Shown: one piece after another, positions 1 through 64,000 of the stretch
Layout of the letters: every line of letters starts with the position of its first letter
How positions within the stretch are numbered: position 1 is the first letter of the stretch
Program-made: the position numbers and the translations under genes
The notes under the pieces: model-generated
Told to the model about the DNA's origin: nothing
What the model saw: the letters and a program-made list of their open reading frames with translations, nothing else
The model's database searches: none
Assembly: GCA_965203055.1 (NCBI GenBank)
Contig: OZ241863.1
Coordinates: 3,264,001-3,328,000 of the forward strand
Direction of reading: 5' to 3'
Origin: Spirochaetia bacterium
Lineage (GTDB): Bacteria > Spirochaetota > Spirochaetia > SZUA-6 > Bin103
Length of the DNA stretch: 64,000 bases

Positions 1-2133
1 CTATGCCTCCTTGAAGATCATGGCAACGACAGCCCCATCGTATTCGGACGGTAGGTCCACCTCGCCGGGTTGCGGAAAGGCGAGCCGACCGCCGTTCAGT
101 TCCATCGCCAGATTCGCGTAGTACAGCCCGAGTCCCATGCCGTGCGGTTTGCGTGTGAAGAAGGGGCGGGACAGATGCTGAGGAGTATCCTGGAATCCAA
201 TGCCGTTATCGGCGACCACAAGCGCGGGGCCGCCTTCCAGTTCACGGGATACGTCAATGAGCAGTCGGCGCGGCGAGCGCTTGCTGTCCGCCGGACGGTC
301 CAGCCAGCGTACCTGCAGCCAGTACACCGAGTTGTCGATCAGATTGTTGAGGGCTCCGAGCACCAGTCCCAGGGAGAAACGTGACTCGAACCCTCTTTCC
401 CCTGCCAGCAGCGGCGACTCGAACCGGACGCGATGATGCCGGAACCGGAGGAGATTGAACTGCTGACCCAGCGTGACGAGGCGGTGCGCGGCGTGAAGTT
501 TCATGCGATCGCGCCGCAGCAGGGTGCCAAAGCCGTCGAGCACGCCGATCAGGTCTTGCGTCTGCCGCGCGGCTCCTGCCAAATCCCTGCCTTTGACGAT
601 CACGTTACGCAGGGCGTGGACGCCGTGCTCTACCTCGTGGAACACGACGGCAAGGTTGAGGCCGGACATGCCGGCGGCAAGCATGGTCTCCTGCATCTCA
701 CGATAGTCGCGCTCGATCTTCGCCACGTACGGTTCAAGCCCTTCGGCTCCGCGGCGTGCCATGGTTTGCCGCAACTCCCGGATCGGGTCTTCGATGCGGG
801 GAGCCAGCGCGTCGGACGTCTGCTGCGTAATCTGACTGATCTTTTCTTTATCGATCCGCCGCTCCGCCTCCAGTGTTCCGAGCGCCCCCAGTACGACTTG
901 CCGGAGTCGCGCGCACGCATCGTTGTCGATAAATCCTTCGCGGTTGGTCTTCTCCCGGAGCGCCGTGGAGTCTGCGAGAGACAGATCGACTGCCCCCAAA
1001 ATGACGTTCCGGCTGATCTTGCGCATCGGCGCGTTCCCGTGCCGGAGGGCGAGGCCAAGCCAGTCGTCTTCCGGTTCGCCGTAGTTGTACACCCGGATAC
1101 CGTCACGGTAGACCCGAATCCCGCCGTTCTGGTCGAGATAATCGGTCATCAGGCGGGTGTGCCCAAGCCGCCGCAGCACTTCCCGGTCACGGTCGAACAC
1201 GTAGAACACGCCCGTGACCGGCCCGATGCCCTGCGTGGTCGCGGGGTCAGCAACCACCTTGCGGTCCAGCATGCCGTTGCCTGAGTCCGGCGGAAGTTGC
1301 AACCGGTCACCAGTCTTCGCTACCTTGCGTCCCTTGAGATCGAAGCCGGCAGCCGGACGAAATTGGTACGTGCAGTCCAGTTGTGACCCGCTCAAATGGA
1401 ATCGGAACTTCCACATGGCCCGTTCCAGTATTGCGGCGAAGTCCGGCAGGTCCTCGATCCAGTGTTCCCGGCCCGGGACCCGGAGCACTGCCCGGAACTC
1501 CCCGACACGTTCGAACGGCGAGCAGATCGACGTCATCTGGTTGCAGAGGCTGCGTACCTCGCGGCGCGTCCACTTCGGCGGCCGCAGCTCGCGCACCTCA
1601 ATGCAGGTTCCCGTCCGCCCACCTGTGAACATCTTCGGCTCACGGCTCAGTATCGAGACCGGCGCTTCATCCAGGAAGGGCCGGTCGAGCAAGGCGTTCC
1701 AGTCGATGTCCACCACGCACTCATCGGAGTCGCGAGCCCGCGTCGTCAACGTGATGCGGTTGCCGAGCTTGTGCACCGCGAATCGTCCCAGCCCCTTCTC
1801 GCCAAGCGGAAGCCGGCGGTGGCGGCGGGAGCGCTGGTTGTTTCGGCGCTGGCGGTGCCGATGTTCGTCGCCCGGCACCAGCCACACCGACTGCAGAACG
1901 TCAAGCGACATGCCCTCCCCATCGTCGGTAACGGCAATCATCGCCTTATTGGAGTCCGTCAGGTTCAGGCGCACGATTGCCTCGTTCGCGTCGGCGTCGT
2001 ATGCGTTCTTGACCAGCTCGAACACGGCCAGCCGGGGGCTGCCGATCAGCTCGTCGCCGAGTAGCTGCAGCACCCTCGCCCGCGGCCGGAACGGCTGCTT
2101 GGCTATCCGTTCCCTTACGCTCACCTCAGCCAT
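1..2133 (-). CDS. GHKL ATPase (HATPase_c_3-like N-terminus) fused to a C-terminal histidine-kinase-like domain
   Basis: N-terminal ELVKNAYDA, DDGEGM, GEKGLGRFA motifs; C-terminal VFHEVEH, NNLIDNS, DNGIG, FFTRKPHGMGLGLY boxes. Confidence 0.85.
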   Translation of the reverse strand: MAEVSVRERIAKQPFRPRARVLQLLGDELIGSPRLAVFELVKNAYDADANEAIVRLNLTDSNKAMIAVTDDGEGMSLDVLQSVWLVPGDEHRHRQRRNNQRSRRHRRLPLGEKGLGRFAVHKLGNRITLTTRARDSDECVVDIDWNALLDRPFLDEAPVSILSREPKMFTGGRTGTCIEVRELRPPKWTRREVRSLCNQMTSICSPFERVGEFRAVLRVPGREHWIEDLPDFAAILERAMWKFRFHLSGSQLDCTYQFRPAAGFDLKGRKVAKTGDRLQLPPDSGNGMLDRKVVADPATTQGIGPVTGVFYVFDRDREVLRRLGHTRLMTDYLDQNGGIRVYRDGIRVYNYGEPEDDWLGLALRHGNAPMRKISRNVILGAVDLSLADSTALREKTNREGFIDNDACARLRQVVLGALGTLEAERRIDKEKISQITQQTSDALAPRIEDPIRELRQTMARRGAEGLEPYVAKIERDYREMQETMLAAGMSGLNLAVVFHEVEHGVHALRNVIVKGRDLAGAARQTQDLIGVLDGFGTLLRRDRMKLHAAHRLVTLGQQFNLLRFRHHRVRFESPLLAGERGFESRFSLGLVLGALNNLIDNSVYWLQVRWLDRPADSKRSPRRLLIDVSRELEGGPALVVADNGIGFQDTPQHLSRPFFTRKPHGMGLGLYYANLAMELNGGRLAFPQPGEVDLPSEYDGAVVAMIFKEA

Positions 2134-2269
2134 TTCGTCTCGTTCCGATTCGGACCGTGCACCGGGTTGCCCCTCGGGTGGCGTGGTCCTGAAGCCTGTT
2201 ATACACCAGCCCGGCGGGAATGACGATTACCGGCGAACGGATGGGGTATGCTGCGGCCCGAGGCCGCGG

Positions 2270-3564
2270 ATGCCCAACTTGGTGTTCATCATGTCGGACG
2301 AGGCGCGCAAGGACGTGGTGTTCCACGAGAAGTATTCCTTCGTGCGCACCCCGCACATCGACGCGCTGCGCGCCGAGGCGGTGTCGTTTCACCACTGTTT
2401 CGCCAACTACCCGGTGTGCGTGCCGTCGCGCGCTTCGGTGATCACCGGGCGCTATCCGCAGCAGCTCGGCGTGCTGAGCAACCGCCACCGCCTGCCGGCG
2501 GCCGAACGCGACCTCGGCCACCATCTTGCCGGCCACGGCTTCGACTGCGTCGCCTTCGGCAAGACCCACGGCGTCAATCGAGGGTTCCGCTCGGTCACCT
2601 ACGACACCGCGGCCGCCATGGGGTTCGGAAACCACGGCTACCTCGAGGATCCCGAGCTGATCACGGGGGTGTTCGACCGGCCCGCGGAGGAGTACTGCGA
2701 CTTCGTGGCCTGCCGGCAGTTCGACCACTACCTGCGCCACAGCGCGAGGGGAGCGCCCCGTTCGCGGCCTTCGTCGGCATCTACGCGCCCCATCCGCCGC
2801 TCTACCCGCCGCGCGCGTACGCCGGCCGCTACCGCGCCGCCGAAATCGAGCTGCCGGCGCCGCCGAGCGCGCAGGACAACGCCGCCCGGCCGGCAATCCA
2901 GGCGCGGCCCCGCCGGCGCTGGAACGCGTATCCCGAGGCGGTGCGGCGGCAGGTGATCGCCTCCTATCTCGCGCTGGTCACGCTGTTGGACGACTGTGTG
3001 GGACAGATCATGGCGGCGCTGCGCGCCGCCGGAACGCTCGACGACACGCTGGTGGTGCTGGTGTCCGATCACGGCGACCAGCTCGGCGAGCACGGCATGG
3101 CCGGCAAGATGGGCAGTCTGTACGAAGCGTCGATTCGGGTGCCGCTGGTGCTGCGCCTGCCGGGCGCCGCCCACGCCGGCGCGGAGCGGTTGCAGTTGGC
3201 GGAGCTGGTGGACCTGTTCCCGACCATCTGCGATCTCCTGGGCGTACCGCACCCCGAGGCGCAGGCGCCGGCGGGCCGCAGCCTGGCGCCGCTCCTGGCC
3301 GACCCGCAGGCCGAGCACCGCCGGGTAGTGCACGCGATGCTGCAAGAGGGTCAGATGGCGCGCCGCCGGAACCTCAAGCTCAACTTCTACGCCGGCGACC
3401 AGGGCGAACTCTACGACTTGGCCGAGGACCCCGGCGAGCTGGTCAATCGCTACGCCGACCCGGCCTACCGCGACCGCCGGCATGAGTTGCTGCAGGAGAT
3501 TGCGCGCTTCCTGATCCGCCATCCCCGGCCGCCCGACCGCGGCCGCAACGAGTTCTTCGGATAG
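2270..3564 (+). pseudogene. Sulfatase-like hydrolase, frameshifted near 2730-2760 (true pseudogene or sequencing error)
   Basis: MPNLVFIMSD and CVPSR (CxPxR) in one frame; APHPP, SDHGDQLGEHG, ELYDLAEDPGE continue in another frame to TAG at 3564. Confidence 0.8.
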
Positions 3565-3578
3565 CGACCGGCGCGGGC

Positions 3579-4682
3579 TCAGAGTGGCGCCAGGCGGTAG
3601 CTGGTACTGCGGCCGCCGGGCGGGTTTCGTACCATGACGCCGCGCTCCAGCAGGCCGCGCAGGTCGCGCAACGCCGTGTCGGTCGAACACTTGGCCAGCT
3701 TGGCGTACTTCGAGGTGGTCATGTGACCGGCGAAGTCGTCCAGCATGCGGTTGACGACCCGGCGCTGCCGCGGGTTCACCGGCCGTTCGTCGATCCGTTG
3801 CCAGAGCCGGGCGCGGTACAGCACCGAGTCGAGCTGCTCGCCGGCGGCGCGGACGGCGTGGTCGAGGCACTCCAGGAACCAGGTGAGCCACAGCGTGAGG
3901 TCGAGGCTGCCCCGTTGGCTGGCTTCGAGCCGGCGGTAGTACGCCCGGCGCCGCGCTTCGATGGCCGACGCCAGGCTGTAGAAGCGCTCCCAGACGCCGT
4001 CCGCCTGGGCCAGCGCCAGTTCGGCGATTGCGCGGCCGATGCGGCCGTTGCCGTCGTCGAACGGATGAATCGTCACGAACCAGAAGTGCGCGACGCCGGC
4101 CCGGAGTACGGGGTCGATGGCCGGCGGTGACGCGAACCAAGTCAGGAAGCGCGTCATCTCGGCCGCGAGGCGCGGCGCCGCGGGTGCCTGGAAGTGCACC
4201 CGCTCCCTGCCGGCCGGTCCCGACACCACCTGCATCGGGCCGCCGACATCGGTCCGCCACGCGCCGGTGGTGATGCGCGCCATCCCGCTGCGGCCGGTTG
4301 GAAACAGCGCTGCGTGCCAGCCGAACAGCCGCTCGGCGGTAAGCGGCCGTTGCCAATCCCGGGTCGCGTCGAGCGTCATTTCGACCGCGCCGTCGACGGC
4401 CCGCCCCGGCGCCGGAAGTCCGGCCGCGTCGAGGCCGAGGCGGCGCGCTATCGAGGAACGGACCTCGGCGCGGTCGAGCCGCTCCCCTTCGATGGCCCAC
4501 GACTTCACCACCTCCTCGGCGAGGACCGCGGCGTTGGCCGCGCTGCGGACCTCGAGTCCGAGCGCCTCCATCCGGCCAAGGTGCCTGCCCTGGCGGTGGC
4601 GCACCGCGGCCAGCGGCCCGGTCAAGGCCGCGTCGTCCCGGAAGAATGCCGGCCACTCCGGCAGGTCATGGATCCAGCCCAT
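3579..4682 (-). CDS. Fic family protein (DUF4172 N-terminus, Fic domain, C-terminal HTH)
   Basis: Fic motif HPFDDGNGRIGR; N-terminal WIHDLPEWPAF; C-terminal STDTALRDL...GGRSTSY. Confidence 0.9.
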   Translation of the reverse strand: MGWIHDLPEWPAFFRDDAALTGPLAAVRHRQGRHLGRMEALGLEVRSAANAAVLAEEVVKSWAIEGERLDRAEVRSSIARRLGLDAAGLPAPGRAVDGAVEMTLDATRDWQRPLTAERLFGWHAALFPTGRSGMARITTGAWRTDVGGPMQVVSGPAGRERVHFQAPAAPRLAAEMTRFLTWFASPPAIDPVLRAGVAHFWFVTIHPFDDGNGRIGRAIAELALAQADGVWERFYSLASAIEARRRAYYRRLEASQRGSLDLTLWLTWFLECLDHAVRAAGEQLDSVLYRARLWQRIDERPVNPRQRRVVNRMLDDFAGHMTTSKYAKLAKCSTDTALRDLRGLLERGVMVRNPPGGRSTSYRLAPL

Positions 4683-4725
4683 ATTCGCCGCAAACGGTGC
4701 GGTGAATATGGCCCCATTCACCGCA
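4681..4725. promoter_or_regulatory. Operator-like inverted repeats overlapping the Fic gene start
   Basis: ATATTCGCCGCA-N5-TGCGGTGAATAT (4681-4709) plus a third half-site ATTCACCGCA (4716-4725). Confidence 0.6.
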
Positions 4726-4777
4726 TGGAGCAAGCAACGCAGGTCAGGAGACGTACTTCCAATTTGTTGGTACCGGT

Positions 4778-5010
4778 CCCGCCCTCGAAGCCGCCGCTGG
4801 AAAGGCGCACTACGAGTATCGCGCCGCGCTCATGGTGAACAACAACGAGGGGACCAAGATATACAACCGCTTCCACGACCTCTACGAGACCGACCCGCGC
4901 ATCATCGAACTGCGCGAGCTGCACTCCGCCATGGACCGCGCCGGAGTCCGCAACGAAGTGCCCGCCTGCTTGCCCTCAACGCCACCCGCGCCGCCGCCGA
5001 AGCCGGCCCT
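4778..5010 (+). pseudogene. Relic of the 3' end of a type IIG (MmeI/Eco57I-like) R-M gene
   Basis: Translates to PALEAAAGKAHYEYRAALMVNNNEG-TKIYNRFHD...IIELRELHSAMDRA, then in a shifted frame ARLLALNATRAAAE; resembles C-termini of this family as I recall them. Confidence 0.65.
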
Positions 5011-5141
5011 TCGGTACCCGGCAGATCGCGCCCTGTCGACGCCGGTGACATTCTCGGCAGTAGCATCTGACGGAACGTCCAGCCGCTTCGAAATGCGTCG
5101 CCGAGTCACGCCCGCAGGTGGCATCTTCCGGGCCGAAGAAC

Positions 5142-5170
5142 TTGACTCAAATAGTTTCCATGATTATACT
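5142..5170 (+). promoter_or_regulatory. Sigma70-like promoter of HNH copy 1, probably giving a leaderless mRNA
   Basis: TTGACT (5142-5147)-17 bp-TATACT (5165-5170); ATG 6 nt downstream; conserved in copy 2. Confidence 0.7.
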
Positions 5171-5176
5171 TATATC

Positions 5177-6526
5177 ATGAACAAACATGCTTCCGACGGG
5201 GCCGTCACCACTACCGTTTCCGCCCTCTCAGACGACCGCCTGCTGGAGCGGACCAAGGAACTTTCCGGCATCGAACACCATCTCGAAGTGGTCGTCATCG
5301 ACCACCTGCGCGAGATTCATAAGCGCCGCCTGTATCTGCGGCGCGGGTTCTCGAGTCTGTTCGATTACGCGGTGCGCGAACTGGGTTACAGCGACGCCGC
5401 GGCGTGGCGGCGCATCAAGGCGATGCGGCTCTGCGCTGACGTCGAGGGCGCGCGGGAGCGCCTGCAGAATGGCACGATGACGCTGAACGCGGCCGCGCAG
5501 TTGCAGCATGCGTTCGACCGGCAGGAACGCAAGAAGGAACGCGCGGCGCGTAGCGCGCCGGGCGGGGCCGGGTGCGGGGCAGCCGCTCAGTCGCAGGAGG
5601 GCTCGGCGCCGGCGCGGCCGGCGGAGCGGAAGCCGGTGCCGGTGCTGGACTCGGAAGCGCGGCGGGAGTTGGTGGAGCAGGCGTCGGGCAAGAGCAGCCG
5701 GGAGGTGATGCAGTTGCTGGCCGAGGTGGACCCGGAGCTGGCGGCGCCGGCGGATCGGGTGCGGCCCCTGGGCGGCGGGCGCTGGGAACTCAAGACGGTG
5801 ATCGACGATGAGTGCCGGCGGGGCTTGGAGCGGCTCCAGGGCCTCCTGTCCCACGTTGACCCGCACCTGACGATGGGGCAGCTCATGGGGCGGCTGGTGC
5901 GGGAAGGGCTCGACCGCCACGACCCGGCCCGGCCGCCGCGCGGGCGGCGCGCCGCGCCGGCCAAAGGCGCCGAGCAAACTTCGGCGGCGAAGACGCAGGC
6001 GGCCGCAGCTCGCGGCGCTGCCTCGGCAGCGAAGCAGGAGACCAGCGCGGACAGCGCGGCTCCTTCGGCGGCGAAGGTATCGGCTCAGGCGCCGGCGCAG
6101 CCGGGAGGCCAAGCCGCTGACCGCCCGGACACTTCGGCAGCGAAGCCGGCGACCGACGCCACTTCGGCGCCGAAGACGCGGCGCCTCGGCCGGCCGGCTG
6201 CGGCGTGCGCGCAGCCGGCGGCGCCGCCGCGGACCCAGACTTCGGCAGCGAAGACGGGCGTGACCGGCCGCGCCATCCCGGCGGCGGTCAAGCGCGAGGT
6301 GTGGCGGCGCGACCGGGGCCGCTGCCGCTACGTGGACCGCATCAGCGGGCGCCGCTGCGGCTCGCAACACCTGCTGCAGATCGATCACGTGGTGCCGTAT
6401 GCCTGCGGCGGCGGCGCCGAGCCGAACAATCTCCGCCTGCTGTGCGCCGCCCATCATCGCTACCGCCACATCGACGCCGGATTCGGCCGCCCCGGCGAGG
6501 ATCGTCAGGCGCCGGTAGACCGGTGA
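5177..6526 (+). CDS. HNH endonuclease with DUF222-like N-terminal region and Ala/Pro-rich linker
   Basis: RAIPAAVKREVWRRDRGRCRY...LQIDHVVP...GG...NNLRLLCAAHH; N-terminal RRLYLRRGFSSLFDYAVRELGYS. Confidence 0.85.
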   Translation: MNKHASDGAVTTTVSALSDDRLLERTKELSGIEHHLEVVVIDHLREIHKRRLYLRRGFSSLFDYAVRELGYSDAAAWRRIKAMRLCADVEGARERLQNGTMTLNAAAQLQHAFDRQERKKERAARSAPGGAGCGAAAQSQEGSAPARPAERKPVPVLDSEARRELVEQASGKSSREVMQLLAEVDPELAAPADRVRPLGGGRWELKTVIDDECRRGLERLQGLLSHVDPHLTMGQLMGRLVREGLDRHDPARPPRGRRAAPAKGAEQTSAAKTQAAAARGAASAAKQETSADSAAPSAAKVSAQAPAQPGGQAADRPDTSAAKPATDATSAPKTRRLGRPAAACAQPAAPPRTQTSAAKTGVTGRAIPAAVKREVWRRDRGRCRYVDRISGRRCGSQHLLQIDHVVPYACGGGAEPNNLRLLCAAHHRYRHIDAGFGRPGEDRQAPVDR

Positions 6527-6672
6527 TCAAGATCGCCGAGAAACGTCATCTTACACTGGGACTGGGACTGGACTTGGGCTTGGCCGCCAAGCGGCCTGTC
6601 GCTTACCTACATTTTGAAGTGCGCCCAGGTCGGGTGTGCGGCAGGCGTGCGGCTTGGTTTACATTACCCGGC

Positions 6673-7899
6673 ATGAGGATCAGATCGCGCATCATGGGCG
6701 CGCTGCTGGCGGCGGGCATGCTGGCCGGCGCGGGCGCCGCCCACGGGCATCAGGGCGAGGCGCTGCGGATCGGGTTGCTGCTGAACTTCAGCGATGCCGG
6801 AGACCTGGACCTGCGGCGGGCGTTCGACCTGGCGGTGGAGCATCTGAACGCGGCCGGCGGCGTGCTGGGCCATCCGGTGGAGAGCGTGATGGCGGAACCC
6901 ACCCCCGACCCGGCCGCGGCGGTGGCGGCAGCGCGCCGCCTGGTCGAGGAGGAGGGCGCGCACGTCCTGGTCGGCCCCGGCACCAGCGCCACGTCGATTC
7001 CGGTCGCCGAACAGGTGAGCGGTCCGGGCGAGATTCCCACCATCAGCCCATCCGCCACCTCGCCGCAGTTGGCGGCGGTGGCGGACCGCGACTTCCTGTT
7101 CCGCACCGCCCTGTCCGACAGCGCGCAGGGGCCGATCCTGGCGCGCGTCACGCGCGAGCTCGGAGTGGACCACGCCGCCCTGATCTACCATGACGATCCA
7201 TGGGGGCGGGGACTGGCGGCCGCCTTCGCCGCGGCCTGGAGCGGATCGCTCACCGCGGCCGCGCTCGACCCGGCGCCGGCGGCCGTGCTGGAGGCGCTGC
7301 GGCGCGGCAAGGCGGCCGGCGCCCAGGCGCTGGTGGTGGTCGCGTTCGAGGCGGACGGAGCGGCGATCGTACGGCAGGCCGTTGAGCATGACCTGTACGA
7401 CCAGTTCATCTTCAGCGACGCGCTGAAGAGCCTGACGGTGGCGCAGGAGATCGGCGTGCGGCACGTCGCCGGCCAGTACGGGGTGGCCGCGGCGTCCGAT
7501 CCGAACAGCGCCGCGTCGGCGGCGTGGGAAGCGGCCTACCGGGAACGGTACGGCGCGCTGCCGGTACTGGCCTTCGTCAAGGAGATCTACGACGCCGCCA
7601 TCGCCCTGGGGCTGGCCGCCGAGGCGGCCGGCAGCACCGCCGGCGCGGCCATCCGCGACCAGTTGCGGGCGGTGGGCAGCGCGCCGGGCGCGGTGGTGAC
7701 CGCCGGGCCGGAAGGGGTGGCGGCGGCGCTGCGCATCCTGGCCGCCGGCGGGGCGGTCGACTACGACGGCGCCGCGGCCACGCTCGACTGGGACGCCAAC
7801 GGCGACCTGCGCCGCGGCCACGTCGGCATCTGGCGCTTCACTGCCGACGGCCGGATCGAAGACCTGGAGGCGGTACCGTTCGATGCAAACGTTCGCTGA
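6673..7899 (+). CDS. ABC transporter substrate-binding protein (LivK/branched-chain amino acid type)
   Basis: Signal peptide; LRIGLLL, LNAAGGVLG, ISPSATSPQL, FLFRTALSD, VDYDGAA..LDWDANGD. Confidence 0.85.
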   Translation: MRIRSRIMGALLAAGMLAGAGAAHGHQGEALRIGLLLNFSDAGDLDLRRAFDLAVEHLNAAGGVLGHPVESVMAEPTPDPAAAVAAARRLVEEEGAHVLVGPGTSATSIPVAEQVSGPGEIPTISPSATSPQLAAVADRDFLFRTALSDSAQGPILARVTRELGVDHAALIYHDDPWGRGLAAAFAAAWSGSLTAAALDPAPAAVLEALRRGKAAGAQALVVVAFEADGAAIVRQAVEHDLYDQFIFSDALKSLTVAQEIGVRHVAGQYGVAAASDPNSAASAAWEAAYRERYGALPVLAFVKEIYDAAIALGLAAEAAGSTAGAAIRDQLRAVGSAPGAVVTAGPEGVAAALRILAAGGAVDYDGAAATLDWDANGDLRRGHVGIWRFTADGRIEDLEAVPFDANVR

Positions 7900-9229
7900 T
7901 CCCACCTTCCCGCTGATACGCCTGCCGGAGGAGTTCCGCAGCCGGCGCCAGACGACGCGCGTCAATCCGGAGGCCGGCAGTTCGGTGGACCTGCTGCGCG
8001 CCGCGGGACCCGGCTGCGTGCGCCACCTGTGGCTCACCATTTCGGGGCGCGACGTGCCGCGCCCCGCGGCGGCCGCCGGGGTGATGCTGGAAATCACCGC
8101 CGACGCCGAATCCGGCGCCCGTCCCCAGGTGCGGCTGCCGCTGAATCAGTTCTTCGGCGTCCTCCTGGACCGCGGGCTGCCCTACCGGATGGAGTCCGCC
8201 GGGATCAAGCTGCTGCCCGACAACGCCTACAACCTGTACCTGCCGATCCCGTTCCGGGCCGGGTGCCGCATCACTCTGCATACTCCGAAGCGCCTGAGCG
8301 TGTGGGCGATGGCGGACTGGCAGGAGTACCCCGCCGGCGCGCCGGTCAGCGCGTTGCGCCTGCACGCCCACCATCACGCCGAGCATCCGGCGGCGGATCA
8401 CGGCTCCTTCCCGATCGGCGCCATTGGCGGCTCCGGCTTCGTGGCCGGCATCGTCAAGGGGATTCGCCAGCGTGACGCCGGGGATCTGATCTACCACACC
8501 GGCGGCGCGACTTGGCTGCTCGACGGGGAGACCGATCCGCACGCCCTGCGCGGCATCAACGAGGAAGACGACGTGGGCTTCTCGTTCGGCTACCGCGCGG
8601 TGCGCAGCCAGTGGAGCGGCTGCCCGCACGTGGTAATCGGCGGGGCGCAGGCGCCGGAGGCGGTCGCCTACCGCTTCTTCGGGCCGGACCCGATCAGGTT
8701 CCGTTCCTCGCTGGTGGCGCGCGGCGGCTCCCGCGCCGACGACACCGAAACCACGCTCTACTACTACCGCGCGGCCGGCAGCCGCGCGCCCGCGGTGGAG
8801 ACGCCGCCGCACTGGCAGGTCGCGGGGCCGGTGGCCTGCGCCGATTACGCGCAGTTCCGCCAGCCGCCGGGAACCGCCGAGCCGCCGCCGGAGTGGCGGG
8901 CCGAGGCGCGCGTCGCCGGCGAGCACACCTGGCTCGACCTGACCCACTGCTTCGGCGCCGCGCGGCCGTTGCTCGACGTGGCCGCGTATGCCCGCACCGT
9001 GCTGCGCAGCCCCGCCTCCCGCAACGCCGTGCTGAGGCTGGGCTTCGACGACTGGCTCACGGTGTGGGTCAACGGCGCCGAGTGCGCCAGCCTGCGGCAC
9101 GACGACGGCTTTGCCGTCGCCCGCGTCCCGGTCCGCCTGCGGGCCGGAGACAACGAGCTGCTGGTGAAGCTGAGCAACGCGCTGAACCGCGAGTACCGGT
9201 TGTGGGCGTTGAGCTGCGTGGTGGAGTGA
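7883..9229 (+). CDS. DUF2961 (GH172-like) domain protein with C-terminal beta-sandwich
   Basis: GPGCVRHLWLT, NLYLPIPFRAGCRIT, RGINEED, AYRFFGPDPIRF; C-terminal LGFDDWLTVWVNG...GDNELLVK. Confidence 0.7.
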   Translation: MQTFADPTFPLIRLPEEFRSRRQTTRVNPEAGSSVDLLRAAGPGCVRHLWLTISGRDVPRPAAAAGVMLEITADAESGARPQVRLPLNQFFGVLLDRGLPYRMESAGIKLLPDNAYNLYLPIPFRAGCRITLHTPKRLSVWAMADWQEYPAGAPVSALRLHAHHHAEHPAADHGSFPIGAIGGSGFVAGIVKGIRQRDAGDLIYHTGGATWLLDGETDPHALRGINEEDDVGFSFGYRAVRSQWSGCPHVVIGGAQAPEAVAYRFFGPDPIRFRSSLVARGGSRADDTETTLYYYRAAGSRAPAVETPPHWQVAGPVACADYAQFRQPPGTAEPPPEWRAEARVAGEHTWLDLTHCFGAARPLLDVAAYARTVLRSPASRNAVLRLGFDDWLTVWVNGAECASLRHDDGFAVARVPVRLRAGDNELLVKLSNALNREYRLWALSCVVE

Positions 9230-9286
9230 GCGGCCGCGGCGCAATTGCCGGGCCGCTGGGTGCGCGCCGCGGCTGAGCCGTCCGGT

Positions 9287-9706
9287 TCAGCCGCGCGGCA
9301 ATTCGTAGTTGATCATCCAGTTGATGCCGAACTGGTCGGTGCAGGTACCGAAGTAGGCGCCCCAGAACTGCTCCTCCATCGGCATGGTGGCCGCGCCGCC
9401 GGCCGCGAGCTTGGCGAACAGGTCGTCGGCCTGTTCACGGCTGTCGGGACTGATCGACACCGAGAAGTTGTTGCCGCTGGTCACTTCCGGTCCGAAGCCG
9501 GAGCTGTCGCTACCCATCAGCACGCCGGACCCGATCGGCAGCGACACGTGCATGATCAGGTCGCCCTTGTCGGCGGGTACCCCGATGTCGTGCGGCGCGT
9601 CGGCAAAGGTCTGGATGAAGCTGAACTCGCCGCCGAACACCGAGCGGTAGAACTCGAAGGCGGCGCGGCAGTTGTCGTCGAAGGTCAGGTAGATGTTGAT
9701 GTTGAT
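9287..9706 (-). CDS. VOC/PhnB family protein
   Basis: IYLTFDDNCRAAFEFYRSVFGG, IMHVSL, LMGSD, FWGAYFG...DQFGINWMI; expected start codon reads ATC after a GGAGGG SD. Confidence 0.85.
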   Translation of the reverse strand: MNINIYLTFDDNCRAAFEFYRSVFGGEFSFIQTFADAPHDIGVPADKGDLIMHVSLPIGSGVLMGSDSSGFGPEVTSGNNFSVSISPDSREQADDLFAKLAAGGAATMPMEEQFWGAYFGTCTDQFGINWMINYELPRG

Positions 9707-9780
9707 GGCGGTATCCCTCCGGGGCCGGAAGGTAGCGAAGGCGGCGCCGGCGGGCAACCTCGAACCGGTCCGCGCGCGGC

Positions 9781-10626
9781 TCAACCCCGCCGGCGCAGGT
9801 AGACGCCGCGTCCGAGCGGCTGCGAGGAGTCGGCGATGAGCGCCGAACACTCGCGAAACGCGGCGTCCAGCGTTGCCTCGCTGGCGCGGCTGAGCGCCGG
9901 ACGTTCCCGTTCCCGCAGCGGAACGAAGAGCAGATGCTGCAGCGACGCGTTCTCCTTGAGCGACTGCAGCATGCGTCTGAGCCCCAGGCGCCGTAACATG
10001 GCCCGGGCCAGCGTCGCCGCGCTCGCCAGCAGGAGATTTCTGGCGTCTACCGGCTCATTTACGGCGCCCGTGCCGCAGCTTGCGAACGGGCCGCTGCCGC
10101 ACAGTGACGCCAGGGCGTCGAGGCAGGCTTGCGTGTTGCGCGTCAGGGCGTCGAAGTGGATGCACAGCAGGTCGGCGTCGAGGTGCAACAGGCCGCGCAC
10201 GGCGGCCGGGGTCAGGCGCTCCCGCACGATGCGCTGCTCCAGTATCCGCGGGCCCATCCATACCACCGGCCGGCCGCGGCTGCGGGCAAAGCGGATCATG
10301 GACACCGCGCGGTCGCGGTAGTCGCGCAGCAGCACGACCAGGAGGATGCGCGTACCCTTGCTGCGCAGCGCGCTCACGCCGCGGATGAGCCGCGGGTCGC
10401 GGTAGGCGAGATTGGCGATGTCGACGAGGATCCGGCCGGAACCGGCGACCGTGCGCTGGTGCAGGCGAGCGAACAGCCGCGGCGACCGATAGTAGTAGCC
10501 CTCCTTGATTTCCGGGAATACGTAGTCGGGGTGCCGCTTCAGGAGCTCGTACAGGAAGGTGCTCCCCGACCGGCCCGGGCCTACCACCAGCAGGTAGTCG
10601 TAACGACGCGGGGCAGCCGGCGGCAT
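9781..10626 (-). CDS. Sulfotransferase-like P-loop protein
   Basis: GPGRSGSTFLYELLKRHP..KEGYYY PAPS-binding-like motif; LRDYRDRAVS; adjacent to polysaccharide export gene. Confidence 0.65.
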   Translation of the reverse strand: MPPAAPRRYDYLLVVGPGRSGSTFLYELLKRHPDYVFPEIKEGYYYRSPRLFARLHQRTVAGSGRILVDIANLAYRDPRLIRGVSALRSKGTRILLVVLLRDYRDRAVSMIRFARSRGRPVVWMGPRILEQRIVRERLTPAAVRGLLHLDADLLCIHFDALTRNTQACLDALASLCGSGPFASCGTGAVNEPVDARNLLLASAATLARAMLRRLGLRRMLQSLKENASLQHLLFVPLRERERPALSRASEATLDAAFRECSALIADSSQPLGRGVYLRRRG

Positions 10627-10639
10627 GCGCTACGGTTCC

Positions 10640-13090
10640 CTACTGCGAGTCGATGGCCAGCACGAGCGCCACGAACGAAATCACGAGCGCCCCCAGCGTG
10701 GCGGCCGGGGCGATGATTTGGGAGAAGGCGAACGATTCCGCGGGCACGAAGATCTGGTCGTCCGGCGCCACCGGCGCCGACGGCTCCTTCTCCCGTCCGA
10801 GCCGGTCGGTCACGGTTGCGCGGCTCCCGTCTCCGCCTGCCGGGACCGTGCCGCCGGCCAGACGGACGTAGTAATCGGCGCTCCGCCCCGGCAGGTAGGC
10901 AAACACCCCCGGAGCCTGCACCGCGCCGGCCACCGTGACCGACAGCCGGCGCACCGGAACGACCACCTTGTCGTACGGCTGCAGCGGTATGTCGTCGTCC
11001 CGGCCGCCGGCGAACAGCAGCCGCTCCAGATCCACCGCCAGGCGCACGTCCGCACGGAGCACGTAACCCGCGCCGAGGTCGGCGTCGTGGCGAATTTCGG
11101 CGCGCAACGGAAACAGCACGTCGAACACCGTGACCCCGGGCCAGTAGGGCACCACGCGGCGGGCGGTGCCGGTCGCCCGGGTCGCGGCGACCAGCTCGCG
11201 TTCGGTCGCCGTCGCGATCTGATCGACTTCGCCGCTGGTACGGGTGGTGGTCACCGTGGTGGGCGTCGGCTGCTCCAGCGCTCCCTCCAGGTAGACGACC
11301 GGCGACGGCACGGCGCGGACCAATATGGAATCTTCATCGAGCAACGGCGGCGCGCCGCCGGCGGCGAAGTCGACGGCGATCGATTCCCGCCCGGCCCCGT
11401 CCCCGGCCGCGCTCAGCCGGCTGATCACCACCCGGGTCGGGTCGGCGGCCAGGGTGAAGCCTGCCCCGTACTGCTCGATCAGCTCCGGCAGCCCTTCGCC
11501 GGCCAGGAGCTGATACCGTCCCGGGCGGCGCACCTCGCCGGCCAGCCGCACCGCCCGCTCCCGCTCGCGGAACGTAATCGTCGCCCCCGGAGCGAGCAGG
11601 GGGTTGTGGGCGAGCTCGCCGAACCGCCGCCAGCGAAACAGATCGTAGGTCCGCCGCTGGCCGCCCGGTGACTCGACGGCGACTCGCCGGATCGACGTAT
11701 ATTGCGTGCGCACCGCCTCCACCACGTCGTTCAACCGCGTCACCGGACTCACGGTAAGCTGCCGCGCCTGCGTTACTTCGCCCCGCAGCGCCACCTCGAA
11801 GCGTTGCGCGGGAATGATGATGCGGTCCATCGGCTGCAGTCCGCGGTCGCCCGCGCGGGAGCCGCCATGCAACAGCAGCTCCAGATCGATCGGCGCGTCA
11901 GGCTCGCCGCGGCGCGCGAAGGTGGCGTTGGTCAGGTCGGCGCCGGGGACGATCGAGTCGCGAATCTTCTGCAGCGCGTCGAACAGCGTCTCCCCCGGCC
12001 GGTAGCGGTGGGCGATCCGGCCGCCGGGCGCCGGGACCGGCGCCTCGCCCTCCCCGTCACCGTCGCGCGGCGCCGCGGCGGCCACGGCTCCTTCGAAGAA
12101 CACCGCCGGCAGCAGCGCATCGCGGTTGGCGACCGTCACCACGTCGCCGTCGCGCAGCGGCGCGCGGGCCAGCTCGGCGCTCCATGCCGCGTACCGCGTC
12201 GCGCCGCGTTCGGCGGCCGGGGCGGAGCTCGCCGCCGGCAGCGGCATTCCGTCGCAATCGAGGAGCGCGGCCGCCCCCGCCGCGCGCCCGCCGGCGTCCT
12301 CCGCGGCGGGCGCCGGCGCGCTGCCGAGACTCTCGAGGCGCACCCGTTCCAGGTCGGCGCGCGGGGTAAAGCCGTCGGCGAAGGCGACCAGCTCAGCCAG
12401 GCCCTCGCCGGCCGCGAGCTGGTAGCTGCCCGGACGCCACACCTGGCCGCCTATGGTCACCTCGCGTTCGCGGCGGCTCACGCAGATGCGGTCGCCCGGC
12501 AGCAGGTAGGGGTCTTGCGACCGGATGCCGAACCGCTGCGCCCGGAACAGATCGTACACCTGCGCTTCGGCGCCGCGTTCGATGCGCACGTCGCGCAGCG
12601 AGGCGTGGGCCGTGAGTCGGCCGGCCACGATCTCGCTCAGCCGGCCCAACCCCCAGGTGGCGGCGTAACCGGCCGTCTCCACCGCGCCGCGCAGATGCAC
12701 CTCGAAGGTGCCGACGCCGGTAAGGTGGAGCGCCGGATTGCTGCCGGGGTAGGCCTCCGCGACCAGCGCCGCGATCCGCCGCCGGAAGTCATTGAGGTTC
12801 AGGCCGCGCGCATCCAGCACGCCGAATGCGCCGAGATCCACGCTGTAGTCGCTGGCGACGACGACCAGTTCGCTGAGACGGGTCACCGCGTCGACCCGCG
12901 CCGCGGTGGCCGGCAGGAACGCCAGCTCGTAGGTATCGCCGGGCGTCACCGGGTAGTCCGCCGCCGCCAGCGCCAGCGACAGTTGCTCCTGCGCCGCGGC
13001 CGGCGCCAGCGCCGCCGCGCAGAGGAGGGCGGCCAGCGTGTACCCCACCCGGCGGGGGCGGACCGCCCTGCGGATGCCGCCGGTCATCAT
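10640..13090 (-). CDS. SLBB-repeat polysaccharide export protein (Wza/KpsD-like)
   Basis: Signal peptide; DYPVTPGD; repeated GQV/GEV/GAV..PG SLBB motifs; C-terminal hydrophobic helix. Confidence 0.8.
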   Translation of the reverse strand: MMTGGIRRAVRPRRVGYTLAALLCAAALAPAAAQEQLSLALAAADYPVTPGDTYELAFLPATAARVDAVTRLSELVVVASDYSVDLGAFGVLDARGLNLNDFRRRIAALVAEAYPGSNPALHLTGVGTFEVHLRGAVETAGYAATWGLGRLSEIVAGRLTAHASLRDVRIERGAEAQVYDLFRAQRFGIRSQDPYLLPGDRICVSRREREVTIGGQVWRPGSYQLAAGEGLAELVAFADGFTPRADLERVRLESLGSAPAPAAEDAGGRAAGAAALLDCDGMPLPAASSAPAAERGATRYAAWSAELARAPLRDGDVVTVANRDALLPAVFFEGAVAAAAPRDGDGEGEAPVPAPGGRIAHRYRPGETLFDALQKIRDSIVPGADLTNATFARRGEPDAPIDLELLLHGGSRAGDRGLQPMDRIIIPAQRFEVALRGEVTQARQLTVSPVTRLNDVVEAVRTQYTSIRRVAVESPGGQRRTYDLFRWRRFGELAHNPLLAPGATITFRERERAVRLAGEVRRPGRYQLLAGEGLPELIEQYGAGFTLAADPTRVVISRLSAAGDGAGRESIAVDFAAGGAPPLLDEDSILVRAVPSPVVYLEGALEQPTPTTVTTTRTSGEVDQIATATERELVAATRATGTARRVVPYWPGVTVFDVLFPLRAEIRHDADLGAGYVLRADVRLAVDLERLLFAGGRDDDIPLQPYDKVVVPVRRLSVTVAGAVQAPGVFAYLPGRSADYYVRLAGGTVPAGGDGSRATVTDRLGREKEPSAPVAPDDQIFVPAESFAFSQIIAPAATLGALVISFVALVLAIDSQ

Positions 13091-13114
13091 CGCCCGAAAC
13101 CCTTTGGACTTGAG

Positions 13115-14035
13115 CTACCGCGGCGCGGGGGCGGCGCGTTCACCGGCCGCGTCGAGCCGGCGCTTTGCCTCGGCGTAGACCTCCGGCGGCAGCGGGCCGC
13201 GCCGAACCGCGGCCAGGTTCTCCTGCAGGTGTCCGGACCGCGTGGTGCCCACGATGGTGGTATGGACGAACGGATGGGTCAGGGTGTAGCGCAGCACGAA
13301 CGCCGAGCGGCTCTCGCCGTCGTCGCGCAGCTCGTCGAGCCCGGCGCGGGCGAAGGTCTCCCAGCGGTCCGCGCCGCCGCGCCCGCTGCCGGGTTCGCCC
13401 TGCGCCACGCCGCCGCGGATGATGATCCCGACCCCGGCCTGCGCGGCGCGCGTGATCCACTCCTCGTGCCGCCGCTCCAGGGCGGAGTAGGGGATCTGCA
13501 TCACGTCGAACACCCCCCAGTCCAGGTAGACGGGCAGGTGCGGCAGGGTACTGGAGACGCCGATGAAGCGCACCTTGCCGCTACGCTTCATCTCCCGGAG
13601 CGCCGCCACCAGGCCGCCCGCTTCGCACTCCGCCACGGTCGGGTTGTGGAGCTGCATCACCTCGATGCTGTCGCGCCCGAGGCGCGCGAGGCTGCCCTCC
13701 AGGCCGCGCCACAGGTTGTCCCGGGTCCACAGGTGGTCGGAGTTGTTCTCCTGCGGGCGGGTGTCGGTGCAGCCGCACTTGGTGGCCAGGTGGAATTCGC
13801 CGTAGCGATGGCCGAGGGAGGCGGCGATGCGGCGCTCGGCGTCGACGTAGTCGTAGGCGGTGTCGAGGAAGTTGATGCCGGAGTCCAACACCTCATTGAG
13901 CAACCGATCCGCGGTCTGATCGGTCCAGTGTTCCTTGGCGGGATGATACAGCGCCGTGCCGAAGCCGAGCCGGGTCACCTGCAGGCCGGTGTTGCCGAGC
14001 ACGGCGGTGGGAAGAGCGGTCGCAAGATCTGCCAT
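13115..14035 (-). CDS. Aldo/keto reductase
   Basis: LGNTGLQVTRLGFG, GINFLDTAYDY, LATKCG, GKVRFIGVS, TTIVGT..HLQEN. Confidence 0.9.
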   Translation of the reverse strand: MADLATALPTAVLGNTGLQVTRLGFGTALYHPAKEHWTDQTADRLLNEVLDSGINFLDTAYDYVDAERRIAASLGHRYGEFHLATKCGCTDTRPQENNSDHLWTRDNLWRGLEGSLARLGRDSIEVMQLHNPTVAECEAGGLVAALREMKRSGKVRFIGVSSTLPHLPVYLDWGVFDVMQIPYSALERRHEEWITRAAQAGVGIIIRGGVAQGEPGSGRGGADRWETFARAGLDELRDDGESRSAFVLRYTLTHPFVHTTIVGTTRSGHLQENLAAVRRGPLPPEVYAEAKRRLDAAGERAAPAPR

Positions 14036-14128
14036 GGCGCCCATGATACGGTATCTGAGGCCCGCCCGGCGAGCCGTTGCTTGCCTCACCGAAAATCCAC
14101 TCGAGGGGTAAGAGGTGCCTCATCCAAG

Positions 14129-15082
14129 TTAGCGGGGCGCGGCCCGCTCCGCGCCGTTGGCCGAGTCGCGTTTGAAGGCGCGGTAGGTCTGCTCGTCGAT
14201 GCCGGTGGCGGACCGGATCACCGGCCACCCGATTCCCGCCCGCAGGAACCCTTCAATGGTCTCCAGCCTGCCCTTAAGCTCACCCTCTTGCCGGCCTTGT
14301 TGCTTGATCTCCTCGACGTAATTCATGATGTCTCCCTCCGGTCCCGGTATCTGCCGCTGCAGTTCCTTGGCAAATCGCCCCCGCAACGGTTCCCTTTGGG
14401 TCGCCAGCACGTACCACACGAACATGCTCTGCTCCCCACCCCCGCGGCGCGCCAGTTCCGCCAGCAGCGGCAGCGCTCGCTCCAACGCCGGCCATGCCAC
14501 CGCCGCACGGTATACCGCCAGCATCATCAGCTGCGCCAGCCGCCCCTTCATCATGCCACGCACCCCCTCCGGCGGGGTCTCCGAATGGTCGATCAGCACG
14601 TGCTCGAAGCTCGGCAGCCACCGCCACCCACGCACCTCACGCGGGAACAACTCCGAAAACTCGGTCGCGTAGCGCCAGCGTCCGCTTCCCAGATAGAACA
14701 CCATCGGCACGATCGGGCGCAACTCCGTCTCCGCAGGATAGCGCCGCCGGTCCCGGTCCCAGATACGGCAGCAGTACTGCAACAGCCGCAGGCGCATCCA
14801 GCGGTCACGGTTCCGCACCGTGGACTGATGCTCCAGCAGCACGTACAGCCAGGCCGGCGCGCCGCCCGCGCGGCGCCGGATGGAGTACAGCAGATCGGAC
14901 TCGGTGGCGCGCAGGTCCGGGGCGATGAAGGAGCTGTTCTCGGCGGCCAGGGTGGACCACTGCAGGCCGTTGGCGATGGCCGGCGGCAGATGCGCGCGCA
15001 GCAGACCGACCGCTTCGGCGGGTTCGCCGAACACGGCGCGGAACAGGTTGTCGTGCGGCTGCGCCAAGTCGTCGTTCGCCAT
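14129..15082 (-). CDS. Rpn/YhgA-like PD-(D/E)XK nuclease (Transposase_31)
   Basis: PHDNLFRAVF, SDLLYS, YVLLEHQST, RLLQYCCRIW, PIVPMVFY, C-terminal GRQEG repeat. Confidence 0.9.
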   Translation of the reverse strand: MANDDLAQPHDNLFRAVFGEPAEAVGLLRAHLPPAIANGLQWSTLAAENSSFIAPDLRATESDLLYSIRRRAGGAPAWLYVLLEHQSTVRNRDRWMRLRLLQYCCRIWDRDRRRYPAETELRPIVPMVFYLGSGRWRYATEFSELFPREVRGWRWLPSFEHVLIDHSETPPEGVRGMMKGRLAQLMMLAVYRAAVAWPALERALPLLAELARRGGGEQSMFVWYVLATQREPLRGRFAKELQRQIPGPEGDIMNYVEEIKQQGRQEGELKGRLETIEGFLRAGIGWPVIRSATGIDEQTYRAFKRDSANGAERAAPR

Positions 15083-15169
15083 GCTTCAGACCGGTTCCCC
15101 GCTGCCCGCGGGGCGCGGCCTGCGCCGTGCCCGGGGAGCAATCGCGTCCGAGACGCCGCGGCGGTGCGA

Positions 15170-15271
15170 GTCCCGCGGGCCGGCGCGGACGCCGGCGGTG
15201 GCCGCCGCGAGACCGGTAAACACCAAGCGGATCAGATAATCGTGGTGGGGCTGACACAGGAGCGGTATCAT
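15170..15271 (-). pseudogene. Degenerate Rpn N-terminal fragment with the conserved Rpn upstream leader
   Basis: MIPLLCQPHHDYLIRLVFTG resembles MASTLHQPHDHLFRLVFAD of 41385; upstream GACGCCGCGCCGT...CAGAGA leader shared. Confidence 0.6.
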
Positions 15272-15376
15272 CTCTCTGACTGTTACTACGGCGCGGCGTC
15301 CGCGCCGCTTTTCTGTTCGGCGAACTCGTGGAAGGAAAATCGCACGCCTGCGGCGGCAGGCAGGAGGGGACTTCGG

Positions 15377-17728
15377 TCACTCTCCCCCGCCTACCTGCAC
15401 CCGAAGCTGCTGGCCGGCCAGGGTCTGGCGCGCCCAGAACAGGTTCTGGCTCGCGTCGTTGCCGCCCGCCGCCAGGATGGCGGTGCCGGTCGCGGTGGTG
15501 CCGCCGCTCGGCGCCGCCGTAAAGGTCACGCTCGGGGCGGTCACGTAGCCGCTCCCCCCGTTGGTGACCTCCACGGACCGGATGACGTATTCATAGACCG
15601 CGGTGCCGACCGCCGTGGTGCCGCCGGTCGGCGCCGCCGTAAAGGTCACGGTCGGGGCCGAGGTGTAGCCGCTGCCGGGGTTGGTGACCGTCGCCGTCGG
15701 GACGGCGTAGGCCATCACCGCGCTGGCGGTCGCCCCGCTGCCGCCGCCGCCCGAAAAGGAGACGGTCGGGGCCGAGGTGTAGCCGCTGCCCGCGGTGCCG
15801 GGCGTCACCGAGCCGACCCCGTAGTTCATCACCGCGGTGCCGGTCGCCGCGGTGCCGGACGACGGCGTCGAAAAGGTCACGGTGGGGGCCGAGGTGTAGC
15901 CGCTCCCCCGGTTGGTGACCGTCACCTCATCTGCCTCGACGAGTACGCTCGCGGTGGCGGTCGCCCCGCTGCCGCCGCCGCCGGTAAGGGAGACGGTGGG
16001 GGCCGAGGTGTAGCCGCTGCCGCCGTTGGTGACGTCAACCCCGGTGATGGTGCTGCCCATCACCGCGCGGTAGCCGGCCCCGCTGCCGCCGCCGCCGGTA
16101 AAGGTGATCGTAGGGGCGGACGTGTAGCCGCTCCCCGCGTTGGTAATGATGACTCCTCGAATGTTGGGGAACATGTTCGCGGTGGCGGTCGCGCCGCTGC
16201 CGCCGCCGCCCGAAATGGTGATCGTGGGGGGCGAGGTGTAGCCGCGCCCCCGTGAGGCCCAGGTTGCCGCGCCCAACAGGATGCGGTTGAACCGCCCGTC
16301 GGATAACGTCGTCCCGGTGCCGGTTGTCGTGGTGCCGCCGGCCGGCGCCGCCGAGAAGGTCACGGTGGGGGCGGACGTGTAGCCGGTTCCCCGGTTGGTG
16401 ATCGTCGTCGACTGGACGGAATCGGGTCCCCACGCGACGCCGGTCGCCCTCGTGCCGCCGGCCGGCGGCGCCGAGAAGGTCGCGGTCGGGACCGAGGTGT
16501 AGCCGCTCCCGTACTGATTGCCGATCCTCGTCACGGAAGCGACGTTGCCGCTGACGGCCGCGGTGGCGGTCGCGCCGCTGCCGCCGCCGCCGGAGAAGGA
16601 GACGGTGGGGGGCGAGGTGTAGCTGCTGCCGGAGTTCCCGACCGTCACCGAAGTGACCCTCCCTCTTGTCGTCGCAGTGGCGGCCGCGCCGCTGCCGCCG
16701 CCGCCGGAAAAGGAGACCGTGGGCGCCCCCGTATAGCCCGCTCCCCGGGTATCGAGCGTCACCGAATCGACGCTGCCGCTGATCGCCGCGGTGCCGGCCG
16801 CGTCGGTGCCGCCGGACGGCGCCGCCGAGAAGGAGACGGTGGGCGCCGACGTGTAGCCGCTGCCGGGGGTATCGACCGTCACCGAGGTGACGCTGCCGCT
16901 GACATCCGCGGTGGCAGCCGCGCCGCTGCCGCCACCGCCGGAAAAGGAGACGGTGGGAGGCGAGGTGTAGCCGGCGCCGGCGGTCGTGACGTTCACCGAA
17001 CCAACGCCGCCGCCGCCGCCGCCCGCTACCGCGGCGATTGCCCGGGTGCCGCCGGCCGGCGGCGCCGACAACGTCACAGTGGGCGCCGCGAGATAGCCGC
17101 TGCCCCGCTCGGTAATCGTGACCGACTCGACGGTGTCCGAGGCGCCCGACTGATCCGGGGCGGTGAGCACCAGCACGATCGCGCCCGCGCTCACTTCGGC
17201 GTCAATAGTCCACTGCGCGCCGCTGAGGTCGCCCGCGAAGGCCGGCGCCGTCGCCGTGCTCGTGAACGGCAGCTCGTTGCCGCCGATCGACACGCTCACC
17301 GTTTCGCCCTCGGCGCCGGTGAGCCCGTCCCAGGCGAACGGCTCGGAGCGGATCGTCAAGGCGCTCGGGTCCGCTGCGGCTGGCAGCGGCAGCGCCGACG
17401 ACCAGGCGTCCTCCCCAAGGGCCCAGCTCTTCGTGGCCGGAGTCGGCGCCGCCGGAGTCGGCGCCGGCGTGGTCGGCGACCCGCCGGCGCCAGTGCCTCC
17501 TCCTCCGTTTCCGCTCGCACCGCCGCCGGCTCCGCCGGTCGCTGCCGGCCGGGCCGCCTGCTGGCACGCCAGCAGGGCAATGCCGATGACCGCCGCCAGC
17601 GCCAGAAGCGCGGCCTTGCAGATATTCCCTTTGACCTTCGCCGGCGGAAGCTGCCGAAGTCGGCCCGATTCTTTCGGTTTATGGGGGGGGGGGGGGGTAA
17701 GCGCTAGCTTGTCGTTGTTGCCGGTCAC
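15377..17728 (-). CDS. Surface lipoprotein with ~14 GSGYTSAPTV-type repeats
   Basis: GGAGG-7nt-GTG start at 17728; lipobox-like LLAC after hydrophobic stretch; ~40 aa tandem repeats G(S/A)GYT.(A/P)PTV(S/T)F(S/T)GGGGSGA.A.A. Confidence 0.75.
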   Translation of the reverse strand: MTGNNDKLALTPPPPHKPKESGRLRQLPPAKVKGNICKAALLALAAVIGIALLACQQAARPAATGGAGGGASGNGGGGTGAGGSPTTPAPTPAAPTPATKSWALGEDAWSSALPLPAAADPSALTIRSEPFAWDGLTGAEGETVSVSIGGNELPFTSTATAPAFAGDLSGAQWTIDAEVSAGAIVLVLTAPDQSGASDTVESVTITERGSGYLAAPTVTLSAPPAGGTRAIAAVAGGGGGGVGSVNVTTAGAGYTSPPTVSFSGGGGSGAAATADVSGSVTSVTVDTPGSGYTSAPTVSFSAAPSGGTDAAGTAAISGSVDSVTLDTRGAGYTGAPTVSFSGGGGSGAAATATTRGRVTSVTVGNSGSSYTSPPTVSFSGGGGSGATATAAVSGNVASVTRIGNQYGSGYTSVPTATFSAPPAGGTRATGVAWGPDSVQSTTITNRGTGYTSAPTVTFSAAPAGGTTTTGTGTTLSDGRFNRILLGAATWASRGRGYTSPPTITISGGGGSGATATANMFPNIRGVIITNAGSGYTSAPTITFTGGGGSGAGYRAVMGSTITGVDVTNGGSGYTSAPTVSLTGGGGSGATATASVLVEADEVTVTNRGSGYTSAPTVTFSTPSSGTAATGTAVMNYGVGSVTPGTAGSGYTSAPTVSFSGGGGSGATASAVMAYAVPTATVTNPGSGYTSAPTVTFTAAPTGGTTAVGTAVYEYVIRSVEVTNGGSGYVTAPSVTFTAAPSGGTTATGTAILAAGGNDASQNLFWARQTLAGQQLRVQVGGGE
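17683..17697 (-). repeat. Poly-C(15) tract on the coding strand near the lipoprotein N-terminus
   Basis: 15 consecutive G on + strand, about 10 codons after the GTG start. Confidence 0.9.
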
Positions 17729-18083
17729 TTGAAGTCCTCCGAAACTGAGACAGACGCGGCGGAGGAGGCCCGGCCAACGCCCGCGAGATGGCAAATCAGC
17801 AGCAAAGGCTGGACTCGTCGTTCCGCAGGTACCCTGCCGCGCTTCCCGCAAACGCGCGCCAGCCAGCGGAACGCATGCATTTCAGTATCGGCGTCCGTCG
17901 AATCGGTGTCAACGCAAGGTGCGAACGCCCCGAACGCCCTCCCTTCAGGTGGATTCTTGAATGAAGCACCGCTTCCGCTTCGAGTGGATTCTCAGGTGAG
18001 GCAATACGACCGCTGCGAGGGCGGGCTCCGGCGCCGCGCGAGCTATCGCCGGCCGCCGCTCCGATGCTATCCTGGGCGGTGTT

Positions 18084-19100
18084 ATGGCACACGACGTGAA
18101 CCGTGCGTGGACGCTGGCGGCGCGGCCGCACGGCGTTCCCAAGCTCTCCGACTTCGCCTTGACCGAGACCGCGGTGCCCGAACCGGGACCCGGCGAGGTG
18201 TTGATCGCCACTCACTATCATTCCCTCGATCCCTACATGCGCGGGCGCATGAACGCTCCCGGCGGCGCCAGCTACGCGGCCGCGGTGCCGGTCGGCGGGG
18301 TGCTGGAAGGCGATGCCGTGGGCGAGGTGGTGGTTTCCAACTCCGAGCGGTTCGCGCCCGGCGACTTCGCCATGGGCAGGATCGGCTGGCAGGAGTATGG
18401 GGTGATGGACGCCCGCGACGTGCGCAAGATCGACCCGGACGCGGCGCCGATCTCCACCTCGCTGGGGGTTCTCGGCATGCCGGGGCTGACCGCCTACCAC
18501 GGGCTGTTCCGGGTGGCCAAGCCGGTGGCCGGCGACACGGTGGTGGTCACCGCGGCCTCCGGCGCGGTGGGCGCGGTGGTCGGCCAGCTCGCCAAGCGCA
18601 GCGGCTGCCGGGTAATCGGCGTCGCCGGTTCGCCCGAGAAGGTGGCCTACGTCACCGGCGAGCTGGGGTTCGACGCCGCCATCGACTACAAGCGGGAGGA
18701 GGTCGCGGCCCGGTTGCGCGCGCTGTGCCCGCGCGGCATCGACGTGTATTGGGACAACGTGGGCGGGCCGGTGACCGACGCCGCCATCGATCAGCTCGCG
18801 GTGTCCGGGCGGGCGGTGATCTGCGGCCAGATCGCCTTCTACAATGCCACCTCGCCGCCGCAGGGGCCGCGCAACATCCCGCGCATGCTGCTGACCCGGC
18901 GGGCGCGGATGGAGGGCTTCCTGGTGTTCCAGTTCGCCGACCGGCATGCGGAGGCGCTGGCGCGGCTCGGCGGTTGGGTGCGCGGCGGCGCGCTGAAGTA
19001 CCGCGAGGACGTGGTCGAGGGAATCGAAAACTCGCCGCAGGCGTTCATCGGCCTGCTGGCCGGCGCCAACTTCGGCAAACTCGTCGTCAAGGTGCGATAA
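18084..19100 (+). CDS. NADP-dependent oxidoreductase (CurA/prostaglandin reductase-like MDR)
   Basis: SLDPYMRGRM, LGMPGLTAY, AASGAVG, GIDVYWDNVGG, ANFGKLVV. Confidence 0.92.
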   Translation: MAHDVNRAWTLAARPHGVPKLSDFALTETAVPEPGPGEVLIATHYHSLDPYMRGRMNAPGGASYAAAVPVGGVLEGDAVGEVVVSNSERFAPGDFAMGRIGWQEYGVMDARDVRKIDPDAAPISTSLGVLGMPGLTAYHGLFRVAKPVAGDTVVVTAASGAVGAVVGQLAKRSGCRVIGVAGSPEKVAYVTGELGFDAAIDYKREEVAARLRALCPRGIDVYWDNVGGPVTDAAIDQLAVSGRAVICGQIAFYNATSPPQGPRNIPRMLLTRRARMEGFLVFQFADRHAEALARLGGWVRGGALKYREDVVEGIENSPQAFIGLLAGANFGKLVVKVR

Positions 19101-19103
19101 GCG

Positions 19104-19730
19104 TTGAGCGGCGTATTCGTCTATTGGGACAACTCCAACATATTCCACGAGGCGCAGCGCATCGCCGAGGCGGAAGACGCCACCCCCGGCGCGCGCTATC
19201 TGGTGCGCATCCACTTCGACAACATGCTGCGCCTGGCTCATGCGGACCGCCCGCTGACGAAGGCGGTGGCGGCCGGCTCGGTGCCGCCGGAGCTGCGGCA
19301 GCTCTGGAACCGCATGGAGAACCGCGGCGTGGAAGTCAACCTGTTCGACCGCGGCGGTCGGGACCGCGGCGAGCAGGAGACCCCCGACCGATGGCTGCAG
19401 TTGCGGATGCTGGAGGACGCCCTGGATTACAACGGCGATCCCGGGATCGTCGCGCTGCTGACGGGCGACGGCGCGGGGTACGTCGAAGGCCGCGGCTTCC
19501 ATAGCACGCTGCGGCGGATGCATCGGCGCGGCTGGCGGGTGGAGGTGCTGTCGTGGATTCATTCGTGCAACCGCGGCATGCGCGCCTGGGCGGAAGCCAA
19601 CGGCGTATTCGTACCGCTGGACGACTATTACGCTTCGATTACCTTCCGCGAGCCGTCGCGCCCCGGGCACGAATTCGCGCCGGCGCGGGATCAGGCCGCG
19701 CTGGACCTGTCCCGCCGGCCGGTGGCCTAG
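19104..19730 (+). CDS. NYN (PIN-like) domain protein
   Basis: VFVYWDNSN and ALLTGDG...RGWRVEV motifs. Confidence 0.8.
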   Translation: MSGVFVYWDNSNIFHEAQRIAEAEDATPGARYLVRIHFDNMLRLAHADRPLTKAVAAGSVPPELRQLWNRMENRGVEVNLFDRGGRDRGEQETPDRWLQLRMLEDALDYNGDPGIVALLTGDGAGYVEGRGFHSTLRRMHRRGWRVEVLSWIHSCNRGMRAWAEANGVFVPLDDYYASITFREPSRPGHEFAPARDQAALDLSRRPVA

Positions 19731-20830
19731 CGCGGGGCGTCGAACCGGATGATGCCGCGCTTGTGGCCGCCCTTGAGCAGGTCGGCGTAGGCCTCGTTGA
19801 TCTGCTCCAGGCGGTAGCGGGCGGAGATCAGCTCGTCGAGCAGCAGTTGGCCTGACTGATACAGCGCCAGCAGCCGCGGGAACTCGTAGTGCGGGTTGGT
19901 CGAACCGAAGAACGAGCCGAGGATGCGCTTCTCGTTGACGTGCAGGTCGAGGCCGGGGTAGCGGGTGAACGAACCCATGGGAGCGACTCCCACCACCACC
20001 AGCGCGCCGCCGCGGCGGACGGCGTCGTAGGCGGCCTCCTGCACCGCCGGCAGGCCGACGGCCTCGAACGCGTAGTCCGCGCCGCGCCCGCCGGTGAGGG
20101 CGCGCACCCGATCCTGCGCGTCGCCGCCGGCGACCACGCCGTGGGTGGCGCCGAACTGGCGCGCGATCTCCAGTTTGGCCGGGTCGCTGTCCACCGCGAT
20201 GATCGGATTGGCGCCGCTCAGGCGCGCCCCCTGGACCACGTTCAGGCCCACGCCGCCGCAGCCGTAGACCGCCGCGTTTTCGCCGGGGCGAATCCGCACG
20301 GTGTTCACCGCCGCCCCCACGCCGGTGGTAACCGCGCACCCGACCAGAGCCGCCACCTCGAACGACACCTCGTCCGGTATCGGCACGCACGACTGTTCGG
20401 GCGCCACCGCCTGTTCGGCGAAGGTGGACAGCACGCTGAACTGGGTGACCCGGGCGCCGCCCAGCCGCAACCGCGTGCTGCCGTCCGGCATGGTGCCGTT
20501 GCGCCAATCCCAGTAGGTCTCGCACAGCCGGCTCTGGTCGCGCAGGCAGTAGAAGCAGGCATCGCAGCACGGCGCCCAGTTGAGGATCACCCGCTGCCCC
20601 GGCTGCACGCGGGTCACCCGGCTGCCCACCTCCTCCACCACGCCGGCGCCCTCATGGCCCAGCACCACCGGCATGGGACGCTTGACGTTGCCGGCCACGA
20701 AGTGCCAGTCGCTGTGGCAGGCGCCGGCGGCGGCAAGCCGCACGCGGACCTCGCGCGGCTGCGGCGGCAACAGCTCCACCTCCTCGATGACGAACGGTCC
20801 TCCAACCTGGTGCACTACCGCAGCTTTCAT
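19727..20830 (-). CDS. Zn-dependent alcohol dehydrogenase (class III-like)
   Basis: CHSD, GHEGAGVV, structural Zn cysteines, GCAVTTGVGA, GCGGVG. Confidence 0.92.
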   Translation of the reverse strand: MKAAVVHQVGGPFVIEEVELLPPQPREVRVRLAAAGACHSDWHFVAGNVKRPMPVVLGHEGAGVVEEVGSRVTRVQPGQRVILNWAPCCDACFYCLRDQSRLCETYWDWRNGTMPDGSTRLRLGGARVTQFSVLSTFAEQAVAPEQSCVPIPDEVSFEVAALVGCAVTTGVGAAVNTVRIRPGENAAVYGCGGVGLNVVQGARLSGANPIIAVDSDPAKLEIARQFGATHGVVAGGDAQDRVRALTGGRGADYAFEAVGLPAVQEAAYDAVRRGGALVVVGVAPMGSFTRYPGLDLHVNEKRILGSFFGSTNPHYEFPRLLALYQSGQLLLDELISARYRLEQINEAYADLLKGGHKRGIIRFDAPR

Positions 20831-20875
20831 GTTTTCAATCCTCCTGGCGCCCGGCGGGCGCCGGCTTCAGCTTGC

Positions 20876-21607
20876 TTACTGTACCTGCCCTGACGGCTTG
20901 ACGTATGCGTGGCCGGCCATGATGGCGCGCACCTGGTCCACGCCGCGCGCCTGCAGCAGCCGCCCGACCCGCTCCTCCTCCTGCGCGAGCAGCAGCTTGG
21001 CGTTGGCGACCACCTCTCCCAGCCGCGCGGCCGGGAACTTGACGGCGCCGTTCTCGTCCATGTGGACGACGTCGCCGGGGGCCACGTCCATGCCGCACAG
21101 GCTGACCGGGACCTGCACCGCCTGCAGCTCCTGGGGACCGTGGCCGGCGCAGATGCCGCGCGTCAGGTACTGGAACTTCATCGGCCGGATTTCGTGGATG
21201 TCGCGCGACGGACCGTTGCTCACCGCGCCGACCGCGCCGCACGCCCGCAGCGCGGAGGTCATGTTGCCGCCGGCCAGCCCGACCTTGTCCGCCAGCTCCG
21301 GCGGGAAGCGCTGCTCGAAGCAGAAGATGGAAGGACGGCCGAGCTTGTCCGCCGCCTCCAGGACATCCATCAGGCTGAGCGCGGAGTAGCCCGGATCGGT
21401 GACCCCGTAGGTACAGGTCACCGCGTAGCCGGCGACCGGCCCCAGGTCCGGGTACCAGCAGCGCAGCCGGTTGTCGGTGTACCAGTTGGCCTGCCACGGG
21501 TGGTACAGCTCCAGACACAGCTCGTGGCCGGGATAGGTCGCCACCACGTTGGTTACCGTGGGCGTGTCGATCTGCTTCAGTTCTTCGAGCAATTCCAGGT
21601 CAGACAT
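20876..21607 (-). CDS. RraA family protein (HMG aldolase-like)
   Basis: DTPTVTN, GYAVT, GAVSNGPSRD, VAPGDVVHMDENGAV. Confidence 0.85.
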   Translation of the reverse strand: MSDLELLEELKQIDTPTVTNVVATYPGHELCLELYHPWQANWYTDNRLRCWYPDLGPVAGYAVTCTYGVTDPGYSALSLMDVLEAADKLGRPSIFCFEQRFPPELADKVGLAGGNMTSALRACGAVGAVSNGPSRDIHEIRPMKFQYLTRGICAGHGPQELQAVQVPVSLCGMDVAPGDVVHMDENGAVKFPAARLGEVVANAKLLLAQEEERVGRLLQARGVDQVRAIMAGHAYVKPSGQVQ

Positions 21608-21633
21608 GTGGTCTCCTTCTCATCAGGTCCTCA

Positions 21634-22389
21634 TCAGGCGACGCCGACTTCCGCCGAAACGTCGCGCTGGTAGGTCGGGCGGATGGTCAGTTCCGGGATC
21701 ATGGTGCGGTGCGGCAGGTCGGCAATCAGGACTATCGCGCGCGCCACGTCCTCCGCCGCGGCCATGGTGGCGCGCGCCTCCGCCGACGGATTGACCGGCC
21801 GGTGGTTCAGGATCGGGGTATCGACCTCGCCGGGAATGACGACGCTGGCGCGCAGCCCGCGGTTCTTGAACTCCGCGTTGAGGTAACCGGTGAAGTTGAT
21901 CACGCCCGCCTTGGCCGCGGAGTAGGCGACTCCGGCAAGCGGGCTGCCGGCCACGCCGGCCAGGGAGGAGACGTTGATGATGGTGCCCTCCTTGGCGTCC
22001 AGCATGGCGTTCAGCACCGCCTGGGTACAGTAGATGGTGCCGGCCAGGTTGGAGTCGACGGTGCTGCGGATGTCCTCCGGCGTGGTGGTCTGCAGCCGGC
22101 GGTTGGGGGAGGCGTGGCCGGCGTTGTTCACCAGCACGTCGATGCGCCCCCAGGCGGCCAGCACCTCGGCGGCCATGCGCTGCGCCGCGCGCTGGTCGGC
22201 CACGTCCAGGCGCACCGCCAGCGCCGCGGCGCCGCGCCGCTCCAGCTCGCCGCGCACCGCGGTGAGCTTGTGTTCGGTGCGGCCTGCGACGACGACCCGC
22301 GCCCCCTGCGCGGCCATCAGCAGCGCGCTGGCGCGGCCGATCCCGCTGCCGCCGCCGGTGACGATGCAGACCTTGTCTTTCAGACTCAT
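21634..22389 (-). CDS. Short-chain dehydrogenase/reductase
   Basis: TGGGSGIG, NNAG, YSAAK. Confidence 0.92.
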   Translation of the reverse strand: MSLKDKVCIVTGGGSGIGRASALLMAAQGARVVVAGRTEHKLTAVRGELERRGAAALAVRLDVADQRAAQRMAAEVLAAWGRIDVLVNNAGHASPNRRLQTTTPEDIRSTVDSNLAGTIYCTQAVLNAMLDAKEGTIINVSSLAGVAGSPLAGVAYSAAKAGVINFTGYLNAEFKNRGLRASVVIPGEVDTPILNHRPVNPSAEARATMAAAEDVARAIVLIADLPHRTMIPELTIRPTYQRDVSAEVGVA

Positions 22390-22473
22390 GCCGCAAACCT
22401 ATCACAGAGTCGCCGCGTCGAGCAGGCCGCCAGTGGTGGGTTGGTGGGTAGGTGGTGGCCTGGTGGGCGGCGG

Positions 22474-23682
22474 CTAATCGACCAGCGCCTGATAGGCGAG
22501 CACGCGGAAGTCTTCGGCCACCCGGAAGTAGCCCGCCGGTCGGACCTGCGCCAGGATGATGCCGATGAACTGTTCGCGCGGATCGATCCAGAAATAGGTA
22601 TTTGCGGCACCGGCCCAGCCATATTCGCCGGCCGAGCCGGGCCGGCCGCTCTGGCCGGGATCGAGCAGCACGCGCACCCCGAGTCCGTAACCGTAGCCGC
22701 GCTGCTCGCGGCCGCCTACCTCGAACGGGAGCAGCGCCGCGGGAAGCTGATTGGCAGTCATGCACTCGACCGTCTTGCGGCCCAGCACGCGCGCGCCATC
22801 GAGCGCGCCGTCGTTGAGCAGCATGGCGCAGAAGCGCAGGTAGTCGCCGGCGGTGGACACTAGGCCGTGGCCGCCGCGGAACGCCTGGTGCGGGCGGTAC
22901 TCCAGGTCGGTTGCCGGGTTGGAGATCCAGTCGAACCGGCCGGCGGCGGCGAGCTGCAGGGAGCGGCTCGCGCGCGCGTCTGCGGGGTCGCGGGCGCCGA
23001 TCATGGCGCTGAAGCGGTGCTGCTTGGCGGCGGGAACGAAGAAGCCGGTATCCACCATCCCCAGCGGGCCGAAGATGCGTTCCTGCAGGAACCGGTCGAG
23101 CGGCGCGCCGCTGATCACCTCGATGAGCCGCGCCGCCACGTCGTGGGACAGTCCGTAGCGAAACCGCGTGCCCGGCTCGAACGCCAGCGGCAGCGCCATG
23201 ATCTGCTCCACCAGCTCGGCAAGCGGCTGATCCGACAGGTGCGAGACGTGCCGCCGGTACAGCTCCTCCACCGGGCCATACTCCAACCAGGAGTAGGTGA
23301 GTCCGGCAGTATGGGTCAGCAGGTCGTGAATGGTCACTTCCCGCCGCGGGACGCCGCCGGCGTAGACCCGGACGTCGGCGAACCCGGGGATGAAGCGCGA
23401 CACCGGATCGGCGAGCTGAAAGCGCCCCTCCTCGTAGAGCGCCAGCAAGGCGGTGCAGACGATCGGCTTGGTCATGGAGTAGATGCGGAAGATGGCGTCG
23501 TCGCGCATCGGCTCCCCGCCCGGCCCCAGCGCGCCGAAGCTGCGCTGGTGCAGCAGCTCGCCGCGGCGGTACACCGCGGTGACGATGCCGGGGATCGGCG
23601 TGGTATCGACGTAGCGCTGCATCGCGTCATCGATGCGGCCCAGCCGGCTCAGGGAAACCCCGGCCCTCACGGCTTCACTCAT
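22474..23682 (-). CDS. Serine hydrolase, beta-lactamase family
   Basis: FRIYSMTK (SxxK), LLTHTAGL, FRYG, YGWAGAANTYFWIDP. Confidence 0.9.
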   Translation of the reverse strand: MSEAVRAGVSLSRLGRIDDAMQRYVDTTPIPGIVTAVYRRGELLHQRSFGALGPGGEPMRDDAIFRIYSMTKPIVCTALLALYEEGRFQLADPVSRFIPGFADVRVYAGGVPRREVTIHDLLTHTAGLTYSWLEYGPVEELYRRHVSHLSDQPLAELVEQIMALPLAFEPGTRFRYGLSHDVAARLIEVISGAPLDRFLQERIFGPLGMVDTGFFVPAAKQHRFSAMIGARDPADARASRSLQLAAAGRFDWISNPATDLEYRPHQAFRGGHGLVSTAGDYLRFCAMLLNDGALDGARVLGRKTVECMTANQLPAALLPFEVGGREQRGYGYGLGVRVLLDPGQSGRPGSAGEYGWAGAANTYFWIDPREQFIGIILAQVRPAGYFRVAEDFRVLAYQALVD

Positions 23683-23796
23683 CCCTGCCAAGGATAGGCT
23701 CACGCCGGGGCCGGCGGCTACCGCGTGCAAGGGTCCGGCGTCGCGCCGGCCGGCGCAGCCGTTCGTGTTACTATGGTGGGATAGGGAGCGCGGGGG

Positions 23797-23980
23797 ATGA
23801 TCAAGTACGTAACGGGCGATCTGTTGGCGGCGGAGTGTGAAGCGTTGGTCAACAGCGTCAACTGCGTCGGCGTCATGGGCCGCGGCGTCGCGCTCGCGTT
23901 CAAGCGCCGGTTTCCCGCCAACTTCAAGGCGTACAAGGCAGCCTGGCGACTGGGGTGAACTCGAGCCCGGCCGGATGTTA
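23797..23980 (+). pseudogene. Truncated macro-domain (DarG-like N-terminus) fragment
   Basis: Manual translation: [49 protein letters not shown], then frameshift/stop. Confidence 0.8.
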
Positions 23981-24673
23981 GGGGGACGAAACTCGATCTC
24001 CGGGAGGCGTTTCCACCGCCACAGATTCGCTACTTTCAAGGAGGATACGTAGCGGTCGTCTACGTGGACGAATTACCCGCGGATCGGAAGTACGTCTTCT
24101 ACCGCGGGGAGGCGTGGAAACGCGTGCTGACCGGGGAGCACCGGCTGACGGAGGCGGAGATCGAACGACAGGAGGAGTACCGGGAAGAGTCGTGGCATGC
24201 CCGAGGAAGTGTTGCGGGAGACGGTGAACAACGCGTTGGCCCACCGCGACTATTCCATCGACAAGCAGGCGATCATATCGATCAGGCCCGGCCATCACGT
24301 CTCCATCCGCAATCCCGGATCATTCCGCCCTCACCTGCTCATCGAACATCCGGACGATCCCATCCCGCTGCGCCGGATCATGCCCGAGGCCAAGGCGCGC
24401 AACCCCAAGCTGGCGGACGTATTGCGGGTCTACCGGAAATGGGAAGGCAAGGGCGTCGGCATGGCTACGCTGGTGAACCTGTGCCTGGAGAACCGGATCG
24501 ATCTTCCCGCTTACCGCTTCTACAGCGAAGAGGTGCGCCTCTTCCTGAACGCCGGCCCGCTGCTCGGAAATCGGATCGACACCCTGATCGAATCGTTCGA
24601 CGCCTACATCGCCGGCAAGCTGGCGGGCGGTCTCTCCGACGAACAGAAGCTGGTGCTGGCGTACCTGATGAAG

Positions 24674-26076
24674 GAGATATTGTCAAGTCTTGTGGATTGA
24701 GAATCAGCGAGCGCATCTCCATCGTTCTGTCGTCTCTCTAAGCCGCTGCCTCCGTCAGCTCGCCGTCTACGAATTCACGCCCTTCCATCACTAGGGGTAT
24801 GAGTTTGAAGCCCATCAGCCGGCGCCACCTCCGCTGCGCTTCCAGCGCCAGCTTCCAGACCATCGTCAGCGTCGCCGCCCGCGACCCGCAGCCCTTCGTC
24901 CGCTTCGTCCGCAGCCGCACCGTCGCATACGTCGACTCGATCGGGTTGCTGGTCCGCAGATGGGTCCAGTGCGCCGCCGGAAACCCATAGAAACTGAACA
25001 GCGAGCCTTCATCCTTGCGCAGGCTGGCGACCGCCTTCGGGTACTTCGCCTCCCACGCCGTGCAGAACTGGTGGTAGGCGCTGGTAGCATGCTCCAACGA
25101 CGGCGCTTGCCACATCTCGCGGATCATCGTCTTCGCCCGCCCCTGCACCGACTGCGGCATCTTGTCCAGCACGTTGCCGGCCTTGTGGAACCAGCAGGTC
25201 TGTTCCTCCGTTCCCGGATACACCTCCCGCAGCGCCGCCCAGAACCCCAACGCCCCGTCCGCCGTCGCCAGCCGCGGCCCCTTCGTCAGCCCCCGTCGCC
25301 GCAGGTCCAACAGCAGCTCACACCACGCCGTCTTGCTCTCCCGGTAGCCGTCGCTGACCGCCACCACTTCCTTGCGCCCCTGCTCGTCGGCGCCCATGAT
25401 CACCAGGATGCAACTGCGCTCCTCGTCCAGCCGCACGTTCACGTGCAGGCCGTCGGCCCAGAAGTACACGTACCTCTTGCCGCTCAGATCACGCTGCGTC
25501 CACTCCTGGTACTCCGCTTCCCACACCTTCTTCAGCCGCACCACGTTGGTCGCGCTCAGCCCTGCGGCCTGCTCTCCCAGGATCGCCGCCAGCGCCTGCG
25601 AGAAGTCCCCGCTCGATACCCCCTTCAGGTACAGCGTCGGTATCAGGCTGTCCACACTCGGCGTCCGTCTCGCGTAGCGCGGCAGGATCGCGCTGCTGAA
25701 CCTCGACTCTCCCTGCTTGGCGAGCTGGCGGTCATCGACCCGCGGCTGCCGGATCGGGATCGGACCGATCCCGGTGACCAACGAGCGCTTCGGCAGATGG
25801 CCGTTGCGGACCGCCAGCCGGTGGCCGTGCTGATCCCGCTGGTCAGCGTACCGCGCCAGGAACTCGTCCACTTCCGCCTCCAGCGCCGCAGCCAGCATCT
25901 GCCGCGCTCCGGCGCGTACGATCTCATCCAGAATGGCACCAGGACCTTGAGGACCTTGAGCCTCGGTGGTCCTGCCGGTATTGTTCTCCACGAGCGTACT
26001 CCTCCTGATTCGTGGTTGAATCGTTCTTGGGAGGATGCGCTCTTTTCATCCCATCCACAACTTCCGGTTATATCTC
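24674..26076 (-). mobile_element. IS256 family insertion sequence
   Basis: Imperfect TIRs GAGATAT...TTGTGGAT at both ends; 9 bp TSD CTGATGAAG at 24665-24673 and 26077-26085. Confidence 0.92.
24738..25991 (-). CDS. IS256 family DDE transposase
   Basis: VRNGHLP, LYLKGVSSGDF, YFWADG, ADGALGFW, CWFHK, LRTSNPIES. Confidence 0.93.
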   Translation of the reverse strand: MENNTGRTTEAQGPQGPGAILDEIVRAGARQMLAAALEAEVDEFLARYADQRDQHGHRLAVRNGHLPKRSLVTGIGPIPIRQPRVDDRQLAKQGESRFSSAILPRYARRTPSVDSLIPTLYLKGVSSGDFSQALAAILGEQAAGLSATNVVRLKKVWEAEYQEWTQRDLSGKRYVYFWADGLHVNVRLDEERSCILVIMGADEQGRKEVVAVSDGYRESKTAWCELLLDLRRRGLTKGPRLATADGALGFWAALREVYPGTEEQTCWFHKAGNVLDKMPQSVQGRAKTMIREMWQAPSLEHATSAYHQFCTAWEAKYPKAVASLRKDEGSLFSFYGFPAAHWTHLRTSNPIESTYATVRLRTKRTKGCGSRAATLTMVWKLALEAQRRWRRLMGFKLIPLVMEGREFVDGELTEAAA

Positions 26077-26586
26077 CTGATGAAGGCGCAGTGGGCCGAT
26101 GAACGGTACCAGTACACGATCCTGCTGACGCCGGACAAAACCACTTCGAGCAGCTGCTGGCGCTGGAGCGGGTCGGGTTGATCGTCAGACATCCGCGCAG
26201 CACGGTCACGCGGCCGGTGTTCGTCGTCGATCAGGCGCTGATGCAGTCGGACTACCGAGACGACCTGGAGCGGATCTTCGGTGACCTGCGGTCGGTCGAT
26301 CCGCGTTCGAGGCGATGTCTGAACGTCCTGTGGCGCTATGGCCGGTTCTCGTCGGCCGGGGCGGCGACCGCAAAGAAGACCGCCTTCTCGCTCTGGTACG
26401 AAGACCACGGAGAGATTCAGGACATCAAGGAGTTCGATCGCTTCTACCGGCAGGTCCGCTACACCTTCAACAAGCTGGAGCGAGGCGACTATATCGTGCG
26501 CGCCGGCCGCGGCGGCTTCGTGCTCAACCAGAAGTATCGCGCTGATCGCCTGCTTTGAGTATGGTCGCTTGCTGGTCCAACCTGCG

Positions 26587-27978
26587 CTATCTCAGGCCGG
26601 CCATTACGTCGCCGGCGTCCACCAGGTGCACGCCGGTCGAGGCATCGATCTTGACCGCCGCCTCGGGCACGAACAGCGCGCTGACCACTTCCAGGCCGGC
26701 CGCTCCGGGCAGGGCTTCGGCGCCGGGGCGCGGTCCGGCGCGAGACACGGCGCCGCTGCGCGCTGACCACTTCGCCTCGCCCACCAGCAGCCGCCTGCCG
26801 TCCACCGACCGTGCCACGATGTCGAACTCCGGGGCGTTGCCGCGCCAGTAGCGCCGCGCCGGCTCCCACGGTCCCAGGCGGCCCAAAGGAGTATCGCACC
26901 GGTGCAGCACGGGGACCGCCATGCGGCACAGCTCCTCCCACGCGTACGCCTCCAGTCCCGGCCGGAGCCGGGCCCAATAGCGGAGCCGGGTGTCGCGCGG
27001 CGCCTCCGCCAACGCCGCGCGGTGCGGGGCGACGACGGCGAACCACAGGCGCAGAAACGGATCGTCGATGCCGTAGAGGCTGCGCTTGCCCGAAGCCGGA
27101 CTGCTCCCGAACGGGACCTCGCGACGCACGAAGTTCATCTCCATGAGGGCGGCCAGTTGCCGCGACAGGCTCGACGCCGGCCGCCCGAGCCGGCCCGCGA
27201 TCTCGCTGATGCGGCGGGCGCCCGCGCCGATGACGTCCAGCAGCGGCCGCAGGGCGGTGGCCGGCGGCGTTTCGGCCCGCAACAGGCGGTCCGGTTCTTC
27301 GTGCAGCGGCCCGGCAGGATCGAGGATCAGGTCGTCGACCGCCGCCTCGAAGTCGCCTCCGTACGGCTCGGCGAGCTCCCAGTAGCGCGGCATGCCGCCC
27401 CAGATCGCGTAGCCGGAAACCAGGGCACGAGGCGGCGCCGCGGTGAATACGTCGGCCAGGTATCCCGGTCTGAGCGGGCGCACCGCGAACGCTTCCACGG
27501 CGCGGCCGTACAGGGGGGCGGCGGCGCTCAGCACCGCGCCGTGCATCATGCGCAGGCTCGACCCGCTGACCACCAGGCACGGCCGCCAGGCGCGCCCGTC
27601 CAGCCAGTTCTGCAGGACCGCGCTCACCGGCGGATCGGCGGCGATCAGATACGGCAACTCGTCCAGGATGAACGGTCCCGGCCAGCGCGCGTCCGCGGCG
27701 GCGGCCGCGAGGCGCCGGAAGAAGGACCGCCAGTCCGGGTACTCGACGTCCGCGAACCCCGAGAACCGTTCGGCGACCGCGGCGGCCAGGTAGCGCCGCT
27801 GCACCGCGGGCGCCGACTGATCCGCGACGGTGTAGAGGCCGTCGCGGCGCCGTGACCACTCGATGAGCAGCCGCGACTTGCCTACGCGCCGCCGCCCCCA
27901 GATGGCCGCGAACGCGCCGGACGACCGCGCCGCACGGTTGAGCCGCCGCAACTCGTCGCGACGATCGAGGAACTCCAT
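26587..27978 (-). CDS. Archaeal-type ATPase (ATPase_2) with HTH and DUF234-like C-terminal nuclease-fold domain
   Basis: FLDRRDEL, WGRRRVGKS, ILDELPYL, GGMPRY, DDPFLRLWF, EFDIVA...VGEAKW. Confidence 0.85.
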   Translation of the reverse strand: MEFLDRRDELRRLNRAARSSGAFAAIWGRRRVGKSRLLIEWSRRRDGLYTVADQSAPAVQRRYLAAAVAERFSGFADVEYPDWRSFFRRLAAAAADARWPGPFILDELPYLIAADPPVSAVLQNWLDGRAWRPCLVVSGSSLRMMHGAVLSAAAPLYGRAVEAFAVRPLRPGYLADVFTAAPPRALVSGYAIWGGMPRYWELAEPYGGDFEAAVDDLILDPAGPLHEEPDRLLRAETPPATALRPLLDVIGAGARRISEIAGRLGRPASSLSRQLAALMEMNFVRREVPFGSSPASGKRSLYGIDDPFLRLWFAVVAPHRAALAEAPRDTRLRYWARLRPGLEAYAWEELCRMAVPVLHRCDTPLGRLGPWEPARRYWRGNAPEFDIVARSVDGRRLLVGEAKWSARSGAVSRAGPRPGAEALPGAAGLEVVSALFVPEAAVKIDASTGVHLVDAGDVMAGLR

Positions 27979-27984
27979 GGGCGT

Positions 27985-28020
27985 ATTATACCGCTCAGCA
28001 TTATGCTGACTTGCATAATA
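27985..28020 (-). promoter_or_regulatory. -10 TATAAT and palindromic operator upstream of the ATPase
   Basis: Minus strand TATTATGCAAGTCAGCATAATGCTGAGCGGTATAATACGCCC-ATG, containing TCAGCAT-A-ATGCTGA. Confidence 0.6.
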
Positions 28021-28068
28021 GTGGGGCGGGGCGGCGCGGTTATGGCCGTTTCGGTTATGCTGTCCGTC

Positions 28069-28812
28069 ATGGGACGATTGACGGTACCGGCTCTGGCCGT
28101 GATGTTGGCACTACTGTGGTGCTCGGCCTGCGCGGGGGCGGCCCCGACCCCGGACCCGGCTCCCGCGGACCCGGCGCCGGCGGCCCCCGCGGGTCCGGCC
28201 CCCGCGGACCCGGCGGCTCCGGCTCCGACCGAGGCTCGCTACCGGGTCACGTTCACCTCCACCTGGAGCGCGGCGACCCACCCGCGGAACTTTCCCCGCG
28301 GTCCGCACTTCTCCGGTCTGGTCGGCGCGACGCACGGGGACATCCGCATCTGGCAGTCCGGCAAGGTCGCCACCGGCGGCATGGAGCAGATGGCGGAGAC
28401 CGGCGGCAAGAGCCGGTTGCTGGGCGAGATAGATCAGCTTATCGAGCGTGGTTCCGCGCACGCCCGACTTTCCGGCGGCGGACTGTCGACCTCGCCGGCA
28501 ACCGTCAGTCTGGAGTTCACCGCCGTCTCCTCGCATCCGTTCGTGACCCTGGTCAGCATGCTGGCGCCGAGCCCTGACTGGTTCGTGGGCGTATCCGCGC
28601 TGCCGCTGATGGAGGACGGAGCCTGGAAGGCGCGCGTGGAGGTGGCGCTCGTCGTCTACGACGCCGGCACGGACGACGGCGCGGTGTTCACCGCCGCCAA
28701 CGCCGATTCCGATCCGGCCGAGCCGATAGCCGCGCTGACCAGCGACCCGGACGATACCGACTTCTCCGCGGGCAAGCCCGCCGTGGGTACCTTCGTCTTC
28801 GAACGGCTCTAG
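28069..28812 (+). CDS. Spondin_N domain protein, probable lipoprotein with Pro/Ala linker
   Basis: YRVTFTSTWS..THP, HFSGLVGATH, SMLAPSPDWFVGV, YDAGTD; hydrophobic signal ending in Cys. Confidence 0.85.
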   Translation: MGRLTVPALAVMLALLWCSACAGAAPTPDPAPADPAPAAPAGPAPADPAAPAPTEARYRVTFTSTWSAATHPRNFPRGPHFSGLVGATHGDIRIWQSGKVATGGMEQMAETGGKSRLLGEIDQLIERGSAHARLSGGGLSTSPATVSLEFTAVSSHPFVTLVSMLAPSPDWFVGVSALPLMEDGAWKARVEVALVVYDAGTDDGAVFTAANADSDPAEPIAALTSDPDDTDFSAGKPAVGTFVFERL

Positions 28813-28853
28813 ATATAGAGAAATAGAGCGAACCACGTGGCCGCGCGCCGGCG

Positions 28854-30923
28854 TCAGATGGCGCGCAGGTCGTCGAGGAACTCCGAGGCGGGCTCGACTC
28901 CGGTAACCAGGAGATGATCACGGGCGCGGGTGCACGCCACGTACAGCAGGTGCCGTTCGGTGGCGTAGACGTCTTCCAGGTCGGCGGGGTCGCCGACGTT
29001 CGCCAGTCTCGCCGGCGACGGCAGCACCTCGTCGTCGCAGGCGATGACCGCCGCGGCGCGGAACTCCAGGCCCTTCGCCGCGTGCATGGTGCCCACCGCC
29101 ACCGAGCCTGAGACACCGCCGGCGCGCCGGCGCAGATCGACCGTGGAGAACCCTGCCGCGCGCGCGGCTGCGGCGGCCCGCTCCAGTTCGGCGTTCGATC
29201 TGACGAGCAGGCCGATCTCGTGGGGCGCGTAGCCGGCCTGCTTCCGCTCGGCCAGCCACTCGGCGATGACCGCGCGTTCCTCCTCCGGCGAGCCGAGGAT
29301 GGCGACGACCGGTTCCGCGCCGTTGAACACGGAGACGGTGCCGGCGCGCCGCTCGGCGTTGCCGTCCACGTCCGCGATCTCGCCCGGCAGGAGGCGGTCC
29401 GCCTGCCGCCGGATCTGGTGGGAGGTCCGGTAGTTGACCCGCAGGGTGTGGGAGCGCCCTCGGACGTCGATCCCGAGCGCCCGCCAGGAGAACGGCGTCC
29501 GAAAGATCCGCTGCCCCAGGTCGCCGGCGAAGAACAGGCCGTCCGGGCGCCGGGCGCCGAGGGCGGCCAGCAGCCGCAGCTCGGCCACGCCGAGGTCCTG
29601 CGCCTCGTCGACGACGCAGAACTCGAACGGCGGATGCGCGAGCTGCGCGCACTGCCGCTCCAGTCGGGCGAACAGCCGCGGCTCGGTCAGCAGCCCGCGT
29701 TCGTCGAGCGCAGCCGACACCTGCGCGAAGATCGACCACAGCGCGGCGCGCTGCCGTTCGGAGAGGCGGGTCTTGCGGCCGAGGCGCGGTACGTCCCGAT
29801 ACTGCTCCCAGGTCGCAAGCTGCCAGGCGTCCACCACCTGGTTCCACTCTGTCCGGAGGAAGTGCGCGCTGAACGTGTTCCCTTCGGCCTGGGCCGCGGC
29901 GCGCCGCAGGAACTCTTGCACCTGCTCGTCGGCCGCCAGCTCGGCGCGGCCGCAGTGCGCCCGATAGAGGCGGCGCGCGACGTCGCTCAGCGAGCTGACT
30001 TCGAGGCGCTCGGCGAGCTTCGGCTCGTGGGCGATCAGGCGCGTCAGGCGAGCGCGCAGCGCGTCCGCGAGCGCCGTTGAGAAGGTGGCCAGCAGGACGC
30101 GCGAGCCGGGATGGGCGCGCGCCAGATGGACCGCGCGGTGCAGCGCGGCGATGGTCTTGCCGGTCCCGGCGGACCCCGATACGCGCGCCGGGCCGCGGTA
30201 CTTTCGTTCCACCACCTGCCGTTGCGCCGGATGCAGGAAGACCATCCACTGCTCCCACGGATATTCGAGGGCGCGCCGCAGTTCCTCGTGATTGGCCATT
30301 ACCCGGAAGCGGCGCTGCGCGTCGGGATGGGCGAACGGGTCGGTATCCGCGGCCGCGCGGGCCGGCCGCTCCGGCGTACCGCCGGTGGCCAGCTCCAGCA
30401 GCGCCTCGGCGGCCTCCGCCGGCAGATGAGCGGCCAGCGCCAGCAGCGCATCCTCGCCGGTGACCTGCCGGACGTCGGCCAGCCACTCGGCGGGAACGCC
30501 GTAGTCCAGCAGCCGGTCGTCCGCGATTCCGGAGAAGACCGGCCGCGCCGCCTCCTCCGCAGCCACGTACCGCGGCACCGCGACGTCGCGCACCACTTCG
30601 CGGACTTCGACGAGCTGCGCCGCTCCCGTGTTGGGGTGCCGTTCGATGCGCCGGCGCTCCGCCCAGCGATACGCGGCGTCGTGCTCGCCGACGTAGCAGA
30701 GCAGCAGATCGGCGGCGGTCTTGTGCACGATCATGCGCAGCCCGCGGCTCACCCGCACCGACCAGAAGTTCCGGTCGCGGGCGCCCTCCACCCGGTGGAA
30801 CCGCATCCCCGGCCGCGCGGGGTCGAGCTGCAGGTCGAACGCCGTGGTCTTGGCCGCGCGCTGCTCCTCGCCCGGCAGGCGCGCCAAGCTCTCGGTAAAG
30901 GTATCGGCAATGCGGAATTGCAT
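28854..30923 (-). CDS. UvrD-like SF1 helicase with N-terminal RelE-like domain
   Basis: GSAGTGKT, VVDEAQD, GDLGQRIF, NYRT, TMHAAKGLEF, LLYVACTRA; N-terminal FWSVRVSRGLRMIVH..LLLCYVGEHDAAY. Confidence 0.85.
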   Translation of the reverse strand: MQFRIADTFTESLARLPGEEQRAAKTTAFDLQLDPARPGMRFHRVEGARDRNFWSVRVSRGLRMIVHKTAADLLLCYVGEHDAAYRWAERRRIERHPNTGAAQLVEVREVVRDVAVPRYVAAEEAARPVFSGIADDRLLDYGVPAEWLADVRQVTGEDALLALAAHLPAEAAEALLELATGGTPERPARAAADTDPFAHPDAQRRFRVMANHEELRRALEYPWEQWMVFLHPAQRQVVERKYRGPARVSGSAGTGKTIAALHRAVHLARAHPGSRVLLATFSTALADALRARLTRLIAHEPKLAERLEVSSLSDVARRLYRAHCGRAELAADEQVQEFLRRAAAQAEGNTFSAHFLRTEWNQVVDAWQLATWEQYRDVPRLGRKTRLSERQRAALWSIFAQVSAALDERGLLTEPRLFARLERQCAQLAHPPFEFCVVDEAQDLGVAELRLLAALGARRPDGLFFAGDLGQRIFRTPFSWRALGIDVRGRSHTLRVNYRTSHQIRRQADRLLPGEIADVDGNAERRAGTVSVFNGAEPVVAILGSPEEERAVIAEWLAERKQAGYAPHEIGLLVRSNAELERAAAAARAAGFSTVDLRRRAGGVSGSVAVGTMHAAKGLEFRAAAVIACDDEVLPSPARLANVGDPADLEDVYATERHLLYVACTRARDHLLVTGVEPASEFLDDLRAI

Positions 30924-30992
30924 TCGCGCTCCGGTTATACGCTCATCAGTTCGAATTGTTCTGCAGATCGGCGGCGCGACTGCGGCATGAGG

Positions 30993-31562
30993 TCAGCGGT
31001 CACGCCCGACAACGTCGATCAACTGAATGAGACTTGCCCTCTGTTCAGGCGGTACGTGGCGAGAGTAGCGTCGGAACTCCAGACCCGCATTGATCGCGGC
31101 GGTTACCTGGTCGTATCCCTCATGTTCTCCCTGAACCGGCGTACCGTAGTTAATAGCGAACCAGCGACGGACTTCCGACCAGCGCCACAGGCGATAACGT
31201 GTCCGAGGATCGGTTACGGGCGCCGGGAATCCTCCCGGCCCGCGCTCATTCGTGACAAGTAAGCGAACACTCTCGCGAGTACGACGGGTACGTGCGGCGA
31301 TGTCAGCCATGGAAACAAGCCCGCCGCCAGCCAGCCGAATCACTTCGACATCGGGAAGGCGTTCTACGTCCGCGATTGCCGACAGAATAGCCGTCTCCGG
31401 ACTCGGGGCCTTCCGATCGAAATCCAAGTACTGTATTCCGTCGGTACGACCGACAAGTGCATCATCACATCCGTTTTCAAAAAGAACGTCTATGGCCGCA
31501 TCACTTTGCAGATCAGGACCTTCCACTATTAGAGTAAACTGGTAAGAAGACATGTAGTGCAC
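30993..31562 (-). CDS. Putative antitoxin/DNA-binding protein (HicB-like N-terminus, HTH)
   Basis: YQFTLIV...LFENGCDDA...LDFDR; LVSMADIAARTRRTRESVRLL..GPGGFPAP...LWRWSEV; SD GGAGGAG. Confidence 0.6.
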   Translation of the reverse strand: MHYMSSYQFTLIVEGPDLQSDAAIDVLFENGCDDALVGRTDGIQYLDFDRKAPSPETAILSAIADVERLPDVEVIRLAGGGLVSMADIAARTRRTRESVRLLVTNERGPGGFPAPVTDPRTRYRLWRWSEVRRWFAINYGTPVQGEHEGYDQVTAAINAGLEFRRYSRHVPPEQRASLIQLIDVVGRDR

Positions 31563-31836
31563 TGATATGCTCCCTCCTCAGATGGAAATATCTCATCGCC
31601 GTTCTGACCTAAGCGGCAACTCCCACCAGTACAACGGTGTGTGGGCATGCCCCGATGTTGGTCGACGAACAGATGCATGGTGCAAAGATGCCATGCTATG
31701 TTGTTCTATGTCAACACCGCTCACTCACTCATCGGAACCAATGCAGCGCGCTGTGCTCGGAGCACCTGCTCTCACTTGGTGCCGCAGCCATCGTGCACCT
31801 TGGTACCGGCTGGTGCCGTGCGACGGCAGGCACCGG

Positions 31837-32304
31837 TTATACGCTCGTCAGCGCCCGCTCCAGGTTCCTGGCGCGATTGCAGCGTCGCGCCCTGATGGCC
31901 ATCTGCCGGCCGCGGAATTGCACCTTGGCGCGACTCAGCTCATCCAGGTTGATCCGCTTGCCGTGGATCAGAACCGGATAGCAGATCGTGTTGGCAGGAG
32001 CAAAGTGAGCAGCGAAGTCGGCCCCCTTCTGAAGCTGCACCGACACGTGGGATACCTCGGCCCTGCCGCTCTTGAGCTCCAGCGGAACCGTGACCACGTG
32101 ACGTTCGTCAGCAGCCGGATAGAAGACAACGAAATCACATCTGCTCCCTTCCCATCGATGAGCGGGAAACGCCAAGTCCGCGTCAACGATGATCCGTTGA
32201 TCCGGAAGACCGGTGTCGTCGACGCCGCACTCATCCCGGCTCAACGACTGACTGATATTGCGTTCGCCTACCGCCGACCGGATTCCATCGAGAACCTCAT
32301 TCAT
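31837..32304 (-). CDS. Hypothetical protein, PD-(D/E)XK-like nuclease motif
   Basis: RCDFVVF...VPLELKSG...QLQ; ATGA overlap with upstream ATPase. Confidence 0.6.
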   Translation of the reverse strand: MNEVLDGIRSAVGERNISQSLSRDECGVDDTGLPDQRIIVDADLAFPAHRWEGSRCDFVVFYPAADERHVVTVPLELKSGRAEVSHVSVQLQKGADFAAHFAPANTICYPVLIHGKRINLDELSRAKVQFRGRQMAIRARRCNRARNLERALTSV

Positions 32305-33824
32305 GGATCGCTCGACACCTCCAACCTGTTCTGCAGATCGGCAGATCGGTTGTAGAGTTCCTCCGCTACGTCGTAGTATTCGTCTGGTTCCACGCCTTCG
32401 CTGCGGTCGAACGGAATCTCCTGAATGGTTGATCCTTGATCTGTTCCGTCCTGACGAAACAGCCATACTCCTACCTCGTTCGGATGCAGTGCGCTCGGTA
32501 GCGCCGACTCGGAAGGCTGCTTTCCCAATTGCTCCTCAAGTTCCCCTTCCCGTATGAGAATTCCGATCTGCTTCAACAGCCAATCGCTATGAGTGGTGAT
32601 GAGCACCCGGATCCCCGCGCGGACAAGCCCCGCCAACGTCTTTGCGACTTGTGTCTGCGCCGCCGGATGAAGGTGAGCCTCCGGCTCCTCTATGATCAAG
32701 GTATCTCCAACATGGATGACACCGGTGAGAAACAGGACCAAGGGAGCAATCTCCAAGATCATCGACGAAGCTCGCGTCAAGGGAATATCCTGTCTTGTTC
32801 CAAGCGGGCGGTACGCAAAGTTCACGTAGCCTCCCGGCATGGTGCGGATGCCTATCCGTCCTACCAACGTCTCTTGTTGAAGAACGGATGCCAGATCTTG
32901 TAGAATTTCATTATGGGGCGTCCGGTCATCTGCTCTGTACAGAACGATCCTTCGCATGAAGTCTGCAACGACCCCCGAGAGTGTAGGAATACCGGGAATG
33001 CTGTCTGATGTTCCACGGGTGGAGCGAATTATGAGTGAACCTGCAATAACTTGTAGAGTTTGCATGATACCGCTTCGAACCGCCGGCAAGTAATGGATTT
33101 CAGCTGGTCTGATGAGATCCTCGGTAAGAGATACCAGAGTGGCCATTTCTTCTAGAATGGAGTAAACCGATGCTCTCCTGTTCCTTATTAGAAAATTCGA
33201 CAGTCTACTCCGATTTATGTCAGAACTTCGAGATCGACCGATTTCGGGAATCAATACGAAGTCATCGACCTCCCCGGACACAGTACTGCGTTCATCCAAC
33301 AGGCTCATGTTCATATGCCAGAGAATGTTGCCACTACTCGGTACCTGAAGATTGATCTTGATATCGTTCTCGGATGACGATGTACGGACGAGCTCGGACA
33401 GACTGGCCGAGTCGAAACATCGATTAAGTTCAGACTCTAGATCAACACCGGATTCTTCCACGTTGGTCTTCAATGCGCTACGCAGGCCGACGGGCAAGTC
33501 GTGGTACATGAATGGCTCCCGGGTTTCGGTCAGAGTCCTGATAAACTGAGAGTAACTTTCTTCGGACAACGATGATCGATAGTACGGAGATCGAAATCTG
33601 CGAGGGAAAATGGGGAAGGGACGAAGATCACCAAGTACTTTGTGCAGCGCGTATATCAGGATGGACATGTACGTTTTGCCGGTATTGCTAGGACCGACGA
33701 ACACGGTGAGAGGCCGCAGAGCCACCAGTCCATGGGCGATTGGACCGAGATCGCGTACTTCGATCTGAACGTCAGCCCCCGAGCGGTCTTGCTGATGTTC
33801 AACGGTGTTCCTGCGTACGCTCAT
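32301..33824 (-). CDS. ABC-type ATPase (AAA_15/AAA_21 family)
   Basis: LGPI..LTVFVGPSNTGKT, degenerate signature ASSM, LIIEEPEAHLHP, ITTHSD. Confidence 0.88.
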   Translation of the reverse strand: MSVRRNTVEHQQDRSGADVQIEVRDLGPIAHGLVALRPLTVFVGPSNTGKTYMSILIYALHKVLGDLRPFPIFPRRFRSPYYRSSLSEESYSQFIRTLTETREPFMYHDLPVGLRSALKTNVEESGVDLESELNRCFDSASLSELVRTSSSENDIKINLQVPSSGNILWHMNMSLLDERSTVSGEVDDFVLIPEIGRSRSSDINRSRLSNFLIRNRRASVYSILEEMATLVSLTEDLIRPAEIHYLPAVRSGIMQTLQVIAGSLIIRSTRGTSDSIPGIPTLSGVVADFMRRIVLYRADDRTPHNEILQDLASVLQQETLVGRIGIRTMPGGYVNFAYRPLGTRQDIPLTRASSMILEIAPLVLFLTGVIHVGDTLIIEEPEAHLHPAAQTQVAKTLAGLVRAGIRVLITTHSDWLLKQIGILIREGELEEQLGKQPSESALPSALHPNEVGVWLFRQDGTDQGSTIQEIPFDRSEGVEPDEYYDVAEELYNRSADLQNRLEVSSDP

Positions 33825-34603
33825 AGTAGCTTTACCTCAGCTTCAGTCGGAGTTGCGCTATATGGCAACTGGCGCCACGGTCTGCCGTCGATCGTTGCGT
33901 GGTCGCCGCCGCGTTTGTTGCGGACGCCGCCGAGTTGCTTGAGAAAGAAGGGGGTGTCGGTTCGGACCGACTGATCGCGCAGGGCGCGCGCCCATTCGAT
34001 GCGCATCGGCCTCGCGCCGGGGCCGCTCTCACCGCCGGCGATTACCCAGTGGAGCGTCCCGTCCGACAGCCACGGGGTGAGGTCGAGCGGCGCGAGCAGC
34101 GGTTCGGCGGATACGAACCGGACCGGGGCCGGCAGGCGGGCCAGCACGGTCAGTCGCGGAGCGTACTTCTGATTCTCTACGGATGTCCCGATCCAGATGT
34201 TGGCAGGCCATCCGCGCGGGAACCGATCCCGATAGCGGGACCACCAATGGACGGCGCGGCCGGGCCGCTTGGTGAGGACCTGGAAAATATGCCCGCGCCG
34301 CGCCGCAGATTCGACCATCACCGAGAATATATCGGTGAGGAAGTCGAATGGCACGCGCGGATGGAACAGGTCGGACATGCTGTTCACGAATACCAGGCGT
34401 CGGGTCCGCCACGTGAGCGGCGTCTTGAGGCGTTCCGGCAGGATGCGAACGGTATCGGGCGTCGTATCGTAGCCGGCGACCCCCATGGCTCGCAACCGCG
34501 GATACAGGGCATACATGTAGCAGTGATCGCAGCCGGGGGAGATCTTGGTGCACCCGGTCACGGGATTCCAGGTCTCGTCAGTCCACTCTATCGCCGATGC
34601 CAT
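33821..34603 (-). CDS. DUF5131 / phage Gp37-Gp68 family radical-SAM-like protein
   Basis: IEWTDETWNPVTGCTKISPGCDHCY, FVNSMSDLFH, QVLTKRP, WVIAGGESG, FFLKQLGG. Confidence 0.92.
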   Translation of the reverse strand: MASAIEWTDETWNPVTGCTKISPGCDHCYMYALYPRLRAMGVAGYDTTPDTVRILPERLKTPLTWRTRRLVFVNSMSDLFHPRVPFDFLTDIFSVMVESAARRGHIFQVLTKRPGRAVHWWSRYRDRFPRGWPANIWIGTSVENQKYAPRLTVLARLPAPVRFVSAEPLLAPLDLTPWLSDGTLHWVIAGGESGPGARPMRIEWARALRDQSVRTDTPFFLKQLGGVRNKRGGDHATIDGRPWRQLPYSATPTEAEVKLL

Positions 34604-34675
34604 GAATCCTCACATGTTTGCACAAGTATACCAGCATCCGGTGCAGGAACACGCGGGTAATGTCCGAAATACCCA

Positions 34676-37180
34676 TCAGCGTCCCACCGCCACCGGGGCT
34701 TGGATTTTGTTGGCAACCGCGGTGTAGAGATCGACGTCGACTTCAGGTGCCGTGATGCTGACGACCAAGGCGTAACGAGCGGCACGCTCGTCGCGTTTGA
34801 GCCCGGGGCGCGATTTCCACCAACCCAGTGTCGGATAGACGGCCATGACTGCGCGGCTCGCCAGCTCGGCGGCGCTCCCGCGCCAGATGTCGCTATGCAG
34901 GGAGCCTCGATGGCGAGACTGTTTACCGATCGTCCAGTTAGGATCATCGCCGCCCCGAGTCATTCCCGCCTCATCATCGCGTGCCGCAGCGTTGATTCTG
35001 GTTCGAAAATCTTGGATCGATTCAGCGGGACGCTTGACATCGAATCGTAGGCCGTGTGACTCGTATCGATAACGTGAACGGTCGCCCCGTCGCGACGGAT
35101 TGGGCTCGATGAAGTATGACAGCGTAACCCGCATCGTGACCGGAGTATCGCCAAGATTTTCCAGAACGTCTTGCGGCCATGGCAAACGATGTACGTGCAT
35201 GTCACGGAGTGTAGCATGCTTTCCGATCTCTCGTTTGAAGGGATGCAGTCTCTCCTGGACTACCATCGTCAATGAGTTTGCGACACTCCAGAGGGCGCGG
35301 TCGAGACTCGGCACGCCGAAGCCGCATCGCTGCACGAGTCTACGGTAATCGGCCTTGGATGGTACCTTCCTCACTGGAAGAAAGGAGCGCTTCATGGCGT
35401 CGGTCCACTCCGCGGACTGAACGATCAGAGCGCGAATCGTTTCAGGCCAGAGGTCGGGGTAGGCAGCCATCACTTGCGCTGCCAACCGCGAAGCAAGAGC
35501 GGTTGCGGCGCTGGTGGCGTTGGCGGTGGTGAACATTCGTTCGTTCAGTCGATGATGGGTGGTCAACAGGCTAAGGCTGCGCATCCACACTGCGCTGAAG
35601 GCGTCCTTCGCGGCGTTGCCGCCTTCAAGTACCACGTCAGGCTTCAGCGGCCACCGCCGTTCCCACGTCAAAGAGGTTGTGCTGAACGGGCTCAGACCGC
35701 CTCTCGGGGCGACCGGATAGTAGCCGTCAGCATCGTCCTCGGTGATTTGCACAAGGTTGGTGTACGCCCCGACGGTGAGTACGTTCCATGCCTGAGCAGG
35801 GTCATGCACTCCTTCGATCTCGTTACCCTCCGGATAGTCCGACCATACGGCATTATCACTATTACCCGCGGACACGACCAGCAGGCGCGGATTGGCACCG
35901 TGTCCGGCGCTGGCGGCGGCCAGCGAATCGAGCGTGGCCGACCACGCCGATGGCCTGCCGCGGTCGCGGTTGTCGCGGGCCGTGACCGCCATTGAGAACA
36001 CCCGTGATCTGTGCAGTGCGGTGACCTCCGGCCTGGCCACGGCTTGCTCGGTGAGGTATCCGTGGTGTCGCGGGTTACCGCCATTGGTGCTCGTCCGCAA
36101 GAGTTTGACCGATTCCAGGCGGTGTTCGATATTCACGTTGTCACGTCCGCTGAGGAGATCAGTCAGATCGCCGAAGATAGCCAAACCCGCCATCGACGTA
36201 CCATGTCCATCGTCGTCTCCAACCAGCCACGCGGGTTCCACGGTATGGAGATCGGCGGTGTCAAGCGCATTTTTCAGCAAAGGATGGTCGCGCGTCACTC
36301 CTGTATCGAGTACACATACGTACGTCACCTCATCCGCATTGTTGACGAAAGATGTCCTCCCGCGTAAATCTTTGAGCCACTCATGCTGTTCAACGGGCTC
36401 TATAGAGTCGAAGAACTTGGCCGTCTCCTTGGGGCGCCGTAACTCCGCGATGCTGTTGAGCGTGAGCATGGAGCGCTGCATCTGTTCGACAGATGCGGAG
36501 ACAAGCAGTACCGTCCGCTCCGGGAAGTCTACGGTACCGGGCGCCACGCGCATTCCCTGTGCTGCCACGAGTGTGCGGAACGCGTCGACGGTTTCGCCTC
36601 TGTTCTGCCTGACCGGCAACCACACCTCCCACCACCAGATGGCGCCGTCGCCGACGGTTGGCAGAACGGCTCCGTCGTCAGTCCAAAGTGCTCGAAGGCT
36701 GGCCGCACGGATCTCTCGAATCGCATTGAGCAAGCGCTTGTTGTCGCGAGCCCGTCCTATGCTGTCTCGCTTTTCCGCCAAGTAGTCATTGATGAGATTC
36801 TCGAAGTGAACGAGCTTACCGTCAGGTACGAACACCGTGGCGCGGGTCCGACCGGCGTTGGAACGGACATTCAGCAGTTCGATCCCCGAACGCTCGCGCG
36901 CCAGGCTCTCGAACGCAAGCTCTATACCAGGAAAGCTCTCGAACTCGACTAGGAGCCCCAACCCTTCGTCCAATCCGGCTTGCTGTTGCGCGTTGCGTGC
37001 GGCTTCCGCTTGCGGACGGAGTGCGTCGAGCTGCCGCTGCAAAGCCGCCCCGTGCCTCTGACGATTCCACTCCGGTATCCAAGGCCGCTTGCCTCCCTGC
37101 CGCGGGGAACGGTATGACTCCACTTCGGTAACGCCGTCGAGGATGAAATGCCGATGCTGTTCTTCGGTCCCGTTCGCCAT
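34676..37180 (-). CDS. S8 family serine peptidase (IetS-like)
   Basis: VLDTG, GHGTSMAG, SAGN, KPDVVLEGGN, ATSAA; immediately downstream of AAA ATPase. Confidence 0.88.
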   Translation of the reverse strand: MANGTEEQHRHFILDGVTEVESYRSPRQGGKRPWIPEWNRQRHGAALQRQLDALRPQAEAARNAQQQAGLDEGLGLLVEFESFPGIELAFESLARERSGIELLNVRSNAGRTRATVFVPDGKLVHFENLINDYLAEKRDSIGRARDNKRLLNAIREIRAASLRALWTDDGAVLPTVGDGAIWWWEVWLPVRQNRGETVDAFRTLVAAQGMRVAPGTVDFPERTVLLVSASVEQMQRSMLTLNSIAELRRPKETAKFFDSIEPVEQHEWLKDLRGRTSFVNNADEVTYVCVLDTGVTRDHPLLKNALDTADLHTVEPAWLVGDDDGHGTSMAGLAIFGDLTDLLSGRDNVNIEHRLESVKLLRTSTNGGNPRHHGYLTEQAVARPEVTALHRSRVFSMAVTARDNRDRGRPSAWSATLDSLAAASAGHGANPRLLVVSAGNSDNAVWSDYPEGNEIEGVHDPAQAWNVLTVGAYTNLVQITEDDADGYYPVAPRGGLSPFSTTSLTWERRWPLKPDVVLEGGNAAKDAFSAVWMRSLSLLTTHHRLNERMFTTANATSAATALASRLAAQVMAAYPDLWPETIRALIVQSAEWTDAMKRSFLPVRKVPSKADYRRLVQRCGFGVPSLDRALWSVANSLTMVVQERLHPFKREIGKHATLRDMHVHRLPWPQDVLENLGDTPVTMRVTLSYFIEPNPSRRGDRSRYRYESHGLRFDVKRPAESIQDFRTRINAAARDDEAGMTRGGDDPNWTIGKQSRHRGSLHSDIWRGSAAELASRAVMAVYPTLGWWKSRPGLKRDERAARYALVVSITAPEVDVDLYTAVANKIQAPVAVGR

Positions 37181-37183
37181 GCG

Positions 37184-38185
37184 CTAGGCCTTCGTAGTCA
37201 GTTGGGCGGCGATGGTTCGGCGTTCGTCGAGCATCGCGTTGATCTTGGCTTCGCAAACCCGTCCGGTTGGGGTGTTGAGCAGCGCATCCTTCAAGGCTTC
37301 GTCCGCGGCGCGGGCGATGTCGGCGTGGCTCAGGCCGACCGCCGCCGAGGCGAGGCGTCCCCATGCCAGTCGCTTGACGGCGGTCCGCGCCAACCGCATC
37401 TTCAACAGCTTGGCGATCTGCGCCGCGTCGGGGAGCTCGTAGTACAGCACGTCGTCGAAGCGCCGGAACAGGGCGGGATCGAGGATGTCGGAATGATTGG
37501 TGGCCGCCACGACCATGCTGTGCGAGCGTTCCTGCTCGATCATCTGCAGGAAGCTGTTCAGCACCCGGCGGATTTCTCCTACGTCGTTGGCGAGGCCGCG
37601 TTGCGACCCGATGGCGTCGAACTCATCGAAGAAATAGACCCCCCGCGTGCGGCTCGTCGAGTCGAATATCTGCCTGAGACGGGCCGCGGTCTCTCCCATG
37701 TACTTGGTGATGAGCGAGTCGAGCCGAACCTGGAGCAGGGTCAGCCCCAGCTCGCCGGCCAGCGCCGAAGCGGTCATGGTCTTGCCGGTGCCGGACGGTC
37801 CGACCAACAGGAGCTTGCTGCGGGGCGCAAGGCCCTGTTCGATGATCCGGGCGGCGTGACGTTGCTCGCGGATGACTCGCTCGATCTGCTGCGCCACGCC
37901 GTTGCCCAGGACCAGGTCGCCGAGGCGGCACTTCGGGTAGGACGCATCGAGCAATCCGGTGGGCAGGCCGCGAGCGTTCGGCGTCGCCAGAGGCCCGCCG
38001 GCGAGCGCCCGCGCGTCGCGGCCGTTCTTGGCCTGGTCGACCAGCGCGCGCAGTTCCACGGCGAGCTTGCCGTGGCCGACTCTGGCCTCGTGGGCAGCTA
38101 CCTGCAGGGCGACCGACAGGAAGCGCTCCTCATCGCCTTCCAGGTGCGACTTGAGCAGTGCCTTGAGCTGTTCAGCGCTAGCCAT
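37184..38185 (-). CDS. AAA+ ATPase (IetA-like)
   Basis: GPSGTGKT, FFDEFDAIG, AATN..LDPALFRRFD; N-terminal AEQLKALLKSH. Confidence 0.9.
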   Translation of the reverse strand: MASAEQLKALLKSHLEGDEERFLSVALQVAAHEARVGHGKLAVELRALVDQAKNGRDARALAGGPLATPNARGLPTGLLDASYPKCRLGDLVLGNGVAQQIERVIREQRHAARIIEQGLAPRSKLLLVGPSGTGKTMTASALAGELGLTLLQVRLDSLITKYMGETAARLRQIFDSTSRTRGVYFFDEFDAIGSQRGLANDVGEIRRVLNSFLQMIEQERSHSMVVAATNHSDILDPALFRRFDDVLYYELPDAAQIAKLLKMRLARTAVKRLAWGRLASAAVGLSHADIARAADEALKDALLNTPTGRVCEAKINAMLDERRTIAAQLTTKA

Positions 38186-38215
38186 GGGGCGTCGCGGACC
38201 ATCGCACGGGCGGGT

Positions 38216-41158
38216 TCATACGCGGAACACCTTCATTACTTCGTCGCCGAGGTGGTTGATGACCTTGACGGCGATGCGGCCCGACTCCGGGCGGTCGAAG
38301 GGACGGGAGGTGTCGCTGTGGAGGGTCTCCCAGGCGTCGCGGTCGATCTCGGCCTTGAGGGTGGTCTTCAGCGCCTTGTAGGGGTCGCTGGCGCCCAGGA
38401 AGTAGGCGTGGCGGACGAAGAAGCTCTCCTCGTCGTAGTCGGTGTCGATGAACCAGCAGGCGATGCCGTCAGGGCCGTCGCTGCGGACTTCGCCGGTGTT
38501 GGGATGGAACACGTCCACGCCGTTGACCTTGACCCGGAGGCGGTCGCCGGCGCCGCTGCCGTCCGCGACCTGCAGGAGGTCGATGTCGGGCTCGCCGAAG
38601 ATCACGAACAGGTTGCCTTTGCCGGTGTTCTTCAGGTCGCCGGCCATGTGCAGGTCGGCGTTCATGCGCGCCTTCAGGATCGGAATGCGGCCGAGGCGGG
38701 CGAGTTCGCCGGCGTGCGCGTCGTAGCTGAAGGCGCAGGCGATCAGCACGTCGTAGTCGGCGTCGGCGGCTTCGCGGGCGGCGGCGGCCAGGTCGGGGCG
38801 GGCGACGGTGCCGAACTCGGGGCCGATGAAGACGCCGGCGCGCCGTTCGGCGCCGGTGTCGGGGGCGCCCTCGAGGTAGCGCCCTTCGGCGCAGATCAGC
38901 TTGCCCGGCCAGGGGGTGAGGGCGGTGAAGGAGATGCGGTCTTCCTTGTGCGCCTGCTGGACGCCGGCGGTGCGCAGGTTTTCGAGGATCATGGCGGCGA
39001 AGTCGTGCTGGCCGCGGTCGTCGTAGCCGGTCTTGCGCTCGGCGAGGTGGTCGATCAGGTCGTCGTCCTCGTCCACGCCCAAGGTGCGGTGCGGCGCCAG
39101 GCTTTCCACGGTGAACGGGCCGGCCACGCGCACGATGCCCCGGTCTTCGTAGGGCTTGTCGTAGAGGTACTCGTAGTCCGCCTTGGCGGCGATGGAGGCG
39201 TCGATCTCCTGCTGGCGGGCGATGCGCGCGTCCCACCAGCGGCGGTGCAGGTCGGCGGGGCCGGCGTCCCACGGGTCGAGCGGTCGGTCCGGGACCGTCG
39301 CCGGCGAGTAGGTGCGGTTCAGCGCGCGGTTCAACGCCCGCAGCGCGGTCGCCTTGGCGGCGTCGGTCGGCGCGTCCTGAGTCCGCTGCCACGCCGCGGC
39401 GGCCGCGGCCGGCCACGGATCGCCCGGTTCGCGCGGGATTTCCCACTCTTCATAGATGCGGTCGAGGGCAGCGTTGAGTGCCGCGCGCAGCGGCTCCAGG
39501 GTCTCCTGCCAGCGCTCATGGATCACGTCGATCTCGGCGTTGTTGGCGATCGACTTGAGGGTGACGTGCGGCACGCGCTCGTACACGAACCCCTGCCGGA
39601 TGTCGCCGCTGGTCACGCTCTCGGACGGAACCGTCTGCGACAGTTCGGCTTCCTTGCGCCGCCCTTCCACACTGTCCGCCAGCAGGTAGTAGGGATAGCG
39701 CGCGCCCATCACGCGGGAGCGTGCCAAGGCCAGTGCGACGCGCGAGGTGTCGATGGTGATCCAGCGCCGCCCCCACTGCTCGGCCACGTAAGCGGTGGTC
39801 CCGGACCCGCAGGTAGGATCGAGCACGAGGTCGCCGGGATCGGTGGCCATCAGTATGCAACGCTGCGTAACTCGTATATTGGTTTGGACTACGTATATTA
39901 CGTCTTGCGCTCCCATAACATCGGTCCAAAGATTATTTAGTTCAGTTACTGGATGATCATTGAGAAAACGGATGAATCTTGGTGTACGACCACTGGAATA
40001 GAGTCTGCCAGCTCGAATTAAGCGCCACATATTATCTGCCGTTGTAGACCATTGACGATTAGAAGGTAGACGAAATACCTTCCCGTCTGCTTCTATTGTA
40101 GGATACAGACATGATTGTACGCCAGCATACATCGTGTGAAGTGACGTAGGCTGAAAAACCTTTGCGGTAGTATCCTCAGTGGAAAGCTTCTTCGTCGATA
40201 CTACTTCTCTATTCGGTCGGAGTGCATATCCGTACTGCGAAGCGGTACCGGATTCTTTCTTTTCTTGATAAAGACTACGAAACTTGGCGTCAGATCGAGA
40301 CTTTGCGTACCAGAGAATGAAGTCGGATACTCCAGTCAATCCGGACGATCCCAGTCCTCCGGTCTTCCGAACTGTAATCAACGAAAGGGCGTTCTCCGCA
40401 CCAAATACTTCATCCATCAGGGATCGAACGCGATGGACGTTCTCGTCGCCGATCTGCACGAAGATGCTGCCGCTCTCGGTGAGCAGGTCGCGCGCCACGG
40501 TCAGGCGGTCGCGCAGGTAGGTCAGGTAGGAGTGAATCCCGTCGCGCCACGTGTCGCGGAACGCCTTGACCTGCTCGGGTTCGCGGGTGATGTGTTCGGC
40601 TTTGCCGTCCTTCACGTCGCGGCTGGTGGTGGACCACTGGAAGTTGGAGTTGAACTTGATGCCGTAGGGCGGGTCGAGGTAGATGCACTGCACCGCGCCG
40701 CGCAGCCCCTCGCGCTCGGCCAGCGACGCCATCACCTGCAGGCTGTCGCCCAGGATCATGCGATTCGACCAGTTGGCGTCGTGGCGGTAGAACTCGGTGC
40801 GGGCATCACCGTCCGGCAGGCCGTTGAAGTCGGCGAACAGGTCGATCTGGTCGTCCGCGGCGCGCTCGCTCGCCTTGCTGCGCCGCAGCAGGTCGTCGAT
40901 CAGGGCCTTGGGGTGGACCTTCTCCTGGATGAACAGCGGGGGCGCCTGGACCACGAGGTCGGACCAGTCCTGCTCGTCCTTGCCGCGCCACACGAGTTGC
41001 GGATCGAGATCCTGGTTGCGCCGCTGATACGCCACCCGGACCGGGTGCTGATCGGCCTTCTCCATCAGCGACCGGTACTCGGCGGTGGGAATGTTCTTGC
41101 GCGACGCCTCGTCGTGCGTAATGGTCTCGACGGCCTTGGCCGCCCTGCGCTTCGCCAT
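38216..41158 (-). CDS. Site-specific DNA adenine methyltransferase, type III Mod-like
   Basis: IYLDPPYG (motif IV) before VLDPTCGSGTT (motif I), beta-class order; NRMILGDSL; C-terminal IAVKVINHLGDEV. Confidence 0.9.
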   Translation of the reverse strand: MAKRRAAKAVETITHDEASRKNIPTAEYRSLMEKADQHPVRVAYQRRNQDLDPQLVWRGKDEQDWSDLVVQAPPLFIQEKVHPKALIDDLLRRSKASERAADDQIDLFADFNGLPDGDARTEFYRHDANWSNRMILGDSLQVMASLAEREGLRGAVQCIYLDPPYGIKFNSNFQWSTTSRDVKDGKAEHITREPEQVKAFRDTWRDGIHSYLTYLRDRLTVARDLLTESGSIFVQIGDENVHRVRSLMDEVFGAENALSLITVRKTGGLGSSGLTGVSDFILWYAKSRSDAKFRSLYQEKKESGTASQYGYALRPNREVVSTKKLSTEDTTAKVFQPTSLHTMYAGVQSCLYPTIEADGKVFRLPSNRQWSTTADNMWRLIRAGRLYSSGRTPRFIRFLNDHPVTELNNLWTDVMGAQDVIYVVQTNIRVTQRCILMATDPGDLVLDPTCGSGTTAYVAEQWGRRWITIDTSRVALALARSRVMGARYPYYLLADSVEGRRKEAELSQTVPSESVTSGDIRQGFVYERVPHVTLKSIANNAEIDVIHERWQETLEPLRAALNAALDRIYEEWEIPREPGDPWPAAAAAAWQRTQDAPTDAAKATALRALNRALNRTYSPATVPDRPLDPWDAGPADLHRRWWDARIARQQEIDASIAAKADYEYLYDKPYEDRGIVRVAGPFTVESLAPHRTLGVDEDDDLIDHLAERKTGYDDRGQHDFAAMILENLRTAGVQQAHKEDRISFTALTPWPGKLICAEGRYLEGAPDTGAERRAGVFIGPEFGTVARPDLAAAAREAADADYDVLIACAFSYDAHAGELARLGRIPILKARMNADLHMAGDLKNTGKGNLFVIFGEPDIDLLQVADGSGAGDRLRVKVNGVDVFHPNTGEVRSDGPDGIACWFIDTDYDEESFFVRHAYFLGASDPYKALKTTLKAEIDRDAWETLHSDTSRPFDRPESGRIAVKVINHLGDEVMKVFRV

Positions 41159-41211
41159 CTACGGATGATCCTTCTCGGTCTCGGCCGACAGGCTGCGCAC
41201 CGCCGGCACCG

Positions 41212-41244
41212 GCGCGCGCGGTTCGATCGCGGTGTTACACATCG
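41212..41244. repeat. 33 bp direct repeat, copy A (30/33 identical to 44919-44951)
   Basis: GCGCGCGCGGTTCGATCGCGGTGTTACACATCG. Confidence 0.8.
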
Positions 41245-41384
41245 ATCGCATCTCCCTGTTGGTGTCGATGGCCAAGTCTACCGGTCTCCCCACAAGTCTT
41301 CCAGATACTCCCGGGTGGGCGGCGGGGCGCCGCGCGCCCATGCAAAAGCGCCGCCGACGCCGCGCCGTTGTAGGGGGCAGAGAA

Positions 41385-42338
41385 ATGGCATCGACCCTGC
41401 ATCAGCCCCACGATCACCTGTTCCGCCTGGTGTTCGCCGACCCCGAGGAGACCTCCGCCTTCCTCCGCGCCCGGCTGCCGGACTCGTACCAGGGCGGCAT
41501 CCTCTGGTCCTCCCTGCGCCGCGCCGCAGGCTCCTTCGTCGACCAGGAGCTGCGCGGCTCCGTCACCGACCTGCTGTTCGAAGTGCGTAGCGCCGCCGCG
41601 GCGCCGCGGCAGTGGCTCTACCTGCTGTTCGAACATCAGTCCCAGCCCGACCGCTGGATCACGCTGCGCCTGCTGCGCTACTGCTGCCGCATCTGGGAGA
41701 ACGACCGCCGAGACCACCCCGACGAGCAGTACCTGCGCCCGGTGCTGCCGCTGGTGTTCTACCAGGGCGAGCACCACTGGCGCTACGCCATCGAACTGGC
41801 GGAGTCGTTCCCGCCGGCGCTGCGCGGCCAGCCGTGGGTACCCCACTTCTCCCCGCTGCTGCTGGACCAGACCCGGATGGCGCCGGCGGCGGTGGCCGGG
41901 GAACTGCACGGGCGGTTGCTGCAACTGGCGATGATGCACACCTTCGAGCAGGAGCTGGGGGAGGCGCGGAAGCGAATCGCGCCGCTGATAGGGGAGTTGA
42001 AGTGGAAGCCGACGCATGGCGGGGTGGATTACTACCAAGCGTTCCTGAAGTATATTGTGAAGACCGGGCCGGCGGACACGCTGGAAGCGCTGGGTGAGCT
42101 GCTGCGACGCTTGGCGCCGGAACTGAGAGGTGATCTGATGACCTGTGGCGAGATACTGCGCCGGGAAGGTGAATTGAAGGGCCGACAGGAAGGCCGGCTG
42201 GAGACCATCGACGGGCTCCTGCGGGCCGGGATCGGGTGGCCGGTGATCCAATCCGCGACCGGTATCGACGAGCCCACCTACCGCGCCCTCAAACGCGACG
42301 CCGCCAACGGCACGGAGCAGACCGCCCCCCGCCAATAA
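41385..42338 (+). CDS. Rpn/YhgA-like nuclease, intact copy
   Basis: PHDHLFRLVF, TDLLFEV, YLLFEHQS, LPLVFYQG, GRQEG. Confidence 0.9.
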   Translation: MASTLHQPHDHLFRLVFADPEETSAFLRARLPDSYQGGILWSSLRRAAGSFVDQELRGSVTDLLFEVRSAAAAPRQWLYLLFEHQSQPDRWITLRLLRYCCRIWENDRRDHPDEQYLRPVLPLVFYQGEHHWRYAIELAESFPPALRGQPWVPHFSPLLLDQTRMAPAAVAGELHGRLLQLAMMHTFEQELGEARKRIAPLIGELKWKPTHGGVDYYQAFLKYIVKTGPADTLEALGELLRRLAPELRGDLMTCGEILRREGELKGRQEGRLETIDGLLRAGIGWPVIQSATGIDEPTYRALKRDAANGTEQTAPRQ

Positions 42339-42885
42339 TCCGCGCCCCGCGATAGTCCCGCCGGGCCGGGCGCGTCCATCACGGCCAGCGCGCCGCGCCG
42401 CCCAAAAACGCCGCCGACACCGCGCCGTTGTAGGGTCAGAGAATGTGGCATCGCCCCCTGCATCAGCCCTACGATCACCTGTTCCGCTTGGTGTTCGCCG
42501 ACCCCGAGGAGACCGCCGCCTTCCTCCGCGCCCGCCTGCCGGACTCGTACCAGCGCGGCTTCCTCTGGTCCTCCCTGCGCTGAACTGGCGGAGTCGTTCC
42601 CCCCGGCGTTGCGCAGCCAGCCCTGGGTGCCGCGCTTCTCCCCGCTGCTGCTGGACCAGACCCGGATGGCGCCGGCGGCGGTGGCCGGGGAGCTGCACGG
42701 GCGGTTGCTGCAACTGGCGATGATGCACACCTTCGAGCAGGAGCTGGGGGAGGCGCGGGAGCGGATCGCGCCGCTGATGTGGGAGTTGCAGGGAGAGCCG
42801 GTGCGCGGCGGCGTGGACTACTACCAAGCGTTCCTGAAGTATATTGTGAAGACCGGGCCGGCGGACACGCTGGAAGCGCTGGGTG

Positions 42886-44574
42886 CAGGAAAATCCCATG
42901 CTACAGAGGCTGGTGGGAGCCGCGCCGACGCGGAGGCCGCAGTGGCCAGCGACAATCAAGATGAGAACCTAGCGGCTGCCTCCGGCGGAGGGGAATGGGA
43001 CAGCGGGTGGCGCACCTGAGGGCTTGGTCCGACCGTAGTCGCACAGTTGACCCAGACGGCGACCGGATGGGAGCGCGGGGCGGGCCGGGAGTGGTTCGAG
43101 GAGTGGGGGCGGAGCGCTCGAAGCGGGCTGCGCCAGCCTCAGCCGGGCGCCATGAGGGCCTTGATGGCTACCTTCGGGCGCCCGGTAAAGTAGCGTAGTG
43201 CCGACGCCAAGTTGGTCCACCGGCGGTAGCGCAGGATCAGTGCCAGCACCAGGTTGTTGCACACCGCGCGGTTGGCAGGCGCCGCGTGGCGCCGCGCCAG
43301 GCAGGCATCCTCAGCCAAGGTGCGGTCACGGCGATGGTGGTTCTTCGACTCGATCGCCCAGTGGCCGCGGTTCCAGGCCAGCAGTTGCTCCGCAGAGGCT
43401 TCGGAGGCCGGCACCGAAGTGATGCCGTAGGCGTAAGTAACGGTCTTCTCGCCGCTCTTGAGCACGTGGCGGTCGCGGCGCACCCGGAACACCTGCGCGA
43501 CGTGCGGGTAGTTGAGGGTGTTGGGCGGCAAGGTCATAACTTCGATGTGGCGCCGTTCGATGCGGCCATGGGCCTTCTCGGACGCTGTGGAGAAGCGCGC
43601 GGTAGCGTGTTCCCAGGGGATGCTGACGAGTGCCTCGTAGGTCTCGGAGGAGTTCTGCTTGACGGTCATCTGATAGTGGGCCTGGTGCTGTTCGACGATC
43701 TTGGTGGCGGTGTCGCGGGTGGTGTGGAGGGCATCGAGGGTGATCACCGCGCCGCCGATCGAGACCGTCTCGAGCAGGGCGCCGACGGCGGCCAACTCGC
43801 CATTCTCGTCGTGGAAGTTGAGACTGGCGAGCGGCACGCCGGTGCCGTGCTCGACCAGGGTGGCGGTCTCGTAGCGTAGCGAGCCGTGGCGATTGGCGCC
43901 GCGAATGCGCTTGCCGTCGGCCGCGATGGCGCGGCGTTGGCGCGGAGCTGGCGGTGGCAGGCGGGACTCGGAATAGCGCTGCAGGATGGCTTCGAGGTGC
44001 TCGGTATCGGCGTGCATGAGCACCCGGTGGATGGTGGACTTGGGGGGCGGATGGTAGCGCCCGGAGCGCCGATTGCGCCACGCGCCAATATCTTTGAGGT
44101 CCTTCTGCGTGAGCCTCTGAGCATACTCCGCCGCCGCGACCGGGCCGCGAAAGTTGCCCAGCGCAGCCAACAGGTAGACCGTCAGCACGGTCGCAATGGA
44201 GTGCTTGCGCCCCTGGCCGCGGCGGTAGTCGGGGAGGTCTTCGAGTTCGGCGTACAGACTGCGCTTGTCGACTGCGGCGTTATCGTCTGGGTGTTCGGGC
44301 CGTGCCCGCCAGCAGTCTGGCAGCTTGCCGGACTGGCTGAGGATGCGCCGGGCATCGCGCCGCAAGGGGCGCACGAAGAGACGCTTCGGGTGGCCGTGAG
44401 GGTCGGTGTAGTGGCCGTTGCTGCGCGCGTAGCCCTTGCTGTCGCCGACGTAGGTCCAGTTGCCGGCCTGATACAGGGTGCCGGAGAAGCGCTGCGGATC
44501 GACGAAGCTCTCCGCAACCAGCAGCGGATGGCCGTAGTGCTGCTGCCAATCGGAGCTAGCATGGGATCGCCTTG
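42886..44574 (-). mobile_element. ISAs1 family element, apparently 5'-deleted
   Basis: TIRs CAGGAAAATCCCATGCTA / TAGCATGGGATCGCCTTG; TSD CGCTGGGTG at 42877-42885 and 44575-44583. Confidence 0.85.
43139..44556 (-). CDS. ISAs1 transposase preceded in-frame by a DUF4338-like C-terminal remnant; no clear start codon
   Basis: LPDYRRGQGRKH, IAADGKRIRG, ITLDALHT, VKQN, HGRIERR, HWAIES.HHRRD...ED; upstream YGHPLLVAESFVDP..GTLYQAGNW..VG. Confidence 0.8.
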
Positions 44575-44918
44575 CGCTGGGTGAGCTGCTGCGGCGCTTG
44601 GCGCCGGAACTGAGAGGTGATCTGATGACCTGTGGCGAGATACTGCGCCGGGAAGGCGAGTTGAAGGGTCGGCAGGAAGGCCGGCTGGAGGGCCGGCTGA
44701 GGGCCGCCTGGAAGGGCGCCAGGAAGGTGAGTTGAAGGGCCGGCGTGAAGGCCGGCTGGAGACCATTGACGGGCTCCTGCGGGCCGGGATCAAGTGGCCG
44801 GTGATTCAATCCGCCACCGGCATCGACGAGCCCACCTACCGCGCCCTCAAACGCGACGCCGCCAACGGCACGGAGCAGACCGCGCCCCGCCAATAATCCC
44901 GGCGCAACGACGGCCACT

Positions 44919-44951
44919 GCGCGCGCGGTTCGATTGCGGCGTTACCCATCG
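44919..44951. repeat. 33 bp direct repeat, copy B
   Basis: GCGCGCGCGGTTCGATTGCGGCGTTACCCATCG. Confidence 0.8.
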
Positions 44952-45107
44952 CACCAGCACGTCGACGTCGCTCTCGGCCGCAGCCTGATCGCGGGCGAAG
45001 GAGCCGAACAGAGCAACGCCGGAGACGCCGAACCGCTCCTTGAGCGTCGCCTTGCTCGCGCGGAGCAACTCCAGAACCTGGTCTCGGTTCGTGGTGCCCT
45101 GCCTCAT
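44950..45107 (-). pseudogene. Minimal nucleotidyltransferase (MNT) N-terminal half, truncated
   Basis: LKERFGVSGVALFGSFARDQA..ESDVDVLV, similarity ends at repeat B. Confidence 0.8.
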
Positions 45108-45133
45108 CGTCGCCAACAATCCGAACCATCCTG

Positions 45134-45718
45134 CTACCGTATCAGTTCCTCTACCGTACGCCACATCTTGTCGAATGACGGTGCCCCTCGCCTCGCCTGA
45201 TCAAGATCGAACAAGGAACTGAACGCCGGTTGGTCACGAGTCTCTTGGTATGCTCGTCCGGCCGCCATGCGGCCGGCAAGCCATCCCTTCGCATTGCGGG
45301 TCGATTCCGGGTTGGCTGGCGCTGTCGTGTCGCTGCCTAGGTCCCGGTGCCCGGCCAACGAATCGGCGGCGGCCAGAAACCACGCCTCGTATTCTCTACA
45401 TGCCAGCACGACCCCAATGCGGCGATCGTTTCGAGCGGTCGTAGCGCGCCGGAGAATCTCCGGCGCCTTGTCGCAAGGAAGGTCGTCGTCGGCGTCGAGC
45501 ACTATCAGTATACCGCCGTTGGGACCGGATTGACGCGCGGCGAGATCGACGTACCGCTCCAGTACGTTCTCCTTGAGCAGGAGGTCGCGGTTCACCCTGA
45601 TCGGTTTCGGCACCCGCGGTACGGTGCCGGGAACGATGGCGTCAGCAATGCGGCGGATCAGGATCGGCACTGCCTGCACTTCTCCAACTCCCTCGACGAT
45701 CGCGATGATCACGGGCAT
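45134..45718 (-). CDS. DUF4276 family (TOPRIM-like) protein
   Basis: IVEGVGE, ILIVLDADD, REYEAWFLA, PSFDKM. Confidence 0.85.
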   Translation of the reverse strand: MPVIIAIVEGVGEVQAVPILIRRIADAIVPGTVPRVPKPIRVNRDLLLKENVLERYVDLAARQSGPNGGILIVLDADDDLPCDKAPEILRRATTARNDRRIGVVLACREYEAWFLAAADSLAGHRDLGSDTTAPANPESTRNAKGWLAGRMAAGRAYQETRDQPAFSSLFDLDQARRGAPSFDKMWRTVEELIR

Positions 45719-45721
45719 CGG

Positions 45722-46945
45722 TCAGTGCGTGGTGTCGGTCTGGAACAGGTCGAGGCGAAGCTGGGATGACTGGTCCGGGTCAGGGCGCAACTGATCGATC
45801 CGCAGCAGCTCGCCGGCGCGGAAGAGGTGATCGCGGAGCGACGAACGGCCCGCTTCGTCCAGGGGGCCAATTCTAGTTTCGGCATGCTCGGAGAGTACGG
45901 CGAGGATCGAGGTGTCGGGGATGGTGTCGTGGTCGAGCAGGTCGGCGCTGTGGCTGCTGACGATGACCTGCGCCGCTCGGCTGGCCTCGGTCAGACTGTC
46001 CATGAGCACGCTGGCGGCGGCCGGGTGCAGGGCGCTCTCCGGCTCTTCGATGCCGATCAGGGTTGCCCGCTCCCCGTTGCCGCTCGTCCCCTGGAACAGC
46101 GCGACGAGCACCCCGAGCGCGCGCAGCGTGCCGTCGGACATGTTGCTGGCCAGGAACCGCCACGGATGGTGAGCTCCGCGCACGTCCTGACGAAAGTCCA
46201 GGGTGAGTTTCGTCCCCATCGTGCGAGGCTCAACGCCCGTGACGCCGGGCGTGATGGCGGCCAGATATTCCTCGACCGCCGTCTTGCCGCGCCCTCCGAG
46301 GTTTGCGAGGACGCTCGCCAAGTTGCCTCCATCTCGCTTCAGCAGATCTCCAGGGTCGGGCGCCTGGAGATCGCGGATCGCTTCGGGGTTCAGATTGTAG
46401 AACCCCATCTCAGACAATGCATCGTAGACTGGCCGGAACGTGGTGAATCCCGACATGGCGACCAGATAGAGACGATCTCTTGCGCACGCCGGCGGATTGG
46501 GAATCGTGCTGTCAACTACTGTGCCGTCCTCGACCTTGTAACGGTCGTAGCCGGATGCGCCGGCGATGAAGCATTCCTCCTCTTGCACGCTGTAGCCACC
46601 GCGAGGTTGCGCGCCCACCCGGAACGCGTACCAGCCTTCGGCGCGGGGAAGCCGCAGGTCGAGCCGGATGCCGAAGTGGTTCGGGTGGCCGCCGGAACGT
46701 CTGCGCACTTCCTGAATGCCGCCCCGGTCGCGCAGCGCGTGGTCCAGTGAGAAGCGCAGCGCCTCGGCCACGAAGCGCAACGCATCCAGGAAGTTGCTCT
46801 TGCCGCTCCCGTTCGGGCCGACCAGGAAGGAGAGCGGCGCCGGCCGCACGTCGCACGCGGCAATGCTCTTGTAGTTCCGCAGGCGCACGCGGGTCACCAG
46901 CCGGGAGTCGGTGTCTCCAACGTGGCTCACGGGGAAATCAGCCAT
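45722..46945 (-). CDS. ABC-type ATPase (AAA_21/RecF-SMC-like)
   Basis: NYKSI, GPNGSGKSN, MSDGTLR, IEEPESALHP, VSSHS. Confidence 0.9.
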   Translation of the reverse strand: MADFPVSHVGDTDSRLVTRVRLRNYKSIAACDVRPAPLSFLVGPNGSGKSNFLDALRFVAEALRFSLDHALRDRGGIQEVRRRSGGHPNHFGIRLDLRLPRAEGWYAFRVGAQPRGGYSVQEEECFIAGASGYDRYKVEDGTVVDSTIPNPPACARDRLYLVAMSGFTTFRPVYDALSEMGFYNLNPEAIRDLQAPDPGDLLKRDGGNLASVLANLGGRGKTAVEEYLAAITPGVTGVEPRTMGTKLTLDFRQDVRGAHHPWRFLASNMSDGTLRALGVLVALFQGTSGNGERATLIGIEEPESALHPAAASVLMDSLTEASRAAQVIVSSHSADLLDHDTIPDTSILAVLSEHAETRIGPLDEAGRSSLRDHLFRAGELLRIDQLRPDPDQSSQLRLDLFQTDTTH

Positions 46946-48875
46946 CCAGTACCGCCTGTGGGGCCTCGTCCCGACGATCGCGGTTCCCGCCAGGGCCAGC
47001 CGGTGCGACCAGACCCATTTCCGTAAGAAACTGCGAGGGCGGTTTGCGGTATCCGTAATACTTACGGGCTCTGGTCAACGTGAGGGTATCGCTGGCGCGG
47101 GTGACCGCCACGAAACAGTTCCTGCGCTCCTCCTCGACCTCCTTGCTGAACATTCCCCGGCGCAGCGCCTGGAACGACGGCAGCACTTCCTGCGCCAAGC
47201 CGATCAGATAGACGTGCTTGAACTCCAGGCCCTTCGCGCGGTGCACGGTCATGCAGCGCACGGCATCCTTACCGGGCCGCGGTTCCTTCGACGCCAGATC
47301 GAGTTGCGGAAGATAGTCGTGCAGCGTGATGCCGCTGCCGTGCTCGCCCATGATCTCGTGGTGAAGCGTGCGCCACGTATCGACTTCCTCTTTGGTAACC
47401 GCGCCGTCGCCGTTGCCGCACCACTCCTTCCACCCCTGGTCGAGGAACGCTTCGATCACCGCCGGAAACGCAAGCGAATCGACCAGCTCAGAGCGAATCA
47501 CGCGCAGCGCGCCGGCGGCTCGCTGGTCGGCAACCGCCCCCGCAGCGTCGGCCCACGAACGCAGAAAGTCGCCGCCGACCAGCGCCGCCGCGGCCGCCAC
47601 CGTTTCCGGCTCCAGCGCGGTTCCGCTCAGCGCTTCCCATGCCAGGCACAGCCGGCGCAGGATCGTCCGGTCGTGGCGCGCGTTGGCCAGCCGCAGGGCA
47701 TGCAGGATCGTGCCTACCGCGGGAGACTCGAACTCCCTGGTCCTCTGCGGCAGGTGCGCGTCATAGCCGGCGCTGCGCAACGCGGCGGCGGCGCGCTCGA
47801 TGAGCTTCACCGTACGCCCGATGACGACGCATTCGGCGGCAAGCAACTCCCGCTCCGCCATGTCTTGCGCCACGAACGCGGTCTCTTGCTCAGGTGATTC
47901 GAATACCTTGCACCGCACCACGTCGCTGCGCTGCGCGCCGCCCGATTGAGCGCTGATCGGCTTCTTGCCGGAATCCCGCTCCATGTTATGCGCGATCAAC
48001 CGGTTCGCGAGCTCGACGATCGGCTGCGGGCAGCGGTAGCATTCCGGCAACTGCACGATCTTCGGCTGATATTCCCGGCGCAGCCGCCGGAGCCGTTCCG
48101 GGCTGGCGCCGTTCCACTGGAAGATGATCTGATCGTCGTCGGCGACCACGAACAGATTGCGCGGCGCCGGCGCAATGAGGCGCAGCAGTTCGTACTGCGC
48201 GTTGTTCGTGTCCTCAAACTCGTCGATGCAGACGTGCGACCAAGCGAGGCGCAGCCCGCGCGCAACGCCGGCCTGCTCCACGAGGAGCCGGCGGGCGAAG
48301 TGCAGCAGACTGCCGTAGTCCAGCCGGTTGGCGGCGACCAGAGAGTCGCAGTAACCCCGGTACAGACGCGGCAGCCAGGCGGGGGTATCTAGCAGGAACG
48401 GCGCCTGCCGGCCGCCGTCGTACGATTTGGCGAACAGCCGATCGATCAGGTGCACGAGGTTCTTTCGGTCGGCGGGCGGCGATTCCTCCTCCTCCGGCTC
48501 CTCCGGCAGTTGCGCGATCGTCTCCTCCAACACCGCGATGCGGTCCTCGTCCTGCACCAGCAGGCTGAAGTCGGGCCGCAGCCCCACGTGGCTGCCGTGT
48601 TGGCGCAGGAGATCGGCGGCGAACGCATGGATGGTGCACAGGCGCGCGCGGTCCGTCCGCCCGCCGAGCAGCGCATCGAGGCGCTCCCGCATCTCCGCAG
48701 CCGCCTTGTTGGTGAAGGTAAGCGCCAGCACCGAGGCGTGTTCGTCCGCTTCGATCACCCGCGCCACGCGCTGCGTCAGCACCGTAGTCTTGCCCGAACC
48801 CGGCCCCGCCAGCACCAGCAGCGGCCCGTCGTCCCAGCCCACGGCGGTCCGCTGGTTTTCGTTCAAGGTCTTCAC
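46938..48875 (-). CDS. UvrD/Rep family ATP-dependent helicase
   Basis: LNENQ, AGPGSGKT, LTFTNKAA, IDEFEDT, MTVHRAKGLEF, EERRNCFVAVTRA; GTG start overlaps Res stop. Confidence 0.9.
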   Translation of the reverse strand: MKTLNENQRTAVGWDDGPLLVLAGPGSGKTTVLTQRVARVIEADEHASVLALTFTNKAAAEMRERLDALLGGRTDRARLCTIHAFAADLLRQHGSHVGLRPDFSLLVQDEDRIAVLEETIAQLPEEPEEEESPPADRKNLVHLIDRLFAKSYDGGRQAPFLLDTPAWLPRLYRGYCDSLVAANRLDYGSLLHFARRLLVEQAGVARGLRLAWSHVCIDEFEDTNNAQYELLRLIAPAPRNLFVVADDDQIIFQWNGASPERLRRLRREYQPKIVQLPECYRCPQPIVELANRLIAHNMERDSGKKPISAQSGGAQRSDVVRCKVFESPEQETAFVAQDMAERELLAAECVVIGRTVKLIERAAAALRSAGYDAHLPQRTREFESPAVGTILHALRLANARHDRTILRRLCLAWEALSGTALEPETVAAAAALVGGDFLRSWADAAGAVADQRAAGALRVIRSELVDSLAFPAVIEAFLDQGWKEWCGNGDGAVTKEEVDTWRTLHHEIMGEHGSGITLHDYLPQLDLASKEPRPGKDAVRCMTVHRAKGLEFKHVYLIGLAQEVLPSFQALRRGMFSKEVEEERRNCFVAVTRASDTLTLTRARKYYGYRKPPSQFLTEMGLVAPAGPGGNRDRRDEAPQAVLDG

Positions 48876-51800
48876 TTGGCCGGCGGCGGCTCGCTGATTG
48901 CGGCGTCGAAGTCTTCCTGCAGGGTGTAGACGTCGGTGAGCTCGGCGAAGTCCCAGCGGCCGCAGGAGCGCAGTCCGTTCACTCCCGGCACCCAACAGGT
49001 CTTCATGGTCGCCTTCTTTTCCTTGGCGTCCTCGCGCCGGTAGCCCTTGATCTCGACCACCAGGTGGAGCGGGTCGTCCTCGCCGCGGCCGTCGTCCACC
49101 AGCACGATGAAGTCAGGGAGATAGGTGCGCGCCTCGGCGCCGCAGCGATAGGGCACTTCCAGGCCCAGGCCGTGGTTCTTGACGTAGGCGCGGACCCGCG
49201 GGTGCGATTCGACGAAGCGGCAGAACTCCGCCTCCCAGTCGCTGTCGCACACCACCCAGTTCACGTGGCAGCGGCGCGGATCGGTCTGCCAGCGGGTCTG
49301 CCTGGAGGTGGTGAAGTTGACGTGGATCGTCGAACCGGCCGGGTTGTACGGATCGAGCACGGCCGTGACGGGGCGCTCGCCGACGTGGCGCGCCACGATG
49401 CCGCGCGTGATGCGCAGGCAGGCGCGGTCCGCCAGTTCCCGGTAGATCAACTGGGCGGGGAAGGTGCCGCCCTTGCAGATCAGGTGATCGTGCAGCCACT
49501 GCCGCGTGATGCGCTTGAGCTGGCCGAACAGATGCAGCTTCGGCTCCTCGCCGGGATCGCGCCAATGTTGTTCCAGCAGCGTCTTGGTGAGATGGTACGT
49601 CACCGTCGACGGGCGCATCGCCTTGAGATGGTCCAGGCTGAGATCGACCCCCTCGCCGATGATCCCCTCGTTGCGGGTGATGGACGGTCCCACCAGCTCC
49701 GGCGTGAGCACCAGCGTCGAGTCTTCGGTGAACGCCGCGGCGACGTGCTCGTCCGGCAGTTCCACGCGGTAGCCCCGCACGTGCGGAAAGCGGAGCTCGC
49801 AGCCGTCCCGGTCCGGCGTGATCGCCCTGACGGTTACGGTGGCGCGCGCCTTCTGCGGTCTGGCGACCACCGGCTCGGCGGTGAAGTCGAACGGGATGCC
49901 GAGCACGTCGGCGTACTCGACGTCGAACCGCCCCTCCTCGTTCAGCTCGTAGGACTGCCGGCGCAGAGCGCGCCCGACCACCTGCTCGCACAGAAGCTGG
50001 GTGCCGAACGCGCGCACGCCCAGGACGTGGGTGACGGTGCGCGCGTCCCAACCCTCGGTGAGCATGGCGACCGAGACCACGCAGCGGGTCTCGCCCCCCA
50101 GCCGGCCCGCCATGCCGACCGTGTTCATCACCTCGCGCAGCAGGTCCTGGTCGGAGAGCGCCTCCGCCTGGCGGCGGTCGCCGGTGCGCTCGACGATCTC
50201 GCGCCGGAAGCGCGCGATCTCGTCGCCCGCGGCGGCCCGGAAGTCGGCGCCGAGCGCCTCCCCGGAATCGAGCTGCTCGCTGTCGATCAGCAGGGTGCGC
50301 GGCCGGGCGAGCTGATTGCCGTACTCGTCGAAGTTGCGGAACAGCGCCAGGCGCCCGTTCTCCAGCGTGGTGGAGCCGTCTTCGTTGCGGCGCTCGAAGC
50401 CGGCGATGTAGTCGTACACCAGCTTCGAGGTCGCGGTGTTGTTGCAGACCACGATGAAGCAGGGCGGCGCCTCGATGCCCGCCTCCCGCCACTGCTCGAA
50501 GGTCGCGGCGTAGTGACCGTAGAGCGCTTCGAGCGCGGTCTGCAGCTCCACGGGGATGTTCAAGGGATCGAGGCCGCCGGCCTTGCCGCGGCCCTTGCGC
50601 GGCATGCGCCGGCCGACGTGCGCCCACAGGTTGCGGAACTTGGGCACGTCGGCGCCGGGGATGTTGTCGGCCACCGGCACGCGCGGCAGCTTGACGATGC
50701 CGCACTCGATCGCGTCCATCAGCGAGAAGTCGCTCATCGTCCACGGGAACAGCGTCCCCTCGGCGTAGCCGGAACCGCGCAGGAAGAACGGCGTGGCCGA
50801 CAGGTCGATGACGCGGCTCAGGCCGAGCTTGCGCTGCACCGCCTCCAGGCCGGAGATCCAGACCCGCGCCGCTTCCTGGTTCTTCTCCGCCTCCCGCCGG
50901 TCCTCCCCCTTGAGGTCGCCTTCCTCGCTCTCCTCCCGGGGGCGCTCGCGGTAGCAGTGGTGCGCCTCGTCGTTGAACGCCAGCACCCGCTTCATGCCCA
51001 TGAGGTCGGGCATGACCCGCTGCAGCATCTGCCCCTCGGTCTCCTGCGTGCGCAGCTTCGGGCCGCGGCCCTGCAGCAGGGAGCGCCCGCCGCGCGAGAG
51101 CTCCTGCGTCTCGCGGCGCATGAAGGCGTGGTAGTTGGTGATGACGATCTTGGCCCGGTGCAGGTCGCCGAGCAGATCGCGCGGCACCAGCTCGCGGCTG
51201 CGGTAGTAGCTGTCCGGGTCGTTGGGCTGCAGCACGCGCAGCCGGTCGCGGATGGTCAGCCCCGGCGTGACCACCAGGAAGCCGCGCGTGAACCGGCGGC
51301 TGCCGGGATGGCGCACCGCGTTGATCGTCTGCCAGGCGATCAGCATGGCCATGACGGTCGTCTTGCCGGCGCCGGTGGCGAGCTTGAGCGCCAACCGGGC
51401 GAGGATCGGGTTGGCTTGCTCGTTCACCGTCTCCAGGTGGTCGAGGAACTGCCGTCCGCGCGCCCCGGCCGGCGCGGCCTCGGTCAGCCAGATCACCGTC
51501 TCCGCGGCTTCCACCTGACAGAAGAACGGCCGCAGGCCGCTGAACCGGTGATGCCGCCAGTGGTCCAGCAGGCGCGCGGTCTCGGGCGTGACCCGCCAGC
51601 GGGCGCGCGGCAGCCGCCGCCACTCGTCCACGGCGCGGCGCACGCTGTCGATGAGCGCCGACAGGTCGTATTGCTGGCCGTCGGCCTCCAACCCGGCCGC
51701 CGCGGTGTCGAACACGATCTCCCGCTGCCGGCCGCGCTGCTTGCGGACCGGCGGAATCGGCGTGATGAACGAGACGCGGCGGCGGCGGTCGGCGATGCGG

Positions 51801-51892
51801 TTGGTGGGCTGGCGGTTCTCGTCCAGCTCCCAGTGCCGTCCCGGATACTCGTACGGCGAGTTCAGGACCGGCCGCCGAAAGAACTCATCCAT
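48872..51892 (-). CDS. Type III restriction-like DEAD/DEAH helicase-endonuclease (Res)
   Basis: ATGAGKT, NDEAHHCY, DLSATP, MLTEGWD, EQVVGRALRR, YLPDFIV...VVEIKG. Confidence 0.9.
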   Translation of the reverse strand: MDEFFRRPVLNSPYEYPGRHWELDENRQPTNRIADRRRRVSFITPIPPVRKQRGRQREIVFDTAAAGLEADGQQYDLSALIDSVRRAVDEWRRLPRARWRVTPETARLLDHWRHHRFSGLRPFFCQVEAAETVIWLTEAAPAGARGRQFLDHLETVNEQANPILARLALKLATGAGKTTVMAMLIAWQTINAVRHPGSRRFTRGFLVVTPGLTIRDRLRVLQPNDPDSYYRSRELVPRDLLGDLHRAKIVITNYHAFMRRETQELSRGGRSLLQGRGPKLRTQETEGQMLQRVMPDLMGMKRVLAFNDEAHHCYRERPREESEEGDLKGEDRREAEKNQEAARVWISGLEAVQRKLGLSRVIDLSATPFFLRGSGYAEGTLFPWTMSDFSLMDAIECGIVKLPRVPVADNIPGADVPKFRNLWAHVGRRMPRKGRGKAGGLDPLNIPVELQTALEALYGHYAATFEQWREAGIEAPPCFIVVCNNTATSKLVYDYIAGFERRNEDGSTTLENGRLALFRNFDEYGNQLARPRTLLIDSEQLDSGEALGADFRAAAGDEIARFRREIVERTGDRRQAEALSDQDLLREVMNTVGMAGRLGGETRCVVSVAMLTEGWDARTVTHVLGVRAFGTQLLCEQVVGRALRRQSYELNEEGRFDVEYADVLGIPFDFTAEPVVARPQKARATVTVRAITPDRDGCELRFPHVRGYRVELPDEHVAAAFTEDSTLVLTPELVGPSITRNEGIIGEGVDLSLDHLKAMRPSTVTYHLTKTLLEQHWRDPGEEPKLHLFGQLKRITRQWLHDHLICKGGTFPAQLIYRELADRACLRITRGIVARHVGERPVTAVLDPYNPAGSTIHVNFTTSRQTRWQTDPRRCHVNWVVCDSDWEAEFCRFVESHPRVRAYVKNHGLGLEVPYRCGAEARTYLPDFIVLVDDGRGEDDPLHLVVEIKGYRREDAKEKKATMKTCWVPGVNGLRSCGRWDFAELTDVYTLQEDFDAAISEPPPAK

Positions 51893-51921
51893 CATCGGAA
51901 TGCTCACGCCCATCTACCGCT

Positions 51922-54486
51922 TCAGTGGGGGAGGTAGGCGGCGTGGAGCTGCTCGGCGGCTGCTCCGGCGGCGATCAAGCGGTCGATCCGGGCGTCGTCG
52001 TGGCCCAGCTCGCGCAGGATGGCGCGGGTGTCGCTGCCCACTTTCGGCATCGGGCGGGGGATCCGCAGGCGGCTGTTGGCGAAGCGGGCGTAGGTGGGAG
52101 CCGGCGTGTCGGCGGGGCTGCCGACCGGGTGGTCGAGCAGGCGGATCACCGAGATGGCGGAGCCGCCGCTCCACGCCGCGCGCTGCTCGTCGGTGAGCTC
52201 GCGCAGGCCGGCGCGGCGCACGTCTTCGATGCAGTCTACGCGGTGGCAGCCGAATCCCGCGGCGTTGAACGCGCGTTCCCAGTAAGCCACCGGCCGGGTG
52301 CCGATGGCGGCTTGCAGGGCGGCAATCCGCGCCGCCTCGTCGCCGGCGTCGACCGGTACCGCCGCCAGCTCCGCAATCTCCCGCAGCCGCGGCAGGTCCG
52401 CCGCCAGGCCGGTCAGCGCCAACCAGCCGTCGGCCGCGCGGTAGAGGTGTTCCAGGGAGTGCGCGCCCAGCGCTTCCTGCCCCTGCGGGCCGTCGTCGGG
52501 TTGGCGGTCCGCGGCGGCCCAGGCGAACGGCGCCTGCACCAGTTGCGCGCCCTGCGCCAGCGAGGTGAGCACCAGGTCGCCGCCGCCCTCCCGCTTGCGG
52601 CGCAGCAGGGCCAAGGCGATGCCGTAGGTGCCGGAGTAGCCGGTGAGGTAGTCGATGCAGGAGGCGAAGCCGTGCAGCTCCGGGCGCGCGCCCGGGCCGC
52701 CGTAGCGGCGCATGATCCCGGTCGCCGCCTGCAGCACCGGATCGAAGCCGGGCAGATCGGTCCACGGCCCCGGCTTCGGCCCGTTGAACGCGGTCAGGTT
52801 GAGGTAGACGATCTCCGGGTTGAAGCGCGCCACGCTGGCGTAGTCGATGCCCAACCGCTCGGCCACGCCGGGGCGGAAGTTGTGCACGATCACGTCGGCA
52901 GCGCCGGCCAACTGCTCGAACACCTGCTTGCCGGCCTCCTGCTTGAGATCCAGGATCATGCTGCGCTTGCCCTGGCTCACCTCGATATGCGCCCAACACA
53001 TGGTGAAGGGGCCGAAGTAGGGGTCGGGCGCGTCGATCTTGATTACCTCCGCGCCATACTCCGCCAAGGTGCGGGCGCAGCAGGGGCCGGCCAGCACGGT
53101 GGACAGATCGAGCACCTTGAGACCTGCCAGGATCTGCGCCCGCGCCTGCGGCCGCGCTGCAGGGCGCCCCGCGCCGTTCGCACTGCCATTGCCGCCCGCG
53201 CGGTCGGCGTCCCCGGCCGCTGCCGGCCACGCGCGCAGCAGGGCGGGGAGATCGGCCGGACGGGCCGGGCGCGGGGTGAGCCAGCGCTCCCCGGTGCGCC
53301 CCAGGGAGGTCTGCACGCCAAGCTGGCGCAGCGCTCCGTGCAGCGGATCATCGATCTCCACGGTGAGCGCCGCGGCCGCCGTCTCCGGCGCCTGCAGCCA
53401 CTCCCGGGTGGTGCGGTGGACGCTGAACGGCACCCCGAAGCGGCGCATGATCGGCGTCCAGGCGGCGGCCGGCCGCTGCCGGAAGGCGGCCGCCATCCGC
53501 TCGCGCAGCGTCACTTTCCATTCCGGCGACATACCGTCCACGTCCTGCAGGTTGTTGTCACGGGTAAGATCGGGGTAAGGCGCGGCGTCGACCATGCCGT
53601 CGGCCAGCAACCCGTCATAGATGCCGAGCGCCTTGACGAGCTGCGCCGCGTGGCGGCGGTTGCCGCCGGCGAGCAGGAACACCCAGCCGCCGTCGCCGGC
53701 CTGGTAGCTGTCGAACATCGGCGGCTGGGTGGGGCGCAGCCGGTCGATCAGCCGCCGTTGCTCGGCGGCGCCGGCCCGCCGCATCCGCTCGCGCAGGGCG
53801 TCGCGGGCGGGATTGGGGCGCTTGCCGTAGCGTGCCGGCGGGTCACCCACGCGCAGCAGGAAGGCGCCCATCGCCGACAGCGCGGCGCCGGCCAGCGGCA
53901 CTTCGATCACCTCGCCGCGGCCGCTGTCTTCGCGCGCGTAGAGCGCCAGGGTCACCGCCAGCGCGCCGTGGATCGCGCCGTAGGCGGACGCCAGCGGGAT
54001 CGGCGTGTAGAGCGGCGGCGCCTGCAATTCGCGGCGGATCGAGTGCAGGTCGGTGAACAGCCCGGTGGCCGCGCCGAGGACGCCTTCGAAGGCGCGCAGC
54101 GCGGCGCGCTCCTCGCCGGCGCCGAACCCCGGCAGGGAGAGGTACACCAGCCGCGGGTTGGCGGCCGCCATGGCGGCGGCGCCAAGTCCCAGGCGTTCCA
54201 TCACCCCGGGGCGGAAGTTCTCGATCACCACGTCCGCCGCCCGCACCAGTTGGAGCGCGGCGCCGCGCCCGGCGGCGCTCTTCAGATCCAACTCCAGGGT
54301 CTGTTTGCCGCGGTTGAATACGGCGCCGGCCGGCGTGGCGCAGTCCGGTTGGCCGGGGCGCGCCACCTTGATCACCTCGGCGCCCTGATCGGCCAGCAGC
54401 ATCCCGGCCAGCGGTCCGGCAAGGTAATGGCCGAAGTCGATAACCCGAACGCCCGCCAGCGGCGGCTCTGCAGTCGATCCCGTCAC
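51922..54486 (-). CDS. CaiB/BaiF family CoA transferase, tandem double domain
   Basis: Two repeats of LAG.(R/K)V.D..LAGP...LA..GAEVIK, GK..LDLK, ADVV(I)..NFRPGV.ERLG. Confidence 0.9.
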   Translation of the reverse strand: MTGSTAEPPLAGVRVIDFGHYLAGPLAGMLLADQGAEVIKVARPGQPDCATPAGAVFNRGKQTLELDLKSAAGRGAALQLVRAADVVIENFRPGVMERLGLGAAAMAAANPRLVYLSLPGFGAGEERAALRAFEGVLGAATGLFTDLHSIRRELQAPPLYTPIPLASAYGAIHGALAVTLALYAREDSGRGEVIEVPLAGAALSAMGAFLLRVGDPPARYGKRPNPARDALRERMRRAGAAEQRRLIDRLRPTQPPMFDSYQAGDGGWVFLLAGGNRRHAAQLVKALGIYDGLLADGMVDAAPYPDLTRDNNLQDVDGMSPEWKVTLRERMAAAFRQRPAAAWTPIMRRFGVPFSVHRTTREWLQAPETAAAALTVEIDDPLHGALRQLGVQTSLGRTGERWLTPRPARPADLPALLRAWPAAAGDADRAGGNGSANGAGRPAARPQARAQILAGLKVLDLSTVLAGPCCARTLAEYGAEVIKIDAPDPYFGPFTMCWAHIEVSQGKRSMILDLKQEAGKQVFEQLAGAADVIVHNFRPGVAERLGIDYASVARFNPEIVYLNLTAFNGPKPGPWTDLPGFDPVLQAATGIMRRYGGPGARPELHGFASCIDYLTGYSGTYGIALALLRRKREGGGDLVLTSLAQGAQLVQAPFAWAAADRQPDDGPQGQEALGAHSLEHLYRAADGWLALTGLAADLPRLREIAELAAVPVDAGDEAARIAALQAAIGTRPVAYWERAFNAAGFGCHRVDCIEDVRRAGLRELTDEQRAAWSGGSAISVIRLLDHPVGSPADTPAPTYARFANSRLRIPRPMPKVGSDTRAILRELGHDDARIDRLIAAGAAAEQLHAAYLPH

Positions 54487-54594
54487 GGTTCGGCAGCATA
54501 GCCAGCCGCCGGACCGGTGTCGAGGAGACGGCGCCCGCCGGGCCCGCCGGCGGTTTGCCATGAGCGCCGCGCTTCGGGTAGGGTCGGGCGCATC

Positions 54595-56280
54595 ATGGCA
54601 ACTATGACCGGCGCGCGTTTCGTCGCCGAAATGACCCGCGGGTATGGCATTACCCACGTGTTCTTCATGCCGTTCTTCGGCCCGCGCACCCTGATGGAAA
54701 TGGAGAAGCTGGGCATCCGCCGCATCCAGACCCACGGCGAGAAGGCGGCCGCGTACATGGCCGACGCCTACGCCCGGGTCCGGCGCGGCCCCGGCCTGTG
54801 CATGGCGCAGTCGGTGGGGGCGGTGAATCTGGCCGCCGGGCTGCAGGATGCCTGGTTGGCGTGCTCGCCGGTGATCGCGCTGACCGGTCGCGAGCTGCTC
54901 GACAGCCAGCAGCGCCACGCCTACCAGGAAGTGGATCACGTCAAGCCGTTCACCACGGTCGCCAAGTACAGTGCCTACGTCGGCGCCGCGGAAGATCTGC
55001 CGGTGTACCTGCGGCAGGCGTTTCGCGCCGCGACCAGCGGCACCCCGGGACCGGCGCACCTCGATCTGGAGGGGCTGGCCGGCCAGGTGGTGTTCGACCG
55101 CGAGGCGGACCTGGAGGTGATCGTCGAGCAGCCCTTTACCGGAGTGCCGGCGTTTCGGCCCGAGGCGGACGCCGGCCAGGTGGCGCAGGCGCTGACCCGG
55201 CTCGCGCAGGCGCAGCGGCCGGTGATCGTGGCCGGCGGCGGGGTGACCGCCTCCGGGGCGCGGGCGGAGCTGATTGCGTTCGCGGAACGGCTCTCCATTC
55301 CGGTGGCCACGGCGCTCAACGCCAAGGCGATGTTTCCGGCTGACCACCCGCTGGCGGTGGGGGTTCCGGGGTCCTACTCGCGCGAATGCTCCAACCGGAT
55401 CGTGTGCGAGGCCGATCTGGTGTTCTTCATCGGCAGCCACACCGGCGGTCAGGTCACCAACGGCTACACCATCCCGCCGCAGGGCAGCCGCATCATGCAG
55501 CTCGACGTCAACGCCGCGGAGCTGGGCCGCAACTACCCGCTGGAGGTCGGGCTGCAGGGCGACGCCAGGAATACGCTGCGGCGCCTGCTGGCGCACGCCG
55601 AGGCGCACCCCGAGCTGACGCCCGAGCGCGGCGCCTGGGTGGCGCGGGTGCAACAGGCGGTCGCCGCCTGGAAGGAGAGCGTGCGCGACGTGGTCGAGTC
55701 GGACCTCGCGCCGATGCGGCCCGAACGGCTCTGCGCGGAGCTGGCGCGCTACCTGCCCGAGAATGCGCTGCTGGTGTCCGACACCGGCCACTCGGGGGTG
55801 TGGACCGGCACCATGCTCGACCTGGGCCATCCCGGCCAGGGGTTCATCCGCTGCGCCGGCTCGCTCGGTTGGGGGCTGCCGGCGGCGCTGGGAGCCAAGT
55901 GCGCGGCGCCGGACCGCCCGGTGCTCTGCTTCACCGGCGACGGCGGCATCTGGTATCACTTGGCGGAGCTGGAAACCGCCGCCAAGTACGGCATCAACAC
56001 GGTTACCCTGGTCAACAACAACCACTCGCTGAACCAGGAGAAGGGCGGCAACGAGCAGGTCTACGGCGGCCAGACTCCCGGCTCCGACGATCTATGGATC
56101 TTCCCGGACGCCGACTTCGCCGCCATCGCCGAGTCGCTGGGCTGCTTCGGCATCACCGTCAACCGCGCCGCCGAGCTGCCCGCCGCGCTCGACCAGGCGT
56201 TCGCCGCCGGCCGCCCGGCGGTGGTGGACGTGAAGACCCACCTCGAAGGGATCGCGCCGCGCGCCTGGACCCCGCGGTAG
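54595..56280 (+). CDS. Thiamine pyrophosphate-binding enzyme (acetolactate synthase-like)
   Basis: EKAAAYMADAYAR, GSLGWGLPAALGA, GDGG...NN TPP motif. Confidence 0.92.
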   Translation: MATMTGARFVAEMTRGYGITHVFFMPFFGPRTLMEMEKLGIRRIQTHGEKAAAYMADAYARVRRGPGLCMAQSVGAVNLAAGLQDAWLACSPVIALTGRELLDSQQRHAYQEVDHVKPFTTVAKYSAYVGAAEDLPVYLRQAFRAATSGTPGPAHLDLEGLAGQVVFDREADLEVIVEQPFTGVPAFRPEADAGQVAQALTRLAQAQRPVIVAGGGVTASGARAELIAFAERLSIPVATALNAKAMFPADHPLAVGVPGSYSRECSNRIVCEADLVFFIGSHTGGQVTNGYTIPPQGSRIMQLDVNAAELGRNYPLEVGLQGDARNTLRRLLAHAEAHPELTPERGAWVARVQQAVAAWKESVRDVVESDLAPMRPERLCAELARYLPENALLVSDTGHSGVWTGTMLDLGHPGQGFIRCAGSLGWGLPAALGAKCAAPDRPVLCFTGDGGIWYHLAELETAAKYGINTVTLVNNNHSLNQEKGGNEQVYGGQTPGSDDLWIFPDADFAAIAESLGCFGITVNRAAELPAALDQAFAAGRPAVVDVKTHLEGIAPRAWTPR

Positions 56281-56369
56281 TAGCGCCGCGGCGCAGCCCG
56301 GCAGCCCGCGAGGGCGGACCCGGGGGGCGGCCGCCGCGGGTCGCGCCGCCCCGGCGCCGCGGAGCGGCG

Positions 56370-56993
56370 CTACTGCGGCGCTTTGGGCGGTGACGGAGGG
56401 GGCGGATCCGCTGGGCCGGCGGGCGGGTTCGCATCCGGCGGGGATGGCTGCGGCGGAGTGGATTCCGGTTCCTCAGCCGCCGGCACCGCCGGCGCGTCAT
56501 CCGTTTGCGGTCCGTGGTCCTCGAACGGGATGCCGCAGAAGGTCGCCAGCTTGACCGCGGAGTTTCGGGTCTCCTGCAGCGAGCTTCCCTTTACCATGTC
56601 CAGCCCGTAGCTCTTGCCGTCGCGGTCCACCACCGACAGAATCGCCGCCGCCCGGCTGATGGCGCGCACCATCCGCGGGCGCTCGTGGTGGGCCGGGCCG
56701 ACCTCGCGCAACACCACGCGCTGCAGCCGATCGAGGGGCAACCGCTTGCGGGTGTGCAGGAACAGCAGGCCGACGTTCTTCTCGAACAGGTTGCGTTCCT
56801 TGTCGAACACCCAGCGCTCCAGGTACAGCGCTCCGAACACGCTGAGCGCGAGGAAGATGACCACTATCACGTTGGGCTGCCGCATGCTCACGATCAGGAA
56901 CACCGCAATGGCAGCGAACACCACGCGAAACGCCACCGAGGTGGAGTACACCAGGCGCCGTTCCGACACCTCCCGGAGAATCGGATTGAACAA
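56370..56993 (-). CDS. Hypothetical membrane protein, two TM helices, Pro-rich tail
   Basis: Two hydrophobic segments near N-terminus; purine-rich SD-like sequence upstream. Confidence 0.65.
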   Translation of the reverse strand: MFNPILREVSERRLVYSTSVAFRVVFAAIAVFLIVSMRQPNVIVVIFLALSVFGALYLERWVFDKERNLFEKNVGLLFLHTRKRLPLDRLQRVVLREVGPAHHERPRMVRAISRAAAILSVVDRDGKSYGLDMVKGSSLQETRNSAVKLATFCGIPFEDHGPQTDDAPAVPAAEEPESTPPQPSPPDANPPAGPADPPPPSPPKAPQ

Positions 56994-57020
56994 CCTCGCT
57001 CCCCTTATGCGCTTGCGGCG

Positions 57021-58121
57021 CTAGCCGGCGCGTTGGGCGGCGCCATTGCCCGCCCCGAGTTGCAGCCAGCCGCGCGGGTCCGGGGCCAATCGCCGCCAGT
57101 GGTCGGTGATGCGGGCGGCTTCCTCGCGGCTGATCTCCCCTGCCCGGAGCGCCAGATAGGAGTAGGGCACCCCGTGCGCGGTGCGATAGGTCAGCGCCCG
57201 ATCCCACATCGTGCTCCACAGGTAGGGATTGCGCAGTTCGCGCTCCGGGGCGCTGCGGCTGCGCGCCACGAAGCCGGGCAGGAACGGCCGCCCGCTGGTT
57301 TCGCCGACCGGCAGGTAGCGGAAGTTGAACGCCCACCGGAAGTCGCCGGCGCTGGTGTTCCGCGTGGCGCTGTGCAGCAGCTTGTTGTCCAGGAACAGCA
57401 CGTCGCCGGGACTCATGGGTATGGTTACCGCGCCCTCCGCGAAGCCCTCCGGGAACGGCTCGCCGCGCACTCCCATGGTGTGGCTGCCGGGTATCACCAT
57501 CAGGCAGCCGTTCTCGGCGGTGGCCTCGGTAAGTGGTATCCAGGCGTTTACGATGCGGCTGGCGTGCGAGTCGCTGAGGCCCGAGATGGCATCCATGTGC
57601 CAGTCGGTCTTGCCTACCTGGAAGTTGTAGAACCCCTCCAGCGCGGGATTGTCCTGCCCGCTGGCCTTGGCGGCCTCCTCTACTTCCCGCAGGTGGCGCT
57701 GCGCCAGCTTCACGTTGACGTGATAGATGGGCGAGGCGAAGATCTCGGGGCCGATGAGCTGCTCCAGTACGTCGAGCAGCCGCGGATGGCGGATGCTGGC
57801 GAACAGTTCCGGCGTCTGCGCCGCCGGCAGGTCGCGGCGCAACCGGAAGTGCTCAAGATAGATGTTGAGCACCGGGTCGAGGTGATGCATCGCCGCTCCG
57901 CCGCTGGCGCCGAGCAGGGTGGCGAAGCGGCGCGGAAAGGGCTGCGCGGCATAGCCGTCGAGCGCCGCCGGCAAGGTCTCGGTCAGGTAGACGTACGCCA
58001 AGGCGTCGATCAGCGCGGTATACGAATCCTTCAGATAGCGGACGTCGCGTTGCGGGTCGAGCAGGCCGCGGACCAACAGATAGCCGTCGGTTGCATACCG
58101 GGATGCGAGTGAATCGGACAT
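57021..58121 (-). CDS. Phytanoyl-CoA dioxygenase (PhyH) family Fe(II)/2OG enzyme
   Basis: DGYLLVRG, WHMD, WIPL...ENGCLMVIPGSH, GDVLF...LHS..N. Confidence 0.9.
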   Translation of the reverse strand: MSDSLASRYATDGYLLVRGLLDPQRDVRYLKDSYTALIDALAYVYLTETLPAALDGYAAQPFPRRFATLLGASGGAAMHHLDPVLNIYLEHFRLRRDLPAAQTPELFASIRHPRLLDVLEQLIGPEIFASPIYHVNVKLAQRHLREVEEAAKASGQDNPALEGFYNFQVGKTDWHMDAISGLSDSHASRIVNAWIPLTEATAENGCLMVIPGSHTMGVRGEPFPEGFAEGAVTIPMSPGDVLFLDNKLLHSATRNTSAGDFRWAFNFRYLPVGETSGRPFLPGFVARSRSAPERELRNPYLWSTMWDRALTYRTAHGVPYSYLALRAGEISREEAARITDHWRRLAPDPRGWLQLGAGNGAAQRAG

Positions 58122-58239
58122 GGCGCCCCCTTCCCCCATACGATGCTGCGCCGGCGCCCGCAGGTCAACCGCTCCGGCGCGCCCGCCCGCGGCGGGCAGG
58201 AAGTGATGGATGATATGGATGATGACGTGATGGGACGTG

Positions 58240-58812
58240 ATGGCTGAGCGACCGGCGGCGCGCCGGAGGATCGACGTTGCGGAGCGGCGGACGCGCCTGG
58301 GCCGCCGGCTGGCGGCGTACGGCCCCGGCACCATGACCGATCTCACCTGGTGGAGCGGTTGGACGGTGCGGCAGACGGAGGCCGCCCTGGCCGCCGCCGG
58401 CGCGGTTGCGGTGGAGCTGGATGAAGGTATCGGCTTCGTGGCCGCCGATGACCTGGACCCGGCGCCGGAGTGCGGCCCCTGGGCGGCGCTGCTGCCGGGG
58501 CTGGACCCGACGGTGATGGGCTGGAAGGAGCGGGCCTGGTATCTGGGCGGCCATCAGGCGCAGTTGTTCGACCGCAACGGCAATGCCGGCCCCACCGTGT
58601 GGGTGGATGGCCGCATCGTAGGCGGTTGGGGCCAGCGCCGCGACGGCGCCGTGGCGCTGGAGCTGTTGGAACCGGTGGCGCCGGAGGCGTGCGAGCGAAT
58701 CGCCGCCGAGACCGCCCGGGTGCAGGCGTGGCTCGGCGAAACGATCGTCACGCCCCGGTTCCGCACGCCCCTCGAACGGCGCCTGGCAGCGGGCCGCGCG
58801 GGCGCGGGCTGA
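58240..58812 (+). pseudogene. AlkZ/YcaQ-like (HTH_42) protein with a large in-frame internal deletion
   Basis: N-terminal RRIDVAERRTRLGRR joined directly to LAAYGP..DLTWWSG and LLPGLDPTVMGWKER..GPTVWVDGRIVGGW. Confidence 0.65.
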
Positions 58813-58979
58813 CCAGACCGGTGCGCGCGGCCGGAACGCGGTGCCGGCCGCCGCGCGAGGCCGCCGCGCCGGGCCGCCGCGCCGGGCCGCCGCGCCAAGC
58901 CGCCTCCCGCCGTGAGCGGCGGGCAGGGGGCAGGGCTGGCTGAGCGCTCCCTGCGTGCGCGTGCGTCCGGCGGCGCTTG

Positions 58980-59564
58980 CTACCCGCGGGTCATGAACTC
59001 GGCGTCGATCTCGATCTCCACCTCGTTGGCGACTACGAGTCCGCCATTGTCCAGGGACCTGCTCCAGGAAACGCCGAAGTCGTGGCGATCGATGGTCGCG
59101 CGTCCCGAAACGCCGATCACCATGTTGCCGCGGAATTCGACCGGTCCGGTGATGGTGACCGGCAGATCGATCTCCTTGGTCACGCCGCGGATCGTGAGGT
59201 CGCCCGTCACCACGTAGCCATCGTCCATCATCGACAGGCCGGTGCTCCGGAAGGTAATCGTGGGGTGGCTGGCGACGTCGAGGAAGTCGGGGCTGCGCAG
59301 ATGATTGTCGCGCCGGCCGTTGGCGGTGTCGATGCTGTCCGCCTGGATGGTCGCCATCAACGAGAACTTGGACATGTCTTCGGGGTCGAAGTGAAACGAA
59401 GCGTCGAAGTCGTTGAACGATCCGGTCGTCTTGGAGATCACCATGTGCGCGACCCGGAAGCCGACGTTGGTGTGGGCCTGGTCGACCTGATAGTCGACGG
59501 CCAACAGAGGCTGGGCGGCAATGAACGCGGCCAGCCCCGCGAAAACGAAAAACCTGCGGTACAT
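58980..59564 (-). CDS. YceI family periplasmic lipid-binding protein
   Basis: Signal peptide; DQAHTNVGFRVAH, SIDT...RDNHLRSPDF, GDLTIRGVTK. Confidence 0.92.
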   Translation of the reverse strand: MYRRFFVFAGLAAFIAAQPLLAVDYQVDQAHTNVGFRVAHMVISKTTGSFNDFDASFHFDPEDMSKFSLMATIQADSIDTANGRRDNHLRSPDFLDVASHPTITFRSTGLSMMDDGYVVTGDLTIRGVTKEIDLPVTITGPVEFRGNMVIGVSGRATIDRHDFGVSWSRSLDNGGLVVANEVEIEIDAEFMTRG

Positions 59565-59793
59565 AGGGGGTACTCCTTGGATGAGATTCGTACCGTAACC
59601 TGATGGCGCAGCCTGCCCATTGTCAAGGAGGAGTGCGCGTGCGGTTCGCGGCCACGCGCGGCCCGGCGCGGCCGCAGGCGCGCGGCTGCGGCGTGTGCGC
59701 CTGGCCGAGTTTCACGGGTCCGCACGCGGCGGCAACAGCCCGCTACGGCGCCCGCGGCCCGGCGCCGGCGCGGTGCTGACGGCGCCAAGCGCG

Positions 59794-60861
59794 CTACGGC
59801 GCCTGCGCCCGGGGGCTGAGGGCAGGCACGCCGAGGCGGCCGGCGAGATCGTCGAGCTGGGACACCGTTCCCTGGTCGAGCGGCACCCCGCCGCGGCTCC
59901 GGGCCTCGAGGGTGCGCAGCTCCGGTTCGCCGGGCAGGAGGATTTCATCGACCCCCGGCTTGCGGGCCGACGACTTGAGCAATGCGATGTACTCCTCGTG
60001 CAGCTCCTCCATCGCGGCGCGCCCGACCAGGGCGTCGGGGTCGGCCGCCCACAGGGTGAAGTTGTTGGAGAACTCGCCGCTGCCGCGGGCGCCGCCGGCG
60101 CGCCCGCCGGCCAGCATGGCGCCGACCAGATCGACGATCACCGACATGCCGTACCCCTTGTAGCCCATGTCGCCGCCCAGGGGCAGCATGGAGCCGCCGT
60201 CGTACAGGTCCTCGGGGCGGGTGGAGGGGCGGCCCTCGCGGTCGAGGATCTGGCCGGGGGGCAGTTCCTTGCCGGCGAAGCGCGCTACCCGCACCTTGCC
60301 CTCGGCCGTGACGCTGGTAGTGCAGTCGAGCACGATCGGGCCGCCGTAGGTGGGCACCGCGACGGCGATGGGATTGGTGGACAGCAGCGGCGTGGTGCCG
60401 CCCCAGGGGGCCACGATGCCGGCGCCGCGGCCGCTGCAGAACACCTGCCCCACCAGTCCCGCGGCCGCCATCCTCCGGGCGTAGAACCCGGCCCTGCCGA
60501 TGTGGTTGGCATTGCGCACGCCGACCACCGCGACGCCGCCGGCGCGCGCCTTGAAGGTCGCCAAGCCGGTGGCCTCCAGTCCGGCCACCTGGCCGAACAC
60601 TCCCGGCGCGTCGAGCAGCGCCGTGGTCGGGGTGTCGCGCACCTTGCGCGGCGTTGCCTTGGGGTCGATGCTCCCCTGCTCGATGGCGCCCACGTACTGC
60701 AGCAGGCGATGCACGCCGTGGGAATCGTGGCCCAGGAGGTTGGAGTCGGCCAAGTGGTCGGCTACCGCACTGCCGTGGCTCGGCGGCGCTCCCGCGGCTG
60801 CCAGCACCGCGAGGGCGAACTCATGCAGAGTGTCATAGGTAAATCGCACTTCTTCAGCCAT
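59794..60861 (-). CDS. Ldh_2 family oxidoreductase (malate/L-lactate/L-sulfolactate dehydrogenase type)
   Basis: GHDSHG, NANHIG, TNPIA, LPLGG...YKGYG, LLPGE. Confidence 0.9.
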   Translation of the reverse strand: MAEEVRFTYDTLHEFALAVLAAAGAPPSHGSAVADHLADSNLLGHDSHGVHRLLQYVGAIEQGSIDPKATPRKVRDTPTTALLDAPGVFGQVAGLEATGLATFKARAGGVAVVGVRNANHIGRAGFYARRMAAAGLVGQVFCSGRGAGIVAPWGGTTPLLSTNPIAVAVPTYGGPIVLDCTTSVTAEGKVRVARFAGKELPPGQILDREGRPSTRPEDLYDGGSMLPLGGDMGYKGYGMSVIVDLVGAMLAGGRAGGARGSGEFSNNFTLWAADPDALVGRAAMEELHEEYIALLKSSARKPGVDEILLPGEPELRTLEARSRGGVPLDQGTVSQLDDLAGRLGVPALSPRAQAP

Positions 60862-61136
60862 ATCAGATGTTCCAGCCCGGATGATAGCACGAATGCCGCC
60901 TGTGGGGCGCGGGCCGGCCGCCGGGGGGCGCACTTCCAATTTGTTGGTACCGGTCCCGCCCTCGAAGCCGCCGGAAAGGCGTAACGAGATCGACGAGGCC
61001 GCCTGGGGCCGTAAGAAGAAACCCTGCCGCCCGACGCCGGCGACATTCTCGGCGGTAGCATCTGACGGAACGTCCAGCCGCTTGGAAATGCGCCGCCGAG
61101 TCACGCCAGCAAGTGGCATCTTCCGGGCCGAAGAAC

Positions 61137-61165
61137 TTGACTCAAGTAGTTTCCATGATTATACT
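61137..61165 (+). promoter_or_regulatory. Sigma70-like promoter of HNH copy 2
   Basis: TTGACT-17 bp-TATACT, ATG at 61172. Confidence 0.7.
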
Positions 61166-61171
61166 TATGTC

Positions 61172-62529
61172 ATGTACAATCATGCTTCCGACGAGGCCGT
61201 CACCACTACCGTATCCGCCCTCTCAGACGACCGCCTGCTGGCGCGGACCAAGGAACTTTCCGGCATCGAACACCATCTCGAAGTGGTCGTGATCGACCAC
61301 CTGCGGGAGATTCAGAAGCGCCGCCTGTATCTGCGCCGCGGGTTCTCGAGTCTGTTCGATTACGCGGTACGCGAGCTGGGTTACAGCGACGCCGCGGCGT
61401 GGCGGCGCATCAAGGCGATGCGGCTCTGCGCGGACGTCGATGGCGTGCGGGAGCGCCTGCAGAATGGCACGATGACGCTGAACGCGGCCGCGCAGTTGCA
61501 GAACGCCTTCGACCGGCAGGAGCGCAAGAAGGAACGGGCGGCGCGTAGCGCGCCGGGCGGGACCGGGTTCGGGGCTGCCGCTCAGTCGCAGGAGGGCTCG
61601 GCGCCGCCGCGGCCGGCGGAGCGGAAGCCGGCGCCGACGCCGGTGCTGGACCCGGAGGCGCGGCGGGAGCTGGTGGAGCAGGCGTCCGGCAAGAGCAGCC
61701 GGGAGGTGATGCAGTTGCTGGCCGAGGTGGACCCCGAACTGGCGGCGCCGGCGGAGCGGGTGCGGCCGCTGGGCGGCGGTCGCTGGGAGCTCAAGGCGGT
61801 GATCGACGATGAGTGCCGGCGCGGCTTGGAGCGGCTCAAGGGCCTCCTGTCGCACGTCGATCCGCACCTGACGTTGGGCAGCTCATGGGGCGGCTGGTGC
61901 GGGAAGGGCTCGACCGCCACGATCCGGCCCGGCCGCCGCGCGGGCGGCGCGCCGCGCCAGCCAAAGGCGCCGAGCAAACTTCGGCGCCGAAGACGCAGGC
62001 GGCCTCGGCTCGCGGCGCTGCCCCGGCAGCGAAGCAGGAGGCCGGCGCGGACAACGCCGCTCCTTCGGCGGCGAAGGTATCGGCTCAGGCGGCGGCGCAG
62101 CCGGGAGACGAAGCCGCTGACCGCTCGGACACTTCGGCAGCGAAGACGGCGACCGACACCACTTCGGCGGCGAAGACGCGGCGCCTCGGCCGGCAGGCTG
62201 CGGCGTGCGCGCAGCCGGCTGCGCCGCCGCGGACCCGGACTTCGGCAGCGAAGCCGGGCGGCGTGACCGGCCGCGCCATCCCGGCGGCGGTCAAGCGCGA
62301 GGTCTGGCGGCGCGACCGCGGCCGCTGCCGCTACGTGGACCGCACCAGCGGGCGCCGCTACGGCTCGCAACACCTGCTGCAGATCGATCACGTCGTGCCG
62401 TATGCCTGCGGCGGCGCCGCCGAGCCGAACAATCTCCGCCTGCTGTGCGCCGCCCATCACCGCTACCGCCACCTCGGCGCCGGATTCGGCCGCCCCGGCG
62501 AGGATCGGCAGGCGCCGGTAGACCGGTGA
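61172..62529 (+). pseudogene. HNH endonuclease copy 2, 1-nt deletion near 61875
   Basis: Highly similar to 5177-6526; ACGTTGGGCAG versus ACGATGGGGCAG shifts the frame; RRCG changed to RRYG. Confidence 0.8.
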
Positions 62530-62686
62530 TTCAAGATCGCCGAGAAACGTCATTTACACTGGGACTGAGCTTGGCCGCCAAGTGGCATGACCTACAACAC
62601 TTACCTACATTTTGGAATGCGCCCGCCGCCGGGCACCCGGCGGGGAGGGCTTGAGCCGGGCGGCGGTACGGTGTTTCATTCCTCAC

Positions 62687-64000
62687 GTGACTGATGCAGG
62701 CAGCGTACGGCAGCGGGCGGGCGCCGCGTTCGACTCGTGGGAGGCGATTGCGGCCGACGACGCGGCCATACGGGATGCTCTGAGGCACGCCAACGTCCCC
62801 GCGCTGCTGGCGGCGTTGGCCCATCTCACCGGCGACCTCGGGCTGCTCCGAGGGGAGGTTCGACCGCGCGTGGTCTGGGGCGACGCGCAGATGGGGCTCA
62901 GCCGGGCGCAGCAGGAGCAGGTGCGGACCCGCGCCCTGGAAATCATCGCCGCCTACCGCGACGGCGGGTTGCGCCCGGCGCCGCCGCCGACCCGCGAACA
63001 GGTGCATGAGATGGCCAGTTTCCTCGTCGGCCGGTCGCTCGGGGAGGACTACGTCGAGTTCCTGGTGACCGAACTCGGGCTGGCCGGCCACGACCCGGGC
63101 GCCGCCGGCTTCCTCCGCGAGGTGCCGGCGGAGCGGCGCACCGGCTTCCACGTGGCGGTGATCGGCGCCGGTATGTCGGGAATCCTGGCGGCGCATCGCC
63201 TGCAGCAGGCGGGCATCCCCTATACCGTGCTCGAGAAGAACGCCGACGTGGGCGGCACCTGGCTGGAGAACACCTACCCCGGCTGCCGCGTCGACACCCC
63301 CAATCACTCCTATTCCTACTCGTTCGCACCCAAGGATTGGCCGCAGTTCTTTTCCTCCCAGCCGGTACTGCTGGAGTACTTTCGAGAGTGCGCCGCCCGG
63401 TTCGGCATTCGCGACCGGATCCGCTTCGCCACCGAAGTCGAGCGCCTCGCGTTCGACGAGCGGAGCCAGACCTGGACGCTCCATACCCGGAGCGCCGGCG
63501 GGGAGCTGCGCCCGCCGCTCCGCGCCAACGCCGTGATCAGCGCCGTCGGCCAACTCAATCGCCCGCGGCTGCCGCAGATCGCCGGCCGGGATACGTTTCG
63601 CGGCGCCGCGTTTCATACCGCGCGCTGGAATCAGGCGGTTGATCTGACCGGCAAGCGGGTCGCGGTAATCGGTACCGGCGCGTCGGCCTTTCAGGCGGTG
63701 CCGGCAATCGCCTCCTCGGTCGCGGAGCTGTTTCTGTTTCAACGTACGCCGCCGTGGGTCAATCCGCGCCCCGACTACCACCAGGAGGTGCCCGCCGGCA
63801 AGCACTGGCTGCTGCGCTGCGTCCCCCACTACGCGCAGTGGTTTCGGCTGCTGCAGTTCTGGCTCACCGCCGAGGGCGCGCTGGCGTACGTGTACCGGGA
63901 CGAGCAGTGGGACGAAGCGGGCAGCATCGGCGCCGCCAACCGCAAGCTGCGCCGCCTGCTGGTCAGGCATGCCAAGGAGTCACTGGGAGATGATCCGGAA
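62687..64000 (+). CDS. Baeyer-Villiger-type flavin monooxygenase (HAPMO-like), runs off the window
   Basis: Manual translation: VIGAGMSG, GGTWLENTYPG, FRGAAFHTARW (FxGxxxHxxxW), VIGTGASA. Confidence 0.88.
   Translation, partial: MTDAGSVRQRAGAAFDSWEAIAADDAAIRDALRHANVPALLAALAHLTGDLGLLRGEVRPRVVWGDAQMGLSRAQQEQVRTRALEIIAAYRDGGLRPAPPPTREQVHEMASFLVGRSLGEDYVEFLVTELGLAGHDPGAAGFLREVPAERRTGFHVAVIGAGMSGILAAHRLQQAGIPYTVLEKNADVGGTWLENTYPGCRVDTPNHSYSYSFAPKDWPQFFSSQPVLLEYFRECAARFGIRDRIRFATEVERLAFDERSQTWTLHTRSAGGELRPPLRANAVISAVGQLNRPRLPQIAGRDTFRGAAFHTARWNQAVDLTGKRVAVIGTGASAFQAVPAIASSVAELFLFQRTPPWVNPRPDYHQEVPAGKHWLLRCVPHYAQWFRLLQFWLTAEGALAYVYRDEQWDEAGSIGAANRKLRRLLVRHAKESLGDDPE

Follow-up and report, generated by a model that had tools for sequence, protein, structure and literature searches.

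In Gabija, the GajA protein is a fused ABC ATPase and TOPRIM nuclease (OLD class 2), which is encoded next to GajB. Each of the two proteins is essential in vivo, and the solved complex shows GajB in contact with GajA through the ATPase domain of the latter, according to the available text of PMC10781630. The MAD3 and MAD4 proteins of the MADS system form a 2:2 heterotetramer, in which the ATPase and metal-dependent DNA cleavage activities appear just when the complex is assembled, as described in the consulted sections of PMC13662399. A further candidate, HEC-01 (Hma-embedded candidate 01), was presented in the preprint of Payne et al. (10.1101/2024.01.29.577857, available text), while Hma itself consists of the HmaA helicase, the HmaB m5C methylase, and the HmaC ATPase (PMC8565338). 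The published phage tests of HEC-01 representatives conflict, given that one of them conferred no protection in E. coli MG1655, according to the same preprint text, whereas another, in E. coli B, protected against at least one of the phages T4, T5, and T7 (PMC12881386), and the function of HEC-01 is a putative one.

The window analyzed here is a stretch of 64,000 nucleotides from a Spirochaetia bacterium (contig OZ241863.1, positions 3,264,001 to 3,328,000). On its minus strand, the open reading frames and the sequence place four closely packed genes in the order Res, UvrD, ABC ATPase, and DUF4276. The TGA of Res (48872..51913; 1013 aa) and the GTG of UvrD (46938..48875; 645 aa) share the letters GTGA, the stop of UvrD and the start of the ATPase (45722..46945; 407 aa) overlap by 8 nt (ATGGCTGA), and the TGA of the ATPase is separated by 3 nt (ccg) from the ATG of DUF4276 (45134..45718; 194 aa). 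The start of UvrD was taken as the GTG at 48875, which agrees with the N-termini of its homologues, in place of the TTG at 48995 of the mechanical ORF list. The original prediction had recognized these genes and junctions in the sequence, and its domain calls (UvrD, ATPase, DUF4276, and Res) are all backed by Pfam profiles, as is the presence of the three activities (helicase, ABC ATPase, and TOPRIM-like) by PADLOC and Pfam matches. It went on to read the last three genes as a candidate undescribed system, a Gabija split into separate polypeptides. Close packing is normal in operons, and is not in itself proof of a single system.

The ATPase and DUF4276 genes are best read, from their profile matches, as the already described candidate HEC-01 (10.1101/2024.01.29.577857, available text), and the view of the trio as undescribed is not supported. 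The ATPase (HEC-01A) matches the PADLOC profile PDLC04178 at 3.8e-159, with residues 15–403 of 407 aligned to profile positions 7–396 of 399, and the Pfam profiles AAA_21 (2e-27) and AAA_15 (8e-18). Its motifs include a Walker A (GPNGSGKS) at residue 43, the signature MSDG at 269, a Walker B (IEEPE) at 299, and SHS at 331, and 7989 homologues at E ≤ 1e-10 were found among the 8000 scored. The predicted nuclease partner (HEC-01B), on the same strand, matches PDLC04196 at 4.3e-75 over nearly its full length, and Pfam DUF4276 (PF14103) at 1.9e-13, with residues 8–190 aligned to profile positions 1–192 of 192. The marks of the TOPRIM fold are a conserved Glu after strand 1, a DxD after strand 3, and a three-layer arrangement. 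The TOPRIM-like character attributed to this protein is supported by the conservation of V8, E9, G10, and D75 in 65 of the 65 aligned homologues, in which E109 and K144 are also invariant, together with E9 and D75. Position 13 carries E (52 homologues) or D (13), and position 77 mostly D (50) or E (12), with D/E in 62 of the 65. The AF2 model has a pLDDT of 96.3, and its best fold matches in the PDB are the C-terminal regions of OLD proteins (6njv, 6njx, 6njw, and 6nk8), which are weak (E = 5e-3, TM 0.43), with zero matches at E ≤ 0.001 in this search.

It was the comparison of gene neighborhoods that told two systems apart in this module. The 79 related loci (numbered with the prefix L) fetched with the ATPase profile are the best-scoring 79 of 593 relatives, a non-random sample, and at least 2 kb of upstream sequence is present in 72 of them. 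A DUF4276 homologue begins within 200 nt after the ATPase in 71 of the 79 loci (68 with at least 150 aa aligned), while a GajB-type UvrD lies within 10 kb in just three, all of them close relatives. The original prediction depended on the recurrence of the helicase beside the ATPase–DUF4276 pair in other genomes, and this frequency essentially refutes it. In L002 and L003, moreover, DUF4276 is either absent or cut to approximately 20 codons, so that the clean UvrD–ATPase–DUF4276 trio is confined to the window. The search with PADLOC that had been proposed for the module assigned the helicase to GajB (PDLC00114), and the ATPase and DUF4276 to HEC-01.

The match of the helicase to the GajB profile extends over its full length (6.3e-209), and is accompanied by matches to Pfam UvrD-helicase (7e-60) and UvrD_C (5e-27), and by the helicase motifs GSGKT at residue 26 and DEFED at 218. 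In sequence comparisons with proteins of solved structure, it is nearer to UvrD/PcrA (~1e-60) than to the GajB of B. cereus (~1e-14). In L001, for example, where the ATPase is 84% identical to that of the window, the order is Res–GajA–GajB–PDC-M38A–HEC-01A–HEC-01B–Mod, with a GajB 75% identical to the window UvrD, which comes after a full-length, fused GajA (PADLOC PDLC00094, 2.7e-200; Pfam OLD-like_TOPRIM, 1e-11). Two full-length homologues on plasmids (H2 and H3) were read in their gene context, and both likewise come after a GajA (PDLC00062), with an overlap of 4 nt. In L002, a 5' stub of gajA of approximately 150 nt (49 codons), which includes the Walker A codons and one frameshift, lies directly before gajB, while Res and gajB overlap cleanly in the window and L003, with no trace of gajA, where we infer its loss. 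A tblastn search of the window with the GajA of L001 recovered just the P-loop similarity to the window's own ATPases, and the overlap of the Res stop with the UvrD start leaves no room for gajA between the two genes. The gajB gene is intact in all three genomes without gajA (the window, L002, and L003), and its pairwise dN/dS is 0.26–0.34 among them versus 0.19–0.25 in the pairs with L001, a mild rise; the values in the gajA-less genomes are compatible with a kept function too. Just after gajB, L001 carries a copy of approximately 56 nt of the 5' end of HEC-01A (local alignment score 43–50, while 200 shuffles reached at most 29), which supports the ancestral adjacency of gajB and HEC-01A.

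Given that GajB accompanies the pair in three of the 79 loci, and that it follows GajA in the relatives, the trio is best read as an orphaned GajB beside HEC-01, rather than a split Gabija. In those relatives, the helicase is accounted for by a canonical Gabija, of which L001 retains the intact GajA and L002 the stub. The module is thus probably a composite, formed by the HEC-01 pair and a GajB left from a partly deleted Gabija, inside a restriction-modification (R-M) operon. A canonical Gabija would formerly have stood between Res and HEC-01, and its nuclease gene, gajA, would since have been deleted. As Gabija requires both GajA and GajB, the GajB of the window is probably a leftover with respect to Gabija-type defense, and is probably still translated, given that its start overlaps the stop of Res.

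The same junctions might be read as the co-option of the helicase, a weakened form of the original prediction, in which, following the loss of gajA, GajB would have joined the two HEC-01 proteins in a Gabija-like machine of three proteins, with HEC-01A and HEC-01B substituting for the fused GajA. This is considered unlikely, despite the translational coupling of the junctions from Res to DUF4276, given that 76 of the 79 HEC-01A loci lack a GajB-type UvrD, and that L001 has a GajA of its own. The stop/start overlap of gajB and HEC-01A is retained in the window, L002, and L003, across at least two types of gajA-loss junction (the clean overlap and the 49-codon stub), and the intact gajB, with its dN/dS, also speaks for co-option, but DUF4276 is intact in neither L002 nor L003, which means that the trio is not kept even in the nearest relatives. 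The binding of GajB to the ATPase domain of GajA, as described in the available text of PMC10781630, makes an ABC ATPase a conceivable docking partner, and HEC-01 adjoins a complete Gabija on a Streptomyces plasmid, although HEC-01A resembles GajA around the P-loop only (PADLOC GajA, ~1e-14 over 45 residues).

The composite reading also involves the operon in which the module is nested. Res, the first gene of this host system, encodes a type III-like restriction enzyme with an SF2 helicase part and an endonuclease at the C-terminus, which scores 1304 bits against the NCBIfam model NF046055, "BPTD_3080 family restriction endonuclease" (cut-off 800), matches Pfam ResIII (6.5e-7) and RE_endonuc (2e-5), and is 52–67% identical to full-length plasmid homologues annotated in this family. 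Its partner, Mod (38216..41158, minus strand; 980 aa), is an N6/N4 DNA methyltransferase (PADLOC MTase_III PDLC03632, E = 0, 1320 bits; Pfam N6_N4_Mtase, 1e-31), 61% identical to the Mod found directly after Res on a P. avellanae plasmid. As Res exceeds the cut-off of its family, and its cognate Mod is encoded on the same strand, 7.7 kb away, beyond embedded and mobile DNA, the locus qualifies as a BPTD_3080-type R-M system, and the nesting proposed in the original prediction is confirmed, and extends further, to a third gene, Hel (28854..30923, minus strand; 689 aa). Hel is an SF1 (UvrD-like) helicase (Pfam UvrD-helicase, 1e-16; UvrD_C, 4e-13) with an unassigned N-terminal region. Over its full length, it shares 49–57% identity with the gene that follows Mod on three plasmids, and it is 75–80% identical to its counterparts in L004, L005, L006, and L032. 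The P. avellanae plasmid and L005 both carry Res, Mod, and Hel as contiguous genes, eight of the 79 related loci have the ATPase between Res and Mod, and the Res-to-Mod gap is occupied by genes in five of the eight plasmid examples read. Hma was also considered as the host system, and was rejected on the basis of the N6_N4_Mtase domain of Mod, and the PADLOC matches listed for Res, Mod, and Hel (for Mod, the best 25 of 43 families) include no Hma model.

In both the window and L003, the UvrD gene begins within the stop of Res, which might indicate that the helicase now serves the R-M system, being translated with Res and assisting the restriction enzyme by processing or unwinding DNA. Helicase activity appears relevant to this host, which normally has an SF1 helicase of its own, but Hel already fills this place in the system, none of the eight plasmid Res–Mod loci read contains a GajB-type helicase between Res and Mod, and HEC-01A lies directly after Res in L005 and L006, all of which makes this role very improbable.

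Res, Mod, and Hel constitute a three-gene, type III-like system, in which both gaps hold other defense cassettes and mobile elements. These gaps probably act as landing sites for both types of sequence, and GajB and HEC-01 both lie in the first (Res-to-Mod), which also contains an insertion sequence (IS) and Rpn copies. An intact Rpn-family (YhgA-like) nuclease or putative transposase (41232..42338, plus strand, opposite to the operon) matches Pfam Transposase_31 (5e-38) and the NCBIfam RpnA-like model (1e-19). A second copy (42458..44893, plus strand) is a pseudogene split by the IS, and was recovered by tblastn as two parts (42458–42884 and 44574–44893), with 84–95% identity to residues 56–100, 188–288, 286–332, and 310–368 of the intact protein. 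The ORF of the inserted ISAs1-family transposase (43139..44917, minus strand), which has Rpn fragments on both sides, matches transposase families only over residues ~225–561 (NCBIfam NF033564, 5e-44 on residues 280–561; Pfam DDE_Tnp_1_assoc and DDE_Tnp_1). The second gap (Mod-to-Hel) holds, on the minus strand, the IetAS defense pair, an AAA ATPase (IetA, 37184–38185; PADLOC, 1.8e-72; NCBIfam IteA, 3e-59, under its cut-off) and an S8 protease (IetS, 34676–37180; PADLOC, 4.4e-37), together with further candidate genes, that is, DUF5131 (33821–34603), an AAA_15 ATPase (32301–33824), and a PDC-M06B-like gene (30993–31562). The matches of these cassettes (30993..34603) are to PADLOC PDC-M41B (3e-80), PD-T4-4_A (5e-33), and PDC-M06B (8e-28), and to Pfam DUF5131 (2e-80). 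The DUF5131 gene of the window has no PDC-M41A partner.

The presence of the IS within the Rpn pseudogene, and of an opposite-strand Rpn gene between DUF4276 and Mod, raises the possibility that the first gap is decaying cargo, in which the orphan GajB and the HEC-01 copy have no role in defense, and the IS and Rpn insertions have broken the coupling between Res and Mod. Several relatives show such erosion, with HEC-01B lost or truncated in L002, L003, L004, L007, L008, and L032, and a partial duplicate of the ATPase and a PDC-M38A fragment in L003. In the window, by contrast, the Res, UvrD, ATPase, and DUF4276 ORFs are all full length relative to their profiles, with intact catalytic motifs, and the dN/dS of HEC-01A is 0.08–0.22, which leaves the decay of the whole gap a distinctly unlikely explanation.

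The composite reading carries a caution, in that two unrelated systems can pass for a single new one when their genes are tightly packed and their domains add up plausibly. Defense loci erode piecemeal, as seen in GajB without GajA, DUF5131 without PDC-M41A, and the HEC-01A of the relatives without HEC-01B, and automated callers would list such partnerless components as orphans. If GajB were in fact co-opted, it would represent a natural case of modular partner-swapping between OLD-family defense systems. The two gaps of Res–Mod–Hel are also places in which new defense candidates may be sought, in an extension of "guilt by embedding". The idea that the module would act as a backup when R-M is inhibited had been published before, with reference to embedded systems as a whole (10.1101/2024.01.29.577857, available text).

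Among the described systems, the window shares with HEC-01 the adjacent ABC ATPase and DUF4276/TOPRIM genes, and their embedding within another defense system, but the host here is a BPTD_3080-type Res–Mod–Hel with an N6/N4 methylase, rather than Hma, with its m5C methylase (PMC8565338), and the operon has an additional gajB upstream. With Gabija, it shares a helicase of the GajB subfamily PDLC00114, members of which, in L001 and on two plasmids, come after a fused GajA, but GajA is missing from the window, and the adjoining ATPase and TOPRIM proteins belong to another family. The two-protein PARIS system (AriA and AriB; PMC11464382, available text) and the class 1 OLD nucleases similarly unite an AAA_15/AAA_21-type ABC ATPase with a TOPRIM nuclease, and the HEC-01A ATPase may, by analogy, serve as a sensor or licensing subunit upon infection by a phage. 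The PADLOC AriA match is partial (7e-28, C-terminal part only), and the TOPRIM partner in the window is DUF4276, rather than DUF4435 or an OLD-type domain.

The pair is, in terms of its Pfam domains, homologous to MAD3–MAD4, the separate ABC-type ATPase and DUF4276 TOPRIM-like nuclease of a methylation-based defense locus (PMC13662399, consulted sections), and HEC-01A and HEC-01B would most likely form a hetero-oligomer. By their pattern, E9, E54, D75, D77, E109, E111, and K144 are plausible conserved counterparts of the acidic pocket and lysine described for MAD4 in the same sections. The remaining mad genes are absent here, DUF4276 has no match to the PADLOC mad models at E ≤ 0.001, and the ATPase is not an ortholog of MAD3 (PADLOC mad3, 3e-25), falling so far below the NCBIfam MAD3 cut-off (83.2 versus 420 bits) that the transfer of the MAD3–MAD4 mechanism is inferential. 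The same-strand defense cassettes that lie between the genes of methylation-based systems in Hma, BREX, DISARM, and type I R-M have a counterpart in the BPTD_3080-type Res–Mod–Hel, a family outside the four analyzed in the available text of preprint 10.1101/2024.01.29.577857, in which the one mention of "type III" refers to DRT type III, and which appears to be a further embedding host, beyond these four.

The overall G+C content of the window is approximately 70%, with lower values (0.54-0.68) over approximately 30-50 kb. Four tightly packed genes are found on the minus strand. The first of these genes, Res (48872-51913), is the restriction enzyme, which matches the NCBIfam equivalog "BPTD_3080 family restriction endonuclease" with 1304 bits, where the cut-off is 800. 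The stop codon of this gene overlaps the GTG start codon of the UvrD gene (46938-48875) in the sequence GTGA, and the UvrD in turn overlaps the ATPase gene (45722-46945) by 8 nt (ATGGCTGA), which is followed by the DUF4276 gene (45134-45718) through the junction TGA-ccg-ATG, all as read from the sequence. The three junctions are confirmed as originally described, and the domains are upheld by Pfam. In the PADLOC-DB, the UvrD matches GajB (PDLC00114, 6.3e-209), the helicase of the Gabija system, while the ATPase and DUF4276 match the two members of the HEC-01 pair, HEC-01A (PDLC04178, 3.8e-159) and HEC-01B (PDLC04196, 4.3e-75), in each case nearly end to end. The Walker A, signature, Walker B, and H-loop motifs are present in the ATPase, and GSGKT and DEFED in the UvrD. 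These matches identify the families to which the genes belong. The scan of 44800-52300 returned no promoter-like sites, and a single terminator-like site on the wrong strand, fewer than the shuffle expectation, although this result is uninformative in a genome with such a high GC content.

A profile of 18 ATPase homologues recovered 593 relatives from genome contigs, and the best 80 of these were retained, representing 79 distinct loci in many phyla, in which the neighboring genes were scored by tblastn with the window proteins. In 71 of the 79 loci, the ATPase is followed by a DUF4276 homologue whose start lies no more than 200 nt away, with at least 150 aa aligned in 68 of them, and the pairing of these two genes is thus conserved. 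No DUF4276 was found within 200 nt in L002, L003, L004, L007, L008, L032, and L060, each of which has 10 kb of downstream sequence, while in the eighth such locus, L058, the contig stops 309 nt past the ATPase. Upstream sequence of 2 kb or more was available in 72 of the 79 loci, and a GajB-type UvrD (70-79% identity by tblastn) was found in only three of the 79, L001, L002, and L003, all of which are Spirochaetia MAGs, with the ATPases nearest to that of the window among the 79 loci. The tblastn matches of the UvrD in L004 and L032, at only 25-26% identity, correspond to a different helicase, the Hel of the host system. The UvrD therefore largely fails to co-occur with the ATPase-DUF4276 pair in other genomes, and the interpretation of the trio as a "split Gabija" representing an undescribed system is not supported, given that the pair is HEC-01 and the UvrD is a GajB of GajA-GajB ancestry. 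Many homologues with 91-97% identity were also found on short contigs.

The ancestry of the UvrD can be read from its closest relatives. The gene order in L001 is Res, GajA, GajB, PDC-M38A, HEC-01A, HEC-01B, and Mod, where the GajA has 564 aa (PDLC00094, 2.7e-200; Pfam AAA_15, AAA_21, and OLD-like_TOPRIM), its stop codon overlaps the start of gajB, and the GajB is 75% identical to the UvrD of the window. In L002, approximately 150 nt between Res and gajB correspond to the gajA 5' end of L001, a stub of codons 1-49, those of Walker A among them, with 80-88% amino-acid identity and one frameshift. There is no recognizable gajA remnant in the window or in L003, both of which have clean Res/gajB overlaps. 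The N-terminus of the L003 UvrD (MTI...) was considered as three in-frame gajA codons, but this is ambiguous, as both alleles, that of gajA and that of gajB, start with ATGAC, and L003 was left out of the loci counted as carrying a gajA remnant. Independent evidence comes from plasmids. Matches to the UvrD were found in 50 plasmid records, with at least 80% coverage in four, and two contexts were read, those of the Methylocystis and Polymorphobacter plasmids, whose helicases are 38-39% identical to the UvrD of the window (PDLC00114, 2e-243 and 3e-270) and overlap by 4 nt, in both cases, with a full-length GajA gene (PDLC00062) that precedes them. The UvrD is thus of GajA-GajB ancestry.

A copy of approximately 56 nt of the 5' end of HEC-01A lies between gajB and PDC-M38A in L001, with an alignment score of 43-50, whereas 200 shuffles gave 29 at most. 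This copy suggests that PDC-M38A was inserted later, when gajB and HEC-01A were already neighbors. The most economical history is an arrangement of Res, GajA, GajB, HEC-01A, HEC-01B, and Mod, followed by the loss of gajA. The literature search found no paper on an orphan GajB of Gabija, as judged from titles and the opening lines of abstracts. The only plasmid match to the ATPase, L086 (Streptomyces sp. NBC_00445 plasmid, 7971-14783), is a HEC-01 pair with a complete Gabija 1.1 kb away, which belongs to another subfamily (GajA PDLC00070, GajB PDLC00117). This is a second, independent HEC-01/Gabija neighborhood.

The gajB reading frame is intact in all four genomes (the window, L001, L002, and L003). 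Pairwise dN/dS values, obtained by the Nei-Gojobori method, are 0.26-0.34 for gajB in the pairs of genomes that lack gajA and 0.19-0.25 in the pairs with L001, with values of 0.08-0.22 for HEC-01A and 0.10-0.32 for Res. An intact gajB with these ratios would fit either a recent loss of gajA or a retained function. In L002, the divergence of the gajA stub does not exceed that of the intact genes, which favors recent loss in this genome. The Res genes of L001 (1125-4139) and L003 (5056-8058) are 99% identical (dS 0.07), whereas their gajB and HEC-01A genes are only 76% and 85% identical, respectively, which indicates that recombination has swapped the cassettes, on a Res backbone that is nearly the same in both genomes.

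A number of the related loci are eroded or mosaic. The DUF4276 is reduced to approximately 20 codons in L002 and L008, while L003 (11249-13272) is a rearranged, duplicated cassette, in which the first HEC-01A is followed by a PDC-M38A fragment from the C-terminus (residues 367-727, 86% identity), a second, partial HEC-01A, and a DUF1828 gene before Mod. A HepT-like (HEPN) RNase gene is found after HEC-01A, in place of DUF4276, in L004 (11381-11749) and L032 (11244-11615), representing either an exchange of the effector or an inserted toxin gene. In L007 and L008 (approximately 9900-11300), an ATPase with 79-80% identity stands alone among metabolic genes, with an AMP-binding enzyme upstream, and in L008, a 25-residue Res fragment lies upstream of the ATPase, with the DUF4276 codons downstream. 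These two loci are what is left of a deleted island, at a chromosomal site that looks to be the one found in L002.

The nesting of the trio in a restriction-modification operon, as originally proposed, is borne out and can be extended. The methyltransferase Mod (38216-41158; PADLOC MTase_III PDLC03632, E=0) is found 4 kb downstream of the DUF4276 gene. Between the two genes are an intact Rpn/YhgA copy (41232-42338) on the plus strand, opposite to the operon, and an Rpn/YhgA pseudogene with an internal deletion, which is split by an ISAs1-family transposase element into pieces at 42458-42884 and 44574-44893. A third copy, a 46%-identical paralogue, is found elsewhere in the window (14132-15067, minus strand). 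The ATPase is bracketed by Res and Mod in eight of the 79 loci (L001-L006, L032, and L064), with the order Mod-ATPase-DUF4276-Res and just 33-41% identity in L064. Homologues of Res were found in 40 plasmid records, and eight contexts were read. In the P. avellanae plasmid, Res, Mod, and a "3'-5' exonuclease" of approximately 690 aa are contiguous, and the Chondrocystis plasmid is without inserted genes. Inserted genes separate Res and Mod in the Gemmobacter, Sphingomonas, and Rhizobium plasmids, as do a toxin-antitoxin-like pair in Picosynechococcus and one gene in Methylomagnum, where CBASS genes follow Mod; in Methylibium, Res is followed by a Tn3 transposase.

The 689-aa SF1 helicase of the window, Hel (28854-30923), is orthologous to the plasmid gene of approximately 690 aa, sharing, over its full length, 49-57% identity with three plasmid copies and 75-80% with those of L004, L005, L006, and L032, and is found directly after Mod in L005. 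Given this orthology and arrangement, 28854-51913 is one conserved three-gene type III-like system, Res-Mod-Hel, with two occupied gaps. The first gap contains GajB, HEC-01A/B, the insertion sequence, and the Rpn copies, while the second (30993-38185) contains IetA/IetS, a DUF5131 gene, a PD-T4-4_A-like AAA_15 ATPase, and a PDC-M06B-like gene. The DUF5131 gene is PDC-M41B-like, without the PDC-M41A partner found in L002, and at 32-34 kb the GC fraction is down to 0.54. As both gaps are occupied in many genomes, the Res-Mod-Hel family looks like a further host of "embedded" defense cassettes. Its assignment to Hma was rejected, given that the Hma methylase is m5C (PMC8565338) and no Hma model was among the PADLOC matches listed. 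The literature search found no paper on "BPTD_3080".

The AlphaFold2 model of DUF4276, based on an alignment of 65 homologues, has a pLDDT of 96.3 and a pTM of 0.92. The Foldseek search of this model against the PDB recovered nothing at E<=0.001, and its top matches, all weak, are OLD C-terminal regions, led by 6njv (E 5.4e-3, probability 0.96, TM 0.43), followed by 6njx, 6njw, and 6nk8. The single match of the DUF4276 profile to the sequences of solved structures (E=1) is not meaningful. The MAD4 structure was not found in the PDB copies searched, which are probably older than this structure. Residues of a catalytic type are conserved, with E9, D75, E109, and K144 found in all 65 homologues, E111 in 64, and E54 in 59, while position 77 is D in 50 and E in 12. 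By residue pattern, this set appears to resemble the acidic pocket and lysine of MAD4. Residue 80 (45479-45481), shortly after the DxD, is Leu in the window and Cys in 63 of the 65 homologues, and the window protein has a Cys two residues further on, in place of the usual one.

A published study assigns DUF4276 to the TOPRIM superfamily and equates it with Mad4 (PMC12065111), and the solved MAD3-MAD4 pair is described as a 2:2 heterotetramer (PMC13662399). The window ATPase is a homologue of MAD3, but not an ortholog (83 bits against a cut-off of 420). By analogy with MAD3-MAD4, the ATPase and DUF4276 may form a hetero-oligomer, whose nuclease and ATPase activities would depend on assembly, and the ATPase may act as the sensor, as in PARIS and the OLD enzymes. 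In Gabija, both GajA and GajB are essential for defense, and GajB docks on the ATPase domain of GajA, according to PMC10781630. By comparison with these relatives, GajB alone would probably not provide a Gabija-type defense.

In Payne et al. (bioRxiv 10.1101/2024.01.29.577857), HEC-01 is described as an ABC ATPase together with a TOPRIM protein embedded in Hma systems, and its representative did not protect E. coli; the terms "UvrD" and "GajB" are absent from the text of this preprint. According to a later paper, a different representative gave E. coli B protection from one or more of T4, T5, and T7 (PMC12881386). The components of the locus are of already known kinds, namely HEC-01, a degenerate Gabija, and the embedding of defense systems, to which the window adds one case.

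Follow-up and report, generated by a model that had tools for sequence, protein, structure and literature searches.

How did a nuclease gene, lying in blocks that carry no transposase gene of their own, come to occupy unrelated contexts of one bacterial genome? The question arises from a 64,000-nt window (the whole stretch of DNA that was analysed: Spirochaetia bacterium, GCA_965203055.1, contig OZ241863.1, positions 3,264,001-3,328,000 of the forward strand), in which two homologous blocks occupy positions 4749-6626 (copy 1) and 60926-62624 (copy 2) and share 89% mean column identity. An initial annotation of this DNA had described both blocks with their ends, a perfect duplication around copy 2 and a 7/8 match around copy 1, and re-reading of the sequence bears out these points. 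It had also taken the element to be present twice, which holds within the window but not genome-wide, where 67 loci are detected by blastn and 33 of these measure at least 1.4 kb. Its proposal of a non-autonomous element moved in trans is supported by the further copies, by empty sites in relatives, by an insertion sequence (IS) with equal ends and by a targeting preference common to both, and we conclude that the block is very probably a mobile insertion cassette, a non-autonomous derivative of the ISKra4 family that was moved in trans.

Copy 2, whose extent was read directly from the sequence, is bordered by the target-site duplication GCCGCCGGG, identical at 9/9 positions on the left (60917..60925) and on the right (62625..62633). 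Just inside lie the left terminal inverted repeat GGGCGCACTTCCAATTTGTTGGTA (60926..60949, + strand), which matches the left end of the IS, and the right terminal inverted repeat TACCTACATTTTGGAATGCGCCC (62602..62624, - strand), read directly and compared with the IS end. The left repeat is followed by a degraded piece from the 3' end of a DrmMI-like/type IIG methylase gene (60950..61035, +), recognised from the pieces ..PALEAAGKA and EIDEAAWGRKKKP and by blastn, in which positions 85-131 of the copy-2 query match the 3' ends of full-length methylase genes at 91-98%. The promoter of the HNH gene, TTGACT-17-TATACT (61137..61165, +; 10/12 matches, one found against 0.2 expected), precedes the HNH endonuclease gene itself (61172..62529, +), which was delimited from the list of open reading frames, the alignment with copy 1 and the Pfam HNH match. 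Its frame is broken by a 1-nt deletion near 61870, with an N-terminal frame from 61172 and a C-terminal HNH frame at 61813-62529, and the HNH part matches Pfam HNH (PF01844) at E 1.6e-5. The linker-coding part of the gene contains an array of five CTTCGGCNNCGAAG hairpin/palindrome motifs (61979..62253).

Copy 1 lies between the duplication-like flanks AGGTCAGG (4741..4748) and AGGTCGGG (6627..6634), which agree at 7/8 positions. Its left terminal repeat AGACGTACTTCCAATTTGTTGGTA (4749..4772, +) has its first six bases mutated, AGACGT for GGGCGC, and its right terminal inverted repeat TACCTACATTTTGAAGTGCGCCC (6604..6626, -) was placed by end comparison. The methylase 3' remnant (4773..5010, +), longer than that of copy 2, reads ..PALEAAAGKAHYEYRAALMVNNNEGTKIYNRFHDLYETDPRIIELRELHSAMDRA.. 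in the translated frames, and a full methylase gene aligns by blastn with C1:3268777-3268943 (window 4777-4943) at 85.9% over 170 nt. The promoter scan finds TTGACT-17-TATACT at 5142..5170 (+), so that both copies have this promoter against 0.2 expected per region; it is also conserved in relatives. Here the HNH gene is intact and encodes 449 aa (5177..6526, +; list of frames, Pfam and structure models), and the motif search finds six hairpin/palindrome motifs within it (5979..6253). The HNH gene is the sole long coding frame of the element, and profile scans of the HNH frame, the one frame that they covered (Pfam, NCBIfam, PHROGs, PADLOC), show HNH only. The description of the element as carrying a single gene, an HNH gene with its own promoter, is right as to the promoter, which is present in both copies, but the frame is broken in copy 2 and a decayed piece of methylase is present too. 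Since the HNH ATG begins 6 nt past the -10 box, the mRNA is probably leaderless.

BLASTN of the termini, proposed in the initial annotation as a count of copies, returns many copies with the same boundaries and 9-bp duplications. The 67 loci sum to 73,540 bp, or 1.61% of the genome, with a left end at 25, a right end at 34 and both ends at 15. Homology breaks off sharply at the inverted repeats in dozens of unrelated contexts, and the flanks of different copies are unrelated to one another. At four of the 15 two-ended loci the flanks agree at 7/9 bases or more, compared with 0.5% of 210 mismatched control pairs, and 11 of the 15 have no clear duplication; duplications of 9/9 border copy 2 and C1:968884, and further ones, judged by eye, border C1:3383159, 4150722 and 1165455. 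The 33 long copies have nearest-neighbour identities of 92.6-95.0% and an all-pairs median of 92.5%; because no copies are more than 95% alike, the spread is old. A full HNH frame persists in 19 of the 41 loci of at least 900 bp, one of them with an internal deletion.

The autonomous IS with GGGCGC ends for which a search had been suggested is present in the genome. It is 1523 bp long and occurs as eight full copies that are 98.2-100% identical and one deleted copy, with the ends GGGCGCACTTCCAATTTGTAGGTAGG / ..CTACCTACGTTTTGGAAGTGCGCCC, of which the 24-nt termini are the same as those of the cassette. Its protein of 467 aa matches the NCBIfam ISKra4 transposase model at 214.6 bits (cut-off 205), and duplications of 8-9 bp, assessed by eye, border all nine copies, one with a mismatch. 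In most cassettes the likeness to the right end of the IS takes in some 34 nt, the stop codon of the transposase among them. All matches to the ends fall within IS copies, HNH loci or the long forms described below, and no cargo-less derivative is among these matches; cassettes outnumber the IS, with 33 long copies against nine. The cassettes, at most 95% alike, lack the near identity of the IS copies (98-100%), and no movement of the cassette in the present IS burst is therefore visible.

The cassette and the IS have a common, oriented targeting, in which a -35 box lies 14-16 bp outside the right end. TTGAC begins 14-16 nt beyond the right end in seven of 34 cassettes, where 0.058 would be expected (P 3e-13), and in four of nine IS copies (P 2e-9), and the left flanks have it at that distance in 0/25 cassettes and 0/9 IS copies. 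With a relaxed -35 definition the right-end counts become 13/34 and 6/9, and one IS copy has landed inside a cassette, where 16 nt separate it from the downstream -35 box of the HNH gene. For the ISKra4 group (p-MULT 4, prokaryotic Mutator-like), passages of Guerillot et al. 2014 (PMC3942029) give inverted repeats of 18-39 bp ending in C and direct repeats of 8-9 bp, and at >20% of sites they place the repeat junction 13-17 bp from a sigma-A promoter. The repeats and duplications of both cassette and IS lie within these ranges, and the promoter distance agrees on the right side only (cassettes 7/34, IS 4/9), so that the promoter targeting of the ISKra4 group now extends to a transposase-less derivative. 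The cassette itself has no ISKra4 transposase and is hence a derivative of an ISKra4 IS rather than a member IS. The same passages list four ISKra4 elements with additional genes of unknown function; unlike the group as described there, our cassette lacks any transposase, and HNH cargo goes unmentioned in them. A match of the ends to an already catalogued IS with this passenger, which the initial annotation had set against its own proposal, is found in part: the ends are those of a known IS family, but ISKra4 and HNH occur together in no paper of the literature searched.

In our reading the cassette has retained the 24-nt terminal inverted repeats of the IS together with about 34 nt on the right that include the transposase stop codon, and its cargo is one expressed HNH endonuclease gene with a near-consensus promoter of its own and a product whose N-terminal half is a putative dimeric DNA binder. 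The ISKra4-type DDE transposase supplied by full-length IS copies would act in trans on the cassette ends; it makes the 9-bp duplications and chooses sites at which a sigma-70-type -35 box comes to lie 14-16 bp outside the right end. The 1.7-kb form arose once by deletion and then out-multiplied both its parent long form and the IS. Against this reading stand the absence of recently moved copies, the decayed duplications at most two-ended loci, the metagenome contigs in which copy 2 looks fixed, a genome (G011) with cassettes in which the partner transposase was not found, and an omega that is the same in intact and broken copies.

The long form consists of the ends, the DrmMI-like/type IIG methylase and the HNH gene, with its left end about 85 bp ahead of the methylase start at C1:1405390 and C1:2838909. 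An identical deletion junction is present in 6/6 short copies compared, and alignment of the two forms indicates that the 1.7-kb form derives from the long form through one deletion of roughly 3.7 kb. The DrmMI model matches the methylase over its full length at 1306.5 bits. A class 1 DISARM reading of this gene was rejected, as DUF1998 (drmA/drmB) genes are not found nearby: the four DUF1998/MZB matches all lie >20 kb from every methylase copy, and the methylase is thus a solitary DrmMI-like/type IIG enzyme.

The check for empty sites had a positive outcome. The genes that flank copy 2 are 1832 bp apart here and about 95-130 bp apart in seven genomes of the same genus (G001, G003, G004, G005, G007, G008 and G009), which hold the empty orthologous site of copy 2. 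The duplication is not alignable to the empty sites of these relatives, in which the intergenic DNA is too diverged, and when metagenome contigs were queried for the exact empty site, the 31 nt to the left of copy 2 had 0 matches. Across four metagenome runs from four studies, contigs with the flank enter the element or end at its ends, none bridges the empty site and no joint skips 60926-62624, a comparison that used contigs only and would overlook rare alleles.

The same HNH gene family is found on other chassis. In genome G010 an HNH gene lies between ends that are identical over 29 nt to those of a second ISKra4-type IS (type B), whose transposase is 35% identical, and the cassette is bordered by the 9-bp duplication CGCGGCGGG. 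In G003 the ends around the HNH gene are those of a third IS (type C, 54% identical), a remnant of a transposase is also present, and the 9-bp duplication is ACTGTAGCA. One HNH gene family is thus associated with three ISKra4 lineages (type A in the present genome, B in G010, C in G003) in three species and in differing architectures, and the transposases of these lineages are 35-65% identical. In the present genome the type B and type C ends have two and zero exact matches, which is the level of chance. Another genome, G011, has cassette copies that are 93-94% identical to those here, and searches with this transposase protein and this IS DNA found no ISKra4 transposase in it.

The copy 1 protein is laid out as a helical N-domain, a ribbon-helix-helix-like part, a disordered linker and the HNH domain. 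The Pfam HNH match (25.6 bits, cut-off 21.4) and the almost invariant H404, N418, C383, C394, C423 and H426 in 32 homologues place it in the HNH nuclease superfamily, with the beta-beta-alpha-metal motif, its His/Asn pair and zinc ligands recognisable from the residues, and it would be an active, sequence-specific nuclease. The fold matches of the HNH domain have Z 6-7.5, among them two IscB HNH domains (Z 7.1 over 59 aa and Z 6.4 over 58 aa, rmsd 2.5 A for each) and a phage GVE2 HNH enzyme (Z 7.5, rmsd 6.5 A over 80 aa), and a likeness to ribbon-helix-helix folds is seen at residues 200-250 (Z 5-6.2; 44-49 aa aligned at an rmsd of 1.1-2.0 A); by VIA-align all fold matches of the protein are middling, with Z <8, and neither the whole protein nor its N-terminal half has a Foldseek match in the PDB at E <= 0.001. 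This half models as a dimeric DNA binder: the symmetric homodimer reaches an ipSAE of 0.72 against 0.00 for the best of three controls, with at least 89% of contacts in agreement between runs and a partner pLDDT of at least 77; the mark applied is attained by 20 of 30 solved homodimers and by one of 23 single chains. The family comprises 16,023 representative clusters at E <= 0.001. The protein had been called DUF222-like. Pfam DUF222 (PF02720) has no match to it even at E <= 10, and of the 32 homologues five match weakly (best E 2.1e-4); a remote relationship is possible. PADLOC gives one marginal match (E 0.006) and assigns no known defence system, and the match to NCBIfam IscB is confined to the HNH part and reaches 21.1 bits, below the cut-off of 175.

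Comparison of dN/dS across copies, which had likewise been suggested, gives an omega of about 0.2 for the N-terminal and nuclease domains, in detail 0.18 over residues 1-130 and 0.33 in the HNH domain, with 1.03 in the linker. Measured against the consensus, omega for the N-domain and HNH domain together is 0.19 and is equal in 18 intact and 15 broken copies, and the constraint therefore cannot be dated to after insertion; a reading of the low omega of singleton changes as post-insertion selection was withdrawn for this reason. A second type of constraint appears in the hairpin/palindrome motifs, of which each gene has 5-6 in its linker-coding part, with the palindrome CTTCGGCGCCGAAG. Occurrences of CTTCG-N4-CGAAG fall in HNH loci in 215 of 254 cases genome-wide, the motif is retained in all relatives examined, and the Thr codon inside it is ACT in 70 of 71 cases compared with 4% in the genome as a whole. 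This codon use indicates that the in-gene motifs are constrained at the nucleotide level.

The recurrence on three chassis and the constrained palindromes raise the question of whether the cargo aids the cassette. The HNH protein might, in line with the second alternative of the initial annotation, be a working partner, a dimeric, sequence-specific binder and cutter that raises cassette copy number or guards against loss; cuts made in the palindromes, in empty sites or in sister sites might lead repair to copy the cassette. The association of the family with three lineages in differing architectures, the lack of any cargo-less derivative among the end matches together with the surplus of long cassettes over IS copies, the omega of both domains, the confinement, codon bias and retention of the motif, and the ribbon-helix-helix likeness with the homodimer model all speak for such a role. 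However, strong promoters are targets of ISKra4-type ISs, and one HNH promoter does have an IS copy 16 nt upstream of it, so that repeated capture can be explained without any benefit from the nuclease; recent cassette copies are absent, and the fold matches are middling. An HNH paralogue that lacks terminal inverted repeats sits between hsdS-like and AIPR-like genes, and this location, along with the methylase of the long form, fits host defence instead. We regard a working partnership as improbable, and the same holds for the broader proposal that the HNH gene and its palindromes form a nuclease module recruited repeatedly by ISKra4-type elements and driving cassette copy number or persistence, which we doubt to a like degree. 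The most likely role of the protein is that of a defence-type nuclease carried as cargo; an aid to the spread or persistence of the cassette is less likely.

Two other readings would dispense with transposition. HNH domains are common in homing endonucleases, and the fold matches include phage HNH enzymes such as that of GVE2, so that the gene might be a free-standing homing endonuclease gene, spread by cleavage of a recognition site and copying during repair, to which inverted repeats and duplications are incidental. This is very unlikely, as it is contradicted by the unrelated flanks of the copies, which have no single conserved recognition sequence, by homology that ends exactly at IS-type ends common to a transposase-bearing IS, and by the 9-bp duplications and the oriented, promoter-proximal insertion. 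That the window blocks are products of segmental duplication or recombination in a multigene family could draw on the age and divergence of the copies and on the many repeat-number variants of the linker region in metagenome contigs, but the sharp inverted-repeat boundaries in dozens of contexts, the perfect 9-bp duplications, the empty orthologous sites in seven relatives and the insertion signature common to the IS contradict it, and we give it next to no credence. A MITE was rejected as a label because the element is 1.7-1.9 kb long with a 449-aa gene, whereas MITEs are small and non-coding.

Mobile insertion cassettes (MICs) are IS-derived elements that lack a transposase and carry passenger genes, as does MIC231 of Bacillus cereus. 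The element shares with them IS-type ends, the lack of a transposase, a passenger gene, duplications of cognate length and a matching autonomous IS; it differs in its ISKra4-family chassis, in an HNH cargo with a DNA-binding half, in an unusually high copy number (33 long copies, 67 loci), and in a cargo that recurs on three ISKra4 chassis and has conserved hairpin motifs in its gene. Furuta, Abe and Kobayashi are said to have described transposon-like restriction-modification units flanked by inverted repeats, and our long form likewise has a methylase and a nuclease gene between IS ends, but the abundant short form lacks the methylase and has kept the nuclease alone. In the IS200/IS605 family, TnpB and IscB are nucleases that assist retention and spread. 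There, too, a nuclease gene lies in a transposon, and the HNH domains of IscB align with ours, but the cassette has no RuvC and no guide RNA that we could see, its IscB score is below the cut-off, and its partner is a DDE rather than an HUH transposase. A preprint (10.1101/2025.02.20.638934) is on a related theme. The REP13E12 repeats of Mycobacterium tuberculosis (Gordon et al. 1999, cited in PMC10589994), as far as they are described there, are known as DUF222-HNH repeats and resemble the cassette gene as multi-copy genes of about 1.4 kb, repeated around a genome, whose proteins are helical in the N-terminal part and carry HNH at the C-terminus; they differ in that our protein has no Pfam DUF222 match, with five of 32 homologues matching weakly, and that its route of spread is visible in a cognate transposase, in duplications and in IS ends. 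Elements of this type are known; no paper on an HNH endonuclease as an IS passenger gene was found in the literature searched, and the HNH cargo and its repeated pairing with ISKra4 are undescribed there.

What we see is a nuclease gene without mobility of its own that has reached dozens of copies between borrowed transposon ends, and this offers a testable route of spread for HNH genes that are multi-copy and encode a helical N-terminal domain. The host, in turn, has 1.6% of its genome taken up by insertions close to promoters, each with an outward-facing strong promoter and a nuclease gene. Were the nuclease-module proposal true, the cassette would be a protein-guided counterpart of the RNA-guided TnpB/IscB systems, and it could account for the multi-copy DUF222-like HNH genes of many bacteria, including the unexplained REP13E12.

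A further palindrome lies outside the gene. In copy 2, CTTC-N6-GAAG (61120..61134) is located directly 5' of the -35 box and is a candidate operator. In another cassette copy (C1:623721) this palindrome is the 9-bp target of an IS insertion. The promoter-proximal palindrome, CTTCCGGGCCGAAG, is related to the motif inside the gene.

We propose that the HNH element of the window is very probably an ISKra4-family mobile insertion cassette. Reading the sequence directly, we found both copies at the positions given in the initial annotation, with the flanking matches it described. Copy 2 (60926-62624) has the left end GGGCGCACTTCCAATTTGTTGGTA and the right end TACCTACATTTTGGAATGCGCCC and lies within a perfect target duplication, 9/9 GCCGCCGGG at both flanks (60917-60925 and 62625-62633); copy 1 (4749-6626), which aligns to it at 89% identity, has a mutated left tip and flanks that match at 7/8 positions. 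Each copy also has the single promoter, TTGACT-17-TATACT, that had been attributed to the HNH gene. Because the start codon begins only 6 nt past the -10 box (61160-61174 in copy 2, 5165-5179 in copy 1), the HNH mRNA is probably leaderless, without a ribosome-binding site. The reading frame is intact in copy 1 (449 aa) and split by a 1-nt deletion near 61870 in copy 2.

Copy 2 occupies a short spacer between divergently transcribed host genes (59794-60862, minus strand; 62690-64000, plus strand), which by eye appear malate/lactate-dehydrogenase-like and flavin monooxygenase-like. The site is empty in seven same-genus genomes (G001, G003, G004, G005, G007, G008 and G009), where these genes lie ~95-130 bp apart versus 1832 bp here; the intergenic DNA of these relatives is too diverged for aligning the duplication itself. 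Four metagenome runs, drawn from four studies with sponge and marine labels, also contain the insertion: their contigs of the copy 2 flanks enter or end at the element ends, and none spans an empty site. In a separate search of metagenome contigs, the exact left flank had no match. At the orthologous site of G010, another genome of the same family, we observe ~1.2 kb of unrelated DNA (L015:2617-3823), neither empty nor an HNH cassette.

Searching the genome with the cassette ends alone uncovered the kind of autonomous partner that the initial annotation had envisaged, a 1523-bp ISKra4-family insertion sequence (IS) with the same GGGCGC-type ends (GGGCGCACTTCCAATTTGTAGGTAGG and CTACCTACGTTTTGGAAGTGCGCCC), present as eight full copies (98.2-100% identity) and one deleted copy. 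Duplications of 8-9 bp surround 9/9 copies, with a mismatch in one, and the single gene encodes a 467-aa protein that passes the NCBIfam ISKra4 transposase model (214.6 bits, cut-off 205) and also matches Pfam UPF0236. At the right end, the likeness between the IS and the HNH element reaches ~34 nt, taking in the transposase stop codon. Guerillot et al. 2014 (PMC3942029) describe ISKra4-group elements as having inverted repeats of 18-39 bp with C as the final base and direct repeats of 8-9 bp, and as often being separated from a sigma-A promoter by 13-17 bp. The IS and the cassette exhibit this same promoter-proximal pattern: TTGAC occurs at 14-16 nt in the right flank of 4/9 IS copies (expected 0.015, P = 2e-9) and 7/34 HNH elements (expected 0.058, P = 3e-13), versus 0/9 (expected 0.015) and 0/25 (expected 0.043) in the left flanks, and allowing a relaxed -35 box brings the right-flank counts to 6/9 and 13/34, respectively. 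The cassette therefore bears the behavioural signature of the IS transposase, besides its ends.

The element had been described as present twice, which holds for the window; in the whole genome, a single contig of 4,557,819 bp, blastn finds 67 loci, including 33 of 1.4 kb or more, which together make up 1.61% of the sequence. The left end is recognisable at 25 loci, the right end at 34 and both at 15; the copy at C1:4273211 is one without a left end. Among these 15, the flanks match at 9/9 positions in two and at 7/9 in two, and 7 matches are reached by 0.5% of 210 mismatched flank pairs used as a control; additional duplications were noted by eye at C1:3383159, 4150722 and 1165455 (C1, the contig of the window genome). 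No clear duplication was found at the remaining 11 two-ended copies, in keeping with their age. Pairwise identity among the 33 long copies is 87-95% (median 92.5%), each with a nearest neighbour at 92.6-95.0%, values that argue for an old, star-like expansion, unlike the recent burst of the IS.

The 1.7-kb short form carries a degraded 3' fragment of a large methylase gene, which separates its left end from the promoter. In the long-form copies at C1:1405390 and C1:2838909, the left end stands ~85 bp ahead of the start of a ~3.9-kb methylase gene, which is followed by the HNH gene. The junction of the 24-nt end with the methylase codons (..PALEAAG) is common to all six short copies printed, which points to a single deletion as the origin of the short form. 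By sequence comparison the methylase is classed as DrmMI-like/type IIG (1306.5 bits over the full length of PADLOC DrmMI; Pfam Eco57I, MmeI_Mtase and MmeI_TRD). Five paralogues have open frames of ~1300 aa (L048:169-4083, that is C1:4383968-4387882; C1:980275-984290; 1765641-1769429, which is without the shared N-terminus; 2067108-2071034; 2594730-2598662). Their protein identity is 93-99% along most of the sequence but only 54-69% in the target-recognition part, and they look like a set of specificity variants that the same cassette system has spread. The methylase is solitary, with no DISARM partner genes adjoining any of the five paralogues and no DUF1998 gene within 20 kb of any copy. In one long form (L046, C1:1396300-1405500), the methylase gene is broken by a ~3.3-kb insertion whose ORFs, by eye, resemble an IS21-type transposase.

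The HNH family is multi-copy in 12/12 other same-family genomes (G001-G012), in some instances between the ends of other IS lineages. The gene in G010 is bounded by different ends, GGGTGCGAACGCCGAAAGCGGTATTGA..., and flanked by the 9-bp duplication CGCGGCGGG; over 29 nt these ends coincide fully with those of a second ISKra4-type IS of that genome, whose transposase is 35% identical to that of the window genome. Upstream of one IS of this second type, G010 also has a 25-nt unit, GCCGTCTCGGCGGGGCCCTACCGTA, repeated in tandem ~6 times (L044:120-270). In G003, the gene is in the opposite orientation, with a transposase remnant, between the ends of a third ISKra4 lineage (transposase 54% identical) and the 9-bp duplication ACTGTAGCA. 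The cassette copies of G011, from another genus (93-94% identical to those of the window genome), with no matching transposase found in that genome, point to horizontal spread and stranded copies. A further paralogue (C1:1319853-1321090, 75% nucleotide identity), with a homologous promoter and without TIRs or IS ends, lies between the end of an hsdS-like gene and an AIPR-like abortive-infection gene, and may show the cargo in its native setting, a defence island.

HNH may recur as cargo because its strong promoter attracts promoter-targeted insertion nearby, which would make capture likely. Such an insertion was observed once: the IS copy at C1:623721 lies inside an HNH cassette (C1:623616-626150), where it is flanked by a 9-bp duplication and stands exactly 16 nt ahead of the HNH -35 box, and could be a snapshot of how an ISKra4-type IS captures the gene. 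The other explanation, that the nuclease helps the cassette, we regard as unlikely. The dN/dS comparison of 18 intact copies gives an overall omega of 0.44, with 0.18 for residues 1-130, 0.51 for residues 131-250, 1.03 for the linker and 0.33 for the HNH domain, and changes private to single copies give similar values. The constraint is thus real, yet it cannot be assigned to the time after insertion, because omega against the consensus (N-domain plus HNH) is 0.19 in both the 15 broken and the 18 intact copies; the frame breaks may be recent. In the literature searched, we found no paper linking ISKra4 with HNH, nor any linking HNH with IS passenger genes.

The HNH protein belongs to a family of 16,023 representative clusters (E <= 0.001). 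Pfam recognises only the HNH domain; DUF222, which the initial annotation had suggested, does not match this protein and matches 5/32 homologues weakly. In the structural models (one of the whole protein, pLDDT 77, and one of residues 1-250, pLDDT 90), the protein has, besides the HNH domain and a disordered linker, a helical domain and a strand-helix-helix unit. Foldseek returned no match at E <= 0.001, and VIA-align gave middling matches to phage GVE2 HNH, McrA and IscB HNH for the HNH part (Z 6-7.5), to KorB/ParB DNA-binding domains for residues 32-190 (Z 5.6-6.2) and to ribbon-helix-helix proteins for residues 200-250 (Z 5-6.2, rmsd 1.1-2.0 A over 44-49 aa). Modelling of the N-terminal half as a symmetric homodimer (ipSAE 0.72 versus 0.00 for the best of three controls, at least 89% contact agreement between runs, partner pLDDT at least 77) supports its predicted self-association as a dimer; the mark used is reached by 20/30 solved homodimers and 1/23 single chains.

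The linker-coding part of the reading frame contains 5-6 copies of a hairpin/palindrome motif, CTTCGGCNNCGAAG (5979-6253 and 61979-62253). Within the genome, 215 of the 254 occurrences of CTTCG-N4-CGAAG fall in HNH loci. Rare codons maintain the motif: its Thr codon is ACT in 70/71 cases, versus 4% genome-wide. The Ser codon is TCG in 86/87, and nucleotide diversity is 0.046 at motif positions versus 0.100 in the remaining linker. A looser form, TTCG-N4-6-CGAA, occurs in 2-6 copies in the HNH gene of every relative examined, even at 54-57% protein identity, and a related palindrome lies directly upstream of the HNH -35 box. We can only guess that the motif is bound by the N-terminal half as a dimer. 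Many repeat-number variants across the motif array are found in the metagenome contigs.
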